From assembly GCA_034670305.1 (NCBI GenBank), contig JAXMNT010000040.1, forward strand, positions 12,480 to 76,479: a stretch of DNA of 64,000 nucleotides. Reading direction: 5' to 3'. The DNA is from Deltaproteobacteria bacterium. GTDB lineage: Bacteria > Myxococcota_A > Polyangia > Polyangiales > Houyiibacteriaceae. Within the stretch, counting starts at the first letter, position 1; every line of letters begins with the position of its first letter. Positions 1 through 64,000 of this stretch are shown one piece after another. Position numbers and translations under genes: made by a program. The notes under the pieces are model-generated. The model saw nothing but the letters and a program-made list of their open reading frames with translations. It was not told the origin of the DNA and searched no databases.

Positions 1-403
1 GTACGTCGTCGTCGTCGTCCTCCACCGCGCGCCAGACGACATCGATGCGCGACGCCTCCACCCAGCGCACGGGCTGCGGAAAGAACGCCTCGCGGCCGGT
101 GGCAGCGACCGGGTCGCCGTAGTCGCCGTCCCGCACCCGATCGCACGGGACCGCCCGCTGCGGGGTCTCCGCTTGCCGGTCGAAGCAGTGCACCGGCGCG
201 TCCTGCCCCCGCCGCCACACCTCTTCGAACTTGTGGATCGAACAGCCCGCCATGCGTGAGACGCCGACCCGCACGCCACGGTCCGACCAGCCGAGCACGG
301 TGCGGCCGACCGTCCCATCGCAGCACGCACACGCCGCCGCGACCGGCTGCCAGACGAACAGCGACACGACCGCTGCGACACACGCGAGTCCTCGAAGTCT
401 CAT
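1..403 (-). CDS. Secreted hypothetical protein, partial (3' end runs off the window)
   Basis: Hand translation from ATG at 403 gives MRLRGLACVAAVVSLFVWQPVAAACACCDG..., open to base 1, with a signal-peptide-like N-terminus. Not in the ORF track because there is no stop in the window. Confidence 0.65.
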   Translation of the reverse strand, partial: MRLRGLACVAAVVSLFVWQPVAAACACCDGTVGRTVLGWSDRGVRVGVSRMAGCSIHKFEEVWRRGQDAPVHCFDRQAETPQRAVPCDRVRDGDYGDPVAATGREAFFPQPVRWVEASRIDVVWRAVEDDDDDV

Positions 404-533
404 GCGCCGAGGGTACCCGCTCCCGGACATCGACGCGTCGGCACGCCCGCCAACGCCCGCGGGCGCTGCCTGCAAAATCGCGCGGAAGCCGGCACCGGGA
501 GGATGTTCTCGGACAACGCGCGTACCACGGGGC

Positions 534-2717
534 ATGGCCCGTTTCCTCCCGCTCCTCCTGATCGCGGCTTGCGGTGCGAGCAGCCTCCGCCTCGAGACGC
601 TGCCGGACGACGTCGATCCGGGCGCGTCGGAACCCTTGCTCGCCAACGCGCCACTGTCTCTGCGACGGGCGCTGATGGAGGTCGAGGATTCGGCGACGCG
701 TGGCCTGCTCGACGAGGCGCTTCGAGAAGGACGCACCCTCGGCGCGCAGGAACTCATCGTGGCGATGTTCGTCATGGAGGCCCGAAGCGACCAAGCGTGC
801 GACACCCGCTGCCTCTCGCATCTCGAGCTCGTGTACCGCTTGCTCTCGCTTCTCGGCGACACGGGGTTCCAGGACACGCTGGCCTGGTTCGAACCCTGGA
901 TGGCGCGGTTCCAAGATGCGGAGAGCGTCGAGGCGCAGCAGTCGATGGCGTTCTTGCGCGAGATCTTCGAGCGCGCGCCAGAGCGGCACGACTGGGCGGC
1001 CGCGCGGCTTCTTCGAGCCGATGTCGACGCCCACGTACACGGCGAAGTGGTCCTCGGGTTGGCGCAGCGCGCACGCTCCGGCGGTGACCTCGAACGGGCC
1101 CGCAACCTCTTCGGCTTGGCGATCCCACTGCTCGGCGACCACGCGCGGGTCGCGGACGTGTCGGGGCTCGCGCGCGCTTGCTACGCGGTGCTCGACTTCG
1201 CGTGCGGAGACGCGGCGGCCGCGCGGCTTGGTGCGATGCCGAACGCGGCCGAGGACGTGCGGCGGGTGGACACGATGCGGGACGCGGCAAGGCTGGTTCG
1301 AGGAAGCGCGCGGGGACTCGACGCACGCCTGGCCCGAGCCGACGCGCTGGTGACCTTGCATCGCGACGCGGAGGCGACCGCGCTCTACCGCGACCTCGCC
1401 TACGATCATCCGGACGATGCCCGACCGCACGTGGGGCTCGCCCACCTGGTGTTTGCGCGGCACGGAGGAAGGCTCGTGTCCCCGACCGAGGCGGGGTTCG
1501 AAGCCCACGAGAAGATGCGCGGCCACCTGCAGGCTGCGGGCGGTCTCTCGAACCGAGGCGAGCGCTACTACGGTTTGAGCATGCTCGGGTGGAACTTCCG
1601 AGTCCTCTGGACGGTGACCCGTCGGGTGCTCGCGAACGCGGAGCAGGGTGTGGAGGGACCGGCCCTCGACCCGGCGAGCCTCCGCGCGTTTCGCGAGGAG
1701 CTGCACGCATTCACGGACGACTTCCGTCGCTTCGATGGCGGGACCGCGACCGCGTTTCGCGCGCTCGGGGATTTTCAGCTCGCCGTCTTGAGTCGGCCGA
1801 CAAGTGTCCCGGATGCGAACGGACACACGAACGAGCCGAGCACGGCGGAGCTCGTGGCGCCGAGCCTGGGTGCCGTCCGGGCGCAGCTCGACTCCAGCCC
1901 GAACAACGTCGCGACGTATCGGGTCGCGATCTTGATCGCGATGCTCACCGAGGACGAAGCGTTCGTCACGCGTGCACTGGCCGGACTTCCACCAGCCACG
2001 GACGACGACGAACCCACGGCGCGGGCTCGGTCGCGCGCGAGCCTCCTGGTGGGCCTCCGAAGCCGCGACCCCAACGTGCCGCGCGACGGGAGCGGGGACG
2101 CCGAGACCGATGCACTGGTGCGGTGGGCCCGCACTGCGGTTCCCACAGCCAACACTGCGGTTCCCACAACCAACACCGCCGACGCAGACGCGGCGGCTGA
2201 GCTCGAACGCCTGGTGGCGTCGGCCCCACCCGAGTCGCGCGCACGCGTGCTGAACAACGCCGCGGTCGCGCGGCACCGCGTCGGCGACGGGGCCGCCGCA
2301 CGCGCGCTGCTCGAGCAGGCACAACACGAAGAGGGGTGGGATGTGCTCCGGTACAACACGCTCGCGCTCCTCCCGGAGGCGGAGCGCGACGCGCAGTGGG
2401 CGGAGCGGCTGTCCCAGCTGACCGAACCGACCGCCCGCTCGGCGGTCCGTTTGCAGGCCGCGCGTTTGCACTCGCACCACGCCGGAACGCTGCACCCTCG
2501 GCTCGCCGAAGCGCGCGAAGCGGTGCGACGAGACCGCATGCCCGAGCAAGCCGCGTTCGTCGAGAGCTACCAGGTCGGGCTCGGCTACACGTCCGAGAAG
2601 GGCATCACGACTTCGGGCACCACCCCTCTGCCCTGGCTGCTCCTTGAAGCCCCCCGCCCCCCACGGGACGTTGGGGTCAGACCGCTGGCGCCAAGAACAC
2701 CACCGACGTTTGAGTAG
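534..2717 (+). CDS. Lipoprotein with TPR-like helical repeats
   Basis: Start moved to MARFLPLLLIAAC (lipobox). TPR-like segments such as LARADALVTLHRDAEATALYRDL..HPDDARPHVGLA and ARVLNNAAVA...ARALLEQA. Confidence 0.7.
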   Translation: MARFLPLLLIAACGASSLRLETLPDDVDPGASEPLLANAPLSLRRALMEVEDSATRGLLDEALREGRTLGAQELIVAMFVMEARSDQACDTRCLSHLELVYRLLSLLGDTGFQDTLAWFEPWMARFQDAESVEAQQSMAFLREIFERAPERHDWAAARLLRADVDAHVHGEVVLGLAQRARSGGDLERARNLFGLAIPLLGDHARVADVSGLARACYAVLDFACGDAAAARLGAMPNAAEDVRRVDTMRDAARLVRGSARGLDARLARADALVTLHRDAEATALYRDLAYDHPDDARPHVGLAHLVFARHGGRLVSPTEAGFEAHEKMRGHLQAAGGLSNRGERYYGLSMLGWNFRVLWTVTRRVLANAEQGVEGPALDPASLRAFREELHAFTDDFRRFDGGTATAFRALGDFQLAVLSRPTSVPDANGHTNEPSTAELVAPSLGAVRAQLDSSPNNVATYRVAILIAMLTEDEAFVTRALAGLPPATDDDEPTARARSRASLLVGLRSRDPNVPRDGSGDAETDALVRWARTAVPTANTAVPTTNTADADAAAELERLVASAPPESRARVLNNAAVARHRVGDGAAARALLEQAQHEEGWDVLRYNTLALLPEAERDAQWAERLSQLTEPTARSAVRLQAARLHSHHAGTLHPRLAEAREAVRRDRMPEQAAFVESYQVGLGYTSEKGITTSGTTPLPWLLLEAPRPPRDVGVRPLAPRTPPTFE

Positions 2718-2741
2718 GCGCCGAAGGAGCGGTAGGCCTGC

Positions 2742-4916
2742 TCACTCCAAAGACAACACCGCGCGCTGCAGTGGGTTGCCGCTGTGGGGCGAGGCGCGCA
2801 GCTCGTATGCGATGGATTCGAGGAAGAACGCGCCGACGTCGGTGTGCCAGTACCGAAGGTCCGCGAGGCGAAGCTGCATGGTGACCGGCGCGGTCTCGCC
2901 GGGCTCGAGGGTGACCTGGGCGAAGGCGCGCAGATCCTCCGGCGCCCGGATCACCGACGAGCCTCGGGCCTCGACGTAGAGCTGCACGGTCTCGGTCGCG
3001 GCGCGGGTGCCTTCGTTGGTCACGTCGACCGTCACCTCGAACACATCGGGGGCCGCTTCCGCGAGTGCGATCGGTCCGTAGGAGAACGTGGTGTAGGTCA
3101 GGCCGAAACCGAACGGGTACCGCGGCTCGGCGCCTTCGTTCTGCAGGTGCCGGTACCCGTGGAAGTAGTCGTAGGTGGTCGACATCGGCGCGGGTTGCCA
3201 CGCGGGCAGGTCGGACTCCGCGCGCGGGATCGAGAAGGGCAGCCGGCCCGAGGGCGCCGCGTCGCCGGACAAGAGATCCGCGATGGCGTGGCCGCCCTCC
3301 GAGCCGGGGTAGAACGCAAAGAGGATCGCCTCCACCGTCTCCGCCCATTCCATGAGCACGGTGGCGCCGCCCTCGACCACCACCACCACGCGGTCGTGCA
3401 GGCCGGCCGTCTCGGCGATCAACGCACGGTCGGCCGCACTCAGTTCGAGCGTCTCGCGGTCGCCGGCGCCGATGGTCGCTTCGCCTTCGTCCTCGGCGGT
3501 CAGTCCGACGACCACCACCGCGACATCCGCGGCCTGGACCGCGGCTCGGCCGGCGGCGTCCAGCGTCGTCACCGGGGTGACGTCGAAGCGCGCCCTGAGC
3601 CCCTCGAGCACGGTGACGACGTCGGTTGGCAACACGTTGCTGCTCCCGGTGTCGCCGATGTTCCACTGGTCCGCGAGCGGGCCGACCACGGCCAAGGTCT
3701 GCGTGGTCGCGAGCGGCAAGAGCGGTTCGGCGTCTCCCTCCGGGATCTCGTTGCGCAAGAGCACCGCGCCGCGCACCGCGACTTCCCGTGCGAGTGCCAG
3801 GTGTTCGGCGGTCTCCCGCGCGCTCGCATCGTCGGTTCGGTCCCGGCCTTCGAGCCCGTAGCAGAACTGCGCGCGAAGAATGCGGCGGACCGAGCCGTCG
3901 ATCTCCCGCTCTTCGATCGCGCCCTCCTCCACGCGTTGCGGCAGCCGGCGGAAGTTGGCGCCGCTCGGCATCTCGATGTCGAGCCCGGCGCGCACACTCT
4001 CCACGTCGCCGTGGGTGCCAAGGAACCAGTCCGACTCCACGAAGCCTTGAAAGCCCCAGTCGTCTTTGAGGATGTCGGTCAGGAGCGGACCGTTCACGTC
4101 GGCGTACTGGCCGTTGATCTGGTTGTACGCGCTCATGACCGACGCCACCTGCGCCTCCTGCACCGCGCGCAGAAAGTGCGGCAGGTAGATCTCGTGCAGC
4201 GTGCGTTCGTCGACCTGCACGTCGACCGAATGCCGCGAGTCCTCGATGCTGTTCGCGGCGAAGTGTTTCGCGCTCGCGAGCACCCCCTCCGACTGCACCC
4301 CTTCGATGAACGCGACGCCCATCTCCCCGAGGTGCATCACGTCTTCGGAGTACGTCTCCTGCGCGCGGCCCCACCGCGGGTGACGCAAGATGTTGATCGT
4401 CGGCGCGAGCAAGACGTCCGCGCCCGCCGAACGATGTTCGCGCGCCATCGCCGCGCCCACCCGTCGTTCGAGCTCGGGATCCCAAGTGGCGCCGCGCATC
4501 ATCGCCACTGGAAACGCGGTGCCGTTCTTCTCGGTGAACGCGCTGAGGCCGCGCGGGCCGTCGAGCATGTGCAGGCCAGGGATGCCGTGGTCTGCGTGCC
4601 CGTCGACCTCCCACGTGCCGTTGCGCAGGGTGAGCGCCGCGCCGTGCATGAGCCGGACCTTCTCGCGCACCGAGAGCACCCGGAGCAGCTCGGTGATGCG
4701 CGCCTCCACCGCGTCCACCGCGTCGCGCTCCAGCGGACAGTACGCGTAGGTCGCGTCGGTCGGAACGAAGGGCTCCGGCTCGTACATCCGCGGCGCATCG
4801 AGTGGCGCGTCCGAGGATGCGTCGTCCCGGGCGGCATCCGCCCCTGCGTCCGAGAGACCGGCGTCGTCGCCGCAGGCCAGAAGGGAGACGCACGAGAGCA
4901 GGAGTACGAAACGCAT
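2742..4916 (-). CDS. Beta-glucosidase, glycoside hydrolase family 3 (lipoprotein)
   Basis: Lipobox LLAC. GH3 motifs DGPRG, GRAQETYSED, KHFAAN, MSAYNQ and FVESDW (nucleophile D). YPFGFGLTYT and an Fn3-like C-terminus. Confidence 0.93.
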   Translation of the reverse strand: MRFVLLLSCVSLLACGDDAGLSDAGADAARDDASSDAPLDAPRMYEPEPFVPTDATYAYCPLERDAVDAVEARITELLRVLSVREKVRLMHGAALTLRNGTWEVDGHADHGIPGLHMLDGPRGLSAFTEKNGTAFPVAMMRGATWDPELERRVGAAMAREHRSAGADVLLAPTINILRHPRWGRAQETYSEDVMHLGEMGVAFIEGVQSEGVLASAKHFAANSIEDSRHSVDVQVDERTLHEIYLPHFLRAVQEAQVASVMSAYNQINGQYADVNGPLLTDILKDDWGFQGFVESDWFLGTHGDVESVRAGLDIEMPSGANFRRLPQRVEEGAIEEREIDGSVRRILRAQFCYGLEGRDRTDDASARETAEHLALAREVAVRGAVLLRNEIPEGDAEPLLPLATTQTLAVVGPLADQWNIGDTGSSNVLPTDVVTVLEGLRARFDVTPVTTLDAAGRAAVQAADVAVVVVGLTAEDEGEATIGAGDRETLELSAADRALIAETAGLHDRVVVVVEGGATVLMEWAETVEAILFAFYPGSEGGHAIADLLSGDAAPSGRLPFSIPRAESDLPAWQPAPMSTTYDYFHGYRHLQNEGAEPRYPFGFGLTYTTFSYGPIALAEAAPDVFEVTVDVTNEGTRAATETVQLYVEARGSSVIRAPEDLRAFAQVTLEPGETAPVTMQLRLADLRYWHTDVGAFFLESIAYELRASPHSGNPLQRAVLSLE

Positions 4917-4998
4917 GCCCGGACGATACGGTTCCTGGCCCGGACAACCAACCGGCCTTGTCCGTGGTCACCGAGCTCGGTGTCGGCGGAGGGCGTTG

Positions 4999-5619
4999 CT
5001 AGCCCATGGTGTCCAGCAACTGAACCGCCGCCGCGTGCCCTGCGCGCTCGGCGGCGTCACGCGGAGTCGCGCCGTCGTCGTCGGGTTGCCGCGGATCGGC
5101 ACCCACCGAGAGCAACCAGCGCACCACCTCCAGGTGCCCGCCTTCCGCCGCGAAGTGCAGCGCCCGCCGCCCGCGCTCGTCTTGCAGATCCGGATCGGAT
5201 CCCGTGTCCACCCGCTGTCGAACCCGCTCGAGGTCTCCCGCGTGCGCCGCGTCGTGCAGCGGCTGCCGACGTCGGCCCACCACCTCGAGCGTGCTGCCGG
5301 CATGAATGGTCATCGAGCCACCGGAGATGGTGAGCTGCGAGATGCGCAGGTGTTCGATCACGATCTTCGCCGCGCAGTGCGCGCAGTGTTTGGCGCCCCC
5401 GACGTTCGTCGCGCCGCAGAACGGACACGCACGTTCCTCCGCGCCGCCGAGCACCACGTGGGCGCCCTCGATGTGCACCCGCCCCTGCGCATCCTCGCGG
5501 ACCCCGCTCCCCACCGCGGCCTCGAACCCGGTCGCCTTGCCGCAGTACGGACACACCCGAACACAATCGGCCGCCGGCGCCCCACACGCACCACAACGCA
5601 AAACGAAATGAGTCCGCAT
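4999..5619 (-). CDS. Zinc-ribbon plus ankyrin repeat protein
   Basis: Four CxxC pairs (CGAC, CPYC, CPFC, CAHC). C-terminal ankyrin motifs PLHDAAHAG, ALHFAAEGGHLEVVRWLLSVGAD and GATPRDAA. Confidence 0.85.
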   Translation of the reverse strand: MRTHFVLRCGACGAPAADCVRVCPYCGKATGFEAAVGSGVREDAQGRVHIEGAHVVLGGAEERACPFCGATNVGGAKHCAHCAAKIVIEHLRISQLTISGGSMTIHAGSTLEVVGRRRQPLHDAAHAGDLERVRQRVDTGSDPDLQDERGRRALHFAAEGGHLEVVRWLLSVGADPRQPDDDGATPRDAAERAGHAAAVQLLDTMG

Positions 5620-5628
5620 CCAGCGATC

Positions 5629-6135
5629 TTACCTCCGTCGCGATCCGATCTGGCGCTCGGCTCTTCGGCGGGCCCCGGCACTCGAGAAGCCGACCAACAC
5701 ATCGCGGTGCTTCAAGACGCCATGCAGGAACAAGATGCGGGACTGTTCGGGCGTCGGGCTTCGCGTGACCGCGTAGAAGCACTCCTCGCCCAACGCACGT
5801 GGGAAGGAGATGCCGGACAACGGATGGCTGGAGCCGAACCCTGGTGTCCCCCGCAGCGTCGACAAAGAGACACGGCGCTCGCGGACCAGCGAGTTCAGGC
5901 CGAACCGCACGTAGGCCCTGTCGCCCTCCACGCAAATGGTCGCGCACGCAGGGCTGAGGAAGAACACCCAACCGATCGCCGCGAGGAATGCGAGCGACGC
6001 GAGGACGCTGGAACCCGCGACGGACAGGCCAAGGCCAAGTCCGTACCCGAGCGCCATCCCGATCATCAAGCGGGTGTGAAGCCGTTGGATGACTTGCGAC
6101 CCGATCGCGACGGCTTTCGATCCGGAATCAGCCAA
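5629..6135 (-). CDS. Hypothetical membrane protein (start uncertain)
   Basis: Two hydrophobic segments; ends 9 bp before the ankyrin gene start on the same strand. Confidence 0.5.
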   Translation of the reverse strand: MADSGSKAVAIGSQVIQRLHTRLMIGMALGYGLGLGLSVAGSSVLASLAFLAAIGWVFFLSPACATICVEGDRAYVRFGLNSLVRERRVSLSTLRGTPGFGSSHPLSGISFPRALGEECFYAVTRSPTPEQSRILFLHGVLKHRDVLVGFSSAGARRRAERQIGSRRR

Positions 6136-6278
6136 CCGGCAGCCACTCGTAGTCTGGATCTTCGACGCCCGTGCAGAGCGAGACCGGCATCCACCGAGAA
6201 TATCCGACGCCGTGAAGCGGAGTGAAGCGCTGGGAGTTCTCGCGCAACCGGGGGCGGGTCGGGGCGAGGAGGGGCGTC

Positions 6279-6878
6279 ATGAACCACGAACTCTCCTCGC
6301 CGACGGCGGCCTTCGATGTCTTCGATGCCTCGCAGGTTCCCCTTTCCCCATCCACCCCGGCCGCATCCCCACTGCGACTCCCCGCCGCGCTCACCGTCGG
6401 TGGGCTCGCCGCGCAAGGCGTGCTTGGGCTCGGGGTGCTGGCGGGTCTCGTGCTCCCGGTTTCGGTCACGGCGGATCTGGTCCTGGTCTTTGCGACGCTC
6501 GGCAAACTGAGCGCGTACCTCTTCACGGTCTTCGCGTTCCTGACCTGGTTCGGTCGCTGCTACGACGCGACCATTCAGCGCAGCGGCCCCCTCTCGCTGT
6601 CCAAGAACCTGGCGGTCGGCGGGTTCTTCATTCCGGTCTACAGCATGGTCGGTCCCTACCTCGCGGCGCGCGACATGTGGCAACGCGCCGAAGGCTCGCT
6701 GACCAGCCGCGCGTTGCCCGTCATGATTTGGTGGGGGCTCTGGGTTGCTCGGGTGTTCTCGCCCATGGCAGGAGACGTGGGCGCCGCCATCCTGGAGCTC
6801 GCCGCCATCGTCGCCGCGATCGTCTTCGTTCGCGGCCTCACGCGCATGCTGCAAGGCGAGACGCCTCGCGCGTTCTGA
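6279..6878 (+). CDS. DUF4328-like membrane protein
   Basis: GAGGAGG upstream of ATG 6279. Four TM segments with FLTWF, AVGGFFIPV, GPYLAARDMW and WWGLW motifs. Confidence 0.7.
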   Translation: MNHELSSPTAAFDVFDASQVPLSPSTPAASPLRLPAALTVGGLAAQGVLGLGVLAGLVLPVSVTADLVLVFATLGKLSAYLFTVFAFLTWFGRCYDATIQRSGPLSLSKNLAVGGFFIPVYSMVGPYLAARDMWQRAEGSLTSRALPVMIWWGLWVARVFSPMAGDVGAAILELAAIVAAIVFVRGLTRMLQGETPRAF

Positions 6879-6891
6879 ACAGCGACCGGTG

Positions 6892-8805
6892 TCAGTCGGC
6901 TTCGGCGGCTCGGTCGCGCAGCATGACGAAGCCACCGTGGGCCCAGTCCGCGAAGATCTCGAGGTTGGTGTAGCCGGCGGCGTTGACGAAGGTGGCGCCG
7001 TCGAGCGTCCAGGTGCCACGGACCCCCTCGTGGTCGCGCTCGCCGACCACCAGCCCATGCAGCCGTTCCCACGCGTCCGCCATGCCGTCGCGGTCGGTGT
7101 CGGCGTAGGGGGCGGCGGCAGCGGGCAGCGTGGGTCGGACGAACGCGCTCTGAGCGCGGAGGAAGTGGTCGTCCACGCCGTCCACGGCGTCGTCGAGGTA
7201 CCCCTGCGTGAGCGGCAACACCTGGCGCTGCCGCATGCCGTCCTCATCGACGACGTACCGCGCGCCGACGTGGCCTCCCTCGATGTTGTATCGGAAGGCC
7301 TCCGCCGCGGTCCGCGGTCGCATGTCGGTGCCGAGCGGGTGCGGTGTGTCGACGAAGAAGCTGTCGGGGAGCGGGTCGCCGGCGGTGAAGCCACCCGAGG
7401 TGATGTGGTGAAACCACAGCACGCGGTTGTCCCCGTCGGGGTCGTCGAAGAACCCGGTCATGATGTTGCCGGCCGAGTAGAACTGCGGTGGCGGGTTCCA
7501 CAGAGGGCTGTCGGCTTCCTGGTGCGCGTTCCACATCTTGCGCGGGGACGAGCTCGTGCGCGGCCCGCGGCGGTAGTAGTTGTTGATGTCGTTGTGGACG
7601 GGCTGGAACTTGTGTGACTCGGTCCGCGTGCCCCAGTTGAAGGCGAACTGGTTCACCACCTCGTAGCGGTCGGTCTCGAGACCTTGCGCGTTGGGGAAGC
7701 GGTGGCTGATGTGAATGTAGGCGTTGTCGTGCGCGCTCATCGTGCGTGCGCCGGCGTTCTCGGTGTCGGCCGCAAAGATGCTGCCCACGTTGTGGTCCGG
7801 GTGTCCTTCGAAGGCGACGTTGCGCTGCGCGAGCAGCCCCTCGAACCGCCGTACGCTGTACGCCTCGTCGGCGCCCCAGCCGAACGTGTTGTCGGCGAGC
7901 GCCAGGTAGCTCGGCCCATCCGCCGAGAACGTGTCGTTCGCGCCAGCGCTCAGCCCATCTCCGCCAAGGAACGTCACCCCACGCACGACCCAGTCGCCCG
8001 TGCCCCGGAGCGTGAAGGACCCGCCATAGAAGACCACGCCGGGCGCGGGTGCCGTCGCGCCGAGGATTGTCTTGCGGGCACCGTCGCGGCGGAAGGTGTA
8101 GCTCGCGCCGGAGCCGACCTCCGCCAGGCCCGCGGTGCGAAACACGATCACGCCAGGGTCCGGATGCTCGAGCGCGTAGCGGAAGGTGCCGGTGTGGGTG
8201 TTGGTGTCCGGGTCGTAGCTGCCTTCGTCTCGGTTCGCGAGATCGGTGACGAAGAAGATCGCACCACCGCGGCCGCCTTCGATGTCTTCCGCGCCGAGGC
8301 CGAGCGCGCTGGGAAACGCTTTGCGGGTCTCGAGCACGACGACGTCGCCGCCACCGCCGTCTCCCGCATCGGACATGCCGGCGTCGAGCGGTCCGGCGTC
8401 GGGTGCCTCGGCGCGGTCGCAAATGCAGAGATCGGAACCGTGGCCCGTCGGCGCGCAGCCGAGCGACGTGCCGTCGTGTTCGCATCCGGTGCCAGGGGTG
8501 TCGAGCGCGTCCACGCAACGGCGGCCGATCGCCTCGCAGACCACGGCACAGCCCGCCCCGTCGTCGAACGCGACGGAGCATCGGTCCCCCAGATCCTCGC
8601 AGACCGACCACCCACGTTCCGTGGCTTCCTCGCACGAAGGCAGCGGCACGAACGCATCGACGCCTCCGTCCCGATCGGGGGCATCGACGCCCGCGGCATC
8701 GGCCGAGGCATCCGCGCGACCCCCATCGACTGTGCCGTCGTCGTCGCCACAGCCGGAGACGAGGAGAACGAACGCGAAGAAATGAGACACGGTACGCGTG
8801 CGCAT
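6892..8805 (-). CDS. Pectate lyase-like (PL1-type beta-helix) lipoprotein
   Basis: Start MRTRTVSHFFAFVLLVSGC (lipobox). AFPSALGLGA..EGGRGG, GTFRYAL, WGADE and HRFP motifs, plus the DTDRDGMADAWE...GYTNLE tail typical of PL1 subfamily-2-like proteins. Confidence 0.8.
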   Translation of the reverse strand: MRTRTVSHFFAFVLLVSGCGDDDGTVDGGRADASADAAGVDAPDRDGGVDAFVPLPSCEEATERGWSVCEDLGDRCSVAFDDGAGCAVVCEAIGRRCVDALDTPGTGCEHDGTSLGCAPTGHGSDLCICDRAEAPDAGPLDAGMSDAGDGGGGDVVVLETRKAFPSALGLGAEDIEGGRGGAIFFVTDLANRDEGSYDPDTNTHTGTFRYALEHPDPGVIVFRTAGLAEVGSGASYTFRRDGARKTILGATAPAPGVVFYGGSFTLRGTGDWVVRGVTFLGGDGLSAGANDTFSADGPSYLALADNTFGWGADEAYSVRRFEGLLAQRNVAFEGHPDHNVGSIFAADTENAGARTMSAHDNAYIHISHRFPNAQGLETDRYEVVNQFAFNWGTRTESHKFQPVHNDINNYYRRGPRTSSSPRKMWNAHQEADSPLWNPPPQFYSAGNIMTGFFDDPDGDNRVLWFHHITSGGFTAGDPLPDSFFVDTPHPLGTDMRPRTAAEAFRYNIEGGHVGARYVVDEDGMRQRQVLPLTQGYLDDAVDGVDDHFLRAQSAFVRPTLPAAAAPYADTDRDGMADAWERLHGLVVGERDHEGVRGTWTLDGATFVNAAGYTNLEIFADWAHGGFVMLRDRAAEAD

Positions 8806-8901
8806 GGCCCGATCGTACGTGACCAGGCGCTCCAGCACAGCGTCGATGCCGTGGTCGAATGGTACATTGACCGGTGGCCCTTTCGTGCGGCGCAGGTCGA
8901 T

Positions 8902-8975
8902 CCACACGGCGTTCTCCAAGCCACACCGCGTTCCCCAAGCCACACGGTATCCTCGAGCGACACGGTATCCTCCGT
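8902..8975. repeat. Four degenerate 18-19 bp tandem repeats in a divergent intergenic region
   Basis: CCACACGGCGTTCTCCAAG / CCACACCGCGTTCCCCAAG / CCACACGGTATCCTCGAG / CGACACGGTATCCTCCGT. Confidence 0.7.
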
Positions 8976-9040
8976 TCCGAAGCGAAGCCGGGCGGCGCGT
9001 ACCAGTTCGGCACCGCAGGCAGCGACCGATCGGAGTGTTC

Positions 9041-9952
9041 GTGGAGTGGCTCAACTACCATCACCTTCTGTACTTCTGGACGGTCGTCAAAGAAGGTTCG
9101 GTCACCGCTGCGGCGAAGAGCCTGAGCCTCTCGCAGCCGACCATCAGCACCCAGATCAAAGCGCTCGAAGAGTCCCTGGGCGAGCCGCTGTTCCGCCGCG
9201 TCGGGCGCACCCTCGAGCCGACCGAGATGGGCAAGGTCGCGTTCCGCTACGCGGACGAGATCTTCTCCCTCGGACGCGAGATGCAAGACGTGCTCGCGCG
9301 GCGGGCGGAACAGGGCACCCAGAAGCTCTCGGTCGGGGTGAGCGATCTGGTTCCGAAGATCGTGCTGCACCGGCTGCTCGAACCCGCCCTCTCGATGGAG
9401 AACCCGCCACGCATCATCTGCCGTGAGGACAAGACCGAACGGCTGCTCGCGGAGCTCTCCATCAACGATCTCGATCTGGTGCTCGCGGAGGCGCCGATCG
9501 CGCGGCAAGCCAGCGTGCGCGCGTTCAACCACCTGCTCGGCGAGACCGATGTGAGCTTCTTCGCGAAAGCACCCCTCGCCAGGAAGTACACGAAACACTT
9601 CCCGGCCTCGCTCGACGGCGCGCCGCTCTTGTTGCCCACCGAGAACACGCTGCTGCGCCGGGATCTCGACCACTGGTTTCAGGACCACGACATCCACCCG
9701 CGTGTGGTCGCCGAGTTCGAGGACAGCGCACTCCTCAAAGCGTTCGGCAGGGAAGGGGCCGGTCTCTTCCCGGGACCTCAGGCGATCGAAGACGAGATCT
9801 GCGACATGTACCGGGTGAAAGTCGTCGGGCGCACCCACAGCGTCGTGGAGCGCTTCTACGCGATCACGATCGAGCGACGGATCACCCACCCCGCGGTGCG
9901 CGTCATCAGCGAAGCGGCGAAGACACGCCTCTTCCCCGCCCGGAAACCATAG
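9041..9952 (+). CDS. nhaR: LysR-family transcriptional activator, NhaR type
   Basis: GTG start; MEWLNYHHLLYFW...SQPTISTQIKALE HTH, EFEDSALLKAFG and ERFYAITIERRITHP, all characteristic of NhaR. Confidence 0.88.
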   Translation: MEWLNYHHLLYFWTVVKEGSVTAAAKSLSLSQPTISTQIKALEESLGEPLFRRVGRTLEPTEMGKVAFRYADEIFSLGREMQDVLARRAEQGTQKLSVGVSDLVPKIVLHRLLEPALSMENPPRIICREDKTERLLAELSINDLDLVLAEAPIARQASVRAFNHLLGETDVSFFAKAPLARKYTKHFPASLDGAPLLLPTENTLLRRDLDHWFQDHDIHPRVVAEFEDSALLKAFGREGAGLFPGPQAIEDEICDMYRVKVVGRTHSVVERFYAITIERRITHPAVRVISEAAKTRLFPARKP

Positions 9953-10006
9953 AGAATCTGGATACCAACGATGGACTCATAAGAACGGCAACCATCGCCT
10001 CGGTTC

Positions 10007-10049
10007 TTGATAGTTAGGTTTTCTCTAATTATTAGATGGCGATTATCAA
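10007..10049. promoter_or_regulatory. AT-rich dyad resembling a LysR (OxyR-type) operator
   Basis: TTGATA...TATCAA inverted ends enclosing ATAG-N7-TTCT-N7-TTAG-N7-TTAT (10010-10046). Confidence 0.45.
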
Positions 10050-10154
10050 TAGGACCTCTGAGTCCGCTTCGCTTAGTTTCATCTGGGTGGAACGCCGGAC
10101 CCTTGGCGACTTCGGCGCGCGCTCCATCGTACCCGCGGCTTGGAGGAAGAGCGG

Positions 10155-10708
10155 ATGACCCTCGATGCCTTGAGAAGTCTTGCCGCCGCGGTCCTGTTCG
10201 TGGCCGGTCTGATGCTGTGGACGCGGGCGAGCATGCACGTCGAATCGAACGCGGGCTCCCCTGGAACCGTCGCGTCGTGTGAAGAAAGCGAAGTGGACGC
10301 TGCGCACCCCGACGTGGAGCCCCCGGCCGCGCAGGGCGAGTGCCCGCCGACCGACGCCTTCGCCCTGATGCTGCGCAGCGGCTGGCACACGGTGGATTGC
10401 AGTACGCTCGGCCGATGGGTGAACCCAAGGTCGAAGGCGTCGAGCTCGAGCTCGAGGTGAAGTGGCTTGGCCGCGCCGACCTGCTCGCCTTCATCGTCCG
10501 CATCCACAACCGCTCCCGCGGCGATGTGCCCGCCGGACGACGGGTCGGCATCTTCGAGAAGAAGCGCCGCGCCTGCGTGGAGACCGTGACCCTGGAAGCC
10601 CCGCTCCCACCTGGCGAGACCTTCCACCACGCCTTCACCATCCCAATCGTGTCCGAAGACTTCGAACGCGACCACACCATCCACTGGCTCGACGACCCAG
10701 AAGCCTGA
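10155..10708 (+). pseudogene. Membrane-anchored hypothetical protein split by a probable frameshift (or two overlapping small ORFs)
   Basis: ORF 10155-10460 (GGAGG RBS, N-terminal TM) overlaps ORF ending 10708. One extra C at AACCCAAGG (~10425) would fuse WVNP to KVEGVELELEVK. Confidence 0.45.
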
Positions 10709-10821
10709 GCGCTGTGCGGCCCTTCACTCCCCCGAAACGGACGGGCGCTGCTGAGTCGTAGGTAGGACCCGTCCGCGGTTGGACCTCGAGGCCCAGGACC
10801 TCGGCGACGCGGTCGGGAGCG

Positions 10822-11628
10822 TCAGGACAGCGGGGCGTTGGTGAGGGGGAGCGCGGTCCATCGGTTGTCGTGGAAGCGGTGGAGGGTGTCGCTTTCTGCG
10901 AAGAAGAGACCGACCGGCGTGCCGAAGAGACAGGTGTCGCGATGGGTCTCGCCGGTGACCTCGAGCTGGGTGACCTTGCCGTCGAGGTCGATGCGCTGAA
11001 CCTGGTGGTTGCTCCAGGCGTAGAAGGCGCCGGCGTAGGAGGTGAGGCACCAGCAGTCCGAGAGTTTCGCCTCGCTGACCTTCTTCTCACGCACGAGCTG
11101 GACGGTGCCGGCGCGGGAGCCGGCGGCGAACACCTTCTGGTTCGGCTCGAAGGCGACGGTGTGCAAGTGGGGCAGCGGTTTGGCGAGCGTCTTCCACTTC
11201 GGGTCGGAGAGCGCGCGGCGGCGGGTGCCGGCGCTGCCTGCGTGCCAGACGAACCCTGGGCCGGCTTCCACGGCCGAGAACGCGCCGCCCGATCCGAACG
11301 CGTGCACGACGTCGTCTTTGTCGAGCACATGCAAGCCGGTGACGGCCTCGAACGCGGCGTGGCGCTCGATGCCGAGCTTCTGGTTGGCGCCGCGTTTGCC
11401 AGAGTGCGGCTGGACCGAGAGTTTCTCGATGCTCCAGAAGACGCTGTAGCCCTCGGTGCCGTCGTGGCCGGACCACATCTCTTCGGAGGGCGGGGAGACC
11501 TTGCGCACGAACTCGAACTGGTCGTCGCGGAGGCGCAGCACGAACCGCTTCGGCCCGGAATAGACGAGCACGAGGACGCAGTTCGTTTCAGGTTCGTGGG
11601 CGACCGAGCGAGGCGTGGTGCGAGGCAT
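10822..11628 (-). CDS. Hypothetical beta-propeller-like protein
   Basis: Beta-strand-rich 268 aa ORF with WD40-like segment LHTVAFEPNQKVFAAGSRAGTVQL. Confidence 0.6.
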   Translation of the reverse strand: MPRTTPRSVAHEPETNCVLVLVYSGPKRFVLRLRDDQFEFVRKVSPPSEEMWSGHDGTEGYSVFWSIEKLSVQPHSGKRGANQKLGIERHAAFEAVTGLHVLDKDDVVHAFGSGGAFSAVEAGPGFVWHAGSAGTRRRALSDPKWKTLAKPLPHLHTVAFEPNQKVFAAGSRAGTVQLVREKKVSEAKLSDCWCLTSYAGAFYAWSNHQVQRIDLDGKVTQLEVTGETHRDTCLFGTPVGLFFAESDTLHRFHDNRWTALPLTNAPLS

Positions 11629-11727
11629 GCGGGGAGGATACGGCAACTTCGGCAGCGTGAGCGGCACGGCTGACGGGTCGCGGGGCGCGTGCTGGGCGGG
11701 CGTTGGATGCGCGGGTAGCATCGCCCC

Positions 11728-12519
11728 ATGCGGGCATCGTTTCGAATCGCGCTTGGCTTCTCGGTCGCGTGCACCACGGTCGCGTGCACCACGGCCTCGG
11801 GTGGCGAGTCGAACCATCCGGCCACCACGCCCGACCCCGCCACCGAAGCGGAGCCGGTTCCAGTCGAGCCGGTCGTGGGTACGGTGGCCGCGACGCGGCT
11901 GACGGGTCCGTTCCCGACGCGCTGCGCCGCCATCGAGGCCGCCGAGGAAGACGCGGACTGTGATCTGTTGCAGGACGGACCACGCGCGGAACAGCCTCCC
12001 GCGCCTTTCCTGGACGTGCGGTTCGACGAGGCCGTGTTCGAAGACGGCCTGCCCGACTCCAGCTGCAACCTGTTCGTTCGAACCGAGGCCGGATGGTTCC
12101 ACCACGACCTCGACGGCATGCTCTGCGGCAACTCGGGCAGCGTGCGGGTCTCCGTCAGCGCCTCGTTCGAGTTCCAGCCGGTGGGTCCAGAAGGTCTGCC
12201 GCGGCTCGTCGCGCGCGTCGGCGAGTACTATTCGCACTCCGTGGACGGCGAAGAAGAGCGTTCAAGGGAGATGTTCTGCGGCACGACCGAAGACCACGGG
12301 GTCGCGTGCACGTTCTGGTGGGTCGCGCAGACCGTCACGCCTTTCGATCCCGACGATCAAGACGGAGACGGGGAGCCCGACGAGAACCCCACACCGCCGC
12401 CCCACTGGAACGCGGGGCTGCGCTACGAGGCGACCGACGCCGTCGTGGTGGGCGCCCACACGCCGCCCGAGTACGGCGCGAACCTGCCGGGCATCGGACG
12501 TTTTCAAGTCACGTTCTGA
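11728..12519 (+). CDS. Cys-rich lipoprotein, hypothetical
   Basis: Signal peptide with a duplicated VACTT (15 bp duplication), a Pro/Glu linker and several Cys. Confidence 0.7.
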   Translation: MRASFRIALGFSVACTTVACTTASGGESNHPATTPDPATEAEPVPVEPVVGTVAATRLTGPFPTRCAAIEAAEEDADCDLLQDGPRAEQPPAPFLDVRFDEAVFEDGLPDSSCNLFVRTEAGWFHHDLDGMLCGNSGSVRVSVSASFEFQPVGPEGLPRLVARVGEYYSHSVDGEEERSREMFCGTTEDHGVACTFWWVAQTVTPFDPDDQDGDGEPDENPTPPPHWNAGLRYEATDAVVVGAHTPPEYGANLPGIGRFQVTF

Positions 12520-12561
12520 GGCCTGGTTGCGGCGTCTGCGCGATGCGCGGTAGTTCCGGGG

Positions 12562-13977
12562 ATGCGCTTCGTCGTTCTGATCCTCCTGCTCGGGTGTCCG
12601 GCCGCCACGACCCCGGCCGCCACGATCCCGGCCGCCACGACTCCGCCGCCCGCGGTCGCACCGGCACCGACCACCCAGTGTCGCGTCGAGCAGCGGGAGG
12701 TCCAGGTCGAGTGGACGCTCGATGCGGCGGGGTTTCCGACGAAGCAGTACGTGAACAACGACGCGGCAGCGCATCAGTTCGCGACCGAGTGGGTGCGCGA
12801 CCGAGACGGACGCACCTTGCGGGTCGAGACCGAGATGCTCGAGGGCATCGGTGAGGATCGCCACTTCACTCGAACACTCACCCATCGAGAGAGCAACCGA
12901 ACGGTTGAGGTCCGGTACGAGGAACGCGGCGAGGTCCACAGCGAGCGCTACTTCTACGACGACCGCGGCCGCCCGATTCGAATCGAGTCCGTCGTCGGCG
13001 ACGGCGAACCCCGCATCACTTCGTGCAGGTACGACGACCGTGGCCGGGTCGTGATGCGCGACGGGGTCATGTACGAGTACGTGGGCGATCGAACCATGCC
13101 GAGCCATGCCCGCTACGACGCCTTCGAGCGCGCGCCCTTCGTCGCCGTGGGCGACGCCGTCTTCGAAGGGGACCCCCTCGAGCCCTACCGTCACAACGCG
13201 GAGATCCAACGCTACCTGGGCGACTGCACCGACGTGTTCTTCTACCCGTGCAGCCCCGTCTTCGCACCACCGCCTGCGGCTGGAGACACACGCGGTGTGC
13301 GCCTGCCGCGCTTCGAACGGAGGCCGGCAGCCTCGATGGAAGCGGTGGTGGAACAGAGCCTCGGGTGCAGGAACAACGGCGCGTCCGGCGAAGACGCGCC
13401 GGACGAGACCGCGTCCGACGACGACGACTGGGTGGATCTGGGTGCCGTCCGATGCACGGTGGAATCCGTACAGACCGCGGTGGGCACCGGCAGGGTCCGC
13501 GGCGTCGCGCTGGTCACCATCGCGCGTGGTGAGGAGGCGGAGGAGAGCACCCATCTTCTGCTCCACCTCGAGGACGGTTGGTCGCTCGGACCCGAAGTCG
13601 CCGACGGTCCGTTCAACGGAAACCAGACCGTGGGCACGCTTCGGTTCGCAGTCTCCCGAGTGGCCCTGCAGCCGGTCCTCTCTCCAACCGAACTCGGGCT
13701 CGTGGCGCACTACGAGACCGAGACGAACGTGGCGGTCGACGGGGCGGAACGCGCCATCCGGGAATCCGGGCTCATCCTGTGCACCGGCCTCGCGTCCGCC
13801 ATGCTCCAGTGCACGCGCGTCGCAGAGTCGATTCACGAACAGGTGGGCGACCAAGTGACCGAAGCCAGCGCACGTCTGCGGATCGTCGGCGACGGGACGA
13901 TCGCAGTCGATCAGGTCAGCGGCCGCCACCAGCGCGTGCCGGCGGACACGTTCGTCGTGGAAGACTGGTTCGAGTAG
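12562..13977 (+). CDS. Lipoprotein with YD/RHS-like repeats, hypothetical
   Basis: Lipobox LLGC and PAAT repeats. YFYDDRGRPIR, CRYDDRGRVV and RDRDGRTLR are YD-like units. Confidence 0.7.
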   Translation: MRFVVLILLLGCPAATTPAATIPAATTPPPAVAPAPTTQCRVEQREVQVEWTLDAAGFPTKQYVNNDAAAHQFATEWVRDRDGRTLRVETEMLEGIGEDRHFTRTLTHRESNRTVEVRYEERGEVHSERYFYDDRGRPIRIESVVGDGEPRITSCRYDDRGRVVMRDGVMYEYVGDRTMPSHARYDAFERAPFVAVGDAVFEGDPLEPYRHNAEIQRYLGDCTDVFFYPCSPVFAPPPAAGDTRGVRLPRFERRPAASMEAVVEQSLGCRNNGASGEDAPDETASDDDDWVDLGAVRCTVESVQTAVGTGRVRGVALVTIARGEEAEESTHLLLHLEDGWSLGPEVADGPFNGNQTVGTLRFAVSRVALQPVLSPTELGLVAHYETETNVAVDGAERAIRESGLILCTGLASAMLQCTRVAESIHEQVGDQVTEASARLRIVGDGTIAVDQVSGRHQRVPADTFVVEDWFE

Positions 13978-14175
13978 CGGGGCAAGGGCAAGTGGGGTGC
14001 GCAGGGCCGAGTACGGTGACGTGGTACACCGCTCGCGTGTCCGTCCTAGGTCCCCAACGAAAGAGAGCCGGATGAACCAACCCCTGGTCAGCGCACCGTA
14101 CGCGCAACCGCAGGTCGAACTGCGCCATCAGACGCCGACTGAGGCACCCCGCTCCTCTGAAACGGACGTGTCGTG

Positions 14176-15015
14176 ATGGACACCATCTGGAACCGGCTGG
14201 CGGAGCTGTTCTCGCCGACTCGGATCGGTGGCTACCTCGCCGACAGCCTCGTGCCCGACCTCATCGCGGCCGTCGCAGCGTTTCTGGCGCTTTGGTTGCT
14301 GTACAAGCTGGTCGACCGGGCGCTCCAGGCGTCGCTCCGGCGGACCGACCTGGACAAGACCGCGAGCCTCTTCATCCGCACCGTCGTGCGCTACGGCATC
14401 CTCACCATCGCCGTCGTGACGTCGCTCGCGCAGCTCGGGGTCGACGTGACCTCGCTGCTCACCAGCCTCGGCGTGGCCGGCCTGACGATCGGTTTCGCGG
14501 CAAAGGACGTGCTCAGCAACGTCATCAGCGGCCTGTTCATCTTCTGGGACCGGCCCTTCGTCGTCGGCGACCTGGTGGAGATCGGCGACCACTACGGCAC
14601 CGTCCAGGAGATCACGATGCGCAGCACCCGCGTCGTGACGGTCGACGGGCGCATGCTCGCGATCCCGAACTCCGAGATCGTCTCGAAGACGGTGGCGTCC
14701 TACACGAACTTCCCCGGCTTGCGGCTGGACGTGGACTTCACCGTCGCGGTGACCGAGGACCTCGGCCGGGTGCGCGACATCGCGCTCGGCCTGGTCGCCG
14801 AGGACGCACGCTTCAGTCCAGACAAAGCGCCGACCATCGTCGTGACCGCCCTCAACGACTACAACTGTGCGATCCAGCTCCGGGTATGGCTGCTCGACGA
14901 ACGCAAGCACATCGCCACACGGTTCGAGATTCGGGAACGACTCTTCGAACAGCTGCGCGAAGGCAACGTCGACATGCCGTACGAGACCCTCGAAGTCCGC
15001 ACCCGCGCGGCCTGA
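14176..15015 (+). CDS. Small-conductance mechanosensitive channel (MscS family)
   Basis: LGVAGLTIGFAAKDVLSNVISG, DRPFVVGDLVEI and IPNSEI. Confidence 0.92.
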   Translation: MDTIWNRLAELFSPTRIGGYLADSLVPDLIAAVAAFLALWLLYKLVDRALQASLRRTDLDKTASLFIRTVVRYGILTIAVVTSLAQLGVDVTSLLTSLGVAGLTIGFAAKDVLSNVISGLFIFWDRPFVVGDLVEIGDHYGTVQEITMRSTRVVTVDGRMLAIPNSEIVSKTVASYTNFPGLRLDVDFTVAVTEDLGRVRDIALGLVAEDARFSPDKAPTIVVTALNDYNCAIQLRVWLLDERKHIATRFEIRERLFEQLREGNVDMPYETLEVRTRAA

Positions 15016-15030
15016 ATCTGAACGGTCTGG

Positions 15031-15900
15031 TCAGCCGGAGTCGTCGGAGCCGGAGTCCTCCGACCCGGCGACGGCCCCCCCGTGTCCCTCGATGGCGGGG
15101 CCGGGGCCGCCAGGATCGAAGATCATGCGAGAGCCAGGGACCGCGATGGCCTCTGCGTCGAACTGGCGGCGCACCTCGATCTGAAGCTCGCTGCGAACCT
15201 CCAGGTAGATCTCGCGGCGGGCCCAGACAGAGAACTTGATGAGCACACCGTCGGCCTCGAAGTCCTGCGCCACGAAGACGGGCTTGGGCTCCTCCAGAAT
15301 GCGCGGCTCCCGGGCCGCGATGCCGTCCAGAATCGCGCGTACCTGTTCGAGGCCTTGGCCGTAGCCGACCCGCAGCAGCAGATCGATGCGACGGAGCTCG
15401 AAGCGGCTCAGGTTGGTGAGTTCGGCTTTGATCAACATCTCGTTCGGGAGGCGGACGAAGAGGTTGTCGAACGTGCGGAGCTTCACGGAGAGCATGTCGA
15501 TCGAGAGGACTTCCCCGCTGGTCGTGCCGACGCGAATGACGTCGCCGACACCAAAGGCGCGTTCGCCAATCAGAAAGAGACCGCTGATCAGGTTCGAGGC
15601 GGAGGTCTGCGAAGCGAAACCGACCGCGACGGTGAGTGCGCCTGCGGCGCCGAGCAACACGCTGAGATCGAACCCGGCTTCCCGCAGTGCGCCGAGCACG
15701 CCGACGCTGGCCACACTGTAGAAGATCGCACGCCGCACCAGGATGCTGCGCTGCATGTCGTCTCGCCCAAGCCAACGCCCTGCGGCCGCGGCTGCGACCC
15801 GCGCCAGCAACAACGTGAACACGAACACGAGACCGGCGCGCGCGAACGTCTCCCAGTGGTCGGAGGTCCAGGTTCGCAGGGTGTTCCACAGTTCATCCAT
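15031..15900 (-). CDS. Small-conductance mechanosensitive channel (MscS family)
   Basis: AAGALTVAVGFASQTSASNLISGLFLIGERAFGVGDVI and LPNEMLIK. Confidence 0.92.
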   Translation of the reverse strand: MDELWNTLRTWTSDHWETFARAGLVFVFTLLLARVAAAAAGRWLGRDDMQRSILVRRAIFYSVASVGVLGALREAGFDLSVLLGAAGALTVAVGFASQTSASNLISGLFLIGERAFGVGDVIRVGTTSGEVLSIDMLSVKLRTFDNLFVRLPNEMLIKAELTNLSRFELRRIDLLLRVGYGQGLEQVRAILDGIAAREPRILEEPKPVFVAQDFEADGVLIKFSVWARREIYLEVRSELQIEVRRQFDAEAIAVPGSRMIFDPGGPGPAIEGHGGAVAGSEDSGSDDSG

Positions 15901-15939
15901 GGCGGTTCACCCCGTCGACCGGCTTGAGTGTGCGGGCAT

Positions 15940-16683
15940 TCATGACCAGAGCGCCGCCAGCGCGTGCTTCCAAACCGAGCCGCTCTTCTGGCGCGGCGCG
16001 TTGAGCACCTTGGTGTCTTTCGGAAGCGCCTCGACCCGGAGCTCGGCGTTGTGGGCATCCTTGCGGACGAGCCGGACCGTTTCGGTCACCAGACACTCCG
16101 AGGAGGCATCCCACGCGAGCGTCAGCCGCGGGAGTGGCAACCGGATGCTTTTGGCCTCCAGCGTCTCAGCGCCTTGGTTCTCCAGCATCACCTCGGTGAC
16201 CGCGCGCGTGGCCGGGACCGAGAGTTCGGCACGCTGGCGGGTCCCGCTCGTGCGCGACGCGTAGCAGAGCTCCCCGACCACGGGGGATGGACCGAACCAA
16301 GTCTCGGGCGGGTCCCAGATGGAACGTTCTCCGAGCGCGACGCTTCCCGCGAGCAGCAGGACGTTCAGCGGGGTCGTCACGAAGATCGAGACCCGCTGAC
16401 CAGGCGGCAGGTAGACGGGAATCAGCGGCCTCACGACGACCGACCTCTCGGCGAGGCGTGGTTGAAACGCGAAGGTCTCGACGACCTCCGACATGACGAA
16501 ACGCCGGACCTCGAGGTCGGGGGGCTCCGGGGCCTCGTCGAACTCGAGTCGGTCGGACGCGACATCGCGATCGCGACGGGAGCTCACGATGACTTCGCCT
16601 GCTTCGCGTCGGATCCACAGGCCGAGCTCGCCGAGCTGGGCGTGAAGGCATTCGGGGCCGAGCGGACGGGGGTCCCACCACAT
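15940..16683 (-). CDS. DUF432-like protein
   Basis: PRLAERSVVVRPLIPVYLPPG...IFVTTPL and TWFGPSPVVGELCYA; lies directly upstream of mscS on the same strand. Confidence 0.7.
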   Translation of the reverse strand: MWWDPRPLGPECLHAQLGELGLWIRREAGEVIVSSRRDRDVASDRLEFDEAPEPPDLEVRRFVMSEVVETFAFQPRLAERSVVVRPLIPVYLPPGQRVSIFVTTPLNVLLLAGSVALGERSIWDPPETWFGPSPVVGELCYASRTSGTRQRAELSVPATRAVTEVMLENQGAETLEAKSIRLPLPRLTLAWDASSECLVTETVRLVRKDAHNAELRVEALPKDTKVLNAPRQKSGSVWKHALAALWS

Positions 16684-16780
16684 GGTCGCCAGCGTCGCAG
16701 AATCGCCGCATGGACCCCAGAATTCGGCGTCTTTCTTCCCCCCGCGCCTGGCATCGCGGGGCGGCAAGCCCGCGATGCCG

Positions 16781-17881
16781 TTACAGCCAGCGTTTGCGGC
16801 GGAAGTAGAACAGCATGCCGACCGCCAGGCTCAGCATGAGGGCGATCAGGATGGGGTATCCCCACGGCGACGAGAGCTCGGGCATGTTGTAGGGCGACGC
16901 CTGGGTGTCGAAGTTCATGCCGTAGAGCCCCGCGATGAAGCTGAGCGGGATGAAGATCGTCGCGATCATGGTCAGCACCTTCATGACCTCGTTCGATCGG
17001 AACCCAAGCGTGCTCAGATGCGCCTCGCGGAGCGCGCGGGCGAGTTCGCGTTGGCCCTCGAGCAGGTCGACCATCTGGGTCAAGTGGTCCTGGCAGTCGC
17101 GCAGGTAGAGCCGCACGTCGCCATCCAACAATGGGTGCTGGTCGCGGACCAGTCGCACGATCGCTTCGCGGAGTGGGAGGATGGCCCGACGAACCGCGAC
17201 GAGCGCGCGGTCCACCGAATGGATCTCTTCCATCAGCGTGGTGTCGTGCGAACGAAATGCCTGCGCGTCGAACGCTTCGAGCCGGTCGTCGTAGGCCTCG
17301 AGCAGTGGGAACATCGCGTCGACGGCGGCGTCCAGCAGCGCGTAGGCAAGGTAGCCCGCGCCTTGCTTTCGAATGCGCCCAGTACCCGCGCGGATGCGTT
17401 CGCGCACCGGATCGAAGCAGTCGCCGGCCCGCTCCTGAAAGGTGATGACGAAGTCTTCGCCGAGGAACATGGCGACCTGTTCGATGTCGAGCTTGCCGTC
17501 GACCTCGCGGGCGATCCGGGTGACGATGAAGAGGGCGTCGGTGTAGCTCTCGACCTTGGCGCGCTGACCCGGTTGCAAGGTGTCCTCGAGCGCGAGCGGA
17601 TGCAGCTTGAACGCATCGCCCACTTGTTTGATGAGCTCCAGCGATCCGAGACCGACCACGTCGATCCAGGTGACGGCACGGCGGGGCGCAGTGAGCGATT
17701 CGGACTCGGAGAGGTGCTCGGCGTCGTAGGTGATGATCCGGAGCTCGGACGCGGCGGCGCCGACCGGTGGCGTGAGGGTGCCAGGCGGTTTGGCTCGGTT
17801 GCGCCGCGTGGTGGTGTTTCGAAACGACGATCGATGGTGTCGCACGGGCTTGTGGGACGGTTTGGGTTTCGAGGGGGCCAC
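16781..17881 (-). CDS. corA: Magnesium/cobalt transporter CorA
   Basis: WIDVVGL, LHPLALED, TFQE, NEVMKVLT, the YGMNF signature and MPEL. Confidence 0.95.
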   Translation of the reverse strand: MAPSKPKPSHKPVRHHRSSFRNTTTRRNRAKPPGTLTPPVGAAASELRIITYDAEHLSESESLTAPRRAVTWIDVVGLGSLELIKQVGDAFKLHPLALEDTLQPGQRAKVESYTDALFIVTRIAREVDGKLDIEQVAMFLGEDFVITFQERAGDCFDPVRERIRAGTGRIRKQGAGYLAYALLDAAVDAMFPLLEAYDDRLEAFDAQAFRSHDTTLMEEIHSVDRALVAVRRAILPLREAIVRLVRDQHPLLDGDVRLYLRDCQDHLTQMVDLLEGQRELARALREAHLSTLGFRSNEVMKVLTMIATIFIPLSFIAGLYGMNFDTQASPYNMPELSSPWGYPILIALMLSLAVGMLFYFRRKRWL

Positions 17882-17938
17882 GGGTTCTCTCCTGAGGGCC
17901 GCATCCTATCAGCGGGCGGGCGAGGTAGACTGCGCGTC

Positions 17939-18964
17939 GTGCTGTACCTCCTCGTGGGCAACCCCACCGCACAGTCCGGCCGCGCCGCCGACCACCTCGA
18001 CCGCACCGCCGCCTCGGTGCGCGCGCGTGGCAGTCGGGTGCGGCTTCTGGCGACCGAGCCCGCGGGACGAACGGTCGGCCTCGTGACCTCGGCCATCGAA
18101 GAACTGCGGCCCGATGTGGTGCTGACCTTCGGGGGGGACGGCACCTTCAACGAGGTGGCGCGGGGGATTCTCGCTGCGCCCGGCGATCCGGTCCCGCTCG
18201 GCATGTTGCCGATGGGAACGGCCAACAACCAGGGGCGTTCGTTTGGCCTCGGCGCGGGACCGAAAGCGATCGAGAAGAACCTCGACGTGGTGTTCGGGGG
18301 ACACGTGACCCAGCTCGACGTCGGGTACCTCTCCCTGCTCGACGTGGACGGGCGCGTCACGCACGAGAGCGCGTTCTTCGACTCGGTGGGTTGGGGCATG
18401 CAGGCCGACATCCTCGCGCAACGCAACCGCGACCGCGCGGCGGTGAAGGAGATCCCGCTCTTGCGCGACGTCTGGCGCGACCAGGCCGTGTATGCCGGCG
18501 CCACGATCACGAAGTTGCTGGAGAGTTACGTGCAGCCGACGAAGTTCGACGCGCGCATCGTGAGTGAAGGCGAAACGCACCTCTACACGGGCATGACCGA
18601 CATCGTCATCAGCAACACCGCGCTCTACGCCGGCGAGTGGATCGTCGACCGGAACTCGGAGCCGGACGATGGCCGCTTCGAACTCGCGCCGTTCCAAGGC
18701 CGCCGCGATTGGCTCTCGAAGACGATTCGCGATCTGACGGTGCTCGACATCAAACAAGAGGACCTCGACGTGCTCGGCATCACCCACTCCGTCGGGTACA
18801 CCGCCAAGGACTTCGACGTCGAACTCACCCGGTTCGGCAACGAAACGGTGGCGGCGCAGCTCGATGGCGAAGAGTGGAGACCAGGGCGCCACTATCGGGT
18901 GCGGTGCGAACCGCAGGCGCTGCCGCTGCTCACGCCGCGCCGTTTCGTCCCGCCCTGGCGGTGA
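17939..18964 (+). CDS. Diacylglycerol kinase family (YegS/BmrU-like) lipid kinase
   Basis: NPTAQSG, GGDGTFNEV, PMGTANN and QLDGE motifs; start approximate. Confidence 0.88.
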   Translation: MLYLLVGNPTAQSGRAADHLDRTAASVRARGSRVRLLATEPAGRTVGLVTSAIEELRPDVVLTFGGDGTFNEVARGILAAPGDPVPLGMLPMGTANNQGRSFGLGAGPKAIEKNLDVVFGGHVTQLDVGYLSLLDVDGRVTHESAFFDSVGWGMQADILAQRNRDRAAVKEIPLLRDVWRDQAVYAGATITKLLESYVQPTKFDARIVSEGETHLYTGMTDIVISNTALYAGEWIVDRNSEPDDGRFELAPFQGRRDWLSKTIRDLTVLDIKQEDLDVLGITHSVGYTAKDFDVELTRFGNETVAAQLDGEEWRPGRHYRVRCEPQALPLLTPRRFVPPWR

Positions 18965-19005
18965 CGAACTTCGCTGAGGGTTCGGCGGTGTGCCAGAGTA
19001 CCGGC

Positions 19006-19878
19006 ATGCGCTCGTTGTTCTTGTTCGTGTCCGTGTTCGCTCTGCTGGCCTGTGAAACGGACGACCCCGCGCCGCCGCCTCCCACCGACACGAGCGGCGT
19101 GGACGGTGGAGCGCGCGACGCGGGCATGCTGGACGCCGCAAGGCAGGACTCCGGCGCAATGGACGCAGACATCGACAGCTCGGTCGACGCTGGCCCAGGC
19201 GAAGACACGGCGACCGATGCGGGCGCCCAAGACAGCGCCACGCCCGACGCTGGACCCATGGTGCCCAGAATCGATGGTCTGATCGGCGAAGACGAATGGG
19301 CCGGTGCGGTACGGGTCGCCGACGTCACCCTCTCCAGCACCGGCACGCCCTTCGAAGGCAACGCGTTGCGGGCGCTGCTGGTGTTGCGCACCGAAGAACG
19401 GCTCTACCTCGCGGTCGACGCCGATCTCACCGATGGCAACGCCTTGCTCGTGTACATCGACGGAGACGTGGGGGGCGGTGAAGGCGTCGTGAACACCAGC
19501 GAGCTCGGCGACCTCGTCGGCGCGCTCGACGCCGCGTTCTCCACCAAGACCGTGCTCTTGCCGTCCGAGTTCCGGCTCGACCAGGTGTGGGGGACCCTCG
19601 ACATGGGCCGCGCGCTCACCGCCGACGATGACCGGATGGGCTGGCGCGACGTCTCCACCAACCCGAGCCTCTTCCGAGCCTTCACGCCCGACGTCAGCGC
19701 GTCGGTGTGCAGCGCGGCGGCGTGTGAGGCGTCGGTGCGGCTCGACGAGCTCGGCACCCTCGGCACGATCGGGGTGTTCGTCCGGCTTGGTTCGGCCACC
19801 ACCGCCAACCTCTCCAACCAGACGCTCCCGATGGACGCGGACCCCGAGTTCGTCACGATCTTCCTCGAAGCGCCCTGA
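19006..19878 (+). CDS. Lipoprotein with DOMON/CBM9-like domain, hypothetical
   Basis: Lipobox LLAC and DAG-rich linker, followed by PRIDGLIGEDEW...LYLAVD...LLVYID. Confidence 0.65.
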   Translation: MRSLFLFVSVFALLACETDDPAPPPPTDTSGVDGGARDAGMLDAARQDSGAMDADIDSSVDAGPGEDTATDAGAQDSATPDAGPMVPRIDGLIGEDEWAGAVRVADVTLSSTGTPFEGNALRALLVLRTEERLYLAVDADLTDGNALLVYIDGDVGGGEGVVNTSELGDLVGALDAAFSTKTVLLPSEFRLDQVWGTLDMGRALTADDDRMGWRDVSTNPSLFRAFTPDVSASVCSAAACEASVRLDELGTLGTIGVFVRLGSATTANLSNQTLPMDADPEFVTIFLEAP

Positions 19879-19943
19879 CCCTGCCTTCTGGCGGTGTCCA
19901 GGCGCACACGGGGCGGTCCGGAGTTTGCAGGGGACCGGGCATC

Positions 19944-21566
19944 ATGATCAGCGAAGTCCCTGTCGAACACAGCCGCCAAGTGGTGGGATCGTTCGATACC
20001 CTCGTGCGCAGTGCGCGATTCGCGCCTGCTCAGTCGCTGATGCTGGCGGACCGGGCGTGCACCCACTGGAGGCTCGACCCCGCACTCTTGCTCGAGTTCT
20101 CGAGCGACGGACTCTCGGTTCGGGACGAACTGATTCTGGTCCCCGACGACGCGCACCGGTCGTGGATGCTTCCCGTCGTGATGGCCGGTCTGCGATCGAT
20201 CCGGATGCGGCCGGAAGCCAGCCCCGACGACTTCATCCAGCTGGCCCTCGAACTCTCCGCGGTGCAGGTCGACGAGGACTCCATTCGTTCTTTTCACGAC
20301 TGGGTGTGGGCGGATGGCGCGGAAGGGTTCGACATCGTGCTCACGCGTGGGTTCGTGGAAACGAGTGACTCGTTGCGCTTCGGAGACGAGGCCGAAACGA
20401 GCGCCATCGGCGTCGTGCGCGGGCTGGCTTCGATCGCGACCGAAGGCGGCATCGAGGTGCTGTCCAAAGACCTCGACGTCGCGGTCTTGCGGCCCGAGAT
20501 GGAGGTCGATGTGGACGCGTTCGATCTGGGCGCGCGACATGGCGCGTTCGACGCGAGCCAAGCCGAGATCGAAGCGCTTCGGGAGCACGTGGAAGACGCC
20601 GCGGCCTGGTCCATGACCGAGATGGAAGCCCTGCTCGACAGCCCTTCGTTGCGAGAAGGGTTGCCGCCCAAAGTGTTCGCGCGGCGTCTGTCCGCGCGGC
20701 TCGTGCCGCCGGTGAGGGTGGAGTTCTTGCGGATGCTCCGAACCGTCGTTTCCTCCGACGACGACTACCTAGAACGCGCGAGCGCCCACCTGGACGAGCT
20801 CGACGTGGGCCAGCGCCTCGGGCAGGCCCTGACCCTGAGCGAAGAGGCGCTGGCGGTCACATCGGACTTGATCGAGGTGCTCCCGCCGCAGAGCGCAGCA
20901 CGTCTGACCGGGGCACTCTTCGAGCGGGCCGGCAAAGAAGAACCCGCGGCGCGCATGCTCACGACGTGGATCGATCTTCAGGGTATGCCGAAGGTCAGCA
21001 CGGCCACGTTCTCCGCCCCGGCGGCCGTCGGATTGGTGGAGGTCCTGCAGCGGTCGAGTCGCGAGGGCGCGGCACGCATCGCGCTCCACACGCTCTCCGA
21101 CGGGTCGTTCGTCAAGGCGCTTCGCAAGGACCCCACGCTCATCATCACGAGCAGCCTCGAACGGCTCCGGGAACTCCTGGAGTCCGGTTCCGAAAAGGCG
21201 ATTGGCCGCGCCGTCATGCAGCTCGACCAGAGCAACGCCTGGAGCCTCGACGTGCTCACGATGACCATCGAGGTGTTTGCCCAGCGGGCGGAGGGTTGGC
21301 CGGCTTCCGCGGTGCGTCTGGTCGCGCGCGCGGCACGCCGGCACAAGGTCGATGCACGCGCGTGGGTGCCGCTCGCGCGGGCAACGAACGTGGACGACGA
21401 CGTGCGGCTCGCGATCCTCCAGGAACTCGGGCAGGTCCCCGAGTTCCGCGACGCGGTGCTGAAGTTCCGGTGGTCTAAGATCCTGGACTCGGGCGCCGTT
21501 TCGGTCGCGATTCGTGAGATGAAGGCCGAGTTGACGGCATCTGCCACCGATCCCGAAGAGGAGTGA
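19944..21566 (+). CDS. Hypothetical helical (possibly HEAT-like) protein
   Basis: 540 aa ORF with plausible coding composition; first of three co-oriented genes. Confidence 0.65.
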   Translation: MISEVPVEHSRQVVGSFDTLVRSARFAPAQSLMLADRACTHWRLDPALLLEFSSDGLSVRDELILVPDDAHRSWMLPVVMAGLRSIRMRPEASPDDFIQLALELSAVQVDEDSIRSFHDWVWADGAEGFDIVLTRGFVETSDSLRFGDEAETSAIGVVRGLASIATEGGIEVLSKDLDVAVLRPEMEVDVDAFDLGARHGAFDASQAEIEALREHVEDAAAWSMTEMEALLDSPSLREGLPPKVFARRLSARLVPPVRVEFLRMLRTVVSSDDDYLERASAHLDELDVGQRLGQALTLSEEALAVTSDLIEVLPPQSAARLTGALFERAGKEEPAARMLTTWIDLQGMPKVSTATFSAPAAVGLVEVLQRSSREGAARIALHTLSDGSFVKALRKDPTLIITSSLERLRELLESGSEKAIGRAVMQLDQSNAWSLDVLTMTIEVFAQRAEGWPASAVRLVARAARRHKVDARAWVPLARATNVDDDVRLAILQELGQVPEFRDAVLKFRWSKILDSGAVSVAIREMKAELTASATDPEEE

Positions 21567-21670
21567 TGGGGACCTGCCCACGGGTGGGGGGGACCACCGA
21601 CACCCAGGTCTGAGATCGGCCGCGATCCCAAGCTTCACGCCTGGGATGGTTCTTGCAGAAGTCGACGGGC

Positions 21671-22930
21671 ATGACGCTCTCCATCCGCCCGCGGTCGCGG
21701 CCGCCCGGCCAATCCACGGTCCGTCCGCGTGCAACCGTCGGGACGGACAACCTGGTCGGCGACCTGGTGGACGCGCTCTTCGTCCTACATCGCACCACCC
21801 AGCTGCACGGCCCGACGCACCCGTCGGTGTCCCGCGCCGCGGGCCGCGCGCGTGAAGCGCAGGCCAAGACCGGACCGCTCACACTGCAGGTCGTCGAGGG
21901 CATGCTCTTCCGAGACGGTCGCCTCGTCCCGCTCGTCTCCGAGGACCACGAACGACTGCACGTACTCCAAGATGCCATGGACCTGCGAGGGGTCGGAGAA
22001 CTCGTCTTCGGCGCACCGACGCTCCAGTCGTTCGTCGCACTCGCCGCGGCGCTCTGCGACCCCTCCATCGAGTTCTCCGAGAAGGAGATCACCCTCTCGG
22101 AACTCGACGTCGAACGCGGCGACGAGAGCGAAGAGGTCGCACCCGAAGTCTTCGTCGCCACCCAGTTCGCGCTCGCCATCTCGGATGCGGAGACGCTCCG
22201 ACGGGGCGACGGGTGGGACGAGCGGCACGCGCTCGCGGTGGTGCGCCGCATCGAACGCGCGTGGGAACGGAGCGGCGCGTTGGCCGGCGCCATCCTCGAG
22301 CGTGCGCCGGGGGAGTGGAACGTCGCCCGTCGCGCGGTCGCCGCCGTCAGCCACGCCACCGCGGTGCTGACCCGGCTCGAAACTTCGCGGAGCATCCGCC
22401 GGGTGGTCTGCCACGCCGTGCTGATCACCTCGATTCGAGGGTTTCGCAAACGCTCCGGTTTGCCGTTCGAGGAAGCCATCGGTCGCGCCCGCACCGAAGT
22501 CGAGGCGCTGCCGACTCGGAAAGCCTCGCTCGACCCACACCGCCAACGACTCGTGACCTTGCTCCACGCCGCCGCGTCCAAGGAACCCTCGCTGGGCATC
22601 GTGTCGCTGCTGCAGCTCGCGTACGGCATCGAACGCGAGCGTTGCCCGGACGGCGAAGACGGCGCGCTCGAAATCACCGATCTGTTCGCCTACGCCGCCG
22701 CCAACATGGGTCGCCTGTTCGATGTGCGGTGGGTGCGCGCGTTCATCAGCCTCTATGGCCTGATGCCGGCCGGGACCCGCGTGCGTCTCGAAGACGGTCG
22801 GATCGGGGTGGCGCTCGGACCTGGTCGGCGCGCGGACCGGCCCATGGTGCTCGTCGAAGGGCTCGTGCAAGAAGCCACCGGCCCGGTCACCCGACTCACG
22901 TCGGAACCGGCGAACCGCAAGGTGGGCTGA
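21671..22930 (+). CDS. Degenerate HD-GYP-like protein
   Basis: C-terminus GRLFDVRWVRAFISLYGLMPAGTRVRLEDGRIGVAL..DRPMV matches the tail of HD-GYP proteins, but no HD or GYP motif is visible. Confidence 0.55.
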   Translation: MTLSIRPRSRPPGQSTVRPRATVGTDNLVGDLVDALFVLHRTTQLHGPTHPSVSRAAGRAREAQAKTGPLTLQVVEGMLFRDGRLVPLVSEDHERLHVLQDAMDLRGVGELVFGAPTLQSFVALAAALCDPSIEFSEKEITLSELDVERGDESEEVAPEVFVATQFALAISDAETLRRGDGWDERHALAVVRRIERAWERSGALAGAILERAPGEWNVARRAVAAVSHATAVLTRLETSRSIRRVVCHAVLITSIRGFRKRSGLPFEEAIGRARTEVEALPTRKASLDPHRQRLVTLLHAAASKEPSLGIVSLLQLAYGIERERCPDGEDGALEITDLFAYAAANMGRLFDVRWVRAFISLYGLMPAGTRVRLEDGRIGVALGPGRRADRPMVLVEGLVQEATGPVTRLTSEPANRKVG

Positions 22931-22936
22931 ACGTTC

Positions 22937-24193
22937 ATGGAGTTGCCGGACCTCGTGCTCGGTCGCTACCGGGTGGAAGGCCTGCTCGGTGAGGGCGGCA
23001 TGGGCTTGGTCTTCCGCGGACGCCACGCCGAAGTCGATCTCCCGGTGGCGATCAAGGTGATCCTCGGCGAAGCGAGCGCGTCGCTGCGGGCGCGTTTTGT
23101 CCGCGAGGCCCAGCTGATGGCCAAGGTGCGACATCCCAACGTCGTCGCGTTTCACGACTTCGGGATCCTGCCCACCGGCGAACCCTGCATCGTGATGGCG
23201 CTCGTCGAAGGAGAACCGCTCGACGAGTACATCGATCGCAAGCGCGCCCTCGCCTGGCCGGAGGTGGTGGAGATCGCGAGCGACATTCTCGAAGGCCTCG
23301 CCGCCGTGCACGCACTCGGCATCGTGCACCGGGATCTCAAAGACGCGAACGTCATGCTCTCCACCCCACCGGGATCCCAGCGCCGACTCGCCCAGCTGCT
23401 CGACTTCGGCATCGCGCGGCCGGACGCGTCGTTCGAGAAGCTGACCAAGACCGGCAGTCTGCTCGGCACGCCGCACTTCATGGCGCCCGAACAAGTCACG
23501 CACTTGCATGCGATCGACCACCGCGTCGATCTCTTCGCGCTTGGGGTGATGATGTTCGAGATGCTCAGCGGGCTGCCACCCTGGGAGGTCGACTCGCACG
23601 CCGCGCTCTTCCGGCGGGTGCAGCAGGAACCGCCGCTTGTGAAAGCGGCCGCCCATCTCGAACCGCTGCCCCCCCGCCTGGTCGAGACCGTGGCCCGGTT
23701 GCTGAAGATCGATCCCTCGGATCGGCCGGCCGACGCCCGCGCGACCCTCCAACTTCTGACCGACACAGCGGCGGCTCCGATGGCGCCGCGCACCTCCCAG
23801 AAGCAGACGGCACGAGGCGGTGCCGCGCGGATCGCCGACACGATCGCCGTCGCAGAGGACGCCCCGCAACCGTGGCTGCTCGCCGCGCGCGTGCCTGCAC
23901 GGAAGTTGCGGCAGAAGAGCCTGCGACAACAGCTCGCCGCGCTGCTCCCGATCGGCGGCCGGGGCTACACGTTGGGGGCGGAGCTGTGGTTCGCGACGTT
24001 GCCCGAAGACCTCGACGCCAGCCAGCGGGTGCGGGTCGACGCGCTGCGACAGGCGCTCACAGCGCTGCTGGGCGAGGTCCCGATCGAAGACGTGGGCGCC
24101 GGTCCCGACTTCCGACTGCCGGCCAGCGCACTTGCTGGGGCGACCCCGTTGCCGGCGACCCTGCAGCGGCTCGTCACCCGACTGCTCGCTTAG
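22937..24193 (+). CDS. Hanks-type serine/threonine protein kinase
   Basis: LGEGGMG, VAIK, HRDLKDAN, DFGIA, GTPHFMAPE and DLFALG. Confidence 0.95.
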   Translation: MELPDLVLGRYRVEGLLGEGGMGLVFRGRHAEVDLPVAIKVILGEASASLRARFVREAQLMAKVRHPNVVAFHDFGILPTGEPCIVMALVEGEPLDEYIDRKRALAWPEVVEIASDILEGLAAVHALGIVHRDLKDANVMLSTPPGSQRRLAQLLDFGIARPDASFEKLTKTGSLLGTPHFMAPEQVTHLHAIDHRVDLFALGVMMFEMLSGLPPWEVDSHAALFRRVQQEPPLVKAAAHLEPLPPRLVETVARLLKIDPSDRPADARATLQLLTDTAAAPMAPRTSQKQTARGGAARIADTIAVAEDAPQPWLLAARVPARKLRQKSLRQQLAALLPIGGRGYTLGAELWFATLPEDLDASQRVRVDALRQALTALLGEVPIEDVGAGPDFRLPASALAGATPLPATLQRLVTRLLA

Positions 24194-24215
24194 CCGCCGC
24201 GCTTCCGGTCCGCCT

Positions 24216-24280
24216 GGACGGTCCATCGGGATTGTGCATCGGGACGGTCCATCGGGACGGTCCATCGGGGCGGTCAATCA
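24216..24280. repeat. 13 bp tandem repeat x5 between convergent genes
   Basis: GGACGGTCCATCG exact at 24216, 24242 and 24255; variants at 24229 and 24268. Confidence 0.85.
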
Positions 24281-26595
24281 GGGCGGAGCTCGCGCGCCCG
24301 CCGTTCGGCGCGTTCCCACATGCGCAGGTAGCCCTCGGCCGACCGAAAGAGCGGCTCCAGTTCTTCGTCGGTCATGCCGTCTCGGCGCGCGTCTTCGATG
24401 AGCTCCGGCACCAGGCCCAGGTGGATCATGCCTTCGGTGTTGAAGTCGACCGTGCGTTCGCCGAGCTGCGGCTCGGTGAAGGTGACGTCGCCGCGGTACG
24501 ACTGAAACGGATAAGTGATCGGGTTCTCTTGCCCTTCGCCGCAGCCGCTGTTCTCCCCGAAGCGCGGGCGCGGTGACCCGGCGAAACCATTGAGGTCGAA
24601 GCCGAAGCCTTCGGCCGGGTAGCCGCCGTGGTCCCGGATGAACTGGATCTGCTCGACGAACTGCCGCCCCATTGCCCCAGGCACGCCAGGTTCGCCGCAT
24701 CGCCCGAGGTTGATTTTGGACAGTCCGCCGAGTTCGTAGAGGAGCCCATTGTTGTTGCGGCCATGACTTCCGACGGCCGGGTAATCGTTCTCGACCAACA
24801 GCTCGTACGCGCGCTCGTACGAGCGCCGCGGCAAGTGATCGACTTCCAGGATCATGCCGCGAAGCATCATCTCTCGGATCAACGTCTCGCCCAGATCCGT
24901 CAACCCGGTCGCCTGACAGTACTGCCCCTCGAGTGCGGGTTCGCCGAACGCGTCGAGAAACGGCAAGAGCGTGCCGATGGGGCTGTCCGCGAATCCGCTC
25001 ATGTCGTTCGGCGCCGGATCGTCGTAGTTCGCGCGCGGCATGTTCAGCCCGCCGAACACGACCCCGCCGTTGTCGAACGCCGCTTGGCTCTCGGGACAGT
25101 CGGTGACGAAGTTCGAGTAGTGGCCGCTGTTGATGAAGCTGCCGATCTGCCCAACGTTCCGGTCCCCGTCGCCGGCGGAGAACGCGTTGTCGAACTTGTG
25201 CACCGGGAAGAGCACCCGCACGCCGCGCTCGTAGTACTCGTCGAGTTGCGCGCGCACGTAGTTCGCATCGCAGTCGGGGAACCCTTCCCGCGGGGTCAGA
25301 AAACAATCGAAGAGGTTGGAGGTCTCGATGCCGAGCAACACCGCCATGCGGCCTTCGTGGATGACGCGCCGCGCGTCTGCCGGCGAAGTGACCACGCGGA
25401 ACCAACCTTGCCCAGGCCCGCCCGACTGCGCGTCGATGTAGCGCTCGAGCGCGTAGGTCTCTTCGATCTGACGGTCGACCGCGACCATGTCGTTGCATGA
25501 GTAGCGCCGCGGCTGCGCACGAATGCCGGAGATCAACTCGCACAGCACCGAGTTGCTCGTCGCGTCCTGGACGAGCAACCGCAGGCCGGACCGATACGCG
25601 CGCTCGATCCAGCGGTGGTATTGCGCTTGGTGGGTGGAGCTGTTCCAAGCGTTCGGCCAGTCGGTGAAGGTCGGGTAGCCCTCCGGGTGGTGGTTGAACT
25701 CCGGGGTCCGCCCAGTGATGAAGACGCCGATCAGCGCGTCGGTGTCGAGCTCTCCGCCGAGGCCTGAGAACGCGTACCCGATCAGGTCCCGCCGGCCGGT
25801 CGGGCCGTGGAACTGTTGGCAGCTCGGCAACGCGTGTTCGACCCCGAGCCGGTGGTAGGGCGACCCGTGGAACATGCCGGCGCCTCCGAAACCGAAGTTG
25901 GTGAAGAGGTGCGCGTGGGTCTCTACGAAGCCGTAAACGTCTCCGTCCTCCCACGCCGCTCCATCGACGGTGCCCTCTGCGTCAACGGTGAGTTCTGGGA
26001 ACTCGGCGCACCCAGTCGCTGGATAGAACGAGATCGTGGCGGCCGAGTTCACGTCGCTGACCAGGGTGCCGTCCGAGGTCAGGTACGCGCCGGTCGCACG
26101 GTGGCGCAGTTGCAGGCGCGTCTCGTCGGACACGGCGATCTCCACGTCCCACTCCGCCGGTGAGACGAATGCGTCGTCGAGGCGGGTGAGGTCCGATTCG
26201 AGCGTGATCCGGCGACGCAGCGAAGCGACGGGCGCTTCACCTTCCGGCAGCTCGGGCAGCTCCGCCATCTCCGCGCCGTTGGGCACGTCGAACACGACGT
26301 AGCGTCCGTCCGCGTCGTAGAGGAGGTACGTGCCGAGGTCCGCGGCGCGCAACAAGAGCCGCGACGCATTCTCGGGATCCGTGGCCGTGAACTCGAACGT
26401 GGTGCCGAGTTCGTCCGTGGTGAGCCAGCGGGTGTTGGTCGAGCCGGGCGCGGCCGCGTCCATCGTGAAACATCCGTTGGCGAACGAATGCACGCCGTCG
26501 TGCGCAGGCGCCTCCGGCCGCGGAACGACGACCTCGGTGGGCCCGCAGGACACGAGAACGAAGAGCAACGAAAGAACGCAAGGCGCAGAGTGCAT
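24274..26595 (-). CDS. Lipoprotein with membrane-dipeptidase (M19)-like amidohydrolase domain
   Basis: Lipobox LVSC. GFVETHAH (HxH), LGIETS, PVHKFDN, GLTDLG...GMILEVDHL, SHG, GFDLNGF and GMIHLGLVPELIED. Confidence 0.75.
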   Translation of the reverse strand: MHSAPCVLSLLFVLVSCGPTEVVVPRPEAPAHDGVHSFANGCFTMDAAAPGSTNTRWLTTDELGTTFEFTATDPENASRLLLRAADLGTYLLYDADGRYVVFDVPNGAEMAELPELPEGEAPVASLRRRITLESDLTRLDDAFVSPAEWDVEIAVSDETRLQLRHRATGAYLTSDGTLVSDVNSAATISFYPATGCAEFPELTVDAEGTVDGAAWEDGDVYGFVETHAHLFTNFGFGGAGMFHGSPYHRLGVEHALPSCQQFHGPTGRRDLIGYAFSGLGGELDTDALIGVFITGRTPEFNHHPEGYPTFTDWPNAWNSSTHQAQYHRWIERAYRSGLRLLVQDATSNSVLCELISGIRAQPRRYSCNDMVAVDRQIEETYALERYIDAQSGGPGQGWFRVVTSPADARRVIHEGRMAVLLGIETSNLFDCFLTPREGFPDCDANYVRAQLDEYYERGVRVLFPVHKFDNAFSAGDGDRNVGQIGSFINSGHYSNFVTDCPESQAAFDNGGVVFGGLNMPRANYDDPAPNDMSGFADSPIGTLLPFLDAFGEPALEGQYCQATGLTDLGETLIREMMLRGMILEVDHLPRRSYERAYELLVENDYPAVGSHGRNNNGLLYELGGLSKINLGRCGEPGVPGAMGRQFVEQIQFIRDHGGYPAEGFGFDLNGFAGSPRPRFGENSGCGEGQENPITYPFQSYRGDVTFTEPQLGERTVDFNTEGMIHLGLVPELIEDARRDGMTDEELEPLFRSAEGYLRMWERAERRARELRPD

Positions 26596-26661
26596 CGAGC
26601 CCCTGTGTAAAAGACCTTCGTCCTCGGGTCGAGTGGCGTTCTCCTCGAGTCGCGGTCTGAC

Positions 26662-27300
26662 CTACGCAGGTGGCTTGTCCACCCGGAGTCGCGCGGCAGT
26701 CTCCGCGTCCACCGGGTAGACCCGCTCACTCGGGGTCTGCAACTCGTCGCGGGGACGGTCGCGCTGTTCGATCACGAACGGGGTCGCGTCTTCGATGCGG
26801 ACGATGTCGTCGTGGACGTAGCGTTCGACCGCGGGACCCCGCAGCCCGATCTGGATCGCGCGCCGTTCGAGTTTCTCGCCGCCGGGGCCGTGGTCCGGAT
26901 CCCACTGCAACCGAACCGACGAGTCTTTGACCGCTCGCTTCCACTCGGCCTCGGTGTCGAAGAGGTGGCGGGGCCAGCTCGAGTGCACCGCGGCCGCGAG
27001 GTAGCTGTCGAACGCGTCGCGGCGAAGATGGAGGGCGAGCACCCGCTCCTGGCCCTGGCTGCGCGCCCAGTCCGAGCGGTACATCATCCAGAGGAAGTTC
27101 GGTTTGATCCACGTCATGCGGGTCATCGAGAACGGCCCGCCGAAACGCTGGTGCGTCAGCGCGTGCTCGGCGATGGCGACTGGGTAGGCCTGGTAGACGA
27201 CGATCACGGCGTCGTCCCAGTGCGCCATCACGTGACGGCCTTCGCTGGGCCAGCGGGTGTGCTGATCGATCCAGCGTTCGGTCGGGAGAGAGAACTTCAT
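26662..27300 (-). CDS. DUF4291 family protein
   Basis: VVYQAY, RMTWIKPNFLWMMYRS, QERVLA, VRLQWDPDH and RRAIQIGL. Confidence 0.9.
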   Translation of the reverse strand: MKFSLPTERWIDQHTRWPSEGRHVMAHWDDAVIVVYQAYPVAIAEHALTHQRFGGPFSMTRMTWIKPNFLWMMYRSDWARSQGQERVLALHLRRDAFDSYLAAAVHSSWPRHLFDTEAEWKRAVKDSSVRLQWDPDHGPGGEKLERRAIQIGLRGPAVERYVHDDIVRIEDATPFVIEQRDRPRDELQTPSERVYPVDAETAARLRVDKPPA

Positions 27301-27350
27301 GCGCGCCGAAGGTCGTCACGATGAGCGAGACGTCAACCACAGGTGAGCGA

Positions 27351-27478
27351 ACAGCGGCAGACACAGCGGCAGACACAGCGGCAGACACAGCGGCAGACAC
27401 AGCGGCAGACACAGCGGCAGACACAGCGGCAGACACAGCGGCAGACACAGCGGCAGACACAGCGGCAGACACAGCGGC
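27351..27478. repeat. Perfect 12 bp tandem repeat (ACAGCGGCAGAC) x10 plus 8 bp
   Basis: Directly visible; no spacers between units. Confidence 0.97.
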
Positions 27479-27544
27479 GCCGGCTCTCTGCACGGCGACT
27501 CACTGGCCGTGACTGCGTGGCTGGTCACGCCACGAGAAAGGCGC

Positions 27545-28297
27545 TCAGGGCGTGATGGTCACGGGCAGGGTTCGGTCGAGGCCGGCGACGCGGACCGTGA
27601 GGGTGGTCTCCCCCTCGAGGTTGCCGGTGACCTGGACGATGGTGCCGGTGAGGGCGTCCGCCTCGTAGGTGTGCAGCCCACCGCGAACCGTCGTGGCGAG
27701 TTCGGTGTCCGCGACCGACGCGTGCTCGTAGTTGGCGGCGAGCAAGTGACCCTCGGCGTCGACGGGGAGGATCTCGAGGCTGCGTGTCTCGCCCACCTTC
27801 AGGTCGAGCCGGGTGAGCTCGCCTCCGAGGTCGAGGTCGAGCACCGCGACGTCCACCGCGTCGCGCACGAACACGCGCTGCGTCACGTCCCGTTCCCCAT
27901 CGGTCCAGGTCAACTCGGTGTCGCCGGCCGTGTCGAAGTTGGCGTTGAACGCGGTCGCCTCGCCACCGAACTCGGACACGCTCCAGCCGGCCTCGGGCAC
28001 CACGGTCACCTCTTCACCGGCCGCGACATAGGTGTCTTCGCCGCCTTCGCAGCTGCTGCAGTCGAGGTGGCCGACCCGCGCACCCGAGACGTCGAGGTAC
28101 TGGTGGTCGTAGTCGAGTCCGCCGTAGAGGACGCCGAGCACGAGGATCGCGGCGTTGATGCCGCCGTTGAGCGCGACGTCGAAGGCGACGCCCACGACCA
28201 ACTCGACCAGGTTGACGGCGCCGCGCACCAGACCGCAGCCCTGGGCGGCGACGAGGAGGGCGGTGGCGGACGATGAGATTCGAAGCGTCTTGTGCAT
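27545..28297 (-). CDS. Lipoprotein with Ig-like domains, hypothetical
   Basis: GGAGG RBS, lipobox AQGC, and a beta-rich C-terminus ending GETTLTVRVAG. Confidence 0.65.
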   Translation of the reverse strand: MHKTLRISSSATALLVAAQGCGLVRGAVNLVELVVGVAFDVALNGGINAAILVLGVLYGGLDYDHQYLDVSGARVGHLDCSSCEGGEDTYVAAGEEVTVVPEAGWSVSEFGGEATAFNANFDTAGDTELTWTDGERDVTQRVFVRDAVDVAVLDLDLGGELTRLDLKVGETRSLEILPVDAEGHLLAANYEHASVADTELATTVRGGLHTYEADALTGTIVQVTGNLEGETTLTVRVAGLDRTLPVTITP

Positions 28298-28542
28298 GCC
28301 GCCCTCCATCTCAAGACCCGTGCCACCCGTTTGTGGTCACAAACCCCGTAATTCTTGGGTTTGGCCGCAGATCGGGACTGTGAACACGGGTTCCGATCGG
28401 CCTGGATCGCCAACTCGCGGTGACGCTGGGTCGAAGCGACCCCACTGCGAACTTCGGTTCTCAAGGGTGGATGGAGTCTCTGCGCGAACCATGTTCCGAA
28501 GCACGGGTGCGGAGGCTGTGGCTGGGTCTCTCGGCCCCAAAC

Positions 28543-28573
28543 TTGACCGGGCGCGACTGCACACCTGTAAAAT
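28543..28573 (+). promoter_or_regulatory. Possible sigma70-type promoter for the SseB gene (possibly leaderless)
   Basis: TTGACC-N19-TAAAAT; ATG lies 6 nt after the -10 element. The spacer is long. Confidence 0.35.
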
Positions 28574-28579
28574 GTGGGA

Positions 28580-29812
28580 ATGGAGGATCGTGCGCTCTCG
28601 GCTTTTCGCCGCCTACTGGCCGATGGGGCCGCCGGTGGGCAGTCGAAGGTGGATGCGCTCGTCGCATTGGCTCAGCGCACGGTCTTCGTCGCGACGTGGA
28701 CGGCGGGCGGCGACGACTTCCGCACCCTCATCAACAGCAACGGCCAGAACGCGCTTCCCCTCTTCACGGATCTCGCGGAGCTCGAAGGCGCCGCCCAGCG
28801 CCTCGGTTGGGTGACCGCCGACGGCCGGATCCCGCACCAAGAGATTGGCGCCCGTCGCGCGTTTCGACACCTGATCGCGCACGACCTCGGCTTCATCATC
28901 ATCGACATCGCGGCCGACCACTCTCTCGAGTGCGAACGGTCGGAGATCGAACCGCTGATGCAGCGCCGGGGCAACGACCAGACCGGGCCCTTCGCAGGGG
29001 TGGGCCGGATCAGCGAGACCATGCTGCAGGCGGTCAAAGCGACTCCGTCGAAGGGGACACCCATGGTGGGCGCGGTCGATCCACCGTCGAAGCTCCCGAG
29101 CGGCGCGTTGGTCCCATCGAGTCCGGGCACGACCACGAGCCCGGGCGAACAGTCCAGTCCGGGCGCATTCGACAGCCCTTCCCAGTCTTCGCCGGGCACC
29201 CAGTCTTCGCCCGGCACCCAGTCTTCGCCGGGCACCCAGTCTTCGCCGGGCACCCAGTCTTCGCCGGGCACCCAGTCTTCGCCGGGCACCCAGTCTTCGC
29301 CGGGCACCCAGTCTTCGCCGGGCACCCAGTCTTCCCCTGGCACCCAGTCTTCCCCTGGCAGCCAGGCCGCCCCGTCCTCGCCGGGCGATCTCCCGACCCC
29401 CGACATGGACCCGCCGGCACCGGGCCTCTCCGTCTCCGACGCCCTGCCCTCGACCACCTCTGCGGCCACGTTCGGATCCGGCGCGAGCACCGTGGAGATC
29501 CAGCCGATCTCGCAGGAGCCGAGCAACGAACTGCTCGATGCGATCAGTGCCGTCTTGAGGGGCTACCCGGAGATCGAATGGGCCGCGTTCTGCATGACCT
29601 CGCGCGGACCTGCGGGTGCGTTGCCGACCATCGGGCTCCGTGTCGACACGAGCTACCGCGCGCGGGTCAACGAGATCATCCGTGACATTCGGACGGCGGG
29701 CGATGGGCGCGGGGCCAGCCTCGATGTGCTCTTGCTCGACGACCCTTCCTTGGTCCGGGCAGCCCGCAGCTCGGCGATTGTGTTCTTCCCGTGGCGCCGC
29801 CGCTCGAGTTGA
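28580..29812 (+). CDS. SseB-family protein with an internal Ser/Pro repeat
   Basis: N-terminal SseB-like NGQNALPLFTDLAEL...GFIIID. The C-terminal domain YPEIEWAAF...LDVLLL...IVFFP resembles SseB_C. Confidence 0.7.
   Translation: MEDRALSAFRRLLADGAAGGQSKVDALVALAQRTVFVATWTAGGDDFRTLINSNGQNALPLFTDLAELEGAAQRLGWVTADGRIPHQEIGARRAFRHLIAHDLGFIIIDIAADHSLECERSEIEPLMQRRGNDQTGPFAGVGRISETMLQAVKATPSKGTPMVGAVDPPSKLPSGALVPSSPGTTTSPGEQSSPGAFDSPSQSSPGTQSSPGTQSSPGTQSSPGTQSSPGTQSSPGTQSSPGTQSSPGTQSSPGTQSSPGSQAAPSSPGDLPTPDMDPPAPGLSVSDALPSTTSAATFGSGASTVEIQPISQEPSNELLDAISAVLRGYPEIEWAAFCMTSRGPAGALPTIGLRVDTSYRARVNEIIRDIRTAGDGRGASLDVLLLDDPSLVRAARSSAIVFFPWRRRSS
29183..29362 (+). repeat. Coding 18 bp tandem repeat x10 encoding QSSPGT
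   Basis: CAGTCTTCGCCGGGCACC units; 9 QSSPGT plus 1 QSSPGS. Confidence 0.95.
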
Positions 29813-29897
29813 CCGTGGCGCGCTGAAATCCGTACGCGCCACCTGGAAGACGTGAGACCTTCACCCATCGCGACCGACGCGTCGCATGGAGGGATTC

Positions 29898-30248
29898 ATG
29901 GTCGACAAGAAGAACCTGGGCGCCGGCAAGGCAGGGGCAGTGGCTGGCAAGAAGACGGGTGGCAAAGGCGTGCCTGGCAAAGCTGCGGCACCGGCGAAGA
30001 CCGCTGCCAAGGGCGCGGGCAAAGCCGCCGCCAAGGGTGCGGGCAAAGTCGCCACCAAGGGGGCCGTCGCGGGCAAAGGCGCGGCCCTCGCCAAGGGTGC
30101 AGGCGCCGCTGGAAAGGGCGTGGGCAAGGTGGCCGGCAAAGGCGCAGCGCCTGCCGCCAAGGGCGCCGCCAAGGGTGCCGCCAAGCCTGCCGCCAAGGGT
30201 GCCGCCAAGGGTGCCGCCAAGGGGGGCGCCGCCAAGGGCAAGAAGTAG
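29898..30248 (+). CDS. Lys/Ala/Gly-rich basic low-complexity (histone H1-like) protein
   Basis: GGAGG RBS; repeated AAKG/KGAG units and only one acidic residue. Confidence 0.7.
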   Translation: MVDKKNLGAGKAGAVAGKKTGGKGVPGKAAAPAKTAAKGAGKAAAKGAGKVATKGAVAGKGAALAKGAGAAGKGVGKVAGKGAAPAAKGAAKGAAKPAAKGAAKGAAKGGAAKGKK

Positions 30249-30335
30249 CGTTCCGGACACGCCGGCGGATCTCTTCCGTCGGCGTCGTCCTCCGCTCCGG
30301 TTGACGATTCCAACCGGGGACTGCACGCCTTTGGT

Positions 30336-31682
30336 GTGAGTGCAGACTTCGACGAAGAGCGAACGGACCCTTCGAACCACGCGTTCGGGTCGTGCGCGCC
30401 GAAGATCTGGACGCCCGTGCCCGGCAGCACCTCGCAGGCCCTCGTCGAAGTGTTGGCCCGCACCGAGTGCCCCGCATTCACCGCGCGTCGGGCCCGTCGT
30501 GCCGAGACCTCGGGGGCGTCCGCCGATCCGATCGTCTGGACGCGGGCGGTTGGATCGAACGTCGGCGACGCCGACGGAAACATCTACGTCGATCTCACCT
30601 CTGGATTCGGCGTCGCGGCGATCGGGCATGCCCACCCCGCCGTGACCGCGGCGGTGACGGTGCAAGCGGCCAAGCTCTCACACGCGCTCGGCGACCTTCA
30701 TCCGTCCGCGGTGAAGATCGAACTCCTCTCACGGCTCTGCGCGATGGCGCCATTCGAGGATGCCCGCGCCGTGCTCTCGCTCAGCGGCTCCGACGCGGTC
30801 GAGACCGCGCTGAAGACCGCGATGCTCGCCACCGGAAAGCCGGGGGTCCTCGCATTCGACGGGGGCTACCACGGGCTCTCGCACGGACCGCTGGCCGCCT
30901 GCGGCTACAGCCTTGGGTTCCGGAGACCCTTCGCGGCACAACTCAACCCGCACGTTCGGTTCGCGTCGTGGCACGAGGTCGACGCTGGGGCTGCGATGGA
31001 AGCGGTGGAGCACGCGTGGACCGAAGACATCGGCGCGGTGCTCCTCGAACCGCTTCAGGGACGCGGAGGTTGTCGGCCCTCCGCGCCCGGATTTCTCGCG
31101 TCGCTCTCAAAGTTCTGCCGCCAGCGCGGCGCCTTGCTGATCGTCGATGAGATCCTCACCGGGCTCGGCCGCACCGGTCGTCCTGGTGGCCGGATGTTTC
31201 TCAGCGACGCGCTCGGCGCCTCGCCGGATCTTCTCTGCGTCGGCAAAGCACTCGGAGGCGGGCTGCCGGTGAGCGCGTGCATCGGGCGCGCCGAGGTGAT
31301 GCAGGCGTGGGGCGACCCCGATGGAGAGGCGCTGCACACCGGCACGTTCTTCGGTCATCCGCTCGGGTGCGCCGCGGCCCTCGCCGCACTCGACGTGCTC
31401 GAGTCCCTCGGCGACCGCGCGACGGTGATCGGCGAGGCGTGGCGCGCGCGGCTGCGACGCATCACCGGCCGGCCGGTCACGGGCGCCGGGCTGCTCCTTG
31501 GTGTCCGGTTCGACCACAACGTGCTCCCGCTCGTCGCGCGGCTGCTCGAACGCGGCTACCTGACGCTGCCCGCCGGCGCCGACGCACACACCCTGCAACT
31601 CGCGCCACCGATCCCGATCGACGAAGCACTCCTGCACGGATTCGACGCCGCGCTGGCCGAGGTCCTGGCGGACGCCGGATGA
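30336..31682 (+). CDS. Class III PLP-dependent aminotransferase
   Basis: DADGNIYVDLTSG, SGSDAVETALK, GYHG, EPLQG, DEILTGLGRTG, PDLLCVGKALGGG and HTGTFFGHP. Confidence 0.93.
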   Translation: MSADFDEERTDPSNHAFGSCAPKIWTPVPGSTSQALVEVLARTECPAFTARRARRAETSGASADPIVWTRAVGSNVGDADGNIYVDLTSGFGVAAIGHAHPAVTAAVTVQAAKLSHALGDLHPSAVKIELLSRLCAMAPFEDARAVLSLSGSDAVETALKTAMLATGKPGVLAFDGGYHGLSHGPLAACGYSLGFRRPFAAQLNPHVRFASWHEVDAGAAMEAVEHAWTEDIGAVLLEPLQGRGGCRPSAPGFLASLSKFCRQRGALLIVDEILTGLGRTGRPGGRMFLSDALGASPDLLCVGKALGGGLPVSACIGRAEVMQAWGDPDGEALHTGTFFGHPLGCAAALAALDVLESLGDRATVIGEAWRARLRRITGRPVTGAGLLLGVRFDHNVLPLVARLLERGYLTLPAGADAHTLQLAPPIPIDEALLHGFDAALAEVLADAG

Positions 31683-32719
31683 GTCCCGAGTCCGAACGCG
31701 CGCGGCTGCGCAGCGCGATCCTCGAGTTCATGCCGCGCTCGATCGAGTCGCCGGACGAGAAAGCGCTCGGTGCGTTGCTGGACGATGTCGCCGAATGGCA
31801 AGCCCGGCACGTGCCGCCCTACGCGCGGTTGGTCGCCGCGCGGGGCATCGGTGCAGCGCTCCCGACCGATGTGTTTCGACACGCCCGCGTCGCCGCGCAC
31901 CCGCTGTCCCAAGACGTCGCGGTGTTCCGCACGAGCGGCACGACCGCGAGCCCCGGCGAACACTTCTTTCGGTCGCTCGAACTCTACGAGACCGCGGCGC
32001 GGCTCTGGGCATCGCAGCTGCTTTTCCCGAGCGACGTGCGGATGCGCTTTGTGCTCATGGACACGCCGCGCCCCGGCTCGTCGCTGGCGCACATGGTGTG
32101 GTCGTTCACCGACTGGTTCTCCGCGGGCGATTCCAGCCAAGTGACCCCCTGCGATCCGAACAGCGCGGCAGAGGTCGCGCAGACGATCGAAGCCGCCGCT
32201 GGCGACGGTCCGGTGTGTCTGCTCGGCACCAGCTTCGCGTTCGTCTTTGCGGAGGAGGCCCTGCGCGAATCGGGTGCGAGCTTCCAGTTGCCCGAGGGCA
32301 GCCGCATCATGCACACCGGCGGCTTCAAGGGCCGCACCCGCGAGGTCGAACCCGCCCACATGATCGAACAACTCGCCGCGCGCTACGGCGTCGCGGAGAA
32401 TCACGTCGTCGCCGAGTACGGCATGACCGAGCTCAGCTCGCAGGCCTACGAGACCACGCTCACAGAGCCCAACACACCGCGCCGGTTGAAGTTCCCGCCT
32501 TGGGTGCGCGCAACCGCCGTCGACCCCGCGACCTTGGAGCCCACTGGCGACGCGCCCGGCATCCTGCGCCTCGAAGACCTCGCGAACCTCGACTCGTGTT
32601 GCCGGATCCAGACCGCCGACATGGCCCGCCGCGAAGGCGACGGTTGGGTGCTGCTCGGTCGCGCGCCCGGCGCGGTGCCACGCGGGTGTTCACTCGCCAC
32701 GGAATCGGCGCTCGCGTGA
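31679..32719 (+). CDS. LuxE-like acyl-protein synthetase
   Basis: FRTSGTT, HTGGFKGR, EYGMTELSSQ, DLANLDSC and C-terminal GR...RGCS. ATGA overlap with the upstream gene. Confidence 0.88.
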   Translation: MSPESERARLRSAILEFMPRSIESPDEKALGALLDDVAEWQARHVPPYARLVAARGIGAALPTDVFRHARVAAHPLSQDVAVFRTSGTTASPGEHFFRSLELYETAARLWASQLLFPSDVRMRFVLMDTPRPGSSLAHMVWSFTDWFSAGDSSQVTPCDPNSAAEVAQTIEAAAGDGPVCLLGTSFAFVFAEEALRESGASFQLPEGSRIMHTGGFKGRTREVEPAHMIEQLAARYGVAENHVVAEYGMTELSSQAYETTLTEPNTPRRLKFPPWVRATAVDPATLEPTGDAPGILRLEDLANLDSCCRIQTADMARREGDGWVLLGRAPGAVPRGCSLATESALA

Positions 32720-33882
32720 GTTACCGGGTGACCCGCGCCGATGAGGTACGCGCCCGCGTCGATGCGATCCGCGCAGCGGGCGTTGGCCTGCGCGCGCTGA
32801 CCAAGAAGGATCTGGAGGCTTTGTGTCGGGCGGTGCGGTGGGTCGCCGACGACAGCGACCTCCGTTCCGCGATCGCACGACGGACGGGTCTCTCGACGCC
32901 GATGGTCGAGTGGGGGCTGCGTACCAGCGTCGAATCGCTGGACGCGGAACGGCTGCTCGAGGTCCGCGAGCAGCTGGGGCTCGACTGGGAGAGCAACGCA
33001 TCGGGACACGTGGCGGTGGTGCTCAGCGGCAACCTCTTCACCGCCTGCCTCAAACCGATGCTCTGGCCGCTGGTGCTCGGGGTGCCCGTGATCGCGAAAG
33101 CCACGGCACGGGACGACGTGCTCGTCCGCGCCCTTGCGGATCGATTGCCCGATCCGTTCGCAAATGCGATCGCGGTCGAGACATTCTCTCGCGACGAGAC
33201 CGCGTGTCTTGAGGCACTGCTGCAGACGGACGTCGTCCACGTGTACGGTGGTGCGTCGGCGATCGAAGCGGTGCGTGCACAGGCACCGGCTCGGGCCTTG
33301 GTGGTGCCGCACGGGCACGGCTTCGGTGTGGCCTTGGTCTCCTCGGTGGGATTCGAAGCCACACAGGCAGACATGCTGGCGCTCGACGTCGCCGCCTACG
33401 ACCAGCACGGCTGCCTCTCTCCACGCGAAGTGTGGGTGGTGGGAGACGCCACTCAGGTCGCCATCGATCTCGCCGCCGCGCTGGATCGGTTGGAGGTCCG
33501 GCTGCCACGGGGTGCCGTGTCCGATTCGGGCGCTCAGCAAAGCTGGCTCGGCACTGTCCAGTCGCTCGGCGACGTCCGAGTGGGACACAGTTCGGTGGTC
33601 GCGATCGAACCGCAGGGCAGTGCGCTCCCCCGCGGGCTCGGAGACCGGACCGTCGTTGTCCGTGGGGTGGCCAGCTTCGAGGCGGCCGGACTGGAACTCG
33701 CTGCGCTCGGGCCGCACCTCAAGTGTGTCGGCTACTACTGGACGAAGGCCCACCCGACCGTCGTGCCGGTGCCACCGATGCCTTCGGCGCCGCGCTGCGT
33801 GCCGATCGGACAGATGCAGACGCCGTCGTTCTTCGACCGCCACGACGGATGGGAGCCCTGGCTCGGACTCGTCCGGCGCTGA
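32716..33882 (+). CDS. LuxC-like acyl-CoA/acyl-protein reductase
   Basis: VVLSGN, VYGGASAIEAVR, HGHGFG, DVAAYDQHGCLSP, IGQMQTP and HDG. GTGA overlap with luxE. Confidence 0.85.
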   Translation: MSYRVTRADEVRARVDAIRAAGVGLRALTKKDLEALCRAVRWVADDSDLRSAIARRTGLSTPMVEWGLRTSVESLDAERLLEVREQLGLDWESNASGHVAVVLSGNLFTACLKPMLWPLVLGVPVIAKATARDDVLVRALADRLPDPFANAIAVETFSRDETACLEALLQTDVVHVYGGASAIEAVRAQAPARALVVPHGHGFGVALVSSVGFEATQADMLALDVAAYDQHGCLSPREVWVVGDATQVAIDLAAALDRLEVRLPRGAVSDSGAQQSWLGTVQSLGDVRVGHSSVVAIEPQGSALPRGLGDRTVVVRGVASFEAAGLELAALGPHLKCVGYYWTKAHPTVVPVPPMPSAPRCVPIGQMQTPSFFDRHDGWEPWLGLVRR

Positions 33883-33885
33883 CGT

Positions 33886-34620
33886 TCAGACGCCGATGAA
33901 GAGGCGGTGGCCGAAGTTGCGTTCCAGTTTGGACTGGAAGATCTTCGAGGCGGCCGCTTCGATGTCGTACTCGACTCGGCGGAACCCGAAGGTGCGCGTG
34001 TCGGTGTCGAAGGTCGTGTAGCTCGCGCGGTTGTCGTAATCGCGCGGCTGGCCGACGCTGCCCACACTCACGATGTACTTCGCGCCCTCTTCCAGCTGGA
34101 AGTCCTGCGCAGTCATCTCTTCGACCTCGCCCGGCGTCAGCTTGAACACCTTGCAGAGGTGCGAGTGGCCGATGAGCGTGATGTCGCCGAGCTCGTCCCA
34201 GATCTGGAGACACTCGCGCGCCTGCTCGGGCGCAAAGATGTACTCGAACTCTTCGAGCCGAAGCGGTGAGCCGTGGCAGAGGTGCACGCCGCAGTCGAGT
34301 TCGTGTTTGTACGGAAGGGTCTTGAGCCAGTCGACGTTCTCTTCCGTCAAGATGCTGGCGTGGTAGTCGAGCGCCTGACGGGCCGCCTGGTAGTAGTACG
34401 AGTAGTCCATCCGGCCCGCGACGGCTGCGTCGTGGTTGCCAAGGATCGTCACCTTCGCGGTGTCTCGGATGATGTCGGCGCACTCGTTCGGACTCGCCCC
34501 GTAGCCGACCACATCGCCCAGACAGTAGAACTCGTCGATCGCCTCGGAGTCGTACCCCGCCATCACAGCCGAGAGGGCTTCGATGTTGGCGTGGACGTCG
34601 CTGAAAATCCCGAGGCGCAT
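33886..34620 (-). CDS. Metallophosphoesterase (calcineurin-like)
   Basis: SDVHAN, LGDVVGYG, GNHD, HGSP, GHSH and GSVGQPRD. Confidence 0.93.
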   Translation of the reverse strand: MRLGIFSDVHANIEALSAVMAGYDSEAIDEFYCLGDVVGYGASPNECADIIRDTAKVTILGNHDAAVAGRMDYSYYYQAARQALDYHASILTEENVDWLKTLPYKHELDCGVHLCHGSPLRLEEFEYIFAPEQARECLQIWDELGDITLIGHSHLCKVFKLTPGEVEEMTAQDFQLEEGAKYIVSVGSVGQPRDYDNRASYTTFDTDTRTFGFRRVEYDIEAAASKIFQSKLERNFGHRLFIGV

Positions 34621-34714
34621 GGGGGTGGGTCGCGACGCGGAGAGGTCGCAGACCGAACCTATCTTGTAGAGCCCGCGGGGACAATTGTCCACGACGGTTT
34701 CTCTGGGGTGAACC

Positions 34715-37399
34715 TCAGCCGCGGACCGCCGCGACCACTTCGTAGAAACGTCGGCTGAATCCATGCACCCCATCGTCGGGGTCTTTTCGGCTGCCCTGCA
34801 CGATCGCCGCATGATCGTCCACGAGTTGGCGGTGGGTGCGGGCTCCAGCCGCGAGTTTGCGGACCGAATCGTGGGAGTCGTCGTGCAACTGGTCGAGCTT
34901 GCCCACTTCGAGCCGAGTCATGTGTGCGATGGTGTAGGAGAAGCGCTCCCCCGCCCCTTTGGGCTCCCGCATGGCCCGGGCCAGTGTCCGGATCGCAGCA
35001 CTTCCGAACAGGGCCAGGACCCGCCCGACCTCGTGCCAGACCTCGGTCGGCTCGTCGCGCAGCAGCTGCACGAGTGGGGAGATCGCACGCCGGAGTTTCA
35101 ACTCCCCGAGGGCGAGGGCTGCGGCTTGTCGCACGAACGTCTTTCGGGCGGCGAGCGCGTCGATCAGGGCGTCGGCCCCCTCTTCTCCGAAGGCCACGAC
35201 GCGTGGCACCACCTCAAGCACCTCTTCGCGCGGCATCTTGCGGGTGGCGCGCAACACGAGTGGAACGAGTTTCGCGTCGGTGCGCGAGAGCAACTCCAGC
35301 GCAGCCGGCAAACGCATCTTCGGGTGCTCGAGCAGCTCGCTGAGACGCGGTGGCGGGAGCGTCTTCAGCTCGGCTTCCTCGACCACCGCCGGGCCGGTCT
35401 CTCCCTTGGCCGCGTTGATGTCTTTCCACGCCGCTTCGTGGGTGTCGCTGTCGAGCGCGACCTCGTACGCATCCGCGAGCGCGAGCAGCCGCTCCCAGTT
35501 GCGCGCGACCGCGTCCTCGGAGAGTCCGCCCCGCTCTGGCAGCGCCGCGGTGCCTCGGAACGAATCGGCCACCCGCAACACGAGCTCTCCAGGTTCTGCG
35601 ACGACGCCGAGCGAGACCGCCCGGGCGATGAGTCGCTCCGAGATCGCGACGCCGTGACGAATCGCGTCGTCGAGCACTCGACGGAAGCTGTCGTCCACCA
35701 GCTGGCGGGGAAGCGAGAGCCCGAGCAGCGCCAGCTCCATCTTGACCGGCGTGCTCCACTTCGAGAGCGCCGCGACGGCCTCGAGCGCTTCGGATGCGGT
35801 TTCGGCATCCGCTGCGACCACGAAGGGATGACCGCGAAGTCGGACGGGCGGGGGCGCCGCCAACGCACGCTCCATGGACGTGATGCCGTCTCCGGTGCCC
35901 TCGGCGCGGTCCGCGTGTTCCAGCGCCATCGCGAGGTTGAGTTCACGCTCGGGCACGTGAAGCTCCAAGGTACGTTCGTAGCTCCCCGACGGCCCGAAGA
36001 GCGCCACCTTCAATCGCAGATCGGTGCGCAGCAGATCGAGCATGGCGCGATCGCCCGCCTTGCGCGGATCGAACGCTGCCCGACGGACGTACGGGCGGTC
36101 GTCGCCCCAGTCGACGAGCGCCAGCAAGACGACCGGGTAGTCTTCGACGGCCACGTACTGCACGAGCAACTCGGCCCGTTTGCGGAAACTCTCTTCGTGT
36201 CCTTCTTCAAGGCGCGCGAAGAGCCAAGGCCCATCCGCCATGCGGGCCAACATCTGGATCTGCCGATCCTCGAAGAGTTCGGGAGGTGGGGTCGCGGCGC
36301 CGGAAAGCGGGCCATCCATCACCGGTGGCTGCTCGCTCCGGTGCACGCCGGTGGTGTCGACCTCGGCGATCTCGAGCACGTCCGAGTCGTCGAGTTCCTC
36401 GCCTTCGACCAGTTCTTCGACGTCCTCCAGCAACTCCGCGGCGAGCTCTTCCACGTCTTCCTCGTGCAACCCATCGGGTGCCTCAGAGACATCGCGCGGA
36501 TCGACCAGACCGAACGGCGCTTGCTCCAACCCATCGTCCGGCTCGACGATGTCCGGCTCCGCGTCGTCGACCAATTCAACCGACTCGACCAGCGGTGCGG
36601 GCCGTTCCGATTGCGCCATCGTCGGTTCCGCGTCGAGGTCGCGCACCTCTTGGACGAGGTCGTCGGTGAGCTCCCCGGGCAGATCGCCGGATGTGATCTC
36701 GTCCGCGAACTCTCCGAGTTCGGCGGCGTCGTCGGAGAGCGCGTGGACCTCTTCGAGCATGTCGCGCTCCCGTTCGCGCAAACTCTCGAACCGCGTGTCC
36801 AGCTCCTGCTCGCGGAGCGCGACTTCTCGTCGTGCGGCCTCGAGCCGTTCGCCTTCGAGTCGCAGCTCGTCTTCGCGCGCGGTCACCGCCTCCGCGCGTG
36901 CCCGCAAACGCGACTCCCGATCGGCGAGCAGTTCTTCGCGTGCTTCCGCTTCCCGCGCCCGGACCGCCCCCACCCCTTTGGCGTGGTCGCCGCTCACCCG
37001 CAGGCGAAGCGCTTCGAGCGATACGACAACTTCTGCGTCGGCGACGTAGGGCGGCACAGGATGCGCGTGGTCGTCGCCGATGCGGCGGAGCAGATCCGCG
37101 CGCTCGTGAAAGATGCGGTGCGCGAGGACCTGCGGGACCACGAGTACGAAGATGTGTCGGCTCGGGTCGTGGTAGACGAACGGAAGCGCCAGAGCCTGGC
37201 CGTCGTCGAGCACATGCAGCGTGCCGGACAGCGCCCGCTCGCCGAGACCCGGGTCGGTCGCCACGTTGACCACCCGGTGCAGCAGCACCGCGACCATGCC
37301 GCGTTTGCCGCCCGTCGCATCATCGGTGGGTGCGGGCACATGCACCGGTTCGGTGCGTGTCTGTCCCTCTCGGCCCTCGTACGCGAAATGTTCGGTCAC
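34715..37399 (-). CDS. Large protein: CpXC-like N-terminus, coiled coil, acidic linker, C-terminal HEAT repeats
   Basis: VNVATDP...LSGTL...PFVYHDP; long E/R heptads; D/E-rich linker; FVRQAAALALGELKLRRAISPLVQLL. Confidence 0.7.
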   Translation of the reverse strand: MTEHFAYEGREGQTRTEPVHVPAPTDDATGGKRGMVAVLLHRVVNVATDPGLGERALSGTLHVLDDGQALALPFVYHDPSRHIFVLVVPQVLAHRIFHERADLLRRIGDDHAHPVPPYVADAEVVVSLEALRLRVSGDHAKGVGAVRAREAEAREELLADRESRLRARAEAVTAREDELRLEGERLEAARREVALREQELDTRFESLRERERDMLEEVHALSDDAAELGEFADEITSGDLPGELTDDLVQEVRDLDAEPTMAQSERPAPLVESVELVDDAEPDIVEPDDGLEQAPFGLVDPRDVSEAPDGLHEEDVEELAAELLEDVEELVEGEELDDSDVLEIAEVDTTGVHRSEQPPVMDGPLSGAATPPPELFEDRQIQMLARMADGPWLFARLEEGHEESFRKRAELLVQYVAVEDYPVVLLALVDWGDDRPYVRRAAFDPRKAGDRAMLDLLRTDLRLKVALFGPSGSYERTLELHVPERELNLAMALEHADRAEGTGDGITSMERALAAPPPVRLRGHPFVVAADAETASEALEAVAALSKWSTPVKMELALLGLSLPRQLVDDSFRRVLDDAIRHGVAISERLIARAVSLGVVAEPGELVLRVADSFRGTAALPERGGLSEDAVARNWERLLALADAYEVALDSDTHEAAWKDINAAKGETGPAVVEEAELKTLPPPRLSELLEHPKMRLPAALELLSRTDAKLVPLVLRATRKMPREEVLEVVPRVVAFGEEGADALIDALAARKTFVRQAAALALGELKLRRAISPLVQLLRDEPTEVWHEVGRVLALFGSAAIRTLARAMREPKGAGERFSYTIAHMTRLEVGKLDQLHDDSHDSVRKLAAGARTHRQLVDDHAAIVQGSRKDPDDGVHGFSRRFYEVVAAVRG

Positions 37400-37563
37400 G
37401 AAACACGATCGGTATCACAGCAGGGCAATGTGGTCATCCGTGACGATCGCAGTCTGTGTCCGGGGACGGTCGGATCCGCCACCCATCCGGCCAGCCATCC
37501 GACCCAGTCACACGGCCGGCTCGACGAGGTGCCCGAACGGACATTGCGGGCTATGTCGGGGCG

Positions 37564-38184
37564 ATGGCCGACGCCCCGACCCACGTGACCGATCTGGCGA
37601 CCGCATGTGTGCACAGCGTGAAGCAGACGCTCGACATCGCGCTCGACCTCCAACCCGACACCCTGCCGATCCTCGACCACTATGTCCGTGAGATCCTCGA
37701 ACGCGACGCCGAGGGTCTGGCGCTCGGGGTATCGATCTGTGGGGCCTACTTTGGTGAGGTGGTGCGGCGCCGGTTCGAGTCGGTCCGGTGGTTCGCGCCT
37801 CAGGCGATCTCGGACGTGCTGCGCACAGAGGAGCTCGCGCACGGCGAGATGGCCGGCGACCCCTATCCCGAGTGGCGCCTCGAGTTCGAGCAGGTGTTTC
37901 TCCACTTCAACCCGCTCGGGGTGGCGCTCGAGGTGGCGGAGACCGCCGACGCGGCCGGCTGGAAGGCGCACCTCGGGGTGCAGAAGCGGGACCGTGAAGC
38001 CGTGGACGCATCGGTGGCGCTCTTCGGGGTGGCCCGAGAACGCGACTACTACTCGTTCACGGTTCGGTTCGAGGTGCTCGAGCAGGTGGTCGAGGCGCTG
38101 GTCCGCGAACGGCAACACCGCAAGGAGTCCCCTGGGTCCTACGGGCCGGTCGACTACGCGAGCGCGCCGTCCATCCTCTCCTGA
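37564..38184 (+). CDS. Hypothetical protein (DUF3806-like motif)
   Basis: LDLQPDTLPILDHYVR...GAYFGEVVRR. Confidence 0.6.
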   Translation: MADAPTHVTDLATACVHSVKQTLDIALDLQPDTLPILDHYVREILERDAEGLALGVSICGAYFGEVVRRRFESVRWFAPQAISDVLRTEELAHGEMAGDPYPEWRLEFEQVFLHFNPLGVALEVAETADAAGWKAHLGVQKRDREAVDASVALFGVARERDYYSFTVRFEVLEQVVEALVRERQHRKESPGSYGPVDYASAPSILS

Positions 38185-38241
38185 CGCCGCCGGAGGTTCG
38201 CGTCAGCGCTCTCCTGACGCCGCCGGAGGTTCGCGTCAGCG
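38176..38241. repeat. Exact 33 bp tandem duplication with internal hairpin, spanning two convergent stop codons
   Basis: CTCTCCTGACGCCGCCGGAGGTTCGCGTCAGCG x2; stem CTGACGC/GCGTCAG. Confidence 0.9.
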
Positions 38242-39324
38242 TGGAAGGTTGATGCGGCCAGGTACGACCACCGGCCGCCGCGCCGCGGTCTGCAGACCAA
38301 ACGGACGCATCGCACCCACCTGATAGGTCCCCGGCCGAAGTCCGACGAAGTGCGCGGTGGCGCCCCGGTCGACCCAGCCCACGGGCGTCCCACCAACCGT
38401 GACGATCATGCGGGCGCGCCCGCGGTTGGTGATGATGAGCCCTTCGCCCGGTGCATCGTCGGCGGGCTCCGGGGTCGGCCCGCGCCTGGGACTGATGCGC
38501 GCCATCAACTCCGGAGACAAGAACGCTCGATGCGCGACCTGCGCGGAAGGCCTCGGCGGGTCTTCGTGGTCGGCTCGGAGGGCTTCGCGCGGAACCTCCA
38601 CCGCCACATCCGCGGTGCGCTCCATCCGCCACAGGCCCACCCGCATGCTCGGCGGCGCCCCACCCTCCCCGCAGCGACGCGCGAGCGTGTCGGGGGGACT
38701 GTTCGTCCACTCCGCCACCAAACGACACAGCAGATCGCCCGGACCGCTCTGTTCACGGGACGGCGGGGTGTTGATCCGATAGCGGGGTTCGAACCGAGTG
38801 CGTCCGCCTTCGAACCACTGCGCGAGCTGCCCTGGTCCAAGCGGTCGCCCATCGGGACCATGGAATACGTACACGCCCGGCTCGTCGCGGCGCAATCGAA
38901 CCTCGGCTCCGGGCGGAAGTGACCACCCTCCTCCGGCGAAGCGTGCGCGCAGCCGGTCGCGCGAAACGTCCACGTACAGTTCGGCCGCTGGGCTCGGCAC
39001 CGACGGATCGGCGACGCCCAGACTTCGAGGCACACGCAGGGTCACCCGGTAGACGAGTCGCCGAGCGCTCTCGGGGGTGCCACGCGCATACTCGTCGTCC
39101 GCCGCGAACGCGGGTTGAATGCGACGCGCGCGGTCGGGTTCGGTCTCGCGGGAGGGCAAGCCTGGAACCGGCGCGACCACCTCTTCCGGAGTCGGCGCGG
39201 CGAGCGGGATCTGAGGCTCGGGCGGCAGCGGAGGCGCCTGCAACGGAGGCTCCCGACTCTCGCAGGCGAACATGCCGAGGCACAGAGACACGGCCGCAAG
39301 CAGCGTGCGCGACGACGCGTTCAC
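38236..39324 (-). CDS. Lipoprotein, hypothetical
   Basis: GTG start 4 bp after the upstream stop; lipobox MFAC and Pro-rich linker. Confidence 0.65.
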   Translation of the reverse strand: MNASSRTLLAAVSLCLGMFACESREPPLQAPPLPPEPQIPLAAPTPEEVVAPVPGLPSRETEPDRARRIQPAFAADDEYARGTPESARRLVYRVTLRVPRSLGVADPSVPSPAAELYVDVSRDRLRARFAGGGWSLPPGAEVRLRRDEPGVYVFHGPDGRPLGPGQLAQWFEGGRTRFEPRYRINTPPSREQSGPGDLLCRLVAEWTNSPPDTLARRCGEGGAPPSMRVGLWRMERTADVAVEVPREALRADHEDPPRPSAQVAHRAFLSPELMARISPRRGPTPEPADDAPGEGLIITNRGRARMIVTVGGTPVGWVDRGATAHFVGLRPGTYQVGAMRPFGLQTAARRPVVVPGRINLPR

Positions 39325-39328
39325 GCGT

Positions 39329-40657
39329 TCAGAACTCGAAGACGACCTGGCCGCCGGAATCTTGGCCGAGATCATCTCCGCCGCTGGCCACGACGGCGAT
39401 GGCGATCACCGCACCGAGGACGACCGCGCCACCGATGGCGGTCCAGAACCACCACTTCCCTGTGATGCTGTCGTTGTCGTTCTCTTCGGGCTCGGTCCCC
39501 ACGGGATCCACGACGATGTTGCCGATGATGTTCTCGTCGTCGCTGCCTTGGGCCTGCGGTCGCAAGATGTTCTCGATCGCAGCCTGGATGGAGCGCTGCA
39601 CGACCGGCTCGAGTTCACCGAGCGCACGCGGCGCCATCACTTCGCCGCGGAGCAGGCGCCGGCCGGTGGCGGCGTCGAACATCACGAGCTCGAGTTTCAC
39701 CGTGTCCTGCGAGTCGCCGTACGAGACGCGGATGACGCCGATCTTGTCGAGGTTGAGCGTCTGGGCGACCGTCGCGATCGGCCCGTCGCCTTCTTCGAGC
39801 TCATGTCCTGTGATTCCCCGAACCGCCTCGGCCAAGCCTTCGTTGCCCTCGATCTCCATCAGGAATGCGTTGACCGATGCGTCGGTGGACCGGCGGGTCA
39901 GGTTCACGTTCTCGATGTACGGCGTCGAGCCGGCGAGCGCTGTGCGCACGCTGTGTTCTCCACGAGCGAGGCCATCGATCGCGAGCGGGGTGAGACCGCG
40001 CGGGATGAAGTCCACGTACGCGACGGCCCCGGGCGGATCGCTCTCCACCGTGATCGTTCCGTCGGTGCGGCTCGGCGCCGCCGCTTCGTAGCGACTGACC
40101 ACGTCCGGCGGGAAGACCTCGGGGTCCGGGCGAATGTGCGGCATCTGAACGTGAAGCCGCTCGAAGGTCGTGCGGGCACCGCGGCTGTCGCCGTTGAAGG
40201 ACTGGGAGGCACCCAGGTAGAGAAGCGCGTCGCCTAGGTCGGAAGGATCTTCGAGCGCGCTCAAGGCCTGGTTGAAGTTCTCCACCGCGCCGGTGAGGTG
40301 CTGGGTCGCTTCGTCGAGGCGCAGCTCCAGGTACGCGGTCCGGCCTTCCTCGAGCTGCTCGCGCGCTTCACGCAGGCGTACGAGGGTGTTGTCGTCGTAG
40401 CCAAGGTACTGCTGATCCGCTGCCTGCCAGTCCGCGCCATCGACCCGCCGCATCGCAGCGCGCGCCGCGGCGCCGGCCCGGGCGGCCACCGCTTCGAGTT
40501 CGGGGTCGATGGCCGCGGCGACCACGTAGACCCGCTGCATCTGGACCGGCCCCTGTGCGCTCGCGCGCGGAGTGTCGACCGCACCCATCGAGAGTGCGAC
40601 CAAAACGGTCGCCACGAGCGGTCGGGGGAACGATCGAACAAACGTACGCGTCAACAT
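39329..40657 (-). CDS. Exported PEGA-domain protein with C-terminal membrane anchor
   Basis: Signal peptide, TPR-like helices, PEGA motif GTITVESDPPGAVAYVD..RGLTP, and KWWFW plus TM. Confidence 0.8.
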   Translation of the reverse strand: MLTRTFVRSFPRPLVATVLVALSMGAVDTPRASAQGPVQMQRVYVVAAAIDPELEAVAARAGAAARAAMRRVDGADWQAADQQYLGYDDNTLVRLREAREQLEEGRTAYLELRLDEATQHLTGAVENFNQALSALEDPSDLGDALLYLGASQSFNGDSRGARTTFERLHVQMPHIRPDPEVFPPDVVSRYEAAAPSRTDGTITVESDPPGAVAYVDFIPRGLTPLAIDGLARGEHSVRTALAGSTPYIENVNLTRRSTDASVNAFLMEIEGNEGLAEAVRGITGHELEEGDGPIATVAQTLNLDKIGVIRVSYGDSQDTVKLELVMFDAATGRRLLRGEVMAPRALGELEPVVQRSIQAAIENILRPQAQGSDDENIIGNIVVDPVGTEPEENDNDSITGKWWFWTAIGGAVVLGAVIAIAVVASGGDDLGQDSGGQVVFEF

Positions 40658-40709
40658 CGAGCCTCGTTGGGAGTGGTTCCCATGGGTGCAGTACAGGAGG
40701 CCGCGCAGA

Positions 40710-41081
40710 TCACGAAGCCCGTTCCAAGTCTCTCACGAGTTGGACCAATGCTGGGTCGTCCTCGAGCGTTGCGCGCAAATGCGCCTCGAGCTGTGCGCGG
40801 CCGCTTTCGTCGAGGAGCTGGGCCTCGGGGGCACTCAGCGCCGCCGCGATCACCCGCTCGAGCGCGGCCGCCGCATCGATCGCGCCCGACTTCAGATCCG
40901 CCGCGGTCTGAGAGACCGCATCGACGGACGCGGCAGACGAGGTCTGCTCGGCGGTGACGTCGCCGACTTGTTCCGCGGCCATCGACTCCGAGAACTCGGC
41001 GCCAGCCGGTTTGCCCGACGTCGCGGGGTCCGGGGCGCCCGGGGGTTTGGGGCCGCCAGGGGGTTTGATGGGAGAGGTCAT
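40710..41081 (-). CDS. Hypothetical protein
   Basis: GGAG RBS; Pro/Gly-rich N-terminus and helical C-terminus ending LEDDPALVQLVRDLE. Confidence 0.65.
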   Translation of the reverse strand: MTSPIKPPGGPKPPGAPDPATSGKPAGAEFSESMAAEQVGDVTAEQTSSAASVDAVSQTAADLKSGAIDAAAALERVIAAALSAPEAQLLDESGRAQLEAHLRATLEDDPALVQLVRDLERAS

Positions 41082-41139
41082 GATCGGGCTCCAGCGGAGG
41101 GTAACGAACCGGGGAAGCGCACCGCAAGATGCGCTTGCG

Positions 41140-41595
41140 TCATCGCACGTTGCCGATGACCGCCTTCGCGGTGTCGTGCCTCGCCTTCATCACGTTGGAA
41201 ACCGTCTGAAAGGAGCGCTGTTCCATGGCGATCTCCTGCTGAAGCACCAGCAGTTCCATGGAGCTGCTGGTGTGGGCCGCGAGCATGTCCGAGGACGAAG
41301 GGCCCCCGGTCCCGGGTCCGTTGAGCCCGCCGCCCGGGCCTTCGGGAGAGGTTCCGCCGGCCGAGGTGCTGGCGAGACTGGCGCTGCCGACCCCAGAACC
41401 CGAGCCGCTCGACCCTCCTCGGATGGCGGCGGTCAACGCCTGGCCGCCGGGCACCAAACCGGCGACCTGTTCGACCCCAGCCAGCAGCTGGCTCGCGCCG
41501 GAAGCGAGCGCGTCCCGAAATGCGTCCGATCCGGTGCGGGGTGTCTGACGGGGCTGGGTGGTTCGGGTGGTGAGTTCATCGGAGATGCGGGTCAT
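41140..41595 (-). CDS. Protein with T3SS needle/translocator-like C-terminal helix
   Basis: AGAAGG RBS; Gly/Ser linker, then ELLVLQQEIAMEQRSFQTVSNVMKARHDTAKAVIGNVR. Confidence 0.6.
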   Translation of the reverse strand: MTRISDELTTRTTQPRQTPRTGSDAFRDALASGASQLLAGVEQVAGLVPGGQALTAAIRGGSSGSGSGVGSASLASTSAGGTSPEGPGGGLNGPGTGGPSSSDMLAAHTSSSMELLVLQQEIAMEQRSFQTVSNVMKARHDTAKAVIGNVR

Positions 41596-41765
41596 GTCGT
41601 GCCTTCTTTCTGCGCTCCACGAAAGAGCGACCGTTGGCTTCCCTCCTCGGTGGCACGCTGGGCCGGTTGCGTCGTTTTCGTACTTTCGCCTCCGAGCCGC
41701 TCTGCCTTTTGTCGTCGCGGGCAAACGTGCAAGGATCTGGATGTGTCGAAACCGAGGACAGGGAC

Positions 41766-42344
41766 GTGAGTGTGGACCGAGCGGCGGCCGCCGCAGCGAT
41801 CGAGGCGTTCCTGACTGCGCTCGGACATCCACCGGACTCCGACCCCGAACTCGCAGAGACCGGCGTGCGGGTCGCGGAAGCGTTCGGCGAGGACCTGCTC
41901 GCGGGCTATCGGATGGATCCCGCGAAGATCCTCCGGGAGACCTGCGGGGTCGACGGCGACTCGGAAGGGCTCGTGGCGTTGTGCGACATTCAGACCACAA
42001 TCGTCTGCCCCCACCATCTGTTGCCGGCGACCGGGGCAGTGCACGTCGGGTACCTGCCCGGAGACAGCCTTGTCGGGCTGGGCGCGCTCGGTCGATTGGT
42101 CCAGTGCCACGCACGCCGGCTCGCGCTTCAAGAGGATGTTTGTAGAGACATCGCCCGGTCGCTCGTGCTCCACGCCGGGGCCCGCGCGGCGGCATGCACC
42201 GCAGATCTGGCACCCGCCTGCGTGCGTGCCCGAGGCGACCGCCAAGCCCACGCGCGCAGTGTGACGATGGCCTATGCCGGAGACGCGGACGAAGGGTTCC
42301 GCGCTGCCTGGCTCGCCCACCTCACGGTGCGATCGCATGCGTGA
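41766..42344 (+). CDS. folE: GTP cyclohydrolase I (FolE)-like protein, divergent
   Basis: ETGVRVA, CPHHLLP.TG.VHVGYLP, RRLALQE and CVRARG. Confidence 0.75.
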   Translation: MSVDRAAAAAAIEAFLTALGHPPDSDPELAETGVRVAEAFGEDLLAGYRMDPAKILRETCGVDGDSEGLVALCDIQTTIVCPHHLLPATGAVHVGYLPGDSLVGLGALGRLVQCHARRLALQEDVCRDIARSLVLHAGARAAACTADLAPACVRARGDRQAHARSVTMAYAGDADEGFRAAWLAHLTVRSHA

Positions 42345-42993
42345 TGTCCCAGCACTGACCGAGTCGGAGCTGGAGGCCCTGCCCATCTTCCCGCTCCCGC
42401 GCGTGGTCTTCTTTCCGGGCACGCTGTTGCCGCTTCACCTCTTCGAAGAGCGGTACCGCGATCTGGCGGAGTGGTGCACCACCCATGGACCGGCCGCGAT
42501 GGCGATCGCGTTGCTCGAGCCCGGCTACGAAGACGAGTACGAGGGGCGCCCCTCGATCCGGCCCGTCGCGGGCGCAGGCCGCATCGTCGCGCACGAACGC
42601 AACGACGACGGCACCCACGATCTGGTGCTGCACGGCGTCACCCGCGTCTCACTCGAAGAGTTCGGCACGGACCAATCCTTCCGGATCGGCAAGGCGACCG
42701 CGCTTCGATCCCACGAAGGCAGCCTGGGTCACCGCGACGTGACCACCCTGGTGACCTGTGCGACCCAGGTCGCACAAGTGGTGCGCCGGAAACATCCAGA
42801 CTTCTCACTCGGCGTCGGCGTGGCCGACCCGCCCGGCTTGGTCGCAGACACCATCGCCGATCGGTTCGTGGCGGATCCCGACAAACGCCAGGCGATCCTC
42901 GAGGCCCTCGACCTCGGCGAACGCGTGCACCTCGTCACCGACGCCGTCGGCGAGCTGCTCGCGATGCTCGCCAGCAACGACGTGAGTTCTTAA
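42337..42993 (+). CDS. LON peptidase substrate-binding (N-terminal) domain protein
   Basis: LPIFPLP..VFFPG..LPLHLFEERYR and KRQAILE...ER. Confidence 0.88.
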   Translation: MRDVPALTESELEALPIFPLPRVVFFPGTLLPLHLFEERYRDLAEWCTTHGPAAMAIALLEPGYEDEYEGRPSIRPVAGAGRIVAHERNDDGTHDLVLHGVTRVSLEEFGTDQSFRIGKATALRSHEGSLGHRDVTTLVTCATQVAQVVRRKHPDFSLGVGVADPPGLVADTIADRFVADPDKRQAILEALDLGERVHLVTDAVGELLAMLASNDVSS

Positions 42994-43034
42994 TTGGCGC
43001 TACGGGCCTGGCTCGCTTCGCGAGACTGGCGGCC

Positions 43035-43721
43035 CTAGCTCTTGCGGAGGGCGCTGAGGTCGATCGGTGCGGTCGGTGCCACGGCGTCCTCTTCGTCGTA
43101 GACGTGGCCCATGCGCGCACGTTTGGTCTCGAGGTAGCCGCGGTTGAGCGCGTGCGGTTCGATGAGGTGCGGCACCCGTCGCTCGACCAGGACACCTTCC
43201 GCACGAAGCTGCGTCACCTTGGAGGGGTTGTTCGTCATCAAGACGATCGACTTCACCCCGAGGTCCGCGAGCATGTCCGCCGCCATGTGGTAGCGGCGCA
43301 GGTCGTCGCCGAAACCGAGGACGCGGTTGGCGTCCACGGTGTCGTAGCCCTTCTGCTGCATCCCATACGCGCGGATCTTGTCGCCGAGACCGATGCCGCG
43401 CCCCTCCTGACGGAGGTAGAGCACGACGCCGCGGCCGGCCTTCGCGATGCGCCGCAGCGCGAGGTCGAGCTGTTCTCGGCAATCGCATTTGAGGGAATGA
43501 AGAACCTCCCCGGTGAGGCACTCGCTGTGCGCCCTCACCAGGATCTCTTCGCCTCCCCGAACGTCTCCGCAAACGATGGCGAGGTGCTCGGCGGCCACTC
43601 CCTCTTCACGGTAGCTCAGGACTCGGAACTCACCGTACTCGGTGGGCAGAAGGCACTCAGAGTAGCGTTGAACGTGTGGTGCGACCGGTAGTGGCAGCAC
43701 GTCGGAAGTTGATCTGCTCAT
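43035..43721 (-). CDS. ribA: GTP cyclohydrolase II
   Basis: LPTEYGEF, VRAHSECLTG, KCDCREQL, YLRQEGRGIGL, LMTNNPSK and YLETKR.RMGH. Confidence 0.95.
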   Translation of the reverse strand: MSRSTSDVLPLPVAPHVQRYSECLLPTEYGEFRVLSYREEGVAAEHLAIVCGDVRGGEEILVRAHSECLTGEVLHSLKCDCREQLDLALRRIAKAGRGVVLYLRQEGRGIGLGDKIRAYGMQQKGYDTVDANRVLGFGDDLRRYHMAADMLADLGVKSIVLMTNNPSKVTQLRAEGVLVERRVPHLIEPHALNRGYLETKRARMGHVYDEEDAVAPTAPIDLSALRKS

Positions 43722-43793
43722 CGACGGATAGTTCCCTCGGGTGTTGAGAGGGGGCGCCGGGCTGAAGGCTCTGGGAAGCCAGGTGGCTCGGAC

Positions 43794-43821
43794 AACCTAG
43801 GGGTTGTGGGGGCCTAGTCAA
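43794..43821 (-). promoter_or_regulatory. Probable sigma70-type promoter upstream of ribA
   Basis: Minus-strand TTGACT-N16-TAGGTT about 70 bp before the ribA start. Confidence 0.45.
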
Positions 43822-43918
43822 GACGGCCCAGTGAGCGATCCGTTACAGGGTTCCCCCCAGACAGCCGCTTTCAACGAGGGTTAAGGGGTCCGGCGGAGCC
43901 GCTGAAAACCGGCGCGGT

Positions 43919-44989
43919 TTACTCGCGGGAGGTGTCGTCGAGCATCGCCGCCCGTTGATGGGCGCGCAGGGCGTCGAGGATCTCGTCGAGCTCCCCGTCG
44001 ATGATCTTCTGCAGCGCGTGGCTGGTGAGGTTGATCCGGTGATCGGTGACGCGGCTCTGCGGGTAGTTGTAGGTGCGGATCTTCTCGCTCCGCTCTCCGG
44101 TGCCGACCATCGTGCGGCGCTCACCCTGGATCGACTCGTTCTGTTCTCGAATCGCTTCTTCCAACAGACGCGCTCGAAGGATCTGCATGGCCTTGGCCAT
44201 GTTCTGGTGCTGCGACCGTTCTTGTTCGGAGCGGATCTGGATGCCGCTCGGAATGTGCAGAAGGTTGATCGCGGAGTTGGTGGTGTTGACCTTCTGGCCA
44301 CCCGCGCCGCCGGCCGCGGTCTTGGTGATCTTCAGATCCTTGTCGTCGATCACCACGTCGACTTCGTCCGCCTCCGGAAGCACCGCGACGGTGGCGGTGG
44401 AGGTGTGGATGCGGCCCTGCGACTCGGTGCTCGGCACGCGCTGCACCCGGTGCACACCGCCTTCGAACCGGAGCCGCGAGAAGACCTTGTCTCCCCGCAC
44501 CAGCGCGATGACTTCTTTGAAGCCACCCGCGCTCGCCGCGCTCGAGCTCATGATCTCGACGCGCCAGCCCACCTTGTCCGCGTAGCGCTGGTACATGCGG
44601 AAGAGGTCCGCCGCGAAGAGCGCGGCTTCTTCGCCGCCCGTGCCCGCGCGGATCTCGAGGATGGTGTCTTTGGCGTCGTAGGGATCTTTGGGGAGCAGCA
44701 GAAGCTGGATCGCCTTCTCCAGCTCCGCCCTCTCCGCACGCAACTCCGGCAACTCGGCTTCGGCCAGCGCCCGCATCTCCGGATCGTCGAGCAGCTCTTC
44801 GCCATCCCGGATCTCGCTCTCGACCACCTGGTAACGATCGAACGCGGCCACGAGGTCTTCGAGCTCCGCACGCTCCTTCGTGAGCTTGGTCAGCCGGTCC
44901 GAGTCGGAGGTGATCTCCGGACGGCACAACATCTCTTCGATTTCTCGCCAGCGGGCGGCGAGCGACTCCAGCTTGTCGATGGGCAACAT
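43919..44989 (-). CDS. prfA: Peptide chain release factor 1
   Basis: EIRAGTGGEEA, VHRVQRVPSTE (PxT), GGQ and IRTYNYPQSRVTDHRI. Confidence 0.96.
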   Translation of the reverse strand: MLPIDKLESLAARWREIEEMLCRPEITSDSDRLTKLTKERAELEDLVAAFDRYQVVESEIRDGEELLDDPEMRALAEAELPELRAERAELEKAIQLLLLPKDPYDAKDTILEIRAGTGGEEAALFAADLFRMYQRYADKVGWRVEIMSSSAASAGGFKEVIALVRGDKVFSRLRFEGGVHRVQRVPSTESQGRIHTSTATVAVLPEADEVDVVIDDKDLKITKTAAGGAGGQKVNTTNSAINLLHIPSGIQIRSEQERSQHQNMAKAMQILRARLLEEAIREQNESIQGERRTMVGTGERSEKIRTYNYPQSRVTDHRINLTSHALQKIIDGELDEILDALRAHQRAAMLDDTSRE

Positions 44990-45001
44990 GGGCGGGTCTC
45001 T

Positions 45002-46024
45002 TCAGACCGAACGGAGCGTGGGAAGCGCCTCGACGAACCCGTCGAAGTTCGGAAACACGAGCGGCTCTTCGCCCTTCACTTCGGCGCCGGCGCGTTCGCG
45101 CCACGCGGCGGCTTCCATGGCGGTGATGGCGACTTCGATCTGGTCTTCATCCGGCTCGCGGGTGCTGATCTTCTGGAAGAGAAACCCCGGCCACAGAAGA
45201 AACTGGAGCGGGCCCGTGGTGCAGTAGCGGGCTGTGAAGCGCTGGAACTCGAACGAGATCGCGGCGATGACGGGGAGCAGACCGATGCGGAGCGCGAGCA
45301 ACTGAATCTGTCCGAGGAACCCTTCGGCGTTCGGCAGCAGCAACGGCGCAGCGATCGCACCGACGATGATCGAGACCATCACGACCACGACGAGGAACGT
45401 GGTGCCGCAACGCGGGTGCATGGTCGTCTGCGCTTTGACGTTCTCGACCGTCAGCGGCAGCTCGCGCTCGTAGGCGTTGATCGTCTTGTGTTCGGCGCCG
45501 TGGTACTGGAACACCCGCCGGATCTCGGGGATGCGGCCGATCAGGAGCAGGTAGCTCAAGACGATGAGCAGCTTGAACCCGCCGATGACGATGTGGAAGT
45601 TGGCTTCGCCAAGTCCGAAGTCGTGTCCGAAGAGTTTGCCCGAGCCGGCCGCCAAGAGCTGCGGGAGCGCGACGAAGAGGCCGAGCGCGAACATGGTGGA
45701 GAGCACCATCGCGAGGCGACCGCCGCCCGACTCCTTTTCCTTCTCTTCTTCCGTCATCTGCTGCTCCGCGCTGAACTGCAGCGCGCGGAACCCGATCTTC
45801 AACGACTCGACAAGCGTCGCGACTCCGCGAAGGCCTGGCATCTTCCAGAACTTCTTGTCGAACCGGGTCGAGTACGGCCCCTCTTGCACGATCAGCGAAC
45901 CGTCTGGGCGGCGAACCGCCACCGACAGCCCGTGCGGTGCCCGCATCATCACGCCTTCGATCACGGCCTGACCACCGATGTAGGGCGTCTTGGCGAGCAG
46001 GGAGAGCAGAGCGGCACGTTTCAT
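45002..46024 (-). CDS. DUF1385 family membrane protein
   Basis: IGGQAVIEGVMMR, FQYHGAEHK, HPRCGTTF and TREPD; upstream of prfA. Confidence 0.92.
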   Translation of the reverse strand: MKRAALLSLLAKTPYIGGQAVIEGVMMRAPHGLSVAVRRPDGSLIVQEGPYSTRFDKKFWKMPGLRGVATLVESLKIGFRALQFSAEQQMTEEEKEKESGGGRLAMVLSTMFALGLFVALPQLLAAGSGKLFGHDFGLGEANFHIVIGGFKLLIVLSYLLLIGRIPEIRRVFQYHGAEHKTINAYERELPLTVENVKAQTTMHPRCGTTFLVVVVMVSIIVGAIAAPLLLPNAEGFLGQIQLLALRIGLLPVIAAISFEFQRFTARYCTTGPLQFLLWPGFLFQKISTREPDEDQIEVAITAMEAAAWRERAGAEVKGEEPLVFPNFDGFVEALPTLRSV

Positions 46025-46199
46025 AGGGAACGGCGAGCATAGCCCCCATCCGGGCCACGTCGAGGGAGAGGGCGCTCGGGCGTGGGGGCCGGGTCCCCCG
46101 GGGACAAGGCTTGCCTGAACAGGCCAGGGGGGTAAGCCAGGGCTGTCGGAAAGTTGCCCTCGCCGGGGCAGGACTGGCAGAAGCAAGGGACTACGAGGA

Positions 46200-46481
46200 A
46201 TGGGACAGAAACGCATCCAGCTCATCGCACGCGGCCGCGTGCAGGGCGTCTTTTTCCGCGCCACCGCGCAGCGCGAGGCCCGTCAACTGGGCCTCACCGG
46301 ATGGGTCAAGAACCGTCCGGATGGCTCCGTCGAGATGGTGGTCGAGGGAGAAGAGGATGCGGTGAAGGACTTTCTCGCATGGGCACAACAGGGACCCACA
46401 ACGGCCCGCGTGGACAAACTCGAGACCCGATGGCGAAGTCATACCGGCGAATTCTCCGACTTCCGCATCGCCAAACCCTAG
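46200..46481 (+). CDS. acyP: Acylphosphatase
   Basis: GRVQGVFFR, GWVKNRPDGSVE and GP..ARV. Confidence 0.95.
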   Translation: MGQKRIQLIARGRVQGVFFRATAQREARQLGLTGWVKNRPDGSVEMVVEGEEDAVKDFLAWAQQGPTTARVDKLETRWRSHTGEFSDFRIAKP

Positions 46482-48430
46482 CGGCTTGGTGTGTGGCGTG
46501 GTCCGTCTGCTTCACGGCAGGCGTGCGCGCGCAGACGCCGGAAGGCACCGGCGACGGCTGGTCCCGTGACCGCATCGAAGCGCTCGCCGCCCGGCTGCGG
46601 AGCGACCGTGGCGAAGAGCGGGCGCGCACCATCGAAGCGCTCTTGCACCTGCCCGAAGAAGCCCTTGGAGCCATCCGTGCCCGCGTCGAGTACACCCGCC
46701 GGCAGATCGTCCCAGGCGAAGATGGCCTCGAAGCGCTGCGCTCGTTCCGCCACGCCACCGGCAGTCGTCGGGCCGACGACATGGTGGACATCGCGACCGG
46801 CATCGAGGCGGTGCTCGAAGAACGGCGGGACGACATCACCGCGCGGTCGGCCGAGCGGGTGCTGCTGATTCGGTCGCTCGAGGGCATCGGAACGCTCGAT
46901 GCCCAACGTTCGATCGCCGACATCTTCTCGCTCACGAACGAGATGTGGCGGTGGGAGCAGCGGCGGATCCTCGAACGGATGGGCGGGCGAATTCTCGCGG
47001 GGCTGATCGTGGCCCGCGGGCACGCGGACCGCGGCGTGCGGCGGTGGGCCCGCGAAGCCACCCGCACATTGAACATGGAGAACCCGGCGATGGCGCTCCA
47101 AGAGGAGACCGCGTCGATCCTGCAGGATCGGATCACCGCCTACGCCGAAGTGCGCGACCTGGACGCGATGCCGGTGATCATCTCCTTCGTCGACCACCCC
47201 GACCCGGGCGTGCGGGATGCCGCGCGCGCCGCGATGGAGCGCTACGGACGCAACGGGATCTGGCAGTTGCGCGAAGCGATGCAGAACACCCTCGGGGAGC
47301 GGGCGGACGAGAGCTGGGGATGGCGGCGCACCATGACCGCTCTCTACTCGAAGCTCGACGAGCGCCGGCTCGCGCCCTACGCGGCGCAGGTGGACGAAGC
47401 GCGCGCGTCGTTCGACGCAGGCGACCTCCCGGCGGCCCGTGCCACCCTCGACCAGTTGCTGCTCGATGCCCCCGAGCCGCCCCGCGCGGCGGACATCGCC
47501 GCGCTCTACGCGGAGATGTCTGCGTCCGTCGACGCGCCGGTGGAAGCGCGGCGGCTGATGCAGCGCGCGGTCTGGCTCGGCGTCGAGCACCCGCACGTTG
47601 GGCAGTGGCGCGCACAGCTCGTTCGCATGGACGCGGAAGTCGACCAGGCGCGCGGCCTCGTGGATCCGACCGCGCTCGGCATCGAACGCCCCCAAGACGC
47701 GTCTGTTGCGAGCGCGGAGGCCACCCATGAGAACGGTGTGGAGAGCAACGGAGGCGGGTACGTGTGGCTGCTCGCGCTGCTGGGCCTGGTCGGCCTTGGT
47801 GTGATCGGCTGGCGGACCGGCTACATCCACACCGCGGCGCGCATGGCCGGCGTTCGGCTCCCCCGATGGCGGCTGCCGCGCGTGCCGATGGGCTCGGTGC
47901 GGGTCGCTGCGCGTTCCCTGCTGAGCAAGCTCCGGCCGACGCCACGCCGCTCGGCGCGGACCAAGTTCATCCGTCCCACGACATGCGATGACGCGGGATC
48001 CGAAGCCAAGGTCTCGCCCAAGGTCCGCAAGAAGGCGGAGCCAGTGGGCGCCGCGTTCGTCTTCGGTGCCGAGCCGGCGAAAACGAAACCGACCCGTACG
48101 CCCGAGACCGCCTCGCGCCACGCGGACGACGAGGTGCTGCCCAGGAACACCGACCTCGGTGGGCTGATCCTGGGTGAACCAGACCGCGTGGACACCCCGC
48201 AGACCCCGCCAGAGGCATGCGCGCCCGCGGACGAGAAGAAGCGCCGCCGGAAGAAGCCGCTGCGGGGCCGGGCGGCGATCGGCCGTCGTTCGTCGGTCGG
48301 CCAGGACGCACCGATGCGGCTCGACGCGTGGATCCAAGGTGCAGGGCACGCGCCCGAACACGCGCCGGACACGCTGCCCGACCCCGCGGACACGGGCGAG
48401 CGCACGCTCCAAGACGCGCCCTTCCCGTAG
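46430..48430 (+). CDS. Exported HEAT-repeat protein with TM helix and disordered tail (start uncertain)
   Basis: Signal-like N-terminus, HEAT-like DHPDPGVRDAARAAM, TM YVWLLALLGLVGLGVIGW and Pro/Arg-rich tail. Confidence 0.65.
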   Translation: MAKSYRRILRLPHRQTLAAWCVAWSVCFTAGVRAQTPEGTGDGWSRDRIEALAARLRSDRGEERARTIEALLHLPEEALGAIRARVEYTRRQIVPGEDGLEALRSFRHATGSRRADDMVDIATGIEAVLEERRDDITARSAERVLLIRSLEGIGTLDAQRSIADIFSLTNEMWRWEQRRILERMGGRILAGLIVARGHADRGVRRWAREATRTLNMENPAMALQEETASILQDRITAYAEVRDLDAMPVIISFVDHPDPGVRDAARAAMERYGRNGIWQLREAMQNTLGERADESWGWRRTMTALYSKLDERRLAPYAAQVDEARASFDAGDLPAARATLDQLLLDAPEPPRAADIAALYAEMSASVDAPVEARRLMQRAVWLGVEHPHVGQWRAQLVRMDAEVDQARGLVDPTALGIERPQDASVASAEATHENGVESNGGGYVWLLALLGLVGLGVIGWRTGYIHTAARMAGVRLPRWRLPRVPMGSVRVAARSLLSKLRPTPRRSARTKFIRPTTCDDAGSEAKVSPKVRKKAEPVGAAFVFGAEPAKTKPTRTPETASRHADDEVLPRNTDLGGLILGEPDRVDTPQTPPEACAPADEKKRRRKKPLRGRAAIGRRSSVGQDAPMRLDAWIQGAGHAPEHAPDTLPDPADTGERTLQDAPFP

Positions 48431-48434
48431 GCGG

Positions 48435-50192
48435 TCAGAACGTCGCGGGTTCGGCGTCCGCGCTCGGCTCGACTGGTTCCTCTTCGTCGTCGGGCCCGCC
48501 TTCGCCTTCGCCTCCGTCGCCCGAGTCGCCGGCGTCCGGGAACATCGACGCGATGAAGAGCATCGAGAACAGCGCCATCAGCACCGCCAGCGAGAGCGAG
48601 TACTGTAGGTAGATCGCGTAGCCGAACCCGAGCAGGATCGGCACGAGCGCGATGCGCACCCAGAGGTGCCCCTTGGTGTTGAAGCTGTGCTGCGGGTTCG
48701 CGTCTGCTGAGCGGACGACGCGATCGTAGATGAGCAGGAACTGGAGTGAGCCGACACCGATGGCGGTGAAGATGAGCCACATCGACGACGGGTCGTACGC
48801 CTCCCAGAGCAGCTCCCGCAGCTGCCACGCATCGATGCCGAGGTGGTTGGTCGCGAACTCGACGACGTTGGCCCGGTCGAGACCACTGACGGTGGCTTCG
48901 GCGAGCCCTTCGTGTTCGACCAGGTACTTCTGCGCGAGGCCGACCTTGTCGCCGCCTTCTTCGTAGAGGTGACCCGCGACCACGGAACCGACCGACCAGC
49001 CGATGCCGACCGTCATGTTCACGTAGCCCATGTACAGGCCCTCTTTGCCCTTGGGCGCGATGCTCGCGAGGTAGCGCATCTTGGTCGGGCTCGCGGCCAT
49101 CTCACCGATGGAGAAGAGCGCGATGCAGCCAACGATCCACCAGCCGTTCATCGACATGCCGAGGCCGTAGATCGCGACCGCGCTGACGCCGATGCCGACC
49201 ACGATCGCGGTGAGCGATCGGAAGAAGCCGGTGAGGTAGCCAAACGCGAACGCGAGGAAGCTGATGAGCAACGCGTTCACGTTGATCATCCACTCCTGGG
49301 TCATGTTGCCGTCGTCGTTGCGCGGCACCCAGTCGCCGAGCGCGTCGGCGATCATGCGCGAGTCGACCCAGTCCTCGATGAAGTTCGGGAGGATGTCGAA
49401 CAGCTGGTAGAACATCAGCCAGAAGCCCGCGAAGGCCATCGTGAAGAAGAAGAGGCGCGGCTCGAGCAAGCCGTAGACCGCGTCTTTGAGAAGCGAGAGC
49501 ACGCCCTTCGTCTCCGACTTCTCGGGGTCCGAGAAGAAGAAGAGCGGGATGAAGTTGAGCGCGATGCCCGCGGCGCAGATCAAGAAGACGTAGTCCCAGT
49601 CGAGCACCCGCAGGTAGCCGGCGGCGAGCGGTCCGAAGAAGCCGCCGATGTTCACGCACTGGTAGAAGACGCCCCAGCCAAACGCCGCGCTCTCCTTGGG
49701 GAGCTCCTTGGCGATGAGGCCCTGCAGACCCGGCTTGAAGATCGCAGTGCCCGCCGCGAGGAACATCGCGCCGGTGAAGAACACTTCGTAGACATGGTCT
49801 ACGCCCGCGTCCCGCGCATCGGCGAGCGACATGCCGTCGAGCATCTCGGTCAGCGGTATGCAGTACCCCATCACGAGGTAGCCGATGATCTTCAGGACCG
49901 TCGCAACCGCGATGTTGATGCGGCAGCCGTAGCGGTCTGCAAACCCGCCGGTGAAGATCGGGAGGAAACTCTGCACCACCGCCCACAGGCCGTAGATCGA
50001 TCCCTTCTGCACATGGGTCAGCTCGGGGCCACCTTCGCTGACCGCGAGCACCATGTAGACCGGCAGGACGACCCGCACGCCGTAGTAGGCGAAGCGTTCG
50101 ACCAGCTCCATCCAGTTGCTGATCCAGAAGACCGCAGAGAACGACCGCAGCTGGGTCCAGAGGGGGGCTTTGGAGCGTTCGGTTTCGGCCAT
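48435..50192 (-). CDS. MFS transporter, POT/peptide-transporter-like
   Basis: ELVERFAYYG (ExxERFxYY), GGFADRYG, FYQCVNIGG and SIGEM; many TM segments. Confidence 0.88.
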   Translation of the reverse strand: MAETERSKAPLWTQLRSFSAVFWISNWMELVERFAYYGVRVVLPVYMVLAVSEGGPELTHVQKGSIYGLWAVVQSFLPIFTGGFADRYGCRINIAVATVLKIIGYLVMGYCIPLTEMLDGMSLADARDAGVDHVYEVFFTGAMFLAAGTAIFKPGLQGLIAKELPKESAAFGWGVFYQCVNIGGFFGPLAAGYLRVLDWDYVFLICAAGIALNFIPLFFFSDPEKSETKGVLSLLKDAVYGLLEPRLFFFTMAFAGFWLMFYQLFDILPNFIEDWVDSRMIADALGDWVPRNDDGNMTQEWMINVNALLISFLAFAFGYLTGFFRSLTAIVVGIGVSAVAIYGLGMSMNGWWIVGCIALFSIGEMAASPTKMRYLASIAPKGKEGLYMGYVNMTVGIGWSVGSVVAGHLYEEGGDKVGLAQKYLVEHEGLAEATVSGLDRANVVEFATNHLGIDAWQLRELLWEAYDPSSMWLIFTAIGVGSLQFLLIYDRVVRSADANPQHSFNTKGHLWVRIALVPILLGFGYAIYLQYSLSLAVLMALFSMLFIASMFPDAGDSGDGGEGEGGPDDEEEPVEPSADAEPATF

Positions 50193-50250
50193 CGCGCGGC
50201 ACCCTACCTGCAGACGTCGGCGGAGGGATCGGAGCACGTGCCACAACTCA

Positions 50251-50421
50251 CGGAGCCCTCGCTTCGTCAGGCGGCCCCCGTAGAGGATGGCGGAAGATGG
50301 GGTCGACTGGCGGAGCCCTCGCTTCGTCAGGCGGCCCCAGATTGCGCGTCCTCAAGGCGGAGCGCGACTACTGTCGGCGGAGCCGCAGAGGATGGCGGAA
50401 GATGGGGTCGACTGGCGGAGC
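50251..50421. repeat. Mosaic intergenic repeat (A-B-A-x-B), REP-like
   Basis: A = CGGAGCCCTCGCTTCGTCAGGCGGCCCC at 50251 and 50311; B = AGAGGATGGCGGAAGATGGGGTCGACTGGCGGAGC at 50282 and 50387. Confidence 0.8.
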
Positions 50422-50436
50422 GACGACGGAACGACG

Positions 50437-50462
50437 AAGGCCCCGCCGCTAAGCGAGGCCTT
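50437..50462 (-). terminator. Hairpin terminator after rplQ
   Basis: Minus-strand AAGGCCTCGC-TTAGCG-GCGGGGCCTT followed by CGTCGTT (weak U tract). Confidence 0.55.
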
Positions 50463-50489
50463 GTCAGAGTCCGAGTCGAACCTGAGGTC

Positions 50490-51014
50490 CTACTCTTCTT
50501 CAGCCTTCGGGGCCTTGGCCTTCTTGGGCGAGACCTGGGCACCAACGAGCTCGATGATCGACATCGGCGCGTTGTCGCCGTCGCGGCGGCCGATCTTGAC
50601 GATGCGGGTGTAGCCGCCGCCCTTGTTCTCGAGGGCCCTCGCGACGTAGCGGGGCGCGACGTCGTGGAAGAGCTTGTGCACCAGATCGACGTCTTCGACG
50701 GTCTCGTCGTCGAGCGTCTTCGTCATGTTGCGCGGGAGGAACTTGGCCACTTCACGCTGGGCGTGAATGCGTGCGCCAACCACGCGGGTGCGCTCACCCT
50801 CATCGGCGATCTTGCCGATGTCGACCGTGAGGTCTTCACCGAGCCGGACAGCGCGCGTGATGAGTCGTTCGACGATGCGACGAAGTTCTTTCGCCTTCGC
50901 GTCGGTGGTCCGGATCCGCTCGTGGAGGATCAGGTTGCCAGCCATGTTGCGAAACATGGCGCGGCGGTGGGGGCTGTTTCGGCCGAACTTTCGGCCCGCT
51001 TTGAGGTGTCGCAT
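50490..51014 (-). CDS. rplQ: 50S ribosomal protein L17
   Basis: [20 protein letters not shown] and GGYTRI. Confidence 0.97.
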
Positions 51015-51045
51015 CGTCTAATCCAAAGTTGTCGGTCAGCGCCGC

Positions 51046-52062
51046 CTACGCGGTGGCTTGCTGAACCTTCCAGCGCTCGACCATCGCGGTCCAGTTGTCG
51101 ATCTTCATGCCGAGGCTGAGGCCCATGTCGGCGAGGATCTCTTTGATCTCCTTGAGCGACTTCCGGCCGAAGTTCTTCGTCTTCAGCATCTCGGCTTCCG
51201 TCTTCTGGACGAGCTCGCCGATGAGGTGGATGTTCGCGTTCTGGAGGCAGTTGGCGGAGCGCACCGAGAGCTCGAGCTCTTCCACGGAGCGGAAGAGGTT
51301 CTCGTTGAGCGGCTCTTCCTCATCCTCGGTCTCGGTCGGCTCTTCTTCTTCTTCGAAGTTGATGAAGATGGTGAGCTGGTCCTTGAGGATCTTCGCTGCG
51401 AAGGCGACCGCGTCGGGCGGCTCGACCGAACCGTCGGTCCACACTTCGAGGCTGAGCTTGTCGTAGTCGGTGACCTGTCCGACACGCGCGTTGGTGACCG
51501 TGTAGTTCACCTTGCGGACCGGCGAGAAGAGCGCGTCGATCGGAATGGTTCCGATCGGCATGCCGGGCTTCTTGTTCCGCTCGGCCGGCACGTAGCCGTG
51601 TCCGACGTCGATGGTGAGCTCACAGCTGAGGCGGCCACCCTTGGCGACGGTGCAGATGATGTGATCCTTGTTGAGGATCTCCACCTGGTCGTTGACCTGG
51701 ATGTCGCCAGCGGTGACTTCGCACGGGCCTTCCATGTCGATCCGGATGATCTGAGTCTTCGCGGAGTGCGTCTTCACGACGACCTCCTTGAGGTTCAGGA
51801 TGATCTCGGTGACGTCTTCGACGACGTCCGGCACGGAGGTGAACTCGTGCAACGCGCCGTCGACCTTGATGGCCGTGATCGCCGCGCCCTGAAGCGAGGA
51901 GAGCAGGACGCGCCGAAGCGAGTTGCCGAGGGTGATGCCGAAGCCACGCTCGAGCGGCTCACACACGAACTTGCCGTACGTGGTCTGCTCATCGGTCTGC
52001 TGGACCGACTTCGGTCGAATGAGTTCACGCCAGTTACGGGCGACGAGGGTCGGGGTGCTCAT
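51046..52062 (-). CDS. rpoA: RNA polymerase alpha subunit
   Basis: [22 protein letters not shown] and [10 protein letters not shown]. Confidence 0.98.
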
Positions 52063-52096
52063 GGTGTTTCCTTGAAGTTCAGCGTGGCCAGGTGGG

Positions 52097-52501
52097 TCAG
52101 ACGCGGCGGCGCTTGGGCGGGCGGCAACCGTTGTGTGGAATCGGGGTGACGTCGCGAACGAGGGTCACTCGCATGCCGACGTTCTGGAAAGCGCGGAGGG
52201 CGGACTCGCGACCGGCGCCGGGACCCTTCACGAAGATCGCGACCGTCTTCATGCCGAGATCGAACGCGCGACGGGCGGCCTGCTCCGCGGCGAGCTGCGC
52301 CGCAAACGGCGTGCTCTTGCGGGAGCCCTTGAAACCACGGGCGCCAGCGCTGCACCACGAGACGGCGTTGCCGTTCAAGTCGGTGATCGTGACGATCGTG
52401 TTGTTGAAGGTGCTCTGGATGTGGGCAATCCCGGAAGCAGAAGCCTTTTTGGACTTCTTCTTCTTGGTCTTGCTCTTCGGAGATGCTTTCGCCTTGGCCA
52501 T
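52097..52501 (-). CDS. rpsK: 30S ribosomal protein S11
   Basis: [22 protein letters not shown] and PHNGCRP. Confidence 0.98.
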
Positions 52502-52872
52502 TACTTCTTCCTTCGGCTCATCGGACCACGACGCGGACCCTTGCGAGTACGTGCGTTGGTGTGTGTTCGCTGACCACGGACGGGGAGACCACGACGGTGG
52601 CGGAGGCCACGGTAGCAACCGAGGTCCATCAGACGTTTGATGTGAAGCGTGACCTCGCGTCGGAGGTCGCCCTCGACCTTGAAGTTCTGGTCGATCGCTT
52701 CACGGATCTTGCGGACCTCGACCTCGTCGAGATCATCGGCCTTCTTGCTCGGCTCGATCCCGGTCAGCTCGCAGATGCGCGCCGCCCGGTGTTCACCGAT
52801 GCCGTAGATGTACTGAAGAGCGATGACGGTGTGCTTCCGTCCAGGAATGTCGACGCCTGCGATGCGTGCCAT
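52501..52872 (-). CDS. rpsM: 30S ribosomal protein S13
   Basis: [10 protein letters not shown] and [14 protein letters not shown]. Confidence 0.98.
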
Positions 52873-52932
52873 GAGTTTCTCGTGCCTTCTCGTGCTCCGA
52901 AGAGCGCCTCTAACCAAACAAAGCTGTGAAAT

Positions 52933-53145
52933 CTAGATTTTCGCGGTGATGCGACCGCGTCTTGGGTCATGCGGAGAGACCCGAACTCGTACCCGTTGCC
53001 CTGGAATCAGACTGACCGTGAACCGCTTGGCTTCCATCGTCAGTCCCGCGCGTACGCGGCTTCCATCGTCGAGCCGTACAAGGAAGAGCCCTTTGGGCAG
53101 TGTTTCCTCGACGATGCCTTCCGTTTCTCGCGAAGGCTGCTCCAT
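52933..53145 (-). CDS. infA: Translation initiation factor IF-1-like protein, diverged
   Basis: Syntenic position between adk and rpsM; EGIVEETLP..F.VRLDDG and VSPHDPRRGRI. Confidence 0.7.
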   Translation of the reverse strand: MEQPSRETEGIVEETLPKGLFLVRLDDGSRVRAGLTMEAKRFTVSLIPGQRVRVRVSPHDPRRGRITAKI

Positions 53146-53146
53146 C

Positions 53147-53770
53147 TCAGGCTCCGATCGCGCCCTTGATCCTCTCCGTTACCTCATCGAGCGAACCGAC
53201 TCCGTCTACCTTCGCGAGCAATCCGCGCTTCTCGTAGTAGGGAAGGACCGGTTCGGTCTTCTTCTTGTAGCCCTCGTACCGGGTGCGAACGACCTCCTCC
53301 GTGTCGTCCTTCCGTTGAGTTACCTCCACGCCGGGGGGCGGGGGATTATAGCGGAGGTGGTATGTTTGTCCACTCGCCGGATCCACCCGACGGCCCGTGA
53401 TTCGATCGACGATGTCGTTCTCCGGCACGTCGATGAGAACCACTTTGGCCAACTTCCGGCCCAATTTCGCGAGTACCTGGTCGAGGGCCTCGGCCTGCGG
53501 CTCCGTTCGGGGGTAGCCATCGAAAATGGCGCCCTTCTGGGCATCCTCACGCTCGAGGCGCTTTTGGATGAGCTCCAGGACCAGCTCGTCCGGAACGAGC
53601 TTGCCCGCCGACATGAACGAATCGAACTTCTTGCCGAGATCGGATCCGCTCTTCCGCTCCGCCCGCATCATGTCGCCGGTGGAGATCTGGGGCACCCCGA
53701 GCAGCTCGACGAGCCGCTCCGCTTGGGTTCCCTTACCCGCGCCAGGCGGGCCGAAGAGTACGAGATCCAT
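53147..53770 (-). CDS. adk: Adenylate kinase
   Basis: GPPGAGKGTQ, STGDMMR, DGYPRT and QRKDD. Confidence 0.97.
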   Translation of the reverse strand: MDLVLFGPPGAGKGTQAERLVELLGVPQISTGDMMRAERKSGSDLGKKFDSFMSAGKLVPDELVLELIQKRLEREDAQKGAIFDGYPRTEPQAEALDQVLAKLGRKLAKVVLIDVPENDIVDRITGRRVDPASGQTYHLRYNPPPPGVEVTQRKDDTEEVVRTRYEGYKKKTEPVLPYYEKRGLLAKVDGVGSLDEVTERIKGAIGA

Positions 53771-55098
53771 CAGCCCTTGCGTCCTCGGATCTTGGGACCC
53801 TTGGAGCCGCTGAGGCCCTCGTAGTGTCGCGTGATGAGGTGGGACTCGACCTGCTGTGCGGTGTCGAGCGCGACGCCGACGACGATCATCAGCGAGGTGC
53901 CACCGAAGTAGAACGGCACGTTGAAGCGGCCCTGGAGCAAGGTCGGCACCGTGCAGACGAGGGCGACGTACATGGCGCCACCCACCGTGATGCGGGTGAG
54001 CACTCGGTCGATGTAATCGGCCGTGGTCTTGCCGGGTCGAACGCCCGGGATGAAGGCGTTCTGCTTCTTGAGGTTCTCCGCCACGTCGACCGGCTGGAAC
54101 GTGACCGCCGTGTAGAAGAAGCAGAAGAAGATGGTCATCACCGCGAACACGACCAGGTAGATCCAGCTGTTGGGACCGGTCGGTTGCAGGTGGTTGTTGA
54201 CCCAGGTCATGCCCGGCACGCCGAGTCCGGCGAGCGTCATCGGGAACATGAGGAGCGACGACGTGAAGATGGGCGGAATGACGCCGGACATGTTGACGCG
54301 GAGCGGCAGATGCGAGCGCTGCCCGCCGAACATCTTCCGGCCCACCATTCTCTTCGCGTAGGTGATCGGCAGTCGCCGCTGGGCCCGTTCGAAGAAGACG
54401 ATGATGGCGGTGACGATGCCCGCGATGGTGACGATGAGAAGCAGGTCGATCGGTTTGATCTGGCCGTTCTTCACAAGCGCCGCGGTCTGGAAGAGCGCGT
54501 CCGGGAGGTTCGCGACGATGCCCGCGAAGATGATGAGCGAGATGCCGTTGCCGATGCCGCGCTCGGTGATCTGCTCGCCGAGCCACATGAGGAACGCGGT
54601 GCCGGTGGTGAGCGCGAGCACGGTCATGAACCGGAAGGTCCAGCCCGGATCGCCGACGACGTCGGCCCCGCCGCTCTCGGCACTTCCGTTCAAGCTCTCG
54701 AGGTACATCGCGATGCCGAAGCCCTGGATGATCGAGAGGATGATCGTGCCGTAGCGCGTGTACTGGTTGATCTTCCGCTGTCCGGCTTCGCCTTCTTTGC
54801 GGAGCTCCTCGAGCGGCTTCACGACCACGCCCATCAGCGAGAGAATGATGCTCGCGGAGACGTAGGGCATGATGTTCAAGGCGAAGATGGAGAGCTGCTC
54901 CAGTGCTCCGCCGCTGAACAGGTTGAACATGCCGAGGAACGTCCCCGACTGGGACTGGACCACCTTCCGCATGACGTTCCGGTCGACACCGGGGCTCGTC
55001 ACGAAGATGCCGACCCGATAAACGGCCAGCATCCCGAGCGTGAAGAAGATCCGTCGCCTCAGCTCGGGAATCTTGGCAATGTTCGCAATGACGCTCAT
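53770..55098 (-). CDS. secY: Preprotein translocase SecY
   Basis: [33 protein letters not shown] and GGTSLMI. Confidence 0.98.
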
Positions 55099-55143
55099 GG
55101 AATGGGTCTCATAGGCACGCAGCACGCTGCACGCCAGGTAGCG

Positions 55144-55617
55144 TTAGGCGAGAACCTCTGCGGTGCCGCCGGCCTTTTCGATCTTTTCCTTCGCGCTCTT
55201 GCTGAACGCGTGGACCTTGACCGTCAGTGCCTTGTCGATTTCGCCGGTTCCGAGGATTTTCACCACGTCGACCTTGCGCTTGAGCAGGCCCTTCTCCTTC
55301 AAGGAGTCGAGCGTGACTTCGGCGCCCGCGTCGAACCGCGCGCTGAGCAGCTCCACGTTGAACTCGGCCACGGACTTGGAGAAGGGGTTCCGGAATCCAC
55401 GCTTGGGAAGACGACGGTAGAGGGGGGTCTGACCACCCTCGAAGCCGAGCTTGCCGAAGTCGCCGGGATGCCGGGCCTTCTGACCTTTTTGACCCTTACC
55501 GGACGTCTTGCCGATGCCGGAGCCGGGACCACGCCCCTTGCGCTTCTTCTTCTTCACCGCACCGGGCGGTGGACGAAGTCGCGAGAGGATCGGGATGTTC
55601 TGTTCTTCGTCAGCCAT
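55144..55617 (-). CDS. rplO: 50S ribosomal protein L15
   Basis: [11 protein letters not shown] and [17 protein letters not shown]. Confidence 0.97.
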
Positions 55618-55624
55618 GTTTTCC

Positions 55625-55810
55625 TCAGCCACTGACTTCCTCGACCTTCACGAGGTGGATGACCTTGGAGATCATGCCTCGGAACGACGGGGTGTCGTCG
55701 ACGACGACGGTCTTGTTCATGCCGCGCAGACCGAGCCCAGCGAGCACACGACGGTGCTTCGTGGGGCGTCCGATCTGACTGCGGACCTGCGTCACTTTCA
55801 ACTTGCTCAC
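55625..55810 (-). CDS. rpmD: 50S ribosomal protein L30
   Basis: [14 protein letters not shown] and GMISKV. Confidence 0.95.
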
Positions 55811-56553
55811 GACGAGCTCTCCTCGGTGGCCGGTGCGTCGGCGGCCGGTGCTTCAGCAGCCGGTGCGGCTTCTGCGGGTGCGGCGGCCGGTGCGGCTTCC
55901 GCCGGTGCGGCCGCTGCGGCGGGCGCCGCGGCCGGTGCGGCTTCCGCCGGTGCCTTCTCGGCCGGCTTGGCAGCGGGCTTCTCGCCGCGGGCCGTGTCGA
56001 CCTTGACCTTCGGGGTCGCGACGACGGGCTCTTCCTTCTTGCCGGTCACGTGCTCGGTGGTCACTCCCCGACGACGCGCGACCATGCCGGCGTCCTCGAG
56101 CTGCTTGAGTGCATCGACGGTGGCGCCGAGCACGTTGTGCGGGTTCGTGGTGCCGATGATCTTGGCGAGCACGTCTTTGACGCCAGCAGCCTCGAGCACG
56201 GCGCGCATGGCACCGCCGGCGATCACGCCGGTACCGGGCGAGGCCGGGCGGAGCATGACCTTGCCTGCGCCATGATGGCCGCGGACCTTGTGCGGAATGG
56301 TGGTGCCGACGAGCGGAACGCGGAAGAGCGTCTTCTTGGCGCCTTCGTTGCCCTTGCGGATCGCATCGGGCACTTCGTTCGCCTTGCCGAGGCCAACGCC
56401 GACGTGGCCGTTGCCATCGCCGACGACGACGAGTGCGCTGAAGCTGAACCGACGGCCGCCTTTGACGACCTTGGCGACGCGGTTGATGTAGATGACGCGC
56501 TCGGTGAGGTCTTCGAGAGACGCGGGATCGATGATCGGATCGGTATAAGCCAT
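55807..56553 (-). CDS. rpsE: 30S ribosomal protein S5 with Ala/Pro/Glu-rich C-terminal extension
   Basis: [16 protein letters not shown] and PGTGVIAGG. Confidence 0.97.
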
Positions 56554-56903
56554 CAGAAACTCAGTCCACCCTCACGGGCGCCTTCAGCCAACGCTTTGAC
56601 GCGGCCGTGGTAGAGGTAGCCATTGCGGTCGAAGACGACCTGTTCGATGCCCTTGCCCTTGGCAAGCTCGGCCAGCGCGCTGCCGACCAGCTTGGCCGCA
56701 TCGGTCTTCTCGCCTTCGACGGCGAAGCCCTTGGTGCGCGACGAGGTCGCCACGAGGGTCTTGCCCGTCGCGTCGTCCACGATCTGCGCGTAGATGTGTT
56801 TGGTGCTTCGGAACACCGTGAGCCGCGGACGAGCCGTGGTGCCGGTGACCTTCTTGCGGATGCGCCTCTTGCGGCGGGCGCGACCTGTGAGTCCAGTTTT
56901 CAT
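56553..56903 (-). CDS. rplR: 50S ribosomal protein L18
   Basis: RPRLTVFRS and [12 protein letters not shown]. Confidence 0.97.
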
Positions 56904-56925
56904 CGTTGGGTATCCTGTCTGAGGC

Positions 56926-57516
56926 TCACTTGCCCGACTTGCCGGCTTTCATCCGGATCTTCTCGCCCGTGTACCGAATGCCCTTGCCCTTGTAGGGCTC
57001 GGGGGGACGCTTCGAGCGGATCCGAGCAGCAACCTGCCCGACCATCTCTTTGTCCACGGAGGTCAGCTGAACGCGGGGGTACTTGGTGCCCGCTTCATCG
57101 ATGGTGTCGATCTTCACCGAGATCTCTTTGGGAATCTCGAGCTCCGGCTGGTGTGAGAGACCGACCGTGATCTTGAGCGTGGTGCCGTTCATCTCGGCCC
57201 GGTAACCCACGCCGCGGAAGTCGAGGCTGATCGTGTAGCCCTCGTGCACGCCGACGACCATGTTCTGGAGAAGCGCCCGGGTCGTGCCCTGGAACTTCAG
57301 ACCGGCGGTGCCGGAGCCTTCGACGGGACGCACGAGGATGCCCTCTTCGGCGTTCTGGATCGTGACTTCCTCACGGAAGGTGCGGCTGATCTCGCCCTTG
57401 GAACCCTTGAGCGTGACGGTCGTGCCCTCCATGGAGAAGGTCACGCCCTTGGGAAGGGGCACCGGCTTCTTGCCGTTGCGGGACTGCTTGCCCTCGAACG
57501 TTTCTGCGGTTGCCAT
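56926..57516 (-). CDS. rplF: 50S ribosomal protein L6
   Basis: GVGYRA and [10 protein letters not shown]. Confidence 0.97.
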
Positions 57517-57899
57517 CACCACACCTCGCAGAGGACTTCGCCGCCGACACCCTTGGTGCGGGCGGAACGGTCGCTCATCACACCGTAGGAGGTGGAGAGA
57601 ATGGCGACGCCGAGGCCGTTGTGAATCGTGGGGATGTCGCTGGTGCCGACGTAGAGTCGACGGCCAGGACGGCTCGAGCGGCGAATGCCGGTGAAGGCAC
57701 AGCGACGGTCGCGGCCGTACTTGAGGAAGACGGTGAGCGTGCGCTCGCCGACTTCGTAGTCCGCCACGTAACCCTCTTGTTTGAGGATCTTCGCGATCGC
57801 GAGCTTCAGCTTCGAGAGCGGAATCTCGGCGCGGTCGAGGTGGGCCAGGGAGGCGTTGCGGAGGCGCGTGAGCATGTCCGCAATGGGGTCGGTCATCAT
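57516..57899 (-). CDS. rpsH: 30S ribosomal protein S8
   Basis: DPIADMLTRLRN, SRPGRR.Y and GGEVLC. Confidence 0.97.
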   Translation of the reverse strand: MMTDPIADMLTRLRNASLAHLDRAEIPLSKLKLAIAKILKQEGYVADYEVGERTLTVFLKYGRDRRCAFTGIRRSSRPGRRLYVGTSDIPTIHNGLGVAILSTSYGVMSDRSARTKGVGGEVLCEVW

Positions 57900-57913
57900 G
57901 GGCTTGTTCTCTT

Positions 57914-58465
57914 CTACTTGCGGAGGGGCATGCCGAGGCCCCGGAGGAGAGCGCGGCCTTCGGCATCGGTGCGCGCGGAGGTCACGAGGGTGATGTTCAT
58001 TCCCTTGATCTTGTCGACCTTGTCGTAGTCGACCTCGGGGAAGATGATCTGTTCCTTGATGCCGAGGGTGTAGTTCCCGCGGCCATCGAACGCCTTGTTG
58101 CTGACGCCCTTGAAGTCGCGGGTACGCGGCAAGGCGAAGGTGACCAGACGATCACAGAACTCCCACATCCGGTCCTGGCGCAGCGTGACCATGCAGCCGA
58201 TCGGCATGCCTTCACGGAGCTTGAATCCAGCGATGGACTTGCGGGCTTTGGTCACGACCGGCTTCTGGCCGACGATCGCGGTGAGCTCTTTGACAGCAGC
58301 TTCGATGATCTTGCCGTTCGAGACGGCTTCACCGAGGCCCATGTTGACGACGATCTTCTGAAGGACGGGGACCTGCATGGGGTTTCCGTATTGGAACTCG
58401 CCCATGAGCTGTCCGACGACCTGATCGCGGTAGAGCTTCTTCAGTCTAGGGGTGTACTCAGCCAT
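57914..58465 (-). CDS. rplE: 50S ribosomal protein L5
   Basis: KIVVNMG, FKLREG and FDGRGNY. Confidence 0.98.
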
Positions 58466-58470
58466 TTTTA

Positions 58471-58530
58471 CCTCCGGGTTGCATCCGCTCGGGTCGCCGT
58501 GGCGTGCCGAGTACGGATGGGCCGGAAAGG
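58471..58530 (-). promoter_or_regulatory. Structured mRNA leader sequestering the rplE ribosome-binding site
   Basis: Nested stems UCCGG/CCGGA, CAUCCG/CGGAUG, CUCGG/CCGAG and CGC/GCG; the outer stem overlaps GGAGG. Confidence 0.55.
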
Positions 58531-58648
58531 GAATCTGTTGGGGAAACGGGAACGGTTGGATTCAGGGAATCCGGGTGGCCGAAGCCGGGTGCGGCAGGGC
58601 CGCGGAGCCTGGCCGACAATGCCGGCCTGATCAATCGGTCGTGTGCGT

Positions 58649-58960
58649 TCAGTCGATGGCCGCGCCGCTTTTGACAGCGATGCGCACCTTCTCGTCGTCC
58701 TTGCCTCGGCCGACACGAACGCGCGTGCCCTTCTCGGTCTCGGGATCGACGAGCATGACGTTGGAGGCATGGACGGGCGCTTCGCGCTCGATGATGCCGG
58801 CTTCCGGGTACTTCTGAGGGCTCTGGTGACGCTTCATGAGCTTCACGCCCTCGACGAGCACGCGGCCGTCTTCGAGCACCTTGAGGATTCGGCCAGTCTT
58901 GCCCTTGTCCTTGCCGGTGATGACGACGACGAGGTCGTCCTTCTTGATGTGCTTCGCCAT
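58649..58960 (-). CDS. rplX: 50S ribosomal protein L24
   Basis: VITGKDKGK.G and EAPVHASNV. Confidence 0.97.
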   Translation of the reverse strand: MAKHIKKDDLVVVITGKDKGKTGRILKVLEDGRVLVEGVKLMKRHQSPQKYPEAGIIEREAPVHASNVMLVDPETEKGTRVRVGRGKDDEKVRIAVKSGAAID

Positions 58961-58962
58961 GA

Positions 58963-59331
58963 CTAGATCACTTCCGGCGCAAGCGAGACGATCTTCATGA
59001 ACTTGCGCGCGCGGAGCTCGCGAGCGACCGGTCCGAAAATACGGGTTCCGATCGGCTCGTTCTCCTTGTTGATGAGAACGGCGCTGTTCGTGTCGAACTT
59101 GATGTACGTGCCATCGGGGCGTCGGTACTCGCGGCGCGTCCGTACGATCACGGCGCGGGCGACTTCACCCTTTTTGACGCGTGCCGTCGGCAGCGCTTCT
59201 TTGATGGACACGACGATGACATCGCCGAGTCCTGCGTAGCGGCGGCGCGAACCGCCGAGCACCTTGATGCAAGCCACTTTTTTGGCGCCGCTGTTGTCAG
59301 CGACATCGAGGACCGATTCAACCTGGATCAC
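58963..59331 (-). CDS. rplN: 50S ribosomal protein L14
   Basis: VADNSGAK and [13 protein letters not shown]. Confidence 0.98.
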
Positions 59332-59332
59332 G

Positions 59333-59647
59333 TCACACCTCCGGCGGACGCTCGAGGAGTCGTGTGACCACCCAGCGCTTCGTCTTGGACATCGGTCGAC
59401 AGCTCTTGATCTCGACCAGGTCCCGCGTGCGGTACTCCTCGGTCTCGTCGTGAGCGTGGTACTTCTTTTTCTTCTTCACGTACTTGCCGTAGAAGGGATC
59501 GCGCGTGCGGCGGATGACTTCCACCACGATGGTCTTTTTCGCGCGCCCTTCGGCGGACGTATCGTTCACGACCCGACCAACGAGCTTGCGGTCGTGACCG
59601 CGCTCGGTGACCTTCTTGGGGGTCGCTTGGGCTGTTTCCTCGGACAT
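59333..59647 (-). CDS. rpsQ: 30S ribosomal protein S17
   Basis: KTIVV, YGK, AHDE and RPMSKTKRW. Confidence 0.95.
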
Positions 59648-59652
59648 CGTCT

Positions 59653-59853
59653 TCAGGCCTTCTTCGCGCTGGCGCGCTCGGTGAGGATCGTCTTCACGCG
59701 CGCAAGATCCTTACGGATCCCGCCAATCGTGCTCGTGTTGTCGAGCTGGTTCGTGTGGTTGTCGAAGCGGGCCTTCCAAAGCTTGCGCTCCAGGTCAGAG
59801 ACCAGGGTGCCGAGCTCTTCGTCGGTCTGCTCGCGAATTTCGGACGCCTTCAC
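59653..59853 (-). CDS. rpmC: 50S ribosomal protein L29
   Basis: MKASEIRE and [10 protein letters not shown]. Confidence 0.95.
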
Positions 59854-60266
59854 AGCTGATCACTCCGCTTCAGGAACTGAGTGGCGACGGACAACTTGTG
59901 ACCGGCGACACGGAACGCCTCTCGGGCGAGTTCTTCCGGAATGCCCTCGATCTCGTAGAGGACCTTGCCGGGTTTGACGACCGCGACCCAACCCTCGACG
60001 GGGCCCTTGCCCTTGCCCTGACGGGTTTCGAGCGGCTTCTTCGTGAGGGGTTTGTCCGGGAAGACTCGGATGTAGAGCTTGCCAGCGCGCTTGACCTTGC
60101 GCTGGATCGCCATTCGAGCGGACTCGATCTGGCGTGCGCTCAGCCGACCGCGGTCGGTGCACTGGAGTGCGTAGTCTCCGAAGGAGACGTCGCTGCCGCG
60201 ATGCGCTTGACCGCGCATGCGGCCCTTCATCTGCTTGCGGTACTTGGTTCGTTTCGGTTGAAGCAT
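59850..60266 (-). CDS. rplP: 50S ribosomal protein L16
   Basis: [11 protein letters not shown] and [10 protein letters not shown]...GKGKG. Confidence 0.98.
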
Positions 60267-60282
60267 GGTCTTGTCTCAGCGC

Positions 60283-60945
60283 CTAGCGGCGGGCCTGGGC
60301 GGCGGGCCGACGTTGGGAGGGACTGACTTCGCCCTTGAAGATCCAACACTTGATGCCGACGGTGCCGGCAGTGGTCTTCGCGATGCAGAAGCCGTAGTCG
60401 ATGTCTGCGCGGAGCGTGTGAAGCGGGACGCGGCCTTCGCGGTACCACTCGGTCCGAGCGATTTCGGCACCACCGAGGCGGCCACCGGCCTCCACGCGGA
60501 TGCCCTTGACGCCAAGCTTCATGGCGGTCGAGACCGCCTTCTTCATGGCGCGGCGGAACGCGACGCGGCGCTCGAGCTGCGTGGCGATGCGCTCGGCCAC
60601 GAGCTGGGCGTTCGTGTCGGCCTTGCGCACTTCCTGAATGTCCGGCGGCATGAGGTTGCTCTTGGTGAGCTTGCCGAGGTCCTTCTGGAGTTGCTCCACG
60701 CCGGAGCCACGCTTGCCGATGATGATGCCCGGGCGGGACGTGTAGATGATCACACGCAGGTTGTTCGCGGCGCGCTCGATCTCGATGTCGGCGATCTCGG
60801 CGTGCGCGTACTTCTTGCGGATCTTGCGCTTGAGGGCGAGGTCCTCGTGGAGCCAGGCCGCGTAGTTGCGGTCCTCGTACCACTTGGACTTCCAAGGCTT
60901 GATGACGCCGAGGCGGAACCCGTAGGGGTGTGTCTTCTGTCCCAT
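60283..60945 (-). CDS. rpsC: 30S ribosomal protein S3
   Basis: [23 protein letters not shown] and [11 protein letters not shown]. Confidence 0.98.
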
Positions 60946-60946
60946 T

Positions 60947-61291
60947 TCAGTCTTCCTCACCCACGACGATCGTGATGTGACTCATGCCTTTCACGATGCG
61001 GGTGGCTCGGCCCATCGCGCGGGGCCGGTAGCGACGCATGTGTTGGTTCGGTGCTTGGTCGACGAACGCGGTCTTCACGACGAGCGCGTCGAGGTCGACG
61101 CCAGCGTCCTTCTCTTTCGCGTTCGCGATGGCGCTGTCGAGCACCTTCGAGATGATCTTCGCAGCGGCCTTCTGGGTGAAGCGCAGCTGATCGATCGCCG
61201 TGGCGACGTTCTTGCCGCGGATCATGTTCACGACAACGCGCGCCTTGCGGGGCGAGATGCGTTGAAATCGTGCTTTGGCGATGGCTTCCAT
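60947..61291 (-). CDS. rplV: 50S ribosomal protein L22
   Basis: ISPRKAR, SAIANA and PRAMGRA. Confidence 0.97.
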
Positions 61292-61444
61292 GGTGGTTCC
61301 TGCTGGTCCTTTAGGGTCCGGTGACGTCCGGTTCGAAGCAGTGAGTGGCTGCGTGAACTCCCCGTGCGGACCAGGCCCCACCCCGGAAAGGGGCGGTTGG
61401 CTCGAAAACCACGATAAACACGCGGGTTCGGCCAAAGGGCACGC

Positions 61445-61472
61445 GATCTAGCACGAGGTTGCCGGGTTTCAA
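61445..61472 (-). promoter_or_regulatory. Possible internal promoter between rpsS and rplV
   Basis: Minus-strand TTGAAA-N16-TAGATC with TG-n extension, inside a 222 bp gap. Confidence 0.4.
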
Positions 61473-61513
61473 GGGACTGAGCCACACAACCCGACGATTC
61501 ACGCAAATGCTCT

Positions 61514-61788
61514 CTACTTCTTACCCTTCTTGTCCGCCTGGTGACCGTGGAAGGTCCGCGTCGGCGCAAATTCGCCGAGTTTGTGACCCACCATGTTCTC
61601 GGTGACGAAGACGGTGATGAACTTGTGGCCGTTGTGGACGGCGAACGTGAGCCCGATGAAATCGGGGGTGATGGTCGAACGACGCGACCACGTGCGGATC
61701 ATCTTCTTGTCGCCAGCGGCGACGGCCTTGTCGACCTTCTCCACCAGGTGGAGGTCGATGAAGGGACCCTTCTTGATTGAACGTGCCA

Positions 61789-61789
<1 letters not shown>
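61514..61789 (-). CDS. rpsS: 30S ribosomal protein S19
   Basis: [10 protein letters not shown] and [11 protein letters not shown]. Confidence 0.98.
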
Positions 61790-62616
<827 letters not shown>

Positions 62617-62619
62617 GGA

Positions 62620-62910
62620 TCAGGCTCCTTCAAAGAAGTCGATCGAGTCGTCCGAGGACAACGTGACGATCGCTTTCTTCCAGTTGCGTCGCTTCAGTCG
62701 GCGACGACCCATACGCTTGGGCTTGCCCCGAACGATGAGCGTGTTCACGTCGAGCACGGTGACGTCGAAGAGTTCTTCGACGGCCCTGCGGATCTCGACT
62801 TTGTTGGCGCGCAGGTCGACTTCGAACATGTACTTGTTCAGGTCGTCGCGCTGGGTGCTGCCCTTCTCCGTGAGGATGATGGGGCGTTTGATGATGTCTA
62901 CGATCTGCAC
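62620..62910 (-). CDS. rplW: 50S ribosomal protein L23
   Basis: TEK, ANKVEI and WKKAIVTL. Confidence 0.96.
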
Positions 62911-62921
62911 GGTCTCGGGCC

Positions 62922-63545
62922 TTACTTGCTGCAGCGCGCTTCGAGCGCTTTGGCCGCCTCTTTCGTCAGCACCAGGTGCTCGTGACGAAGGAGGTCGTAG
63001 AGGTTGACGCCCTCGGGGGGGAGGACGACGTGCGAGGGGAGGTTGCGTGCGCTCAGGCGGAGCTTTTCGTTGCCTGAGTCCACGATCATCGCACTGGTTT
63101 CGACCTCGAGCTTGGCCAGCACGCTGGCGAGCTTCTTGGTCTTGATCTCATCGAGCTCGAAGGCATCGACGACGGTCAGCTGTCCCTGCGCGAGCTTGAG
63201 CGAGAGGGCGCTGCGAAGCGCACCCACGCGCATCTTGCGCGGCGGACGGTAAGCGTAGCTGCGGGGGGTGGGTCCATGGACCACGCCGCCGCCCTTGTGC
63301 TGCGGTGCGCCGATCGAGCCCTGGCGTGCGTTGCCGGTGCCCTTCTGGCGGAACAGCTTCTTGCTGGACGCCTGCACGTCCGCCCGACCCTTGGTCGCTG
63401 CGCTGCCCTGCCGTTTGGAAGCAAGCTGCGCCTTGAGCACCTCGTAGAGGAGCCCTTCGTTGACCTCGCAGCCGAAGACGTCGTCGGAGAGTTCGATCTC
63501 TCCGACGCTCTTGCGGTCGAGGTTGTACACGTTGGTTTTCGCCAT
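62922..63545 (-). CDS. rplD: 50S ribosomal protein L4
   Basis: [11 protein letters not shown] and [11 protein letters not shown] at 63545. Confidence 0.97.
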
Positions 63546-63555
63546 CTTGATGCCC

Positions 63556-63858
<303 letters not shown>

Positions 63859-63869
63859 GTGTTGGTCTC

Positions 63870-64000
63870 TTATTCGATGATCTTCGCGACGACGCCGGCA
63901 CCGACCGTGCGGCCGCCTTCGCGGATGGCGAAGCGCTGCTTCTCTTCCATCGCGACGGTGGTGATGAGCGTGACGACCATCTTCACGTTGTCGCCCGGCA
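63870..64000 (-). CDS. tuf: Elongation factor Tu, 3' end (partial)
   Basis: Hand translation ...[42 protein letters not shown] then TAA. Confidence 0.96.

Follow-up and report, generated by a model that had tools for sequence, protein, structure and literature searches.

The window, by which we mean the whole 64,000-nucleotide stretch analysed, carries three overlapping genes on its forward strand, hereafter the trio:

30336-31682, + strand, class III aminotransferase gene (448-aa ORF)
31679-32719, + strand, LuxE-like acyl-protein synthetase gene (346-aa ORF)
32716-33882, + strand, LuxC-like thioester reductase gene (388-aa ORF)

The ORFs and both overlaps are as an earlier sequence-only reading had described them. 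At 31679-31682 the LuxE-like start lies over the aminotransferase stop in an ATGA (...GGATGAGT...), and at 32716-32719 the GTG start of the LuxC-like gene lies over the LuxE-like stop in a GTGA (...GCGTGAGT...). The three genes are translationally coupled. Their setting is among housekeeping genes. The neighbourhood survey that the earlier reading had suggested found the trio conserved: in the window's taxonomic order, 20 loci taken from as many genomes are all colinear, which places the arrangement beyond chance, and the trio recurs in other phyla with synteny kept in two gene orders. Fusion proteins of both AT-LuxE and LuxE-LuxC type were seen. Across 301 genomes sampled from the window's phylum (Myxococcota by source names), 242 carry a LuxE-like gene, mostly as one match per genome, and the LuxC-like gene is present in 39 of 41 related genomes. 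When genomes in which the aminotransferase is unlinked from LuxE/LuxC were tested, all 10 had its orthologue, whose absence was noted in 19 of 20 genomes without a LuxE-like gene. Coupling, synteny, fusions and co-occurrence when unlinked support the proposal that the three enzymes act jointly, taking an acid to an aldehyde and then to an amine.

Profile searches for LuxE, LuxC and Aminotran_3 placed each protein above its Pfam cut-off, and all four motifs previously cited for them were found in the translations. The LuxE-like protein, which contains TSGTT and a C-terminal RGCS, is the single LuxE match in the window's genome (Pfam PF04443, 44.8 bits against a cut-off of 24.9), the match spanning residues 165-302 only, or profile positions 196-337 of 391. 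It reaches just 25.4 bits against the cut-off of 550 for the NCBIfam LuxE equivalog (NF052244), and its only solved relative is LuxE 7xc6_E, at 28 bits. All 36 aligned orthologues share S86, G214, G215, K217, E251 and R335-G336-C337. C337 of 346 is the tenth residue from the C-terminus, the same spacing as the acylatable Cys364 of 373 in LuxE, as given in a review (PMC12041015); this comparison is by distance from the C-terminus, HMMER having left the tails unaligned. The LuxC-like protein scores 83 bits against a Pfam cut-off of 21 (PF05893) and 32.2 against 750 for the NCBIfam equivalog NF052251, and at 388 aa it is shorter than LuxC (477-478 aa). Its only solved relative is LuxC 7xc6_A, at 27 bits. 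C233, in the motif YDQHGCLS, aligns with the active-site Cys of QQACFS in 7xc6_A and is invariant in 40 of 40 orthologues.

The sequence-only reading had further suggested, among other products, a fatty amine or amino-lipid, and such chemistry has precedents: characterised LuxE and LuxC use myristic acid, according to the same review (PMC12041015), and the fatty amine of tambjamine BE-18591 arises from a LuxC-cluster reductase and an omega-transaminase, according to a preprint (bioRxiv 10.1101/2025.08.11.669332). However, the LuxE match is partial and both window proteins fall far under the LuxE and LuxC equivalogs (25 against 550 bits and 32 against 750). The annotated neighbourhoods show no recurrent lipid gene, be it for an ACP, a thioesterase (LuxD), an acyltransferase or another function, and the module is very widespread (242/301) and mostly a single match per genome. 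Luciferase and LuxD families had no match among the ~22 window ORFs scanned (21.6-46.3 kb), and there is no luxA, luxB or luxD among the neighbours annotated in related loci. Together with a phyletic pattern that points to a queuosine precursor, described below, these scores, the lack of recurrent lipid genes and the wide distribution turned us away from a lipid product; a fatty acid is probably not what the trio acts on.

The aminotransferase belongs to class III (Pfam Aminotran_3, PF00202, 272.1 bits against 30.5); GKALGGG is in its translation, and PLP lysine K304 and PLP aspartate D271 are kept in 60 of 61 orthologues. It lies below every NCBIfam cut-off, including those of its best match, ArgD (TIGR00707, 241 bits against 410), and of GabT (TIGR00700, 204.5 against 506.65). 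The best solved matches are 1vef, 4ffc and 4uox, at 178-196 bits. In GabT and OAT, arginines at HG-R and at a C-terminal R bind substrate carboxylates. Aligned to 1vef and 4ffc, the window protein has both replaced, by L181 and Q421, and neither position holds Arg in any of the 61 orthologues. It is thus no typical ArgD, GabT or BioA; the earlier reading had named the opposite outcome, a typical enzyme of this kind with no activity on the LuxCE aldehyde, as damaging to its own proposal. Because the distal-carboxylate Arg is replaced in 61 of 61 orthologues (by Leu in 54), the enzyme fits a substrate that lacks a carboxylate; Leu at this position would suit a hydrophobic substrate too. A signature of YHG-L, QG-R-GG, G-K and no Arg at 421 holds in the 61 orthologues and in 40 of 40 adjacent orthologues of other phyla, and extends to the tested unlinked orthologues, one of which reads GREA at the QG-R-GG motif. 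Same-genome paralogues mostly read FHGRT, QGEGG, AK and R; the C-terminal Arg is present in every one, and Arg never occurs within the QGEGG motif. The PigE-like paralogue on contig C79 of the window's genome keeps QAEGG, AK and R. Judged from these alignments, the aminotransferase represents a separate subfamily in which neither substrate-carboxylate arginine is kept.

The nearest characterised relatives of this enzyme use acetylornithine, GABA or putrescine. Such kinship would suit a trio that makes another small amine or omega-amino acid (beta-alanine from malonate, GABA, ornithine, diaminobutyrate or 5-aminolevulinate) or acts on a peptide or protein carboxylate, with the QueC anticorrelation reported below stemming from shared ancestry; the housekeeping-like distribution would suit it as well, and a search of the window's genome for PanD found none. 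Yet both carboxylate arginines of omega-amino-acid transaminases are missing in 61 of 61 orthologues, and ArgA, ArgB, ArgC, ProB, Asd, two aspartate kinases, HemA, HemL and BioA are encoded elsewhere in the genome. PanD, present in 142 of 301 phylum genomes, shows no complementarity with the LuxE-like gene and occurs in 14 of 17 genomes of the family to which the window belongs, every one of them with a LuxE-like gene. Among the substrates tested, only 7-carboxy-7-deazaguanine (CDG) shows a pathway gap. We consider a product of this kind unlikely.

CDG is the product of QueE, and preQ1 (7-aminomethyl-7-deazaguanine) is the base that Tgt puts into tRNA. In the canonical route, QueC converts CDG to preQ0 with ATP and ammonia, and QueF converts preQ0 to preQ1 with NADPH. 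The window's genome, which is 96% complete, encodes Tgt (482 bits) with QueA adjoining it (422 bits against a cut-off of 324). It also encodes a QueD-like protein (PTPS, 76 bits; TIGR03367, 64.6 bits, under the cut-off of 89) and a QueE-like protein with a CNLRCRWCDT motif, whose five best NCBIfam matches are all QueE models (best score 91 bits, under the cut-off of 206). Neither QueC (PF06508) nor QueF (PF14489) was found in this genome with the Pfam models, or by tblastn with a relative's QueC and QueF. Because these two were not found while Tgt, QueA, QueD-like and QueE-like proteins are present, the gap spans the conversion of CDG to preQ1. This is a change of carboxylic acid to aminomethyl group, an exact match to acid to aldehyde to amine.

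Synthesis of 7-deazaguanines starts with the FolE reaction, and the window holds a FolE-like gene 7.8 kb downstream of the trio:

41634-42344, + strand, second, divergent FolE-like (GTP cyclohydrolase I) gene

The encoded protein scores 121.8 bits with Pfam GTP_cyclohydroI and 132 bits with NCBIfam FolE, under the cut-off of 174; a further FolE copy lies on contig C21 of the same genome. Of the 10 genomes of the order that could be assessed, 7 have the gene in this same block of synteny (the window's, G012, G013, G025, G037, G029 and G031), and it was not found in G036, G011 and G002; the count leaves out G018 and G028, whose loci are cut by contig ends. It is a loose neighbour, possibly related to the trio. 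Closer links to queuosine genes occur elsewhere. The LuxE-like gene of a Gemmatimonadota locus (L148) is directly preceded, at a distance of 50 bp, by QueE (299 bits); in G029, QueE is 3 kb from the trio; and in Minicystis rosea DSM 24000, QueD (99.9 bits against a cut-off of 89) is 2.5 kb away. Such linkage is rare, which counts against a bypass of QueC and QueF: of 121 loci, 2 contain a QueE-like radical-SAM ORF. On the same side stands an Rfam search of the window and of 13 loci from other phyla, which detected neither a preQ1 riboswitch nor any other family.

Across genomes, the LuxE-like gene is complementary to QueC and QueF. In the phylum sample, QueC is present in 5 and absent from 237 of the 242 LuxE-like-positive genomes, and present in 49 and absent from 10 of the 59 negatives; this 301-genome table was cross-tabulated by hand and holds raw counts of related, non-independent genomes. 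In a 41-genome subset, a strong QueF match was found in 16 of 20 LuxE-negative and 0 of 21 LuxE-positive genomes. Switches occur within families: in f16, G310 has adjacent queC-queF and no LuxE-like gene and G039 has a LuxE-like gene (for G039 the comparison covers QueF only), and in f41, G170 differs from 9 others. A second phylum, to which Longimicrobiales belong, repeats the pattern in a sample of 71 genomes: none of the 5 whose LuxE-like match is strong has QueC, versus 54 of 66 others; the count includes G392, flagged as unpublished, and the claim is independent of it. QueC is likewise missing from all 5 complete genomes of other phyla with LuxE/LuxC and the aminotransferase (three Longimicrobiales, one Dehalococcoidia and one Thermoanaerobaculia); these Longimicrobiales belong to the second phylum, and G331 is counted in both sets. 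The flanking steps are retained. QueD is present in 19 of 21 LuxE-positive genomes of the phylum and QueE, by one QueE model, in 16 of 21, and both are present in 5 of 5 of other phyla; Tgt is in all 41 subset genomes. G042 has Tgt and lacks QueC, QueF, QueD, QueE, the LuxE-like gene and the aminotransferase orthologue, which is how a salvage-only genome should look.

Several genomes run against a bypass. QueC and a LuxE-like gene occur together in G223, G277, G309, G319 and G327, and in G223 the aminotransferase is adjacent too. Two genomes of family f43, G183 and G302, have a LuxE-like gene and no PTPS/QueD match; each has a 219-aa QueF-like protein at 73-82 bits, just under the QueF-II cut-off of 86.9. 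QueC is also missing from 10 of the LuxE-negative phylum genomes and from 12 of the second-phylum sample. The scores of the QueD-like and QueE-like proteins in the window's genome, which fall under the curated NCBI cut-offs, weigh on this side too. Salvage bears on the fatty-acid alternative as well. In that alternative the trio would turn a fatty or lipophilic acid, through an aldehyde, into a fatty amine or the precursor of an amino-lipid; its genomes would lack QueC and QueF for unrelated reasons and would salvage preQ1 or queuine. YhhQ, the E. coli precursor transporter, has a weak homologue in the window's genome (26% identity, E 1e-6), so preQ1 might be salvaged. This account leaves unexplained both the near-exclusive pattern with QueC/QueF in two phyla and the keeping of QueD and QueE without QueC, and we judge it very unlikely.

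We propose that the trio is probably a QueC/QueF-independent route from CDG to preQ1 via 7-formyl-7-deazaguanine. The case is one of comparative genomics, built from gene structure, families, catalytic residues, synteny, co-occurrence and complementarity with QueC/QueF; from it we infer CDG as the substrate, along with the intermediate, product, cofactors and amino donor. The LuxE-like enzyme would use ATP to adenylate the CDG carboxylate and then acylate itself at Cys337, a residue of its flexible C-terminal tail; the tail would hand the thioester to Cys233 of the LuxC-like reductase. With NAD(P)H, the reductase would release 7-formyl-7-deazaguanine, and the dedicated class III aminotransferase would convert this to preQ1, its amino donor probably being an amino acid that Arg243 keeps in place. 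The route would bypass preQ0 altogether. The chemistry is plausible: 7-formyl-7-deazaguanine is already known as a compound that variants of QueF release (PMC13740343), LuxE and LuxC pass from acyl-AMP to Cys thioester to aldehyde (PMC12041015), and tambjamine biosynthesis couples a LuxC-related reductase with a transaminase to give an amine (bioRxiv 10.1101/2025.08.11.669332).

We found nothing in print on a bypass of QueC/QueF via 7-formyl-7-deazaguanine. On balance, we lean towards the view that the trio represents a second, previously undescribed bacterial route to preQ1, in which LuxE-type activation, LuxC-type reduction and transamination replace QueC/QueF and skip preQ0. If so, this would be the main preQ1 route in the window's phylum (about four fifths of sampled genomes), with scattered further occurrences in lineages labelled Gemmatimonadota (Longimicrobiales), Eremiobacterota/Vulcanimicrobiota, Verrucomicrobiota, Acidobacteriota, Spirochaetota, Dehalococcoidia and others. 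LuxC/LuxE homologues would then have their first physiological role in non-luminous bacteria, and a new aminotransferase subfamily, with a Glu/Arg pair swapped in the active site, would be defined.

The trio invites comparison with four known systems. The LuxC-LuxE fatty acid reductase of Photobacterium phosphoreum (PDB 7XC6) shares its two Pfam families, an aligned reductase Cys, a synthetase Cys ten residues from the C-terminus and adjacent genes, with fusions also occurring. In contrast, the trio proteins are very distant from it (27-28 bits; reductase of 388 versus 477 aa), have an aminotransferase partner with no LuxD or luciferase among scanned neighbours, and are distributed according to the absence of QueC/QueF rather than luminescence. 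TabE/TabA and TamH (tambjamines) and PigE (prodigiosin) follow the same logic of thioester to aldehyde to primary amine. TabE falls in a sequence cluster containing LuxC (bioRxiv 10.1101/2025.08.11.669332), and the window aminotransferase scores 212 bits with the PigE aminotransferase domain model and 159 bits with PDB 4ppm. These systems act on fatty acyl-ACP or acyl-CoA thioesters in narrowly distributed biosynthetic gene clusters, whereas the trio brings an ATP-dependent activator of its own, the LuxE-like protein, occurs nearly throughout its phylum and carries a different aminotransferase active-site signature.

With the AcOAT/GabT group (1vef, 4ffc, 4uox), the trio aminotransferase shares the fold family, PLP lysine and PLP aspartate. 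It differs in reading HG-L for HG-R, QG-R-GG for QG-E-GG and G-K for A-K, and no examined orthologue keeps the arginine of the C-terminal (V/I)R(F/L)xPP stretch. The canonical QueC/QueF pair has the same start and end compounds as those proposed here and fills the same slot between QueE and Tgt. Like the canonical route, the proposed one would open with ATP activation of the CDG carboxylate and pass via a covalent Cys adduct. They would differ in using unrelated protein families, a nitrile versus an aldehyde, ammonia versus transamination from an amino donor, and two reductions versus one, with preQ0 arising only in the canonical route.

Three genes on the forward strand of the window interlock at their ends:

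30336-31682, +, aminotransferase, 448 codons (Pfam Aminotran_3, 272 bits)
31679-32719, +, LuxE-like, 346 codons (Pfam LuxE, 44.8 bits, residues 165-302 only)
32716-33882, +, LuxC-like, 388 codons (Pfam LuxC, 83 bits)

Bases 31679-31682 read ATGA and hold the aminotransferase stop together with the ATG start of the LuxE-like gene, and the GTGA at 32716-32719 contains the LuxE-like stop and the GTG start of the LuxC-like gene. The overlaps, and Pfam matches that all exceed their gathering scores, bear out the sequence-only reading, which had described these three overlapping genes and proposed the HMM search. No protein of the trio fell in a named equivalog of NCBIfam: the aminotransferase scored 241 bits against a cut-off of 410 (ArgD subfamily), the LuxE-like protein 25 (cut-off 550) and the LuxC-like protein 32 (cut-off 750). 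For the latter two, the sole solved relatives come from the Photobacterium fatty acid reductase 7XC6, whose LuxE and LuxC chains match at 27-28 bits. Cys233 of the LuxC-like protein aligns with the LuxC active-site cysteine of that structure and is invariant in 40/40 orthologues. In the LuxE-like protein, R335-G336-C337 is invariant in 36/36 orthologues, and C337, the tenth residue from the C-terminus, lies at the same C-terminal distance as Cys364, which a review gives as the acylated residue of the 373-residue LuxE (PMC12041015). Scanning 28300-34300 for promoters and terminators revealed nothing exceeding shuffled expectation.

The trio is widely conserved. Its LuxC-like gene is present in 39 of 41 genomes related to that of the window (7.9 Mb, 96% complete), and the neighbourhood survey suggested earlier found all three genes colinear in each of the 20 loci fetched from 20 genomes of the window's own order, with two gene orders in other phyla. 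Close homologues carry the source names Polyangiales, Sandaracinus and Myxococcota and the annotation 'acyl-protein synthetase'. Across 20 further loci from 20 families, the LuxE-like and LuxC-like genes are always adjacent (20/20) and the aminotransferase adjoins them in 14. Where it does not, an orthologue was found elsewhere in the genome in 5/5 tested cases; these unlinked orthologues score 282-369 bits and paralogues at most 172, and one of the five genomes, G159, has a second, complete trio. The orthologue is missing from 19/20 genomes that have no LuxE-like gene (LuxE-negative), the exception being G221, where it borders a contig end that removes the downstream genes. We also surveyed 80 loci from public genomes beyond the phylum. 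The aminotransferase adjoins the LuxE-like gene in 40, of which 32 have a LuxC-like match too. Aminotransferase-LuxE-LuxC is the order where the genome label is Spirochaetales, Omnitrophota, Oligoflexales or Rickettsiales; under the labels Vulcanimicrobiota/Eremiobacterota, Verrucomicrobiia and Acidiferrales it is LuxE-LuxC-aminotransferase. The orthologue is also encoded elsewhere in the genome in all of five complete genomes whose LuxE-like gene has no aminotransferase neighbour: three of Longimicrobiales, one of Dehalococcoidia and one of Thermoanaerobaculia. Putative metagenomic fusion proteins of 669-918 aa join aminotransferase to LuxE (4 clusters, P0124-P0127) and LuxE to LuxC (42 clusters, P0128-P0169); this LuxE-based search returned those two kinds and no fusion to queuosine enzymes, and a search for long LuxC-like proteins found no fusions, which by its own caveat is weak evidence. 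Together, colinearity, co-occurrence even when unlinked and fusions establish that the three proteins form one functional module.

In GabT, OAT and AcOAT, a first arginine (HG-R) holds the distal carboxylate of the omega-amino acid, and a second holds the alpha-carboxylate of glutamate or 2-oxoglutarate, gated by the QGEGG glutamate. Alignment with 1vef (a Thermus acetylornithine/acetyl-lysine enzyme) and 4ffc (GabT) shows that the window's aminotransferase has Leu181 in place of the HG-R arginine and Gln421 where the C-terminal (V/I)R(F/L)xPP motif has its arginine. Among 61 orthologues, position 181 is Leu in 54 and Arg in none, position 421 is never Arg, the canonical QGEGG Glu is replaced by Arg in 55, and the PLP lysine is preceded by Gly instead of Ala. 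Orthologues unlinked from LuxE/LuxC also show this signature, one with GREA at the QG-R-GG motif, as do 40/40 adjacent orthologues from other phyla. Paralogues in the same genomes mostly read FHGRT, QGEGG, AK and R; the C-terminal Arg is present in every one of them, and their QGEGG motif never contains Arg. The enzyme is therefore not a typical ArgD, an identity that the sequence-only reading had weighed: its score falls short of the cut-off, its carboxylate arginines are replaced and it bears its own subfamily signature. Since both carboxylate-binding arginines are replaced, the amine substrate probably carries no carboxylate, and Arg243 is a candidate relocated site for the amino donor.

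Other class III aminotransferases also occur. The gene after LuxE-LuxC at loci L143, L151, L152, L157 and L167 encodes one outside the signature subfamily, with HGD or HGH, QAEGG, AK and the C-terminal Arg kept; the genomes bear the labels Binataceae, 'delta proteobacterium' and Terrimicrobiaceae, and independent recruitment of a transaminase looks possible there. The window genome (G000) encodes another at C79:5779-6924 (locus L036), which matches the prodigiosin PigE aminotransferase domain at 399 bits (cut-off 850) and may belong to a natural-product cluster.

Several familiar roles for the module were considered and set aside. We rejected a scheme in which LuxE/LuxC stand in for ArgB/ArgC, ProB/ProA or Ask/Asd and the aminotransferase serves as ArgD. 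ArgA, ArgB, ArgC, ProB, Asd, two aspartate kinases, HemA, HemL and BioA are encoded elsewhere in the window genome, so the trio replaces neither those kinase/reductase pairs nor the C5 aminolevulinate route. No aminotransferase of this genome reaches the ArgD cut-off, and a GabT-like paralogue on contig C29 is a better ArgD candidate than the trio enzyme. Beta-alanine synthesis in place of PanD was rejected as well: PanD was not found in the window genome, and it is present in 142/301 sampled genomes of the phylum, including 14/17 of the window's family, all LuxE-positive, so many relatives have both PanD and the LuxE-like gene. Finally, tRNA-independent 5-aminolevulinate synthesis with a HemL-like aminomutase was dropped because the genome encodes HemA and HemL; as Arg243 would offer a relocated carboxylate site, there is no need to postulate an aminomutase.

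The tRNA wobble modification queuosine is found almost universally, and its de novo synthesis is regarded as a solved pathway that runs through FolE, QueD, QueE, QueC, QueF, Tgt and QueA, then QueG or QueH. QueC converts 7-carboxy-7-deazaguanine (CDG), a carboxylic acid, into the nitrile preQ0, and QueF converts preQ0 into the aminomethyl amine preQ1. Neither QueC nor QueF was found in the window genome. Tgt (482 bits) adjoins QueA (422 bits, cut-off 324), and there are two FolE-like genes, one of them within the window at 41634-42344. The QueD-like protein (PTPS 76 bits; TIGR03367 64.6 bits, below the cut-off of 89) and a QueE-like radical-SAM protein are divergent; QueE models account for all five top NCBIfam matches of the latter, led by one at 91 bits (cut-off 206). 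What the pathway lacks is precisely the conversion of the acid to the aminomethyl compound. A homologue of YhhQ, weak at 26% identity (E 1e-6), leaves room for salvage. An Rfam search for the preQ1 riboswitch gave no match in the window or in 13 loci from other phyla.

We compared 20 LuxE-negative and 20 LuxE-positive genomes from 12 families, picked before the result was known. Full-length QueC is encoded by 18/20 LuxE-negative and 0/20 LuxE-positive genomes, and strong QueF matches by 16/20 versus 0/21; Tgt is present in all 41 genomes of the tested subset. The two LuxE-negative genomes without QueC are G221, with its aminotransferase at the contig edge, and G042, which has Tgt and is missing QueC, QueF, QueD, QueE, the LuxE-like gene and the aminotransferase; by its gene content, G042 behaves as a salvage-only control. 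QueD was detected in 19/21 LuxE-positive genomes and QueE (one model) in 16/21, each also in 5/5 from other phyla. The pattern extends to the 301 sampled genomes of the phylum:

Table. LuxE-like gene and QueC in 301 genomes of the phylum (raw counts cross-tabulated by hand, ignoring kinship)
LuxE-like present (242 of 301 genomes): QueC present, 5; QueC absent, 237
LuxE-like absent (59 of 301 genomes): QueC present, 49; QueC absent, 10

Families f16 and f41 each contain switches between the routes: queC and queF lie side by side in G310 of f16, and its relative G039 has the LuxE-like gene. In a second phylum (71 genomes from that of locus L122, Gemmatimonadota by label), QueC is found in 0/5 genomes with a strong LuxE-like match versus 54/66 others (hypergeometric chance ~5e-4, kinship ignored), the 54 including G392, which is flagged unpublished and is not needed for the result. 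In 7 of the 12 genomes there without either, only part of the first-look LuxE candidates was scored, so a LuxE-like gene may have gone unnoticed. Likewise, 5/5 complete module-carrying genomes outside the window's phylum, three of them from this second phylum, have no QueC. Some genomes do not fit. Five carry both QueC and the LuxE-like gene, and one of these, G223, has the adjacent aminotransferase as well. In family f43, G183 and G302 have the LuxE-like gene and QueE, with no QueC and no PTPS/QueD match. Their QueF-like protein (219 aa, with an N-terminal extension) scores 73-82 bits with TIGR03139, just below the QueF-II cut-off of 86.9, at these loci:

G183:C1:1990216-1990437 (L202), QueF-like
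G302:C2:952635-952862 (L203), QueF-like

A third f43 genome, G090, has a complete trio.

As a separate matter, two full-length Tgt-family matches were present in all 10 LuxE-positive genomes tested outside the window's order (G052, G086, G160, G183, G207, G229, G259, G302, G106, G091). A single match was present in 19/20 LuxE-negative genomes (QueC in 18/20, not in G221 or G042) and in 11/11 LuxE-positive genomes of the window's order. A second transglycosylase paralogue seems to accompany the module in LuxE-positive lineages outside that order.

Physical links between the module and queuosine genes are rare. At L148 (Gemmatimonadota), 50 bp separate the end of a QueE gene (299 bits) from the LuxE-like gene downstream of it. 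QueE and the trio are 3 kb apart in G029, and QueD is 2.5 kb away from the trio in Minicystis rosea DSM 24000; overall, a QueE-like radical-SAM ORF appears in 2/121 loci. A FolE paralogue shares the trio's syntenic block in 7/10 assessable genomes of the order. The window's own surroundings are as follows:

22937-24193, +, Ser/Thr protein kinase
24274-26595, -, 773-aa protein, partial membrane-dipeptidase (M19) match
26662-27300, -, DUF4291 protein
28574-29812, +, SseB-like gene directly upstream of the aminotransferase (Pfam SseB N-terminal domain, 24 bits)
29886-30248, +, 120-codon Lys/Ala-rich ORF between the SseB-like gene and the aminotransferase, ending ...AAKGAAKGGAAKGKK
33886-34812, -, metallophosphoesterase, convergent with the LuxC-like gene, 3 bases between stop codons
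34715-37399, -, HEAT-repeat protein, 894 aa, next after the metallophosphoesterase
37456-38184, +, 242-aa protein, no family match
41634-42344, +, divergent second GTP cyclohydrolase I (FolE-like)
42265-42993, +, LON substrate-binding-domain protein
43035-43796, -, RibA
43919-45001, -, PrfA

An SseB-like gene lies upstream of the aminotransferase in 11/20 loci of the order, abutting it in some, and may be part of the operon in this order only. The metallophosphoesterase, HEAT-repeat and 242-aa genes form a stable syntenic block in the order; the metallophosphoesterase (65-86% identity in 15/20 loci) is more conserved than the trio itself. Several genomes of the order likewise have the block FolE2/LON-domain/RibA/PrfA close to the trio. 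No link to the trio was seen for the kinase, M19-like and DUF4291 genes farther upstream. When 1142 neighbour ORFs from the 121 loci were clustered and representatives annotated, no conserved partner genes emerged across the loci, and neighbours were lineage-specific only: SseB-like, metallophosphoesterase, HEAT-repeat protein, cation efflux, ABC transporter, GGDEF-FHA, Cys/Met PLP enzyme, PAPS reductase, SufBD and ribosomal proteins. At L144 and L150 (Vulcanimicrobiota/Eremiobacterota) the LuxE-like gene directly follows the genes for ribosomal proteins S11, S4 and L17, and at L093 (Dehalococcoidia) it lies near RNase PH, a translation-related housekeeping context.

We lean towards the module being a bypass from CDG to preQ1, independent of QueC and QueF. 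By analogy with LuxE and LuxC, from which we infer all substrates and products, the LuxE-like enzyme would activate CDG with ATP to CDG-AMP, as LuxE does its own acid, and take the acyl group as a thioester on Cys337 of its tail. Transfer from there to Cys233 of the LuxC-like reductase, and hydride from NAD(P)H, would yield 7-formyl-7-deazaguanine, which the aminotransferase would convert to preQ1 for use by Tgt and QueA. Genomes are currently scored as queuosine-precursor auxotrophs or salvagers because they are without QueC and QueF; if the bypass is true, such genomes would be producers, which would change reconstructions of their metabolism as well as models of how microbial communities exchange queuosine. 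Large lineages would be without preQ0, which bears on preQ0-derived products and on riboswitch and transporter predictions. The 'acyl-protein synthetase / acyl-CoA reductase' pairs that are widespread in non-luminous bacteria would gain a function, an aminotransferase subfamily would be defined by a relocated substrate-binding charge, and a compact three-enzyme system turning a heteroaromatic acid into an aminomethyl group would be of biocatalytic interest alongside QueF nitrile reductases.

The enzyme families and the acid-aldehyde-amine logic are already known; as far as can be told, what is new is the use of the trio as a non-orthologous replacement of QueC/QueF that bypasses preQ0. The full-text literature searched, outside which most subscription journals lie, held nothing tying LuxE, LuxC or the aminotransferase to preQ1 and no description of the trio, including in myxobacteria, in keeping with the sequence-only reading, which had known of no characterized product. 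The proposed intermediate has been met before: according to one study, QueF variants release 7-formyl-7-deazaguanine upon hydrolysis of the imine intermediate (PMC13740343). For a LuxC-related reductase paired with a transaminase, tambjamine biosynthesis provides a precedent (bioRxiv 10.1101/2025.08.11.669332). The marine myxobacteria Enhygromyxa and Plesiocystis are reported to carry Lux-like operons of the order CEDA, a different matter from the aminotransferase-LuxE-LuxC trio (PMC7671414).
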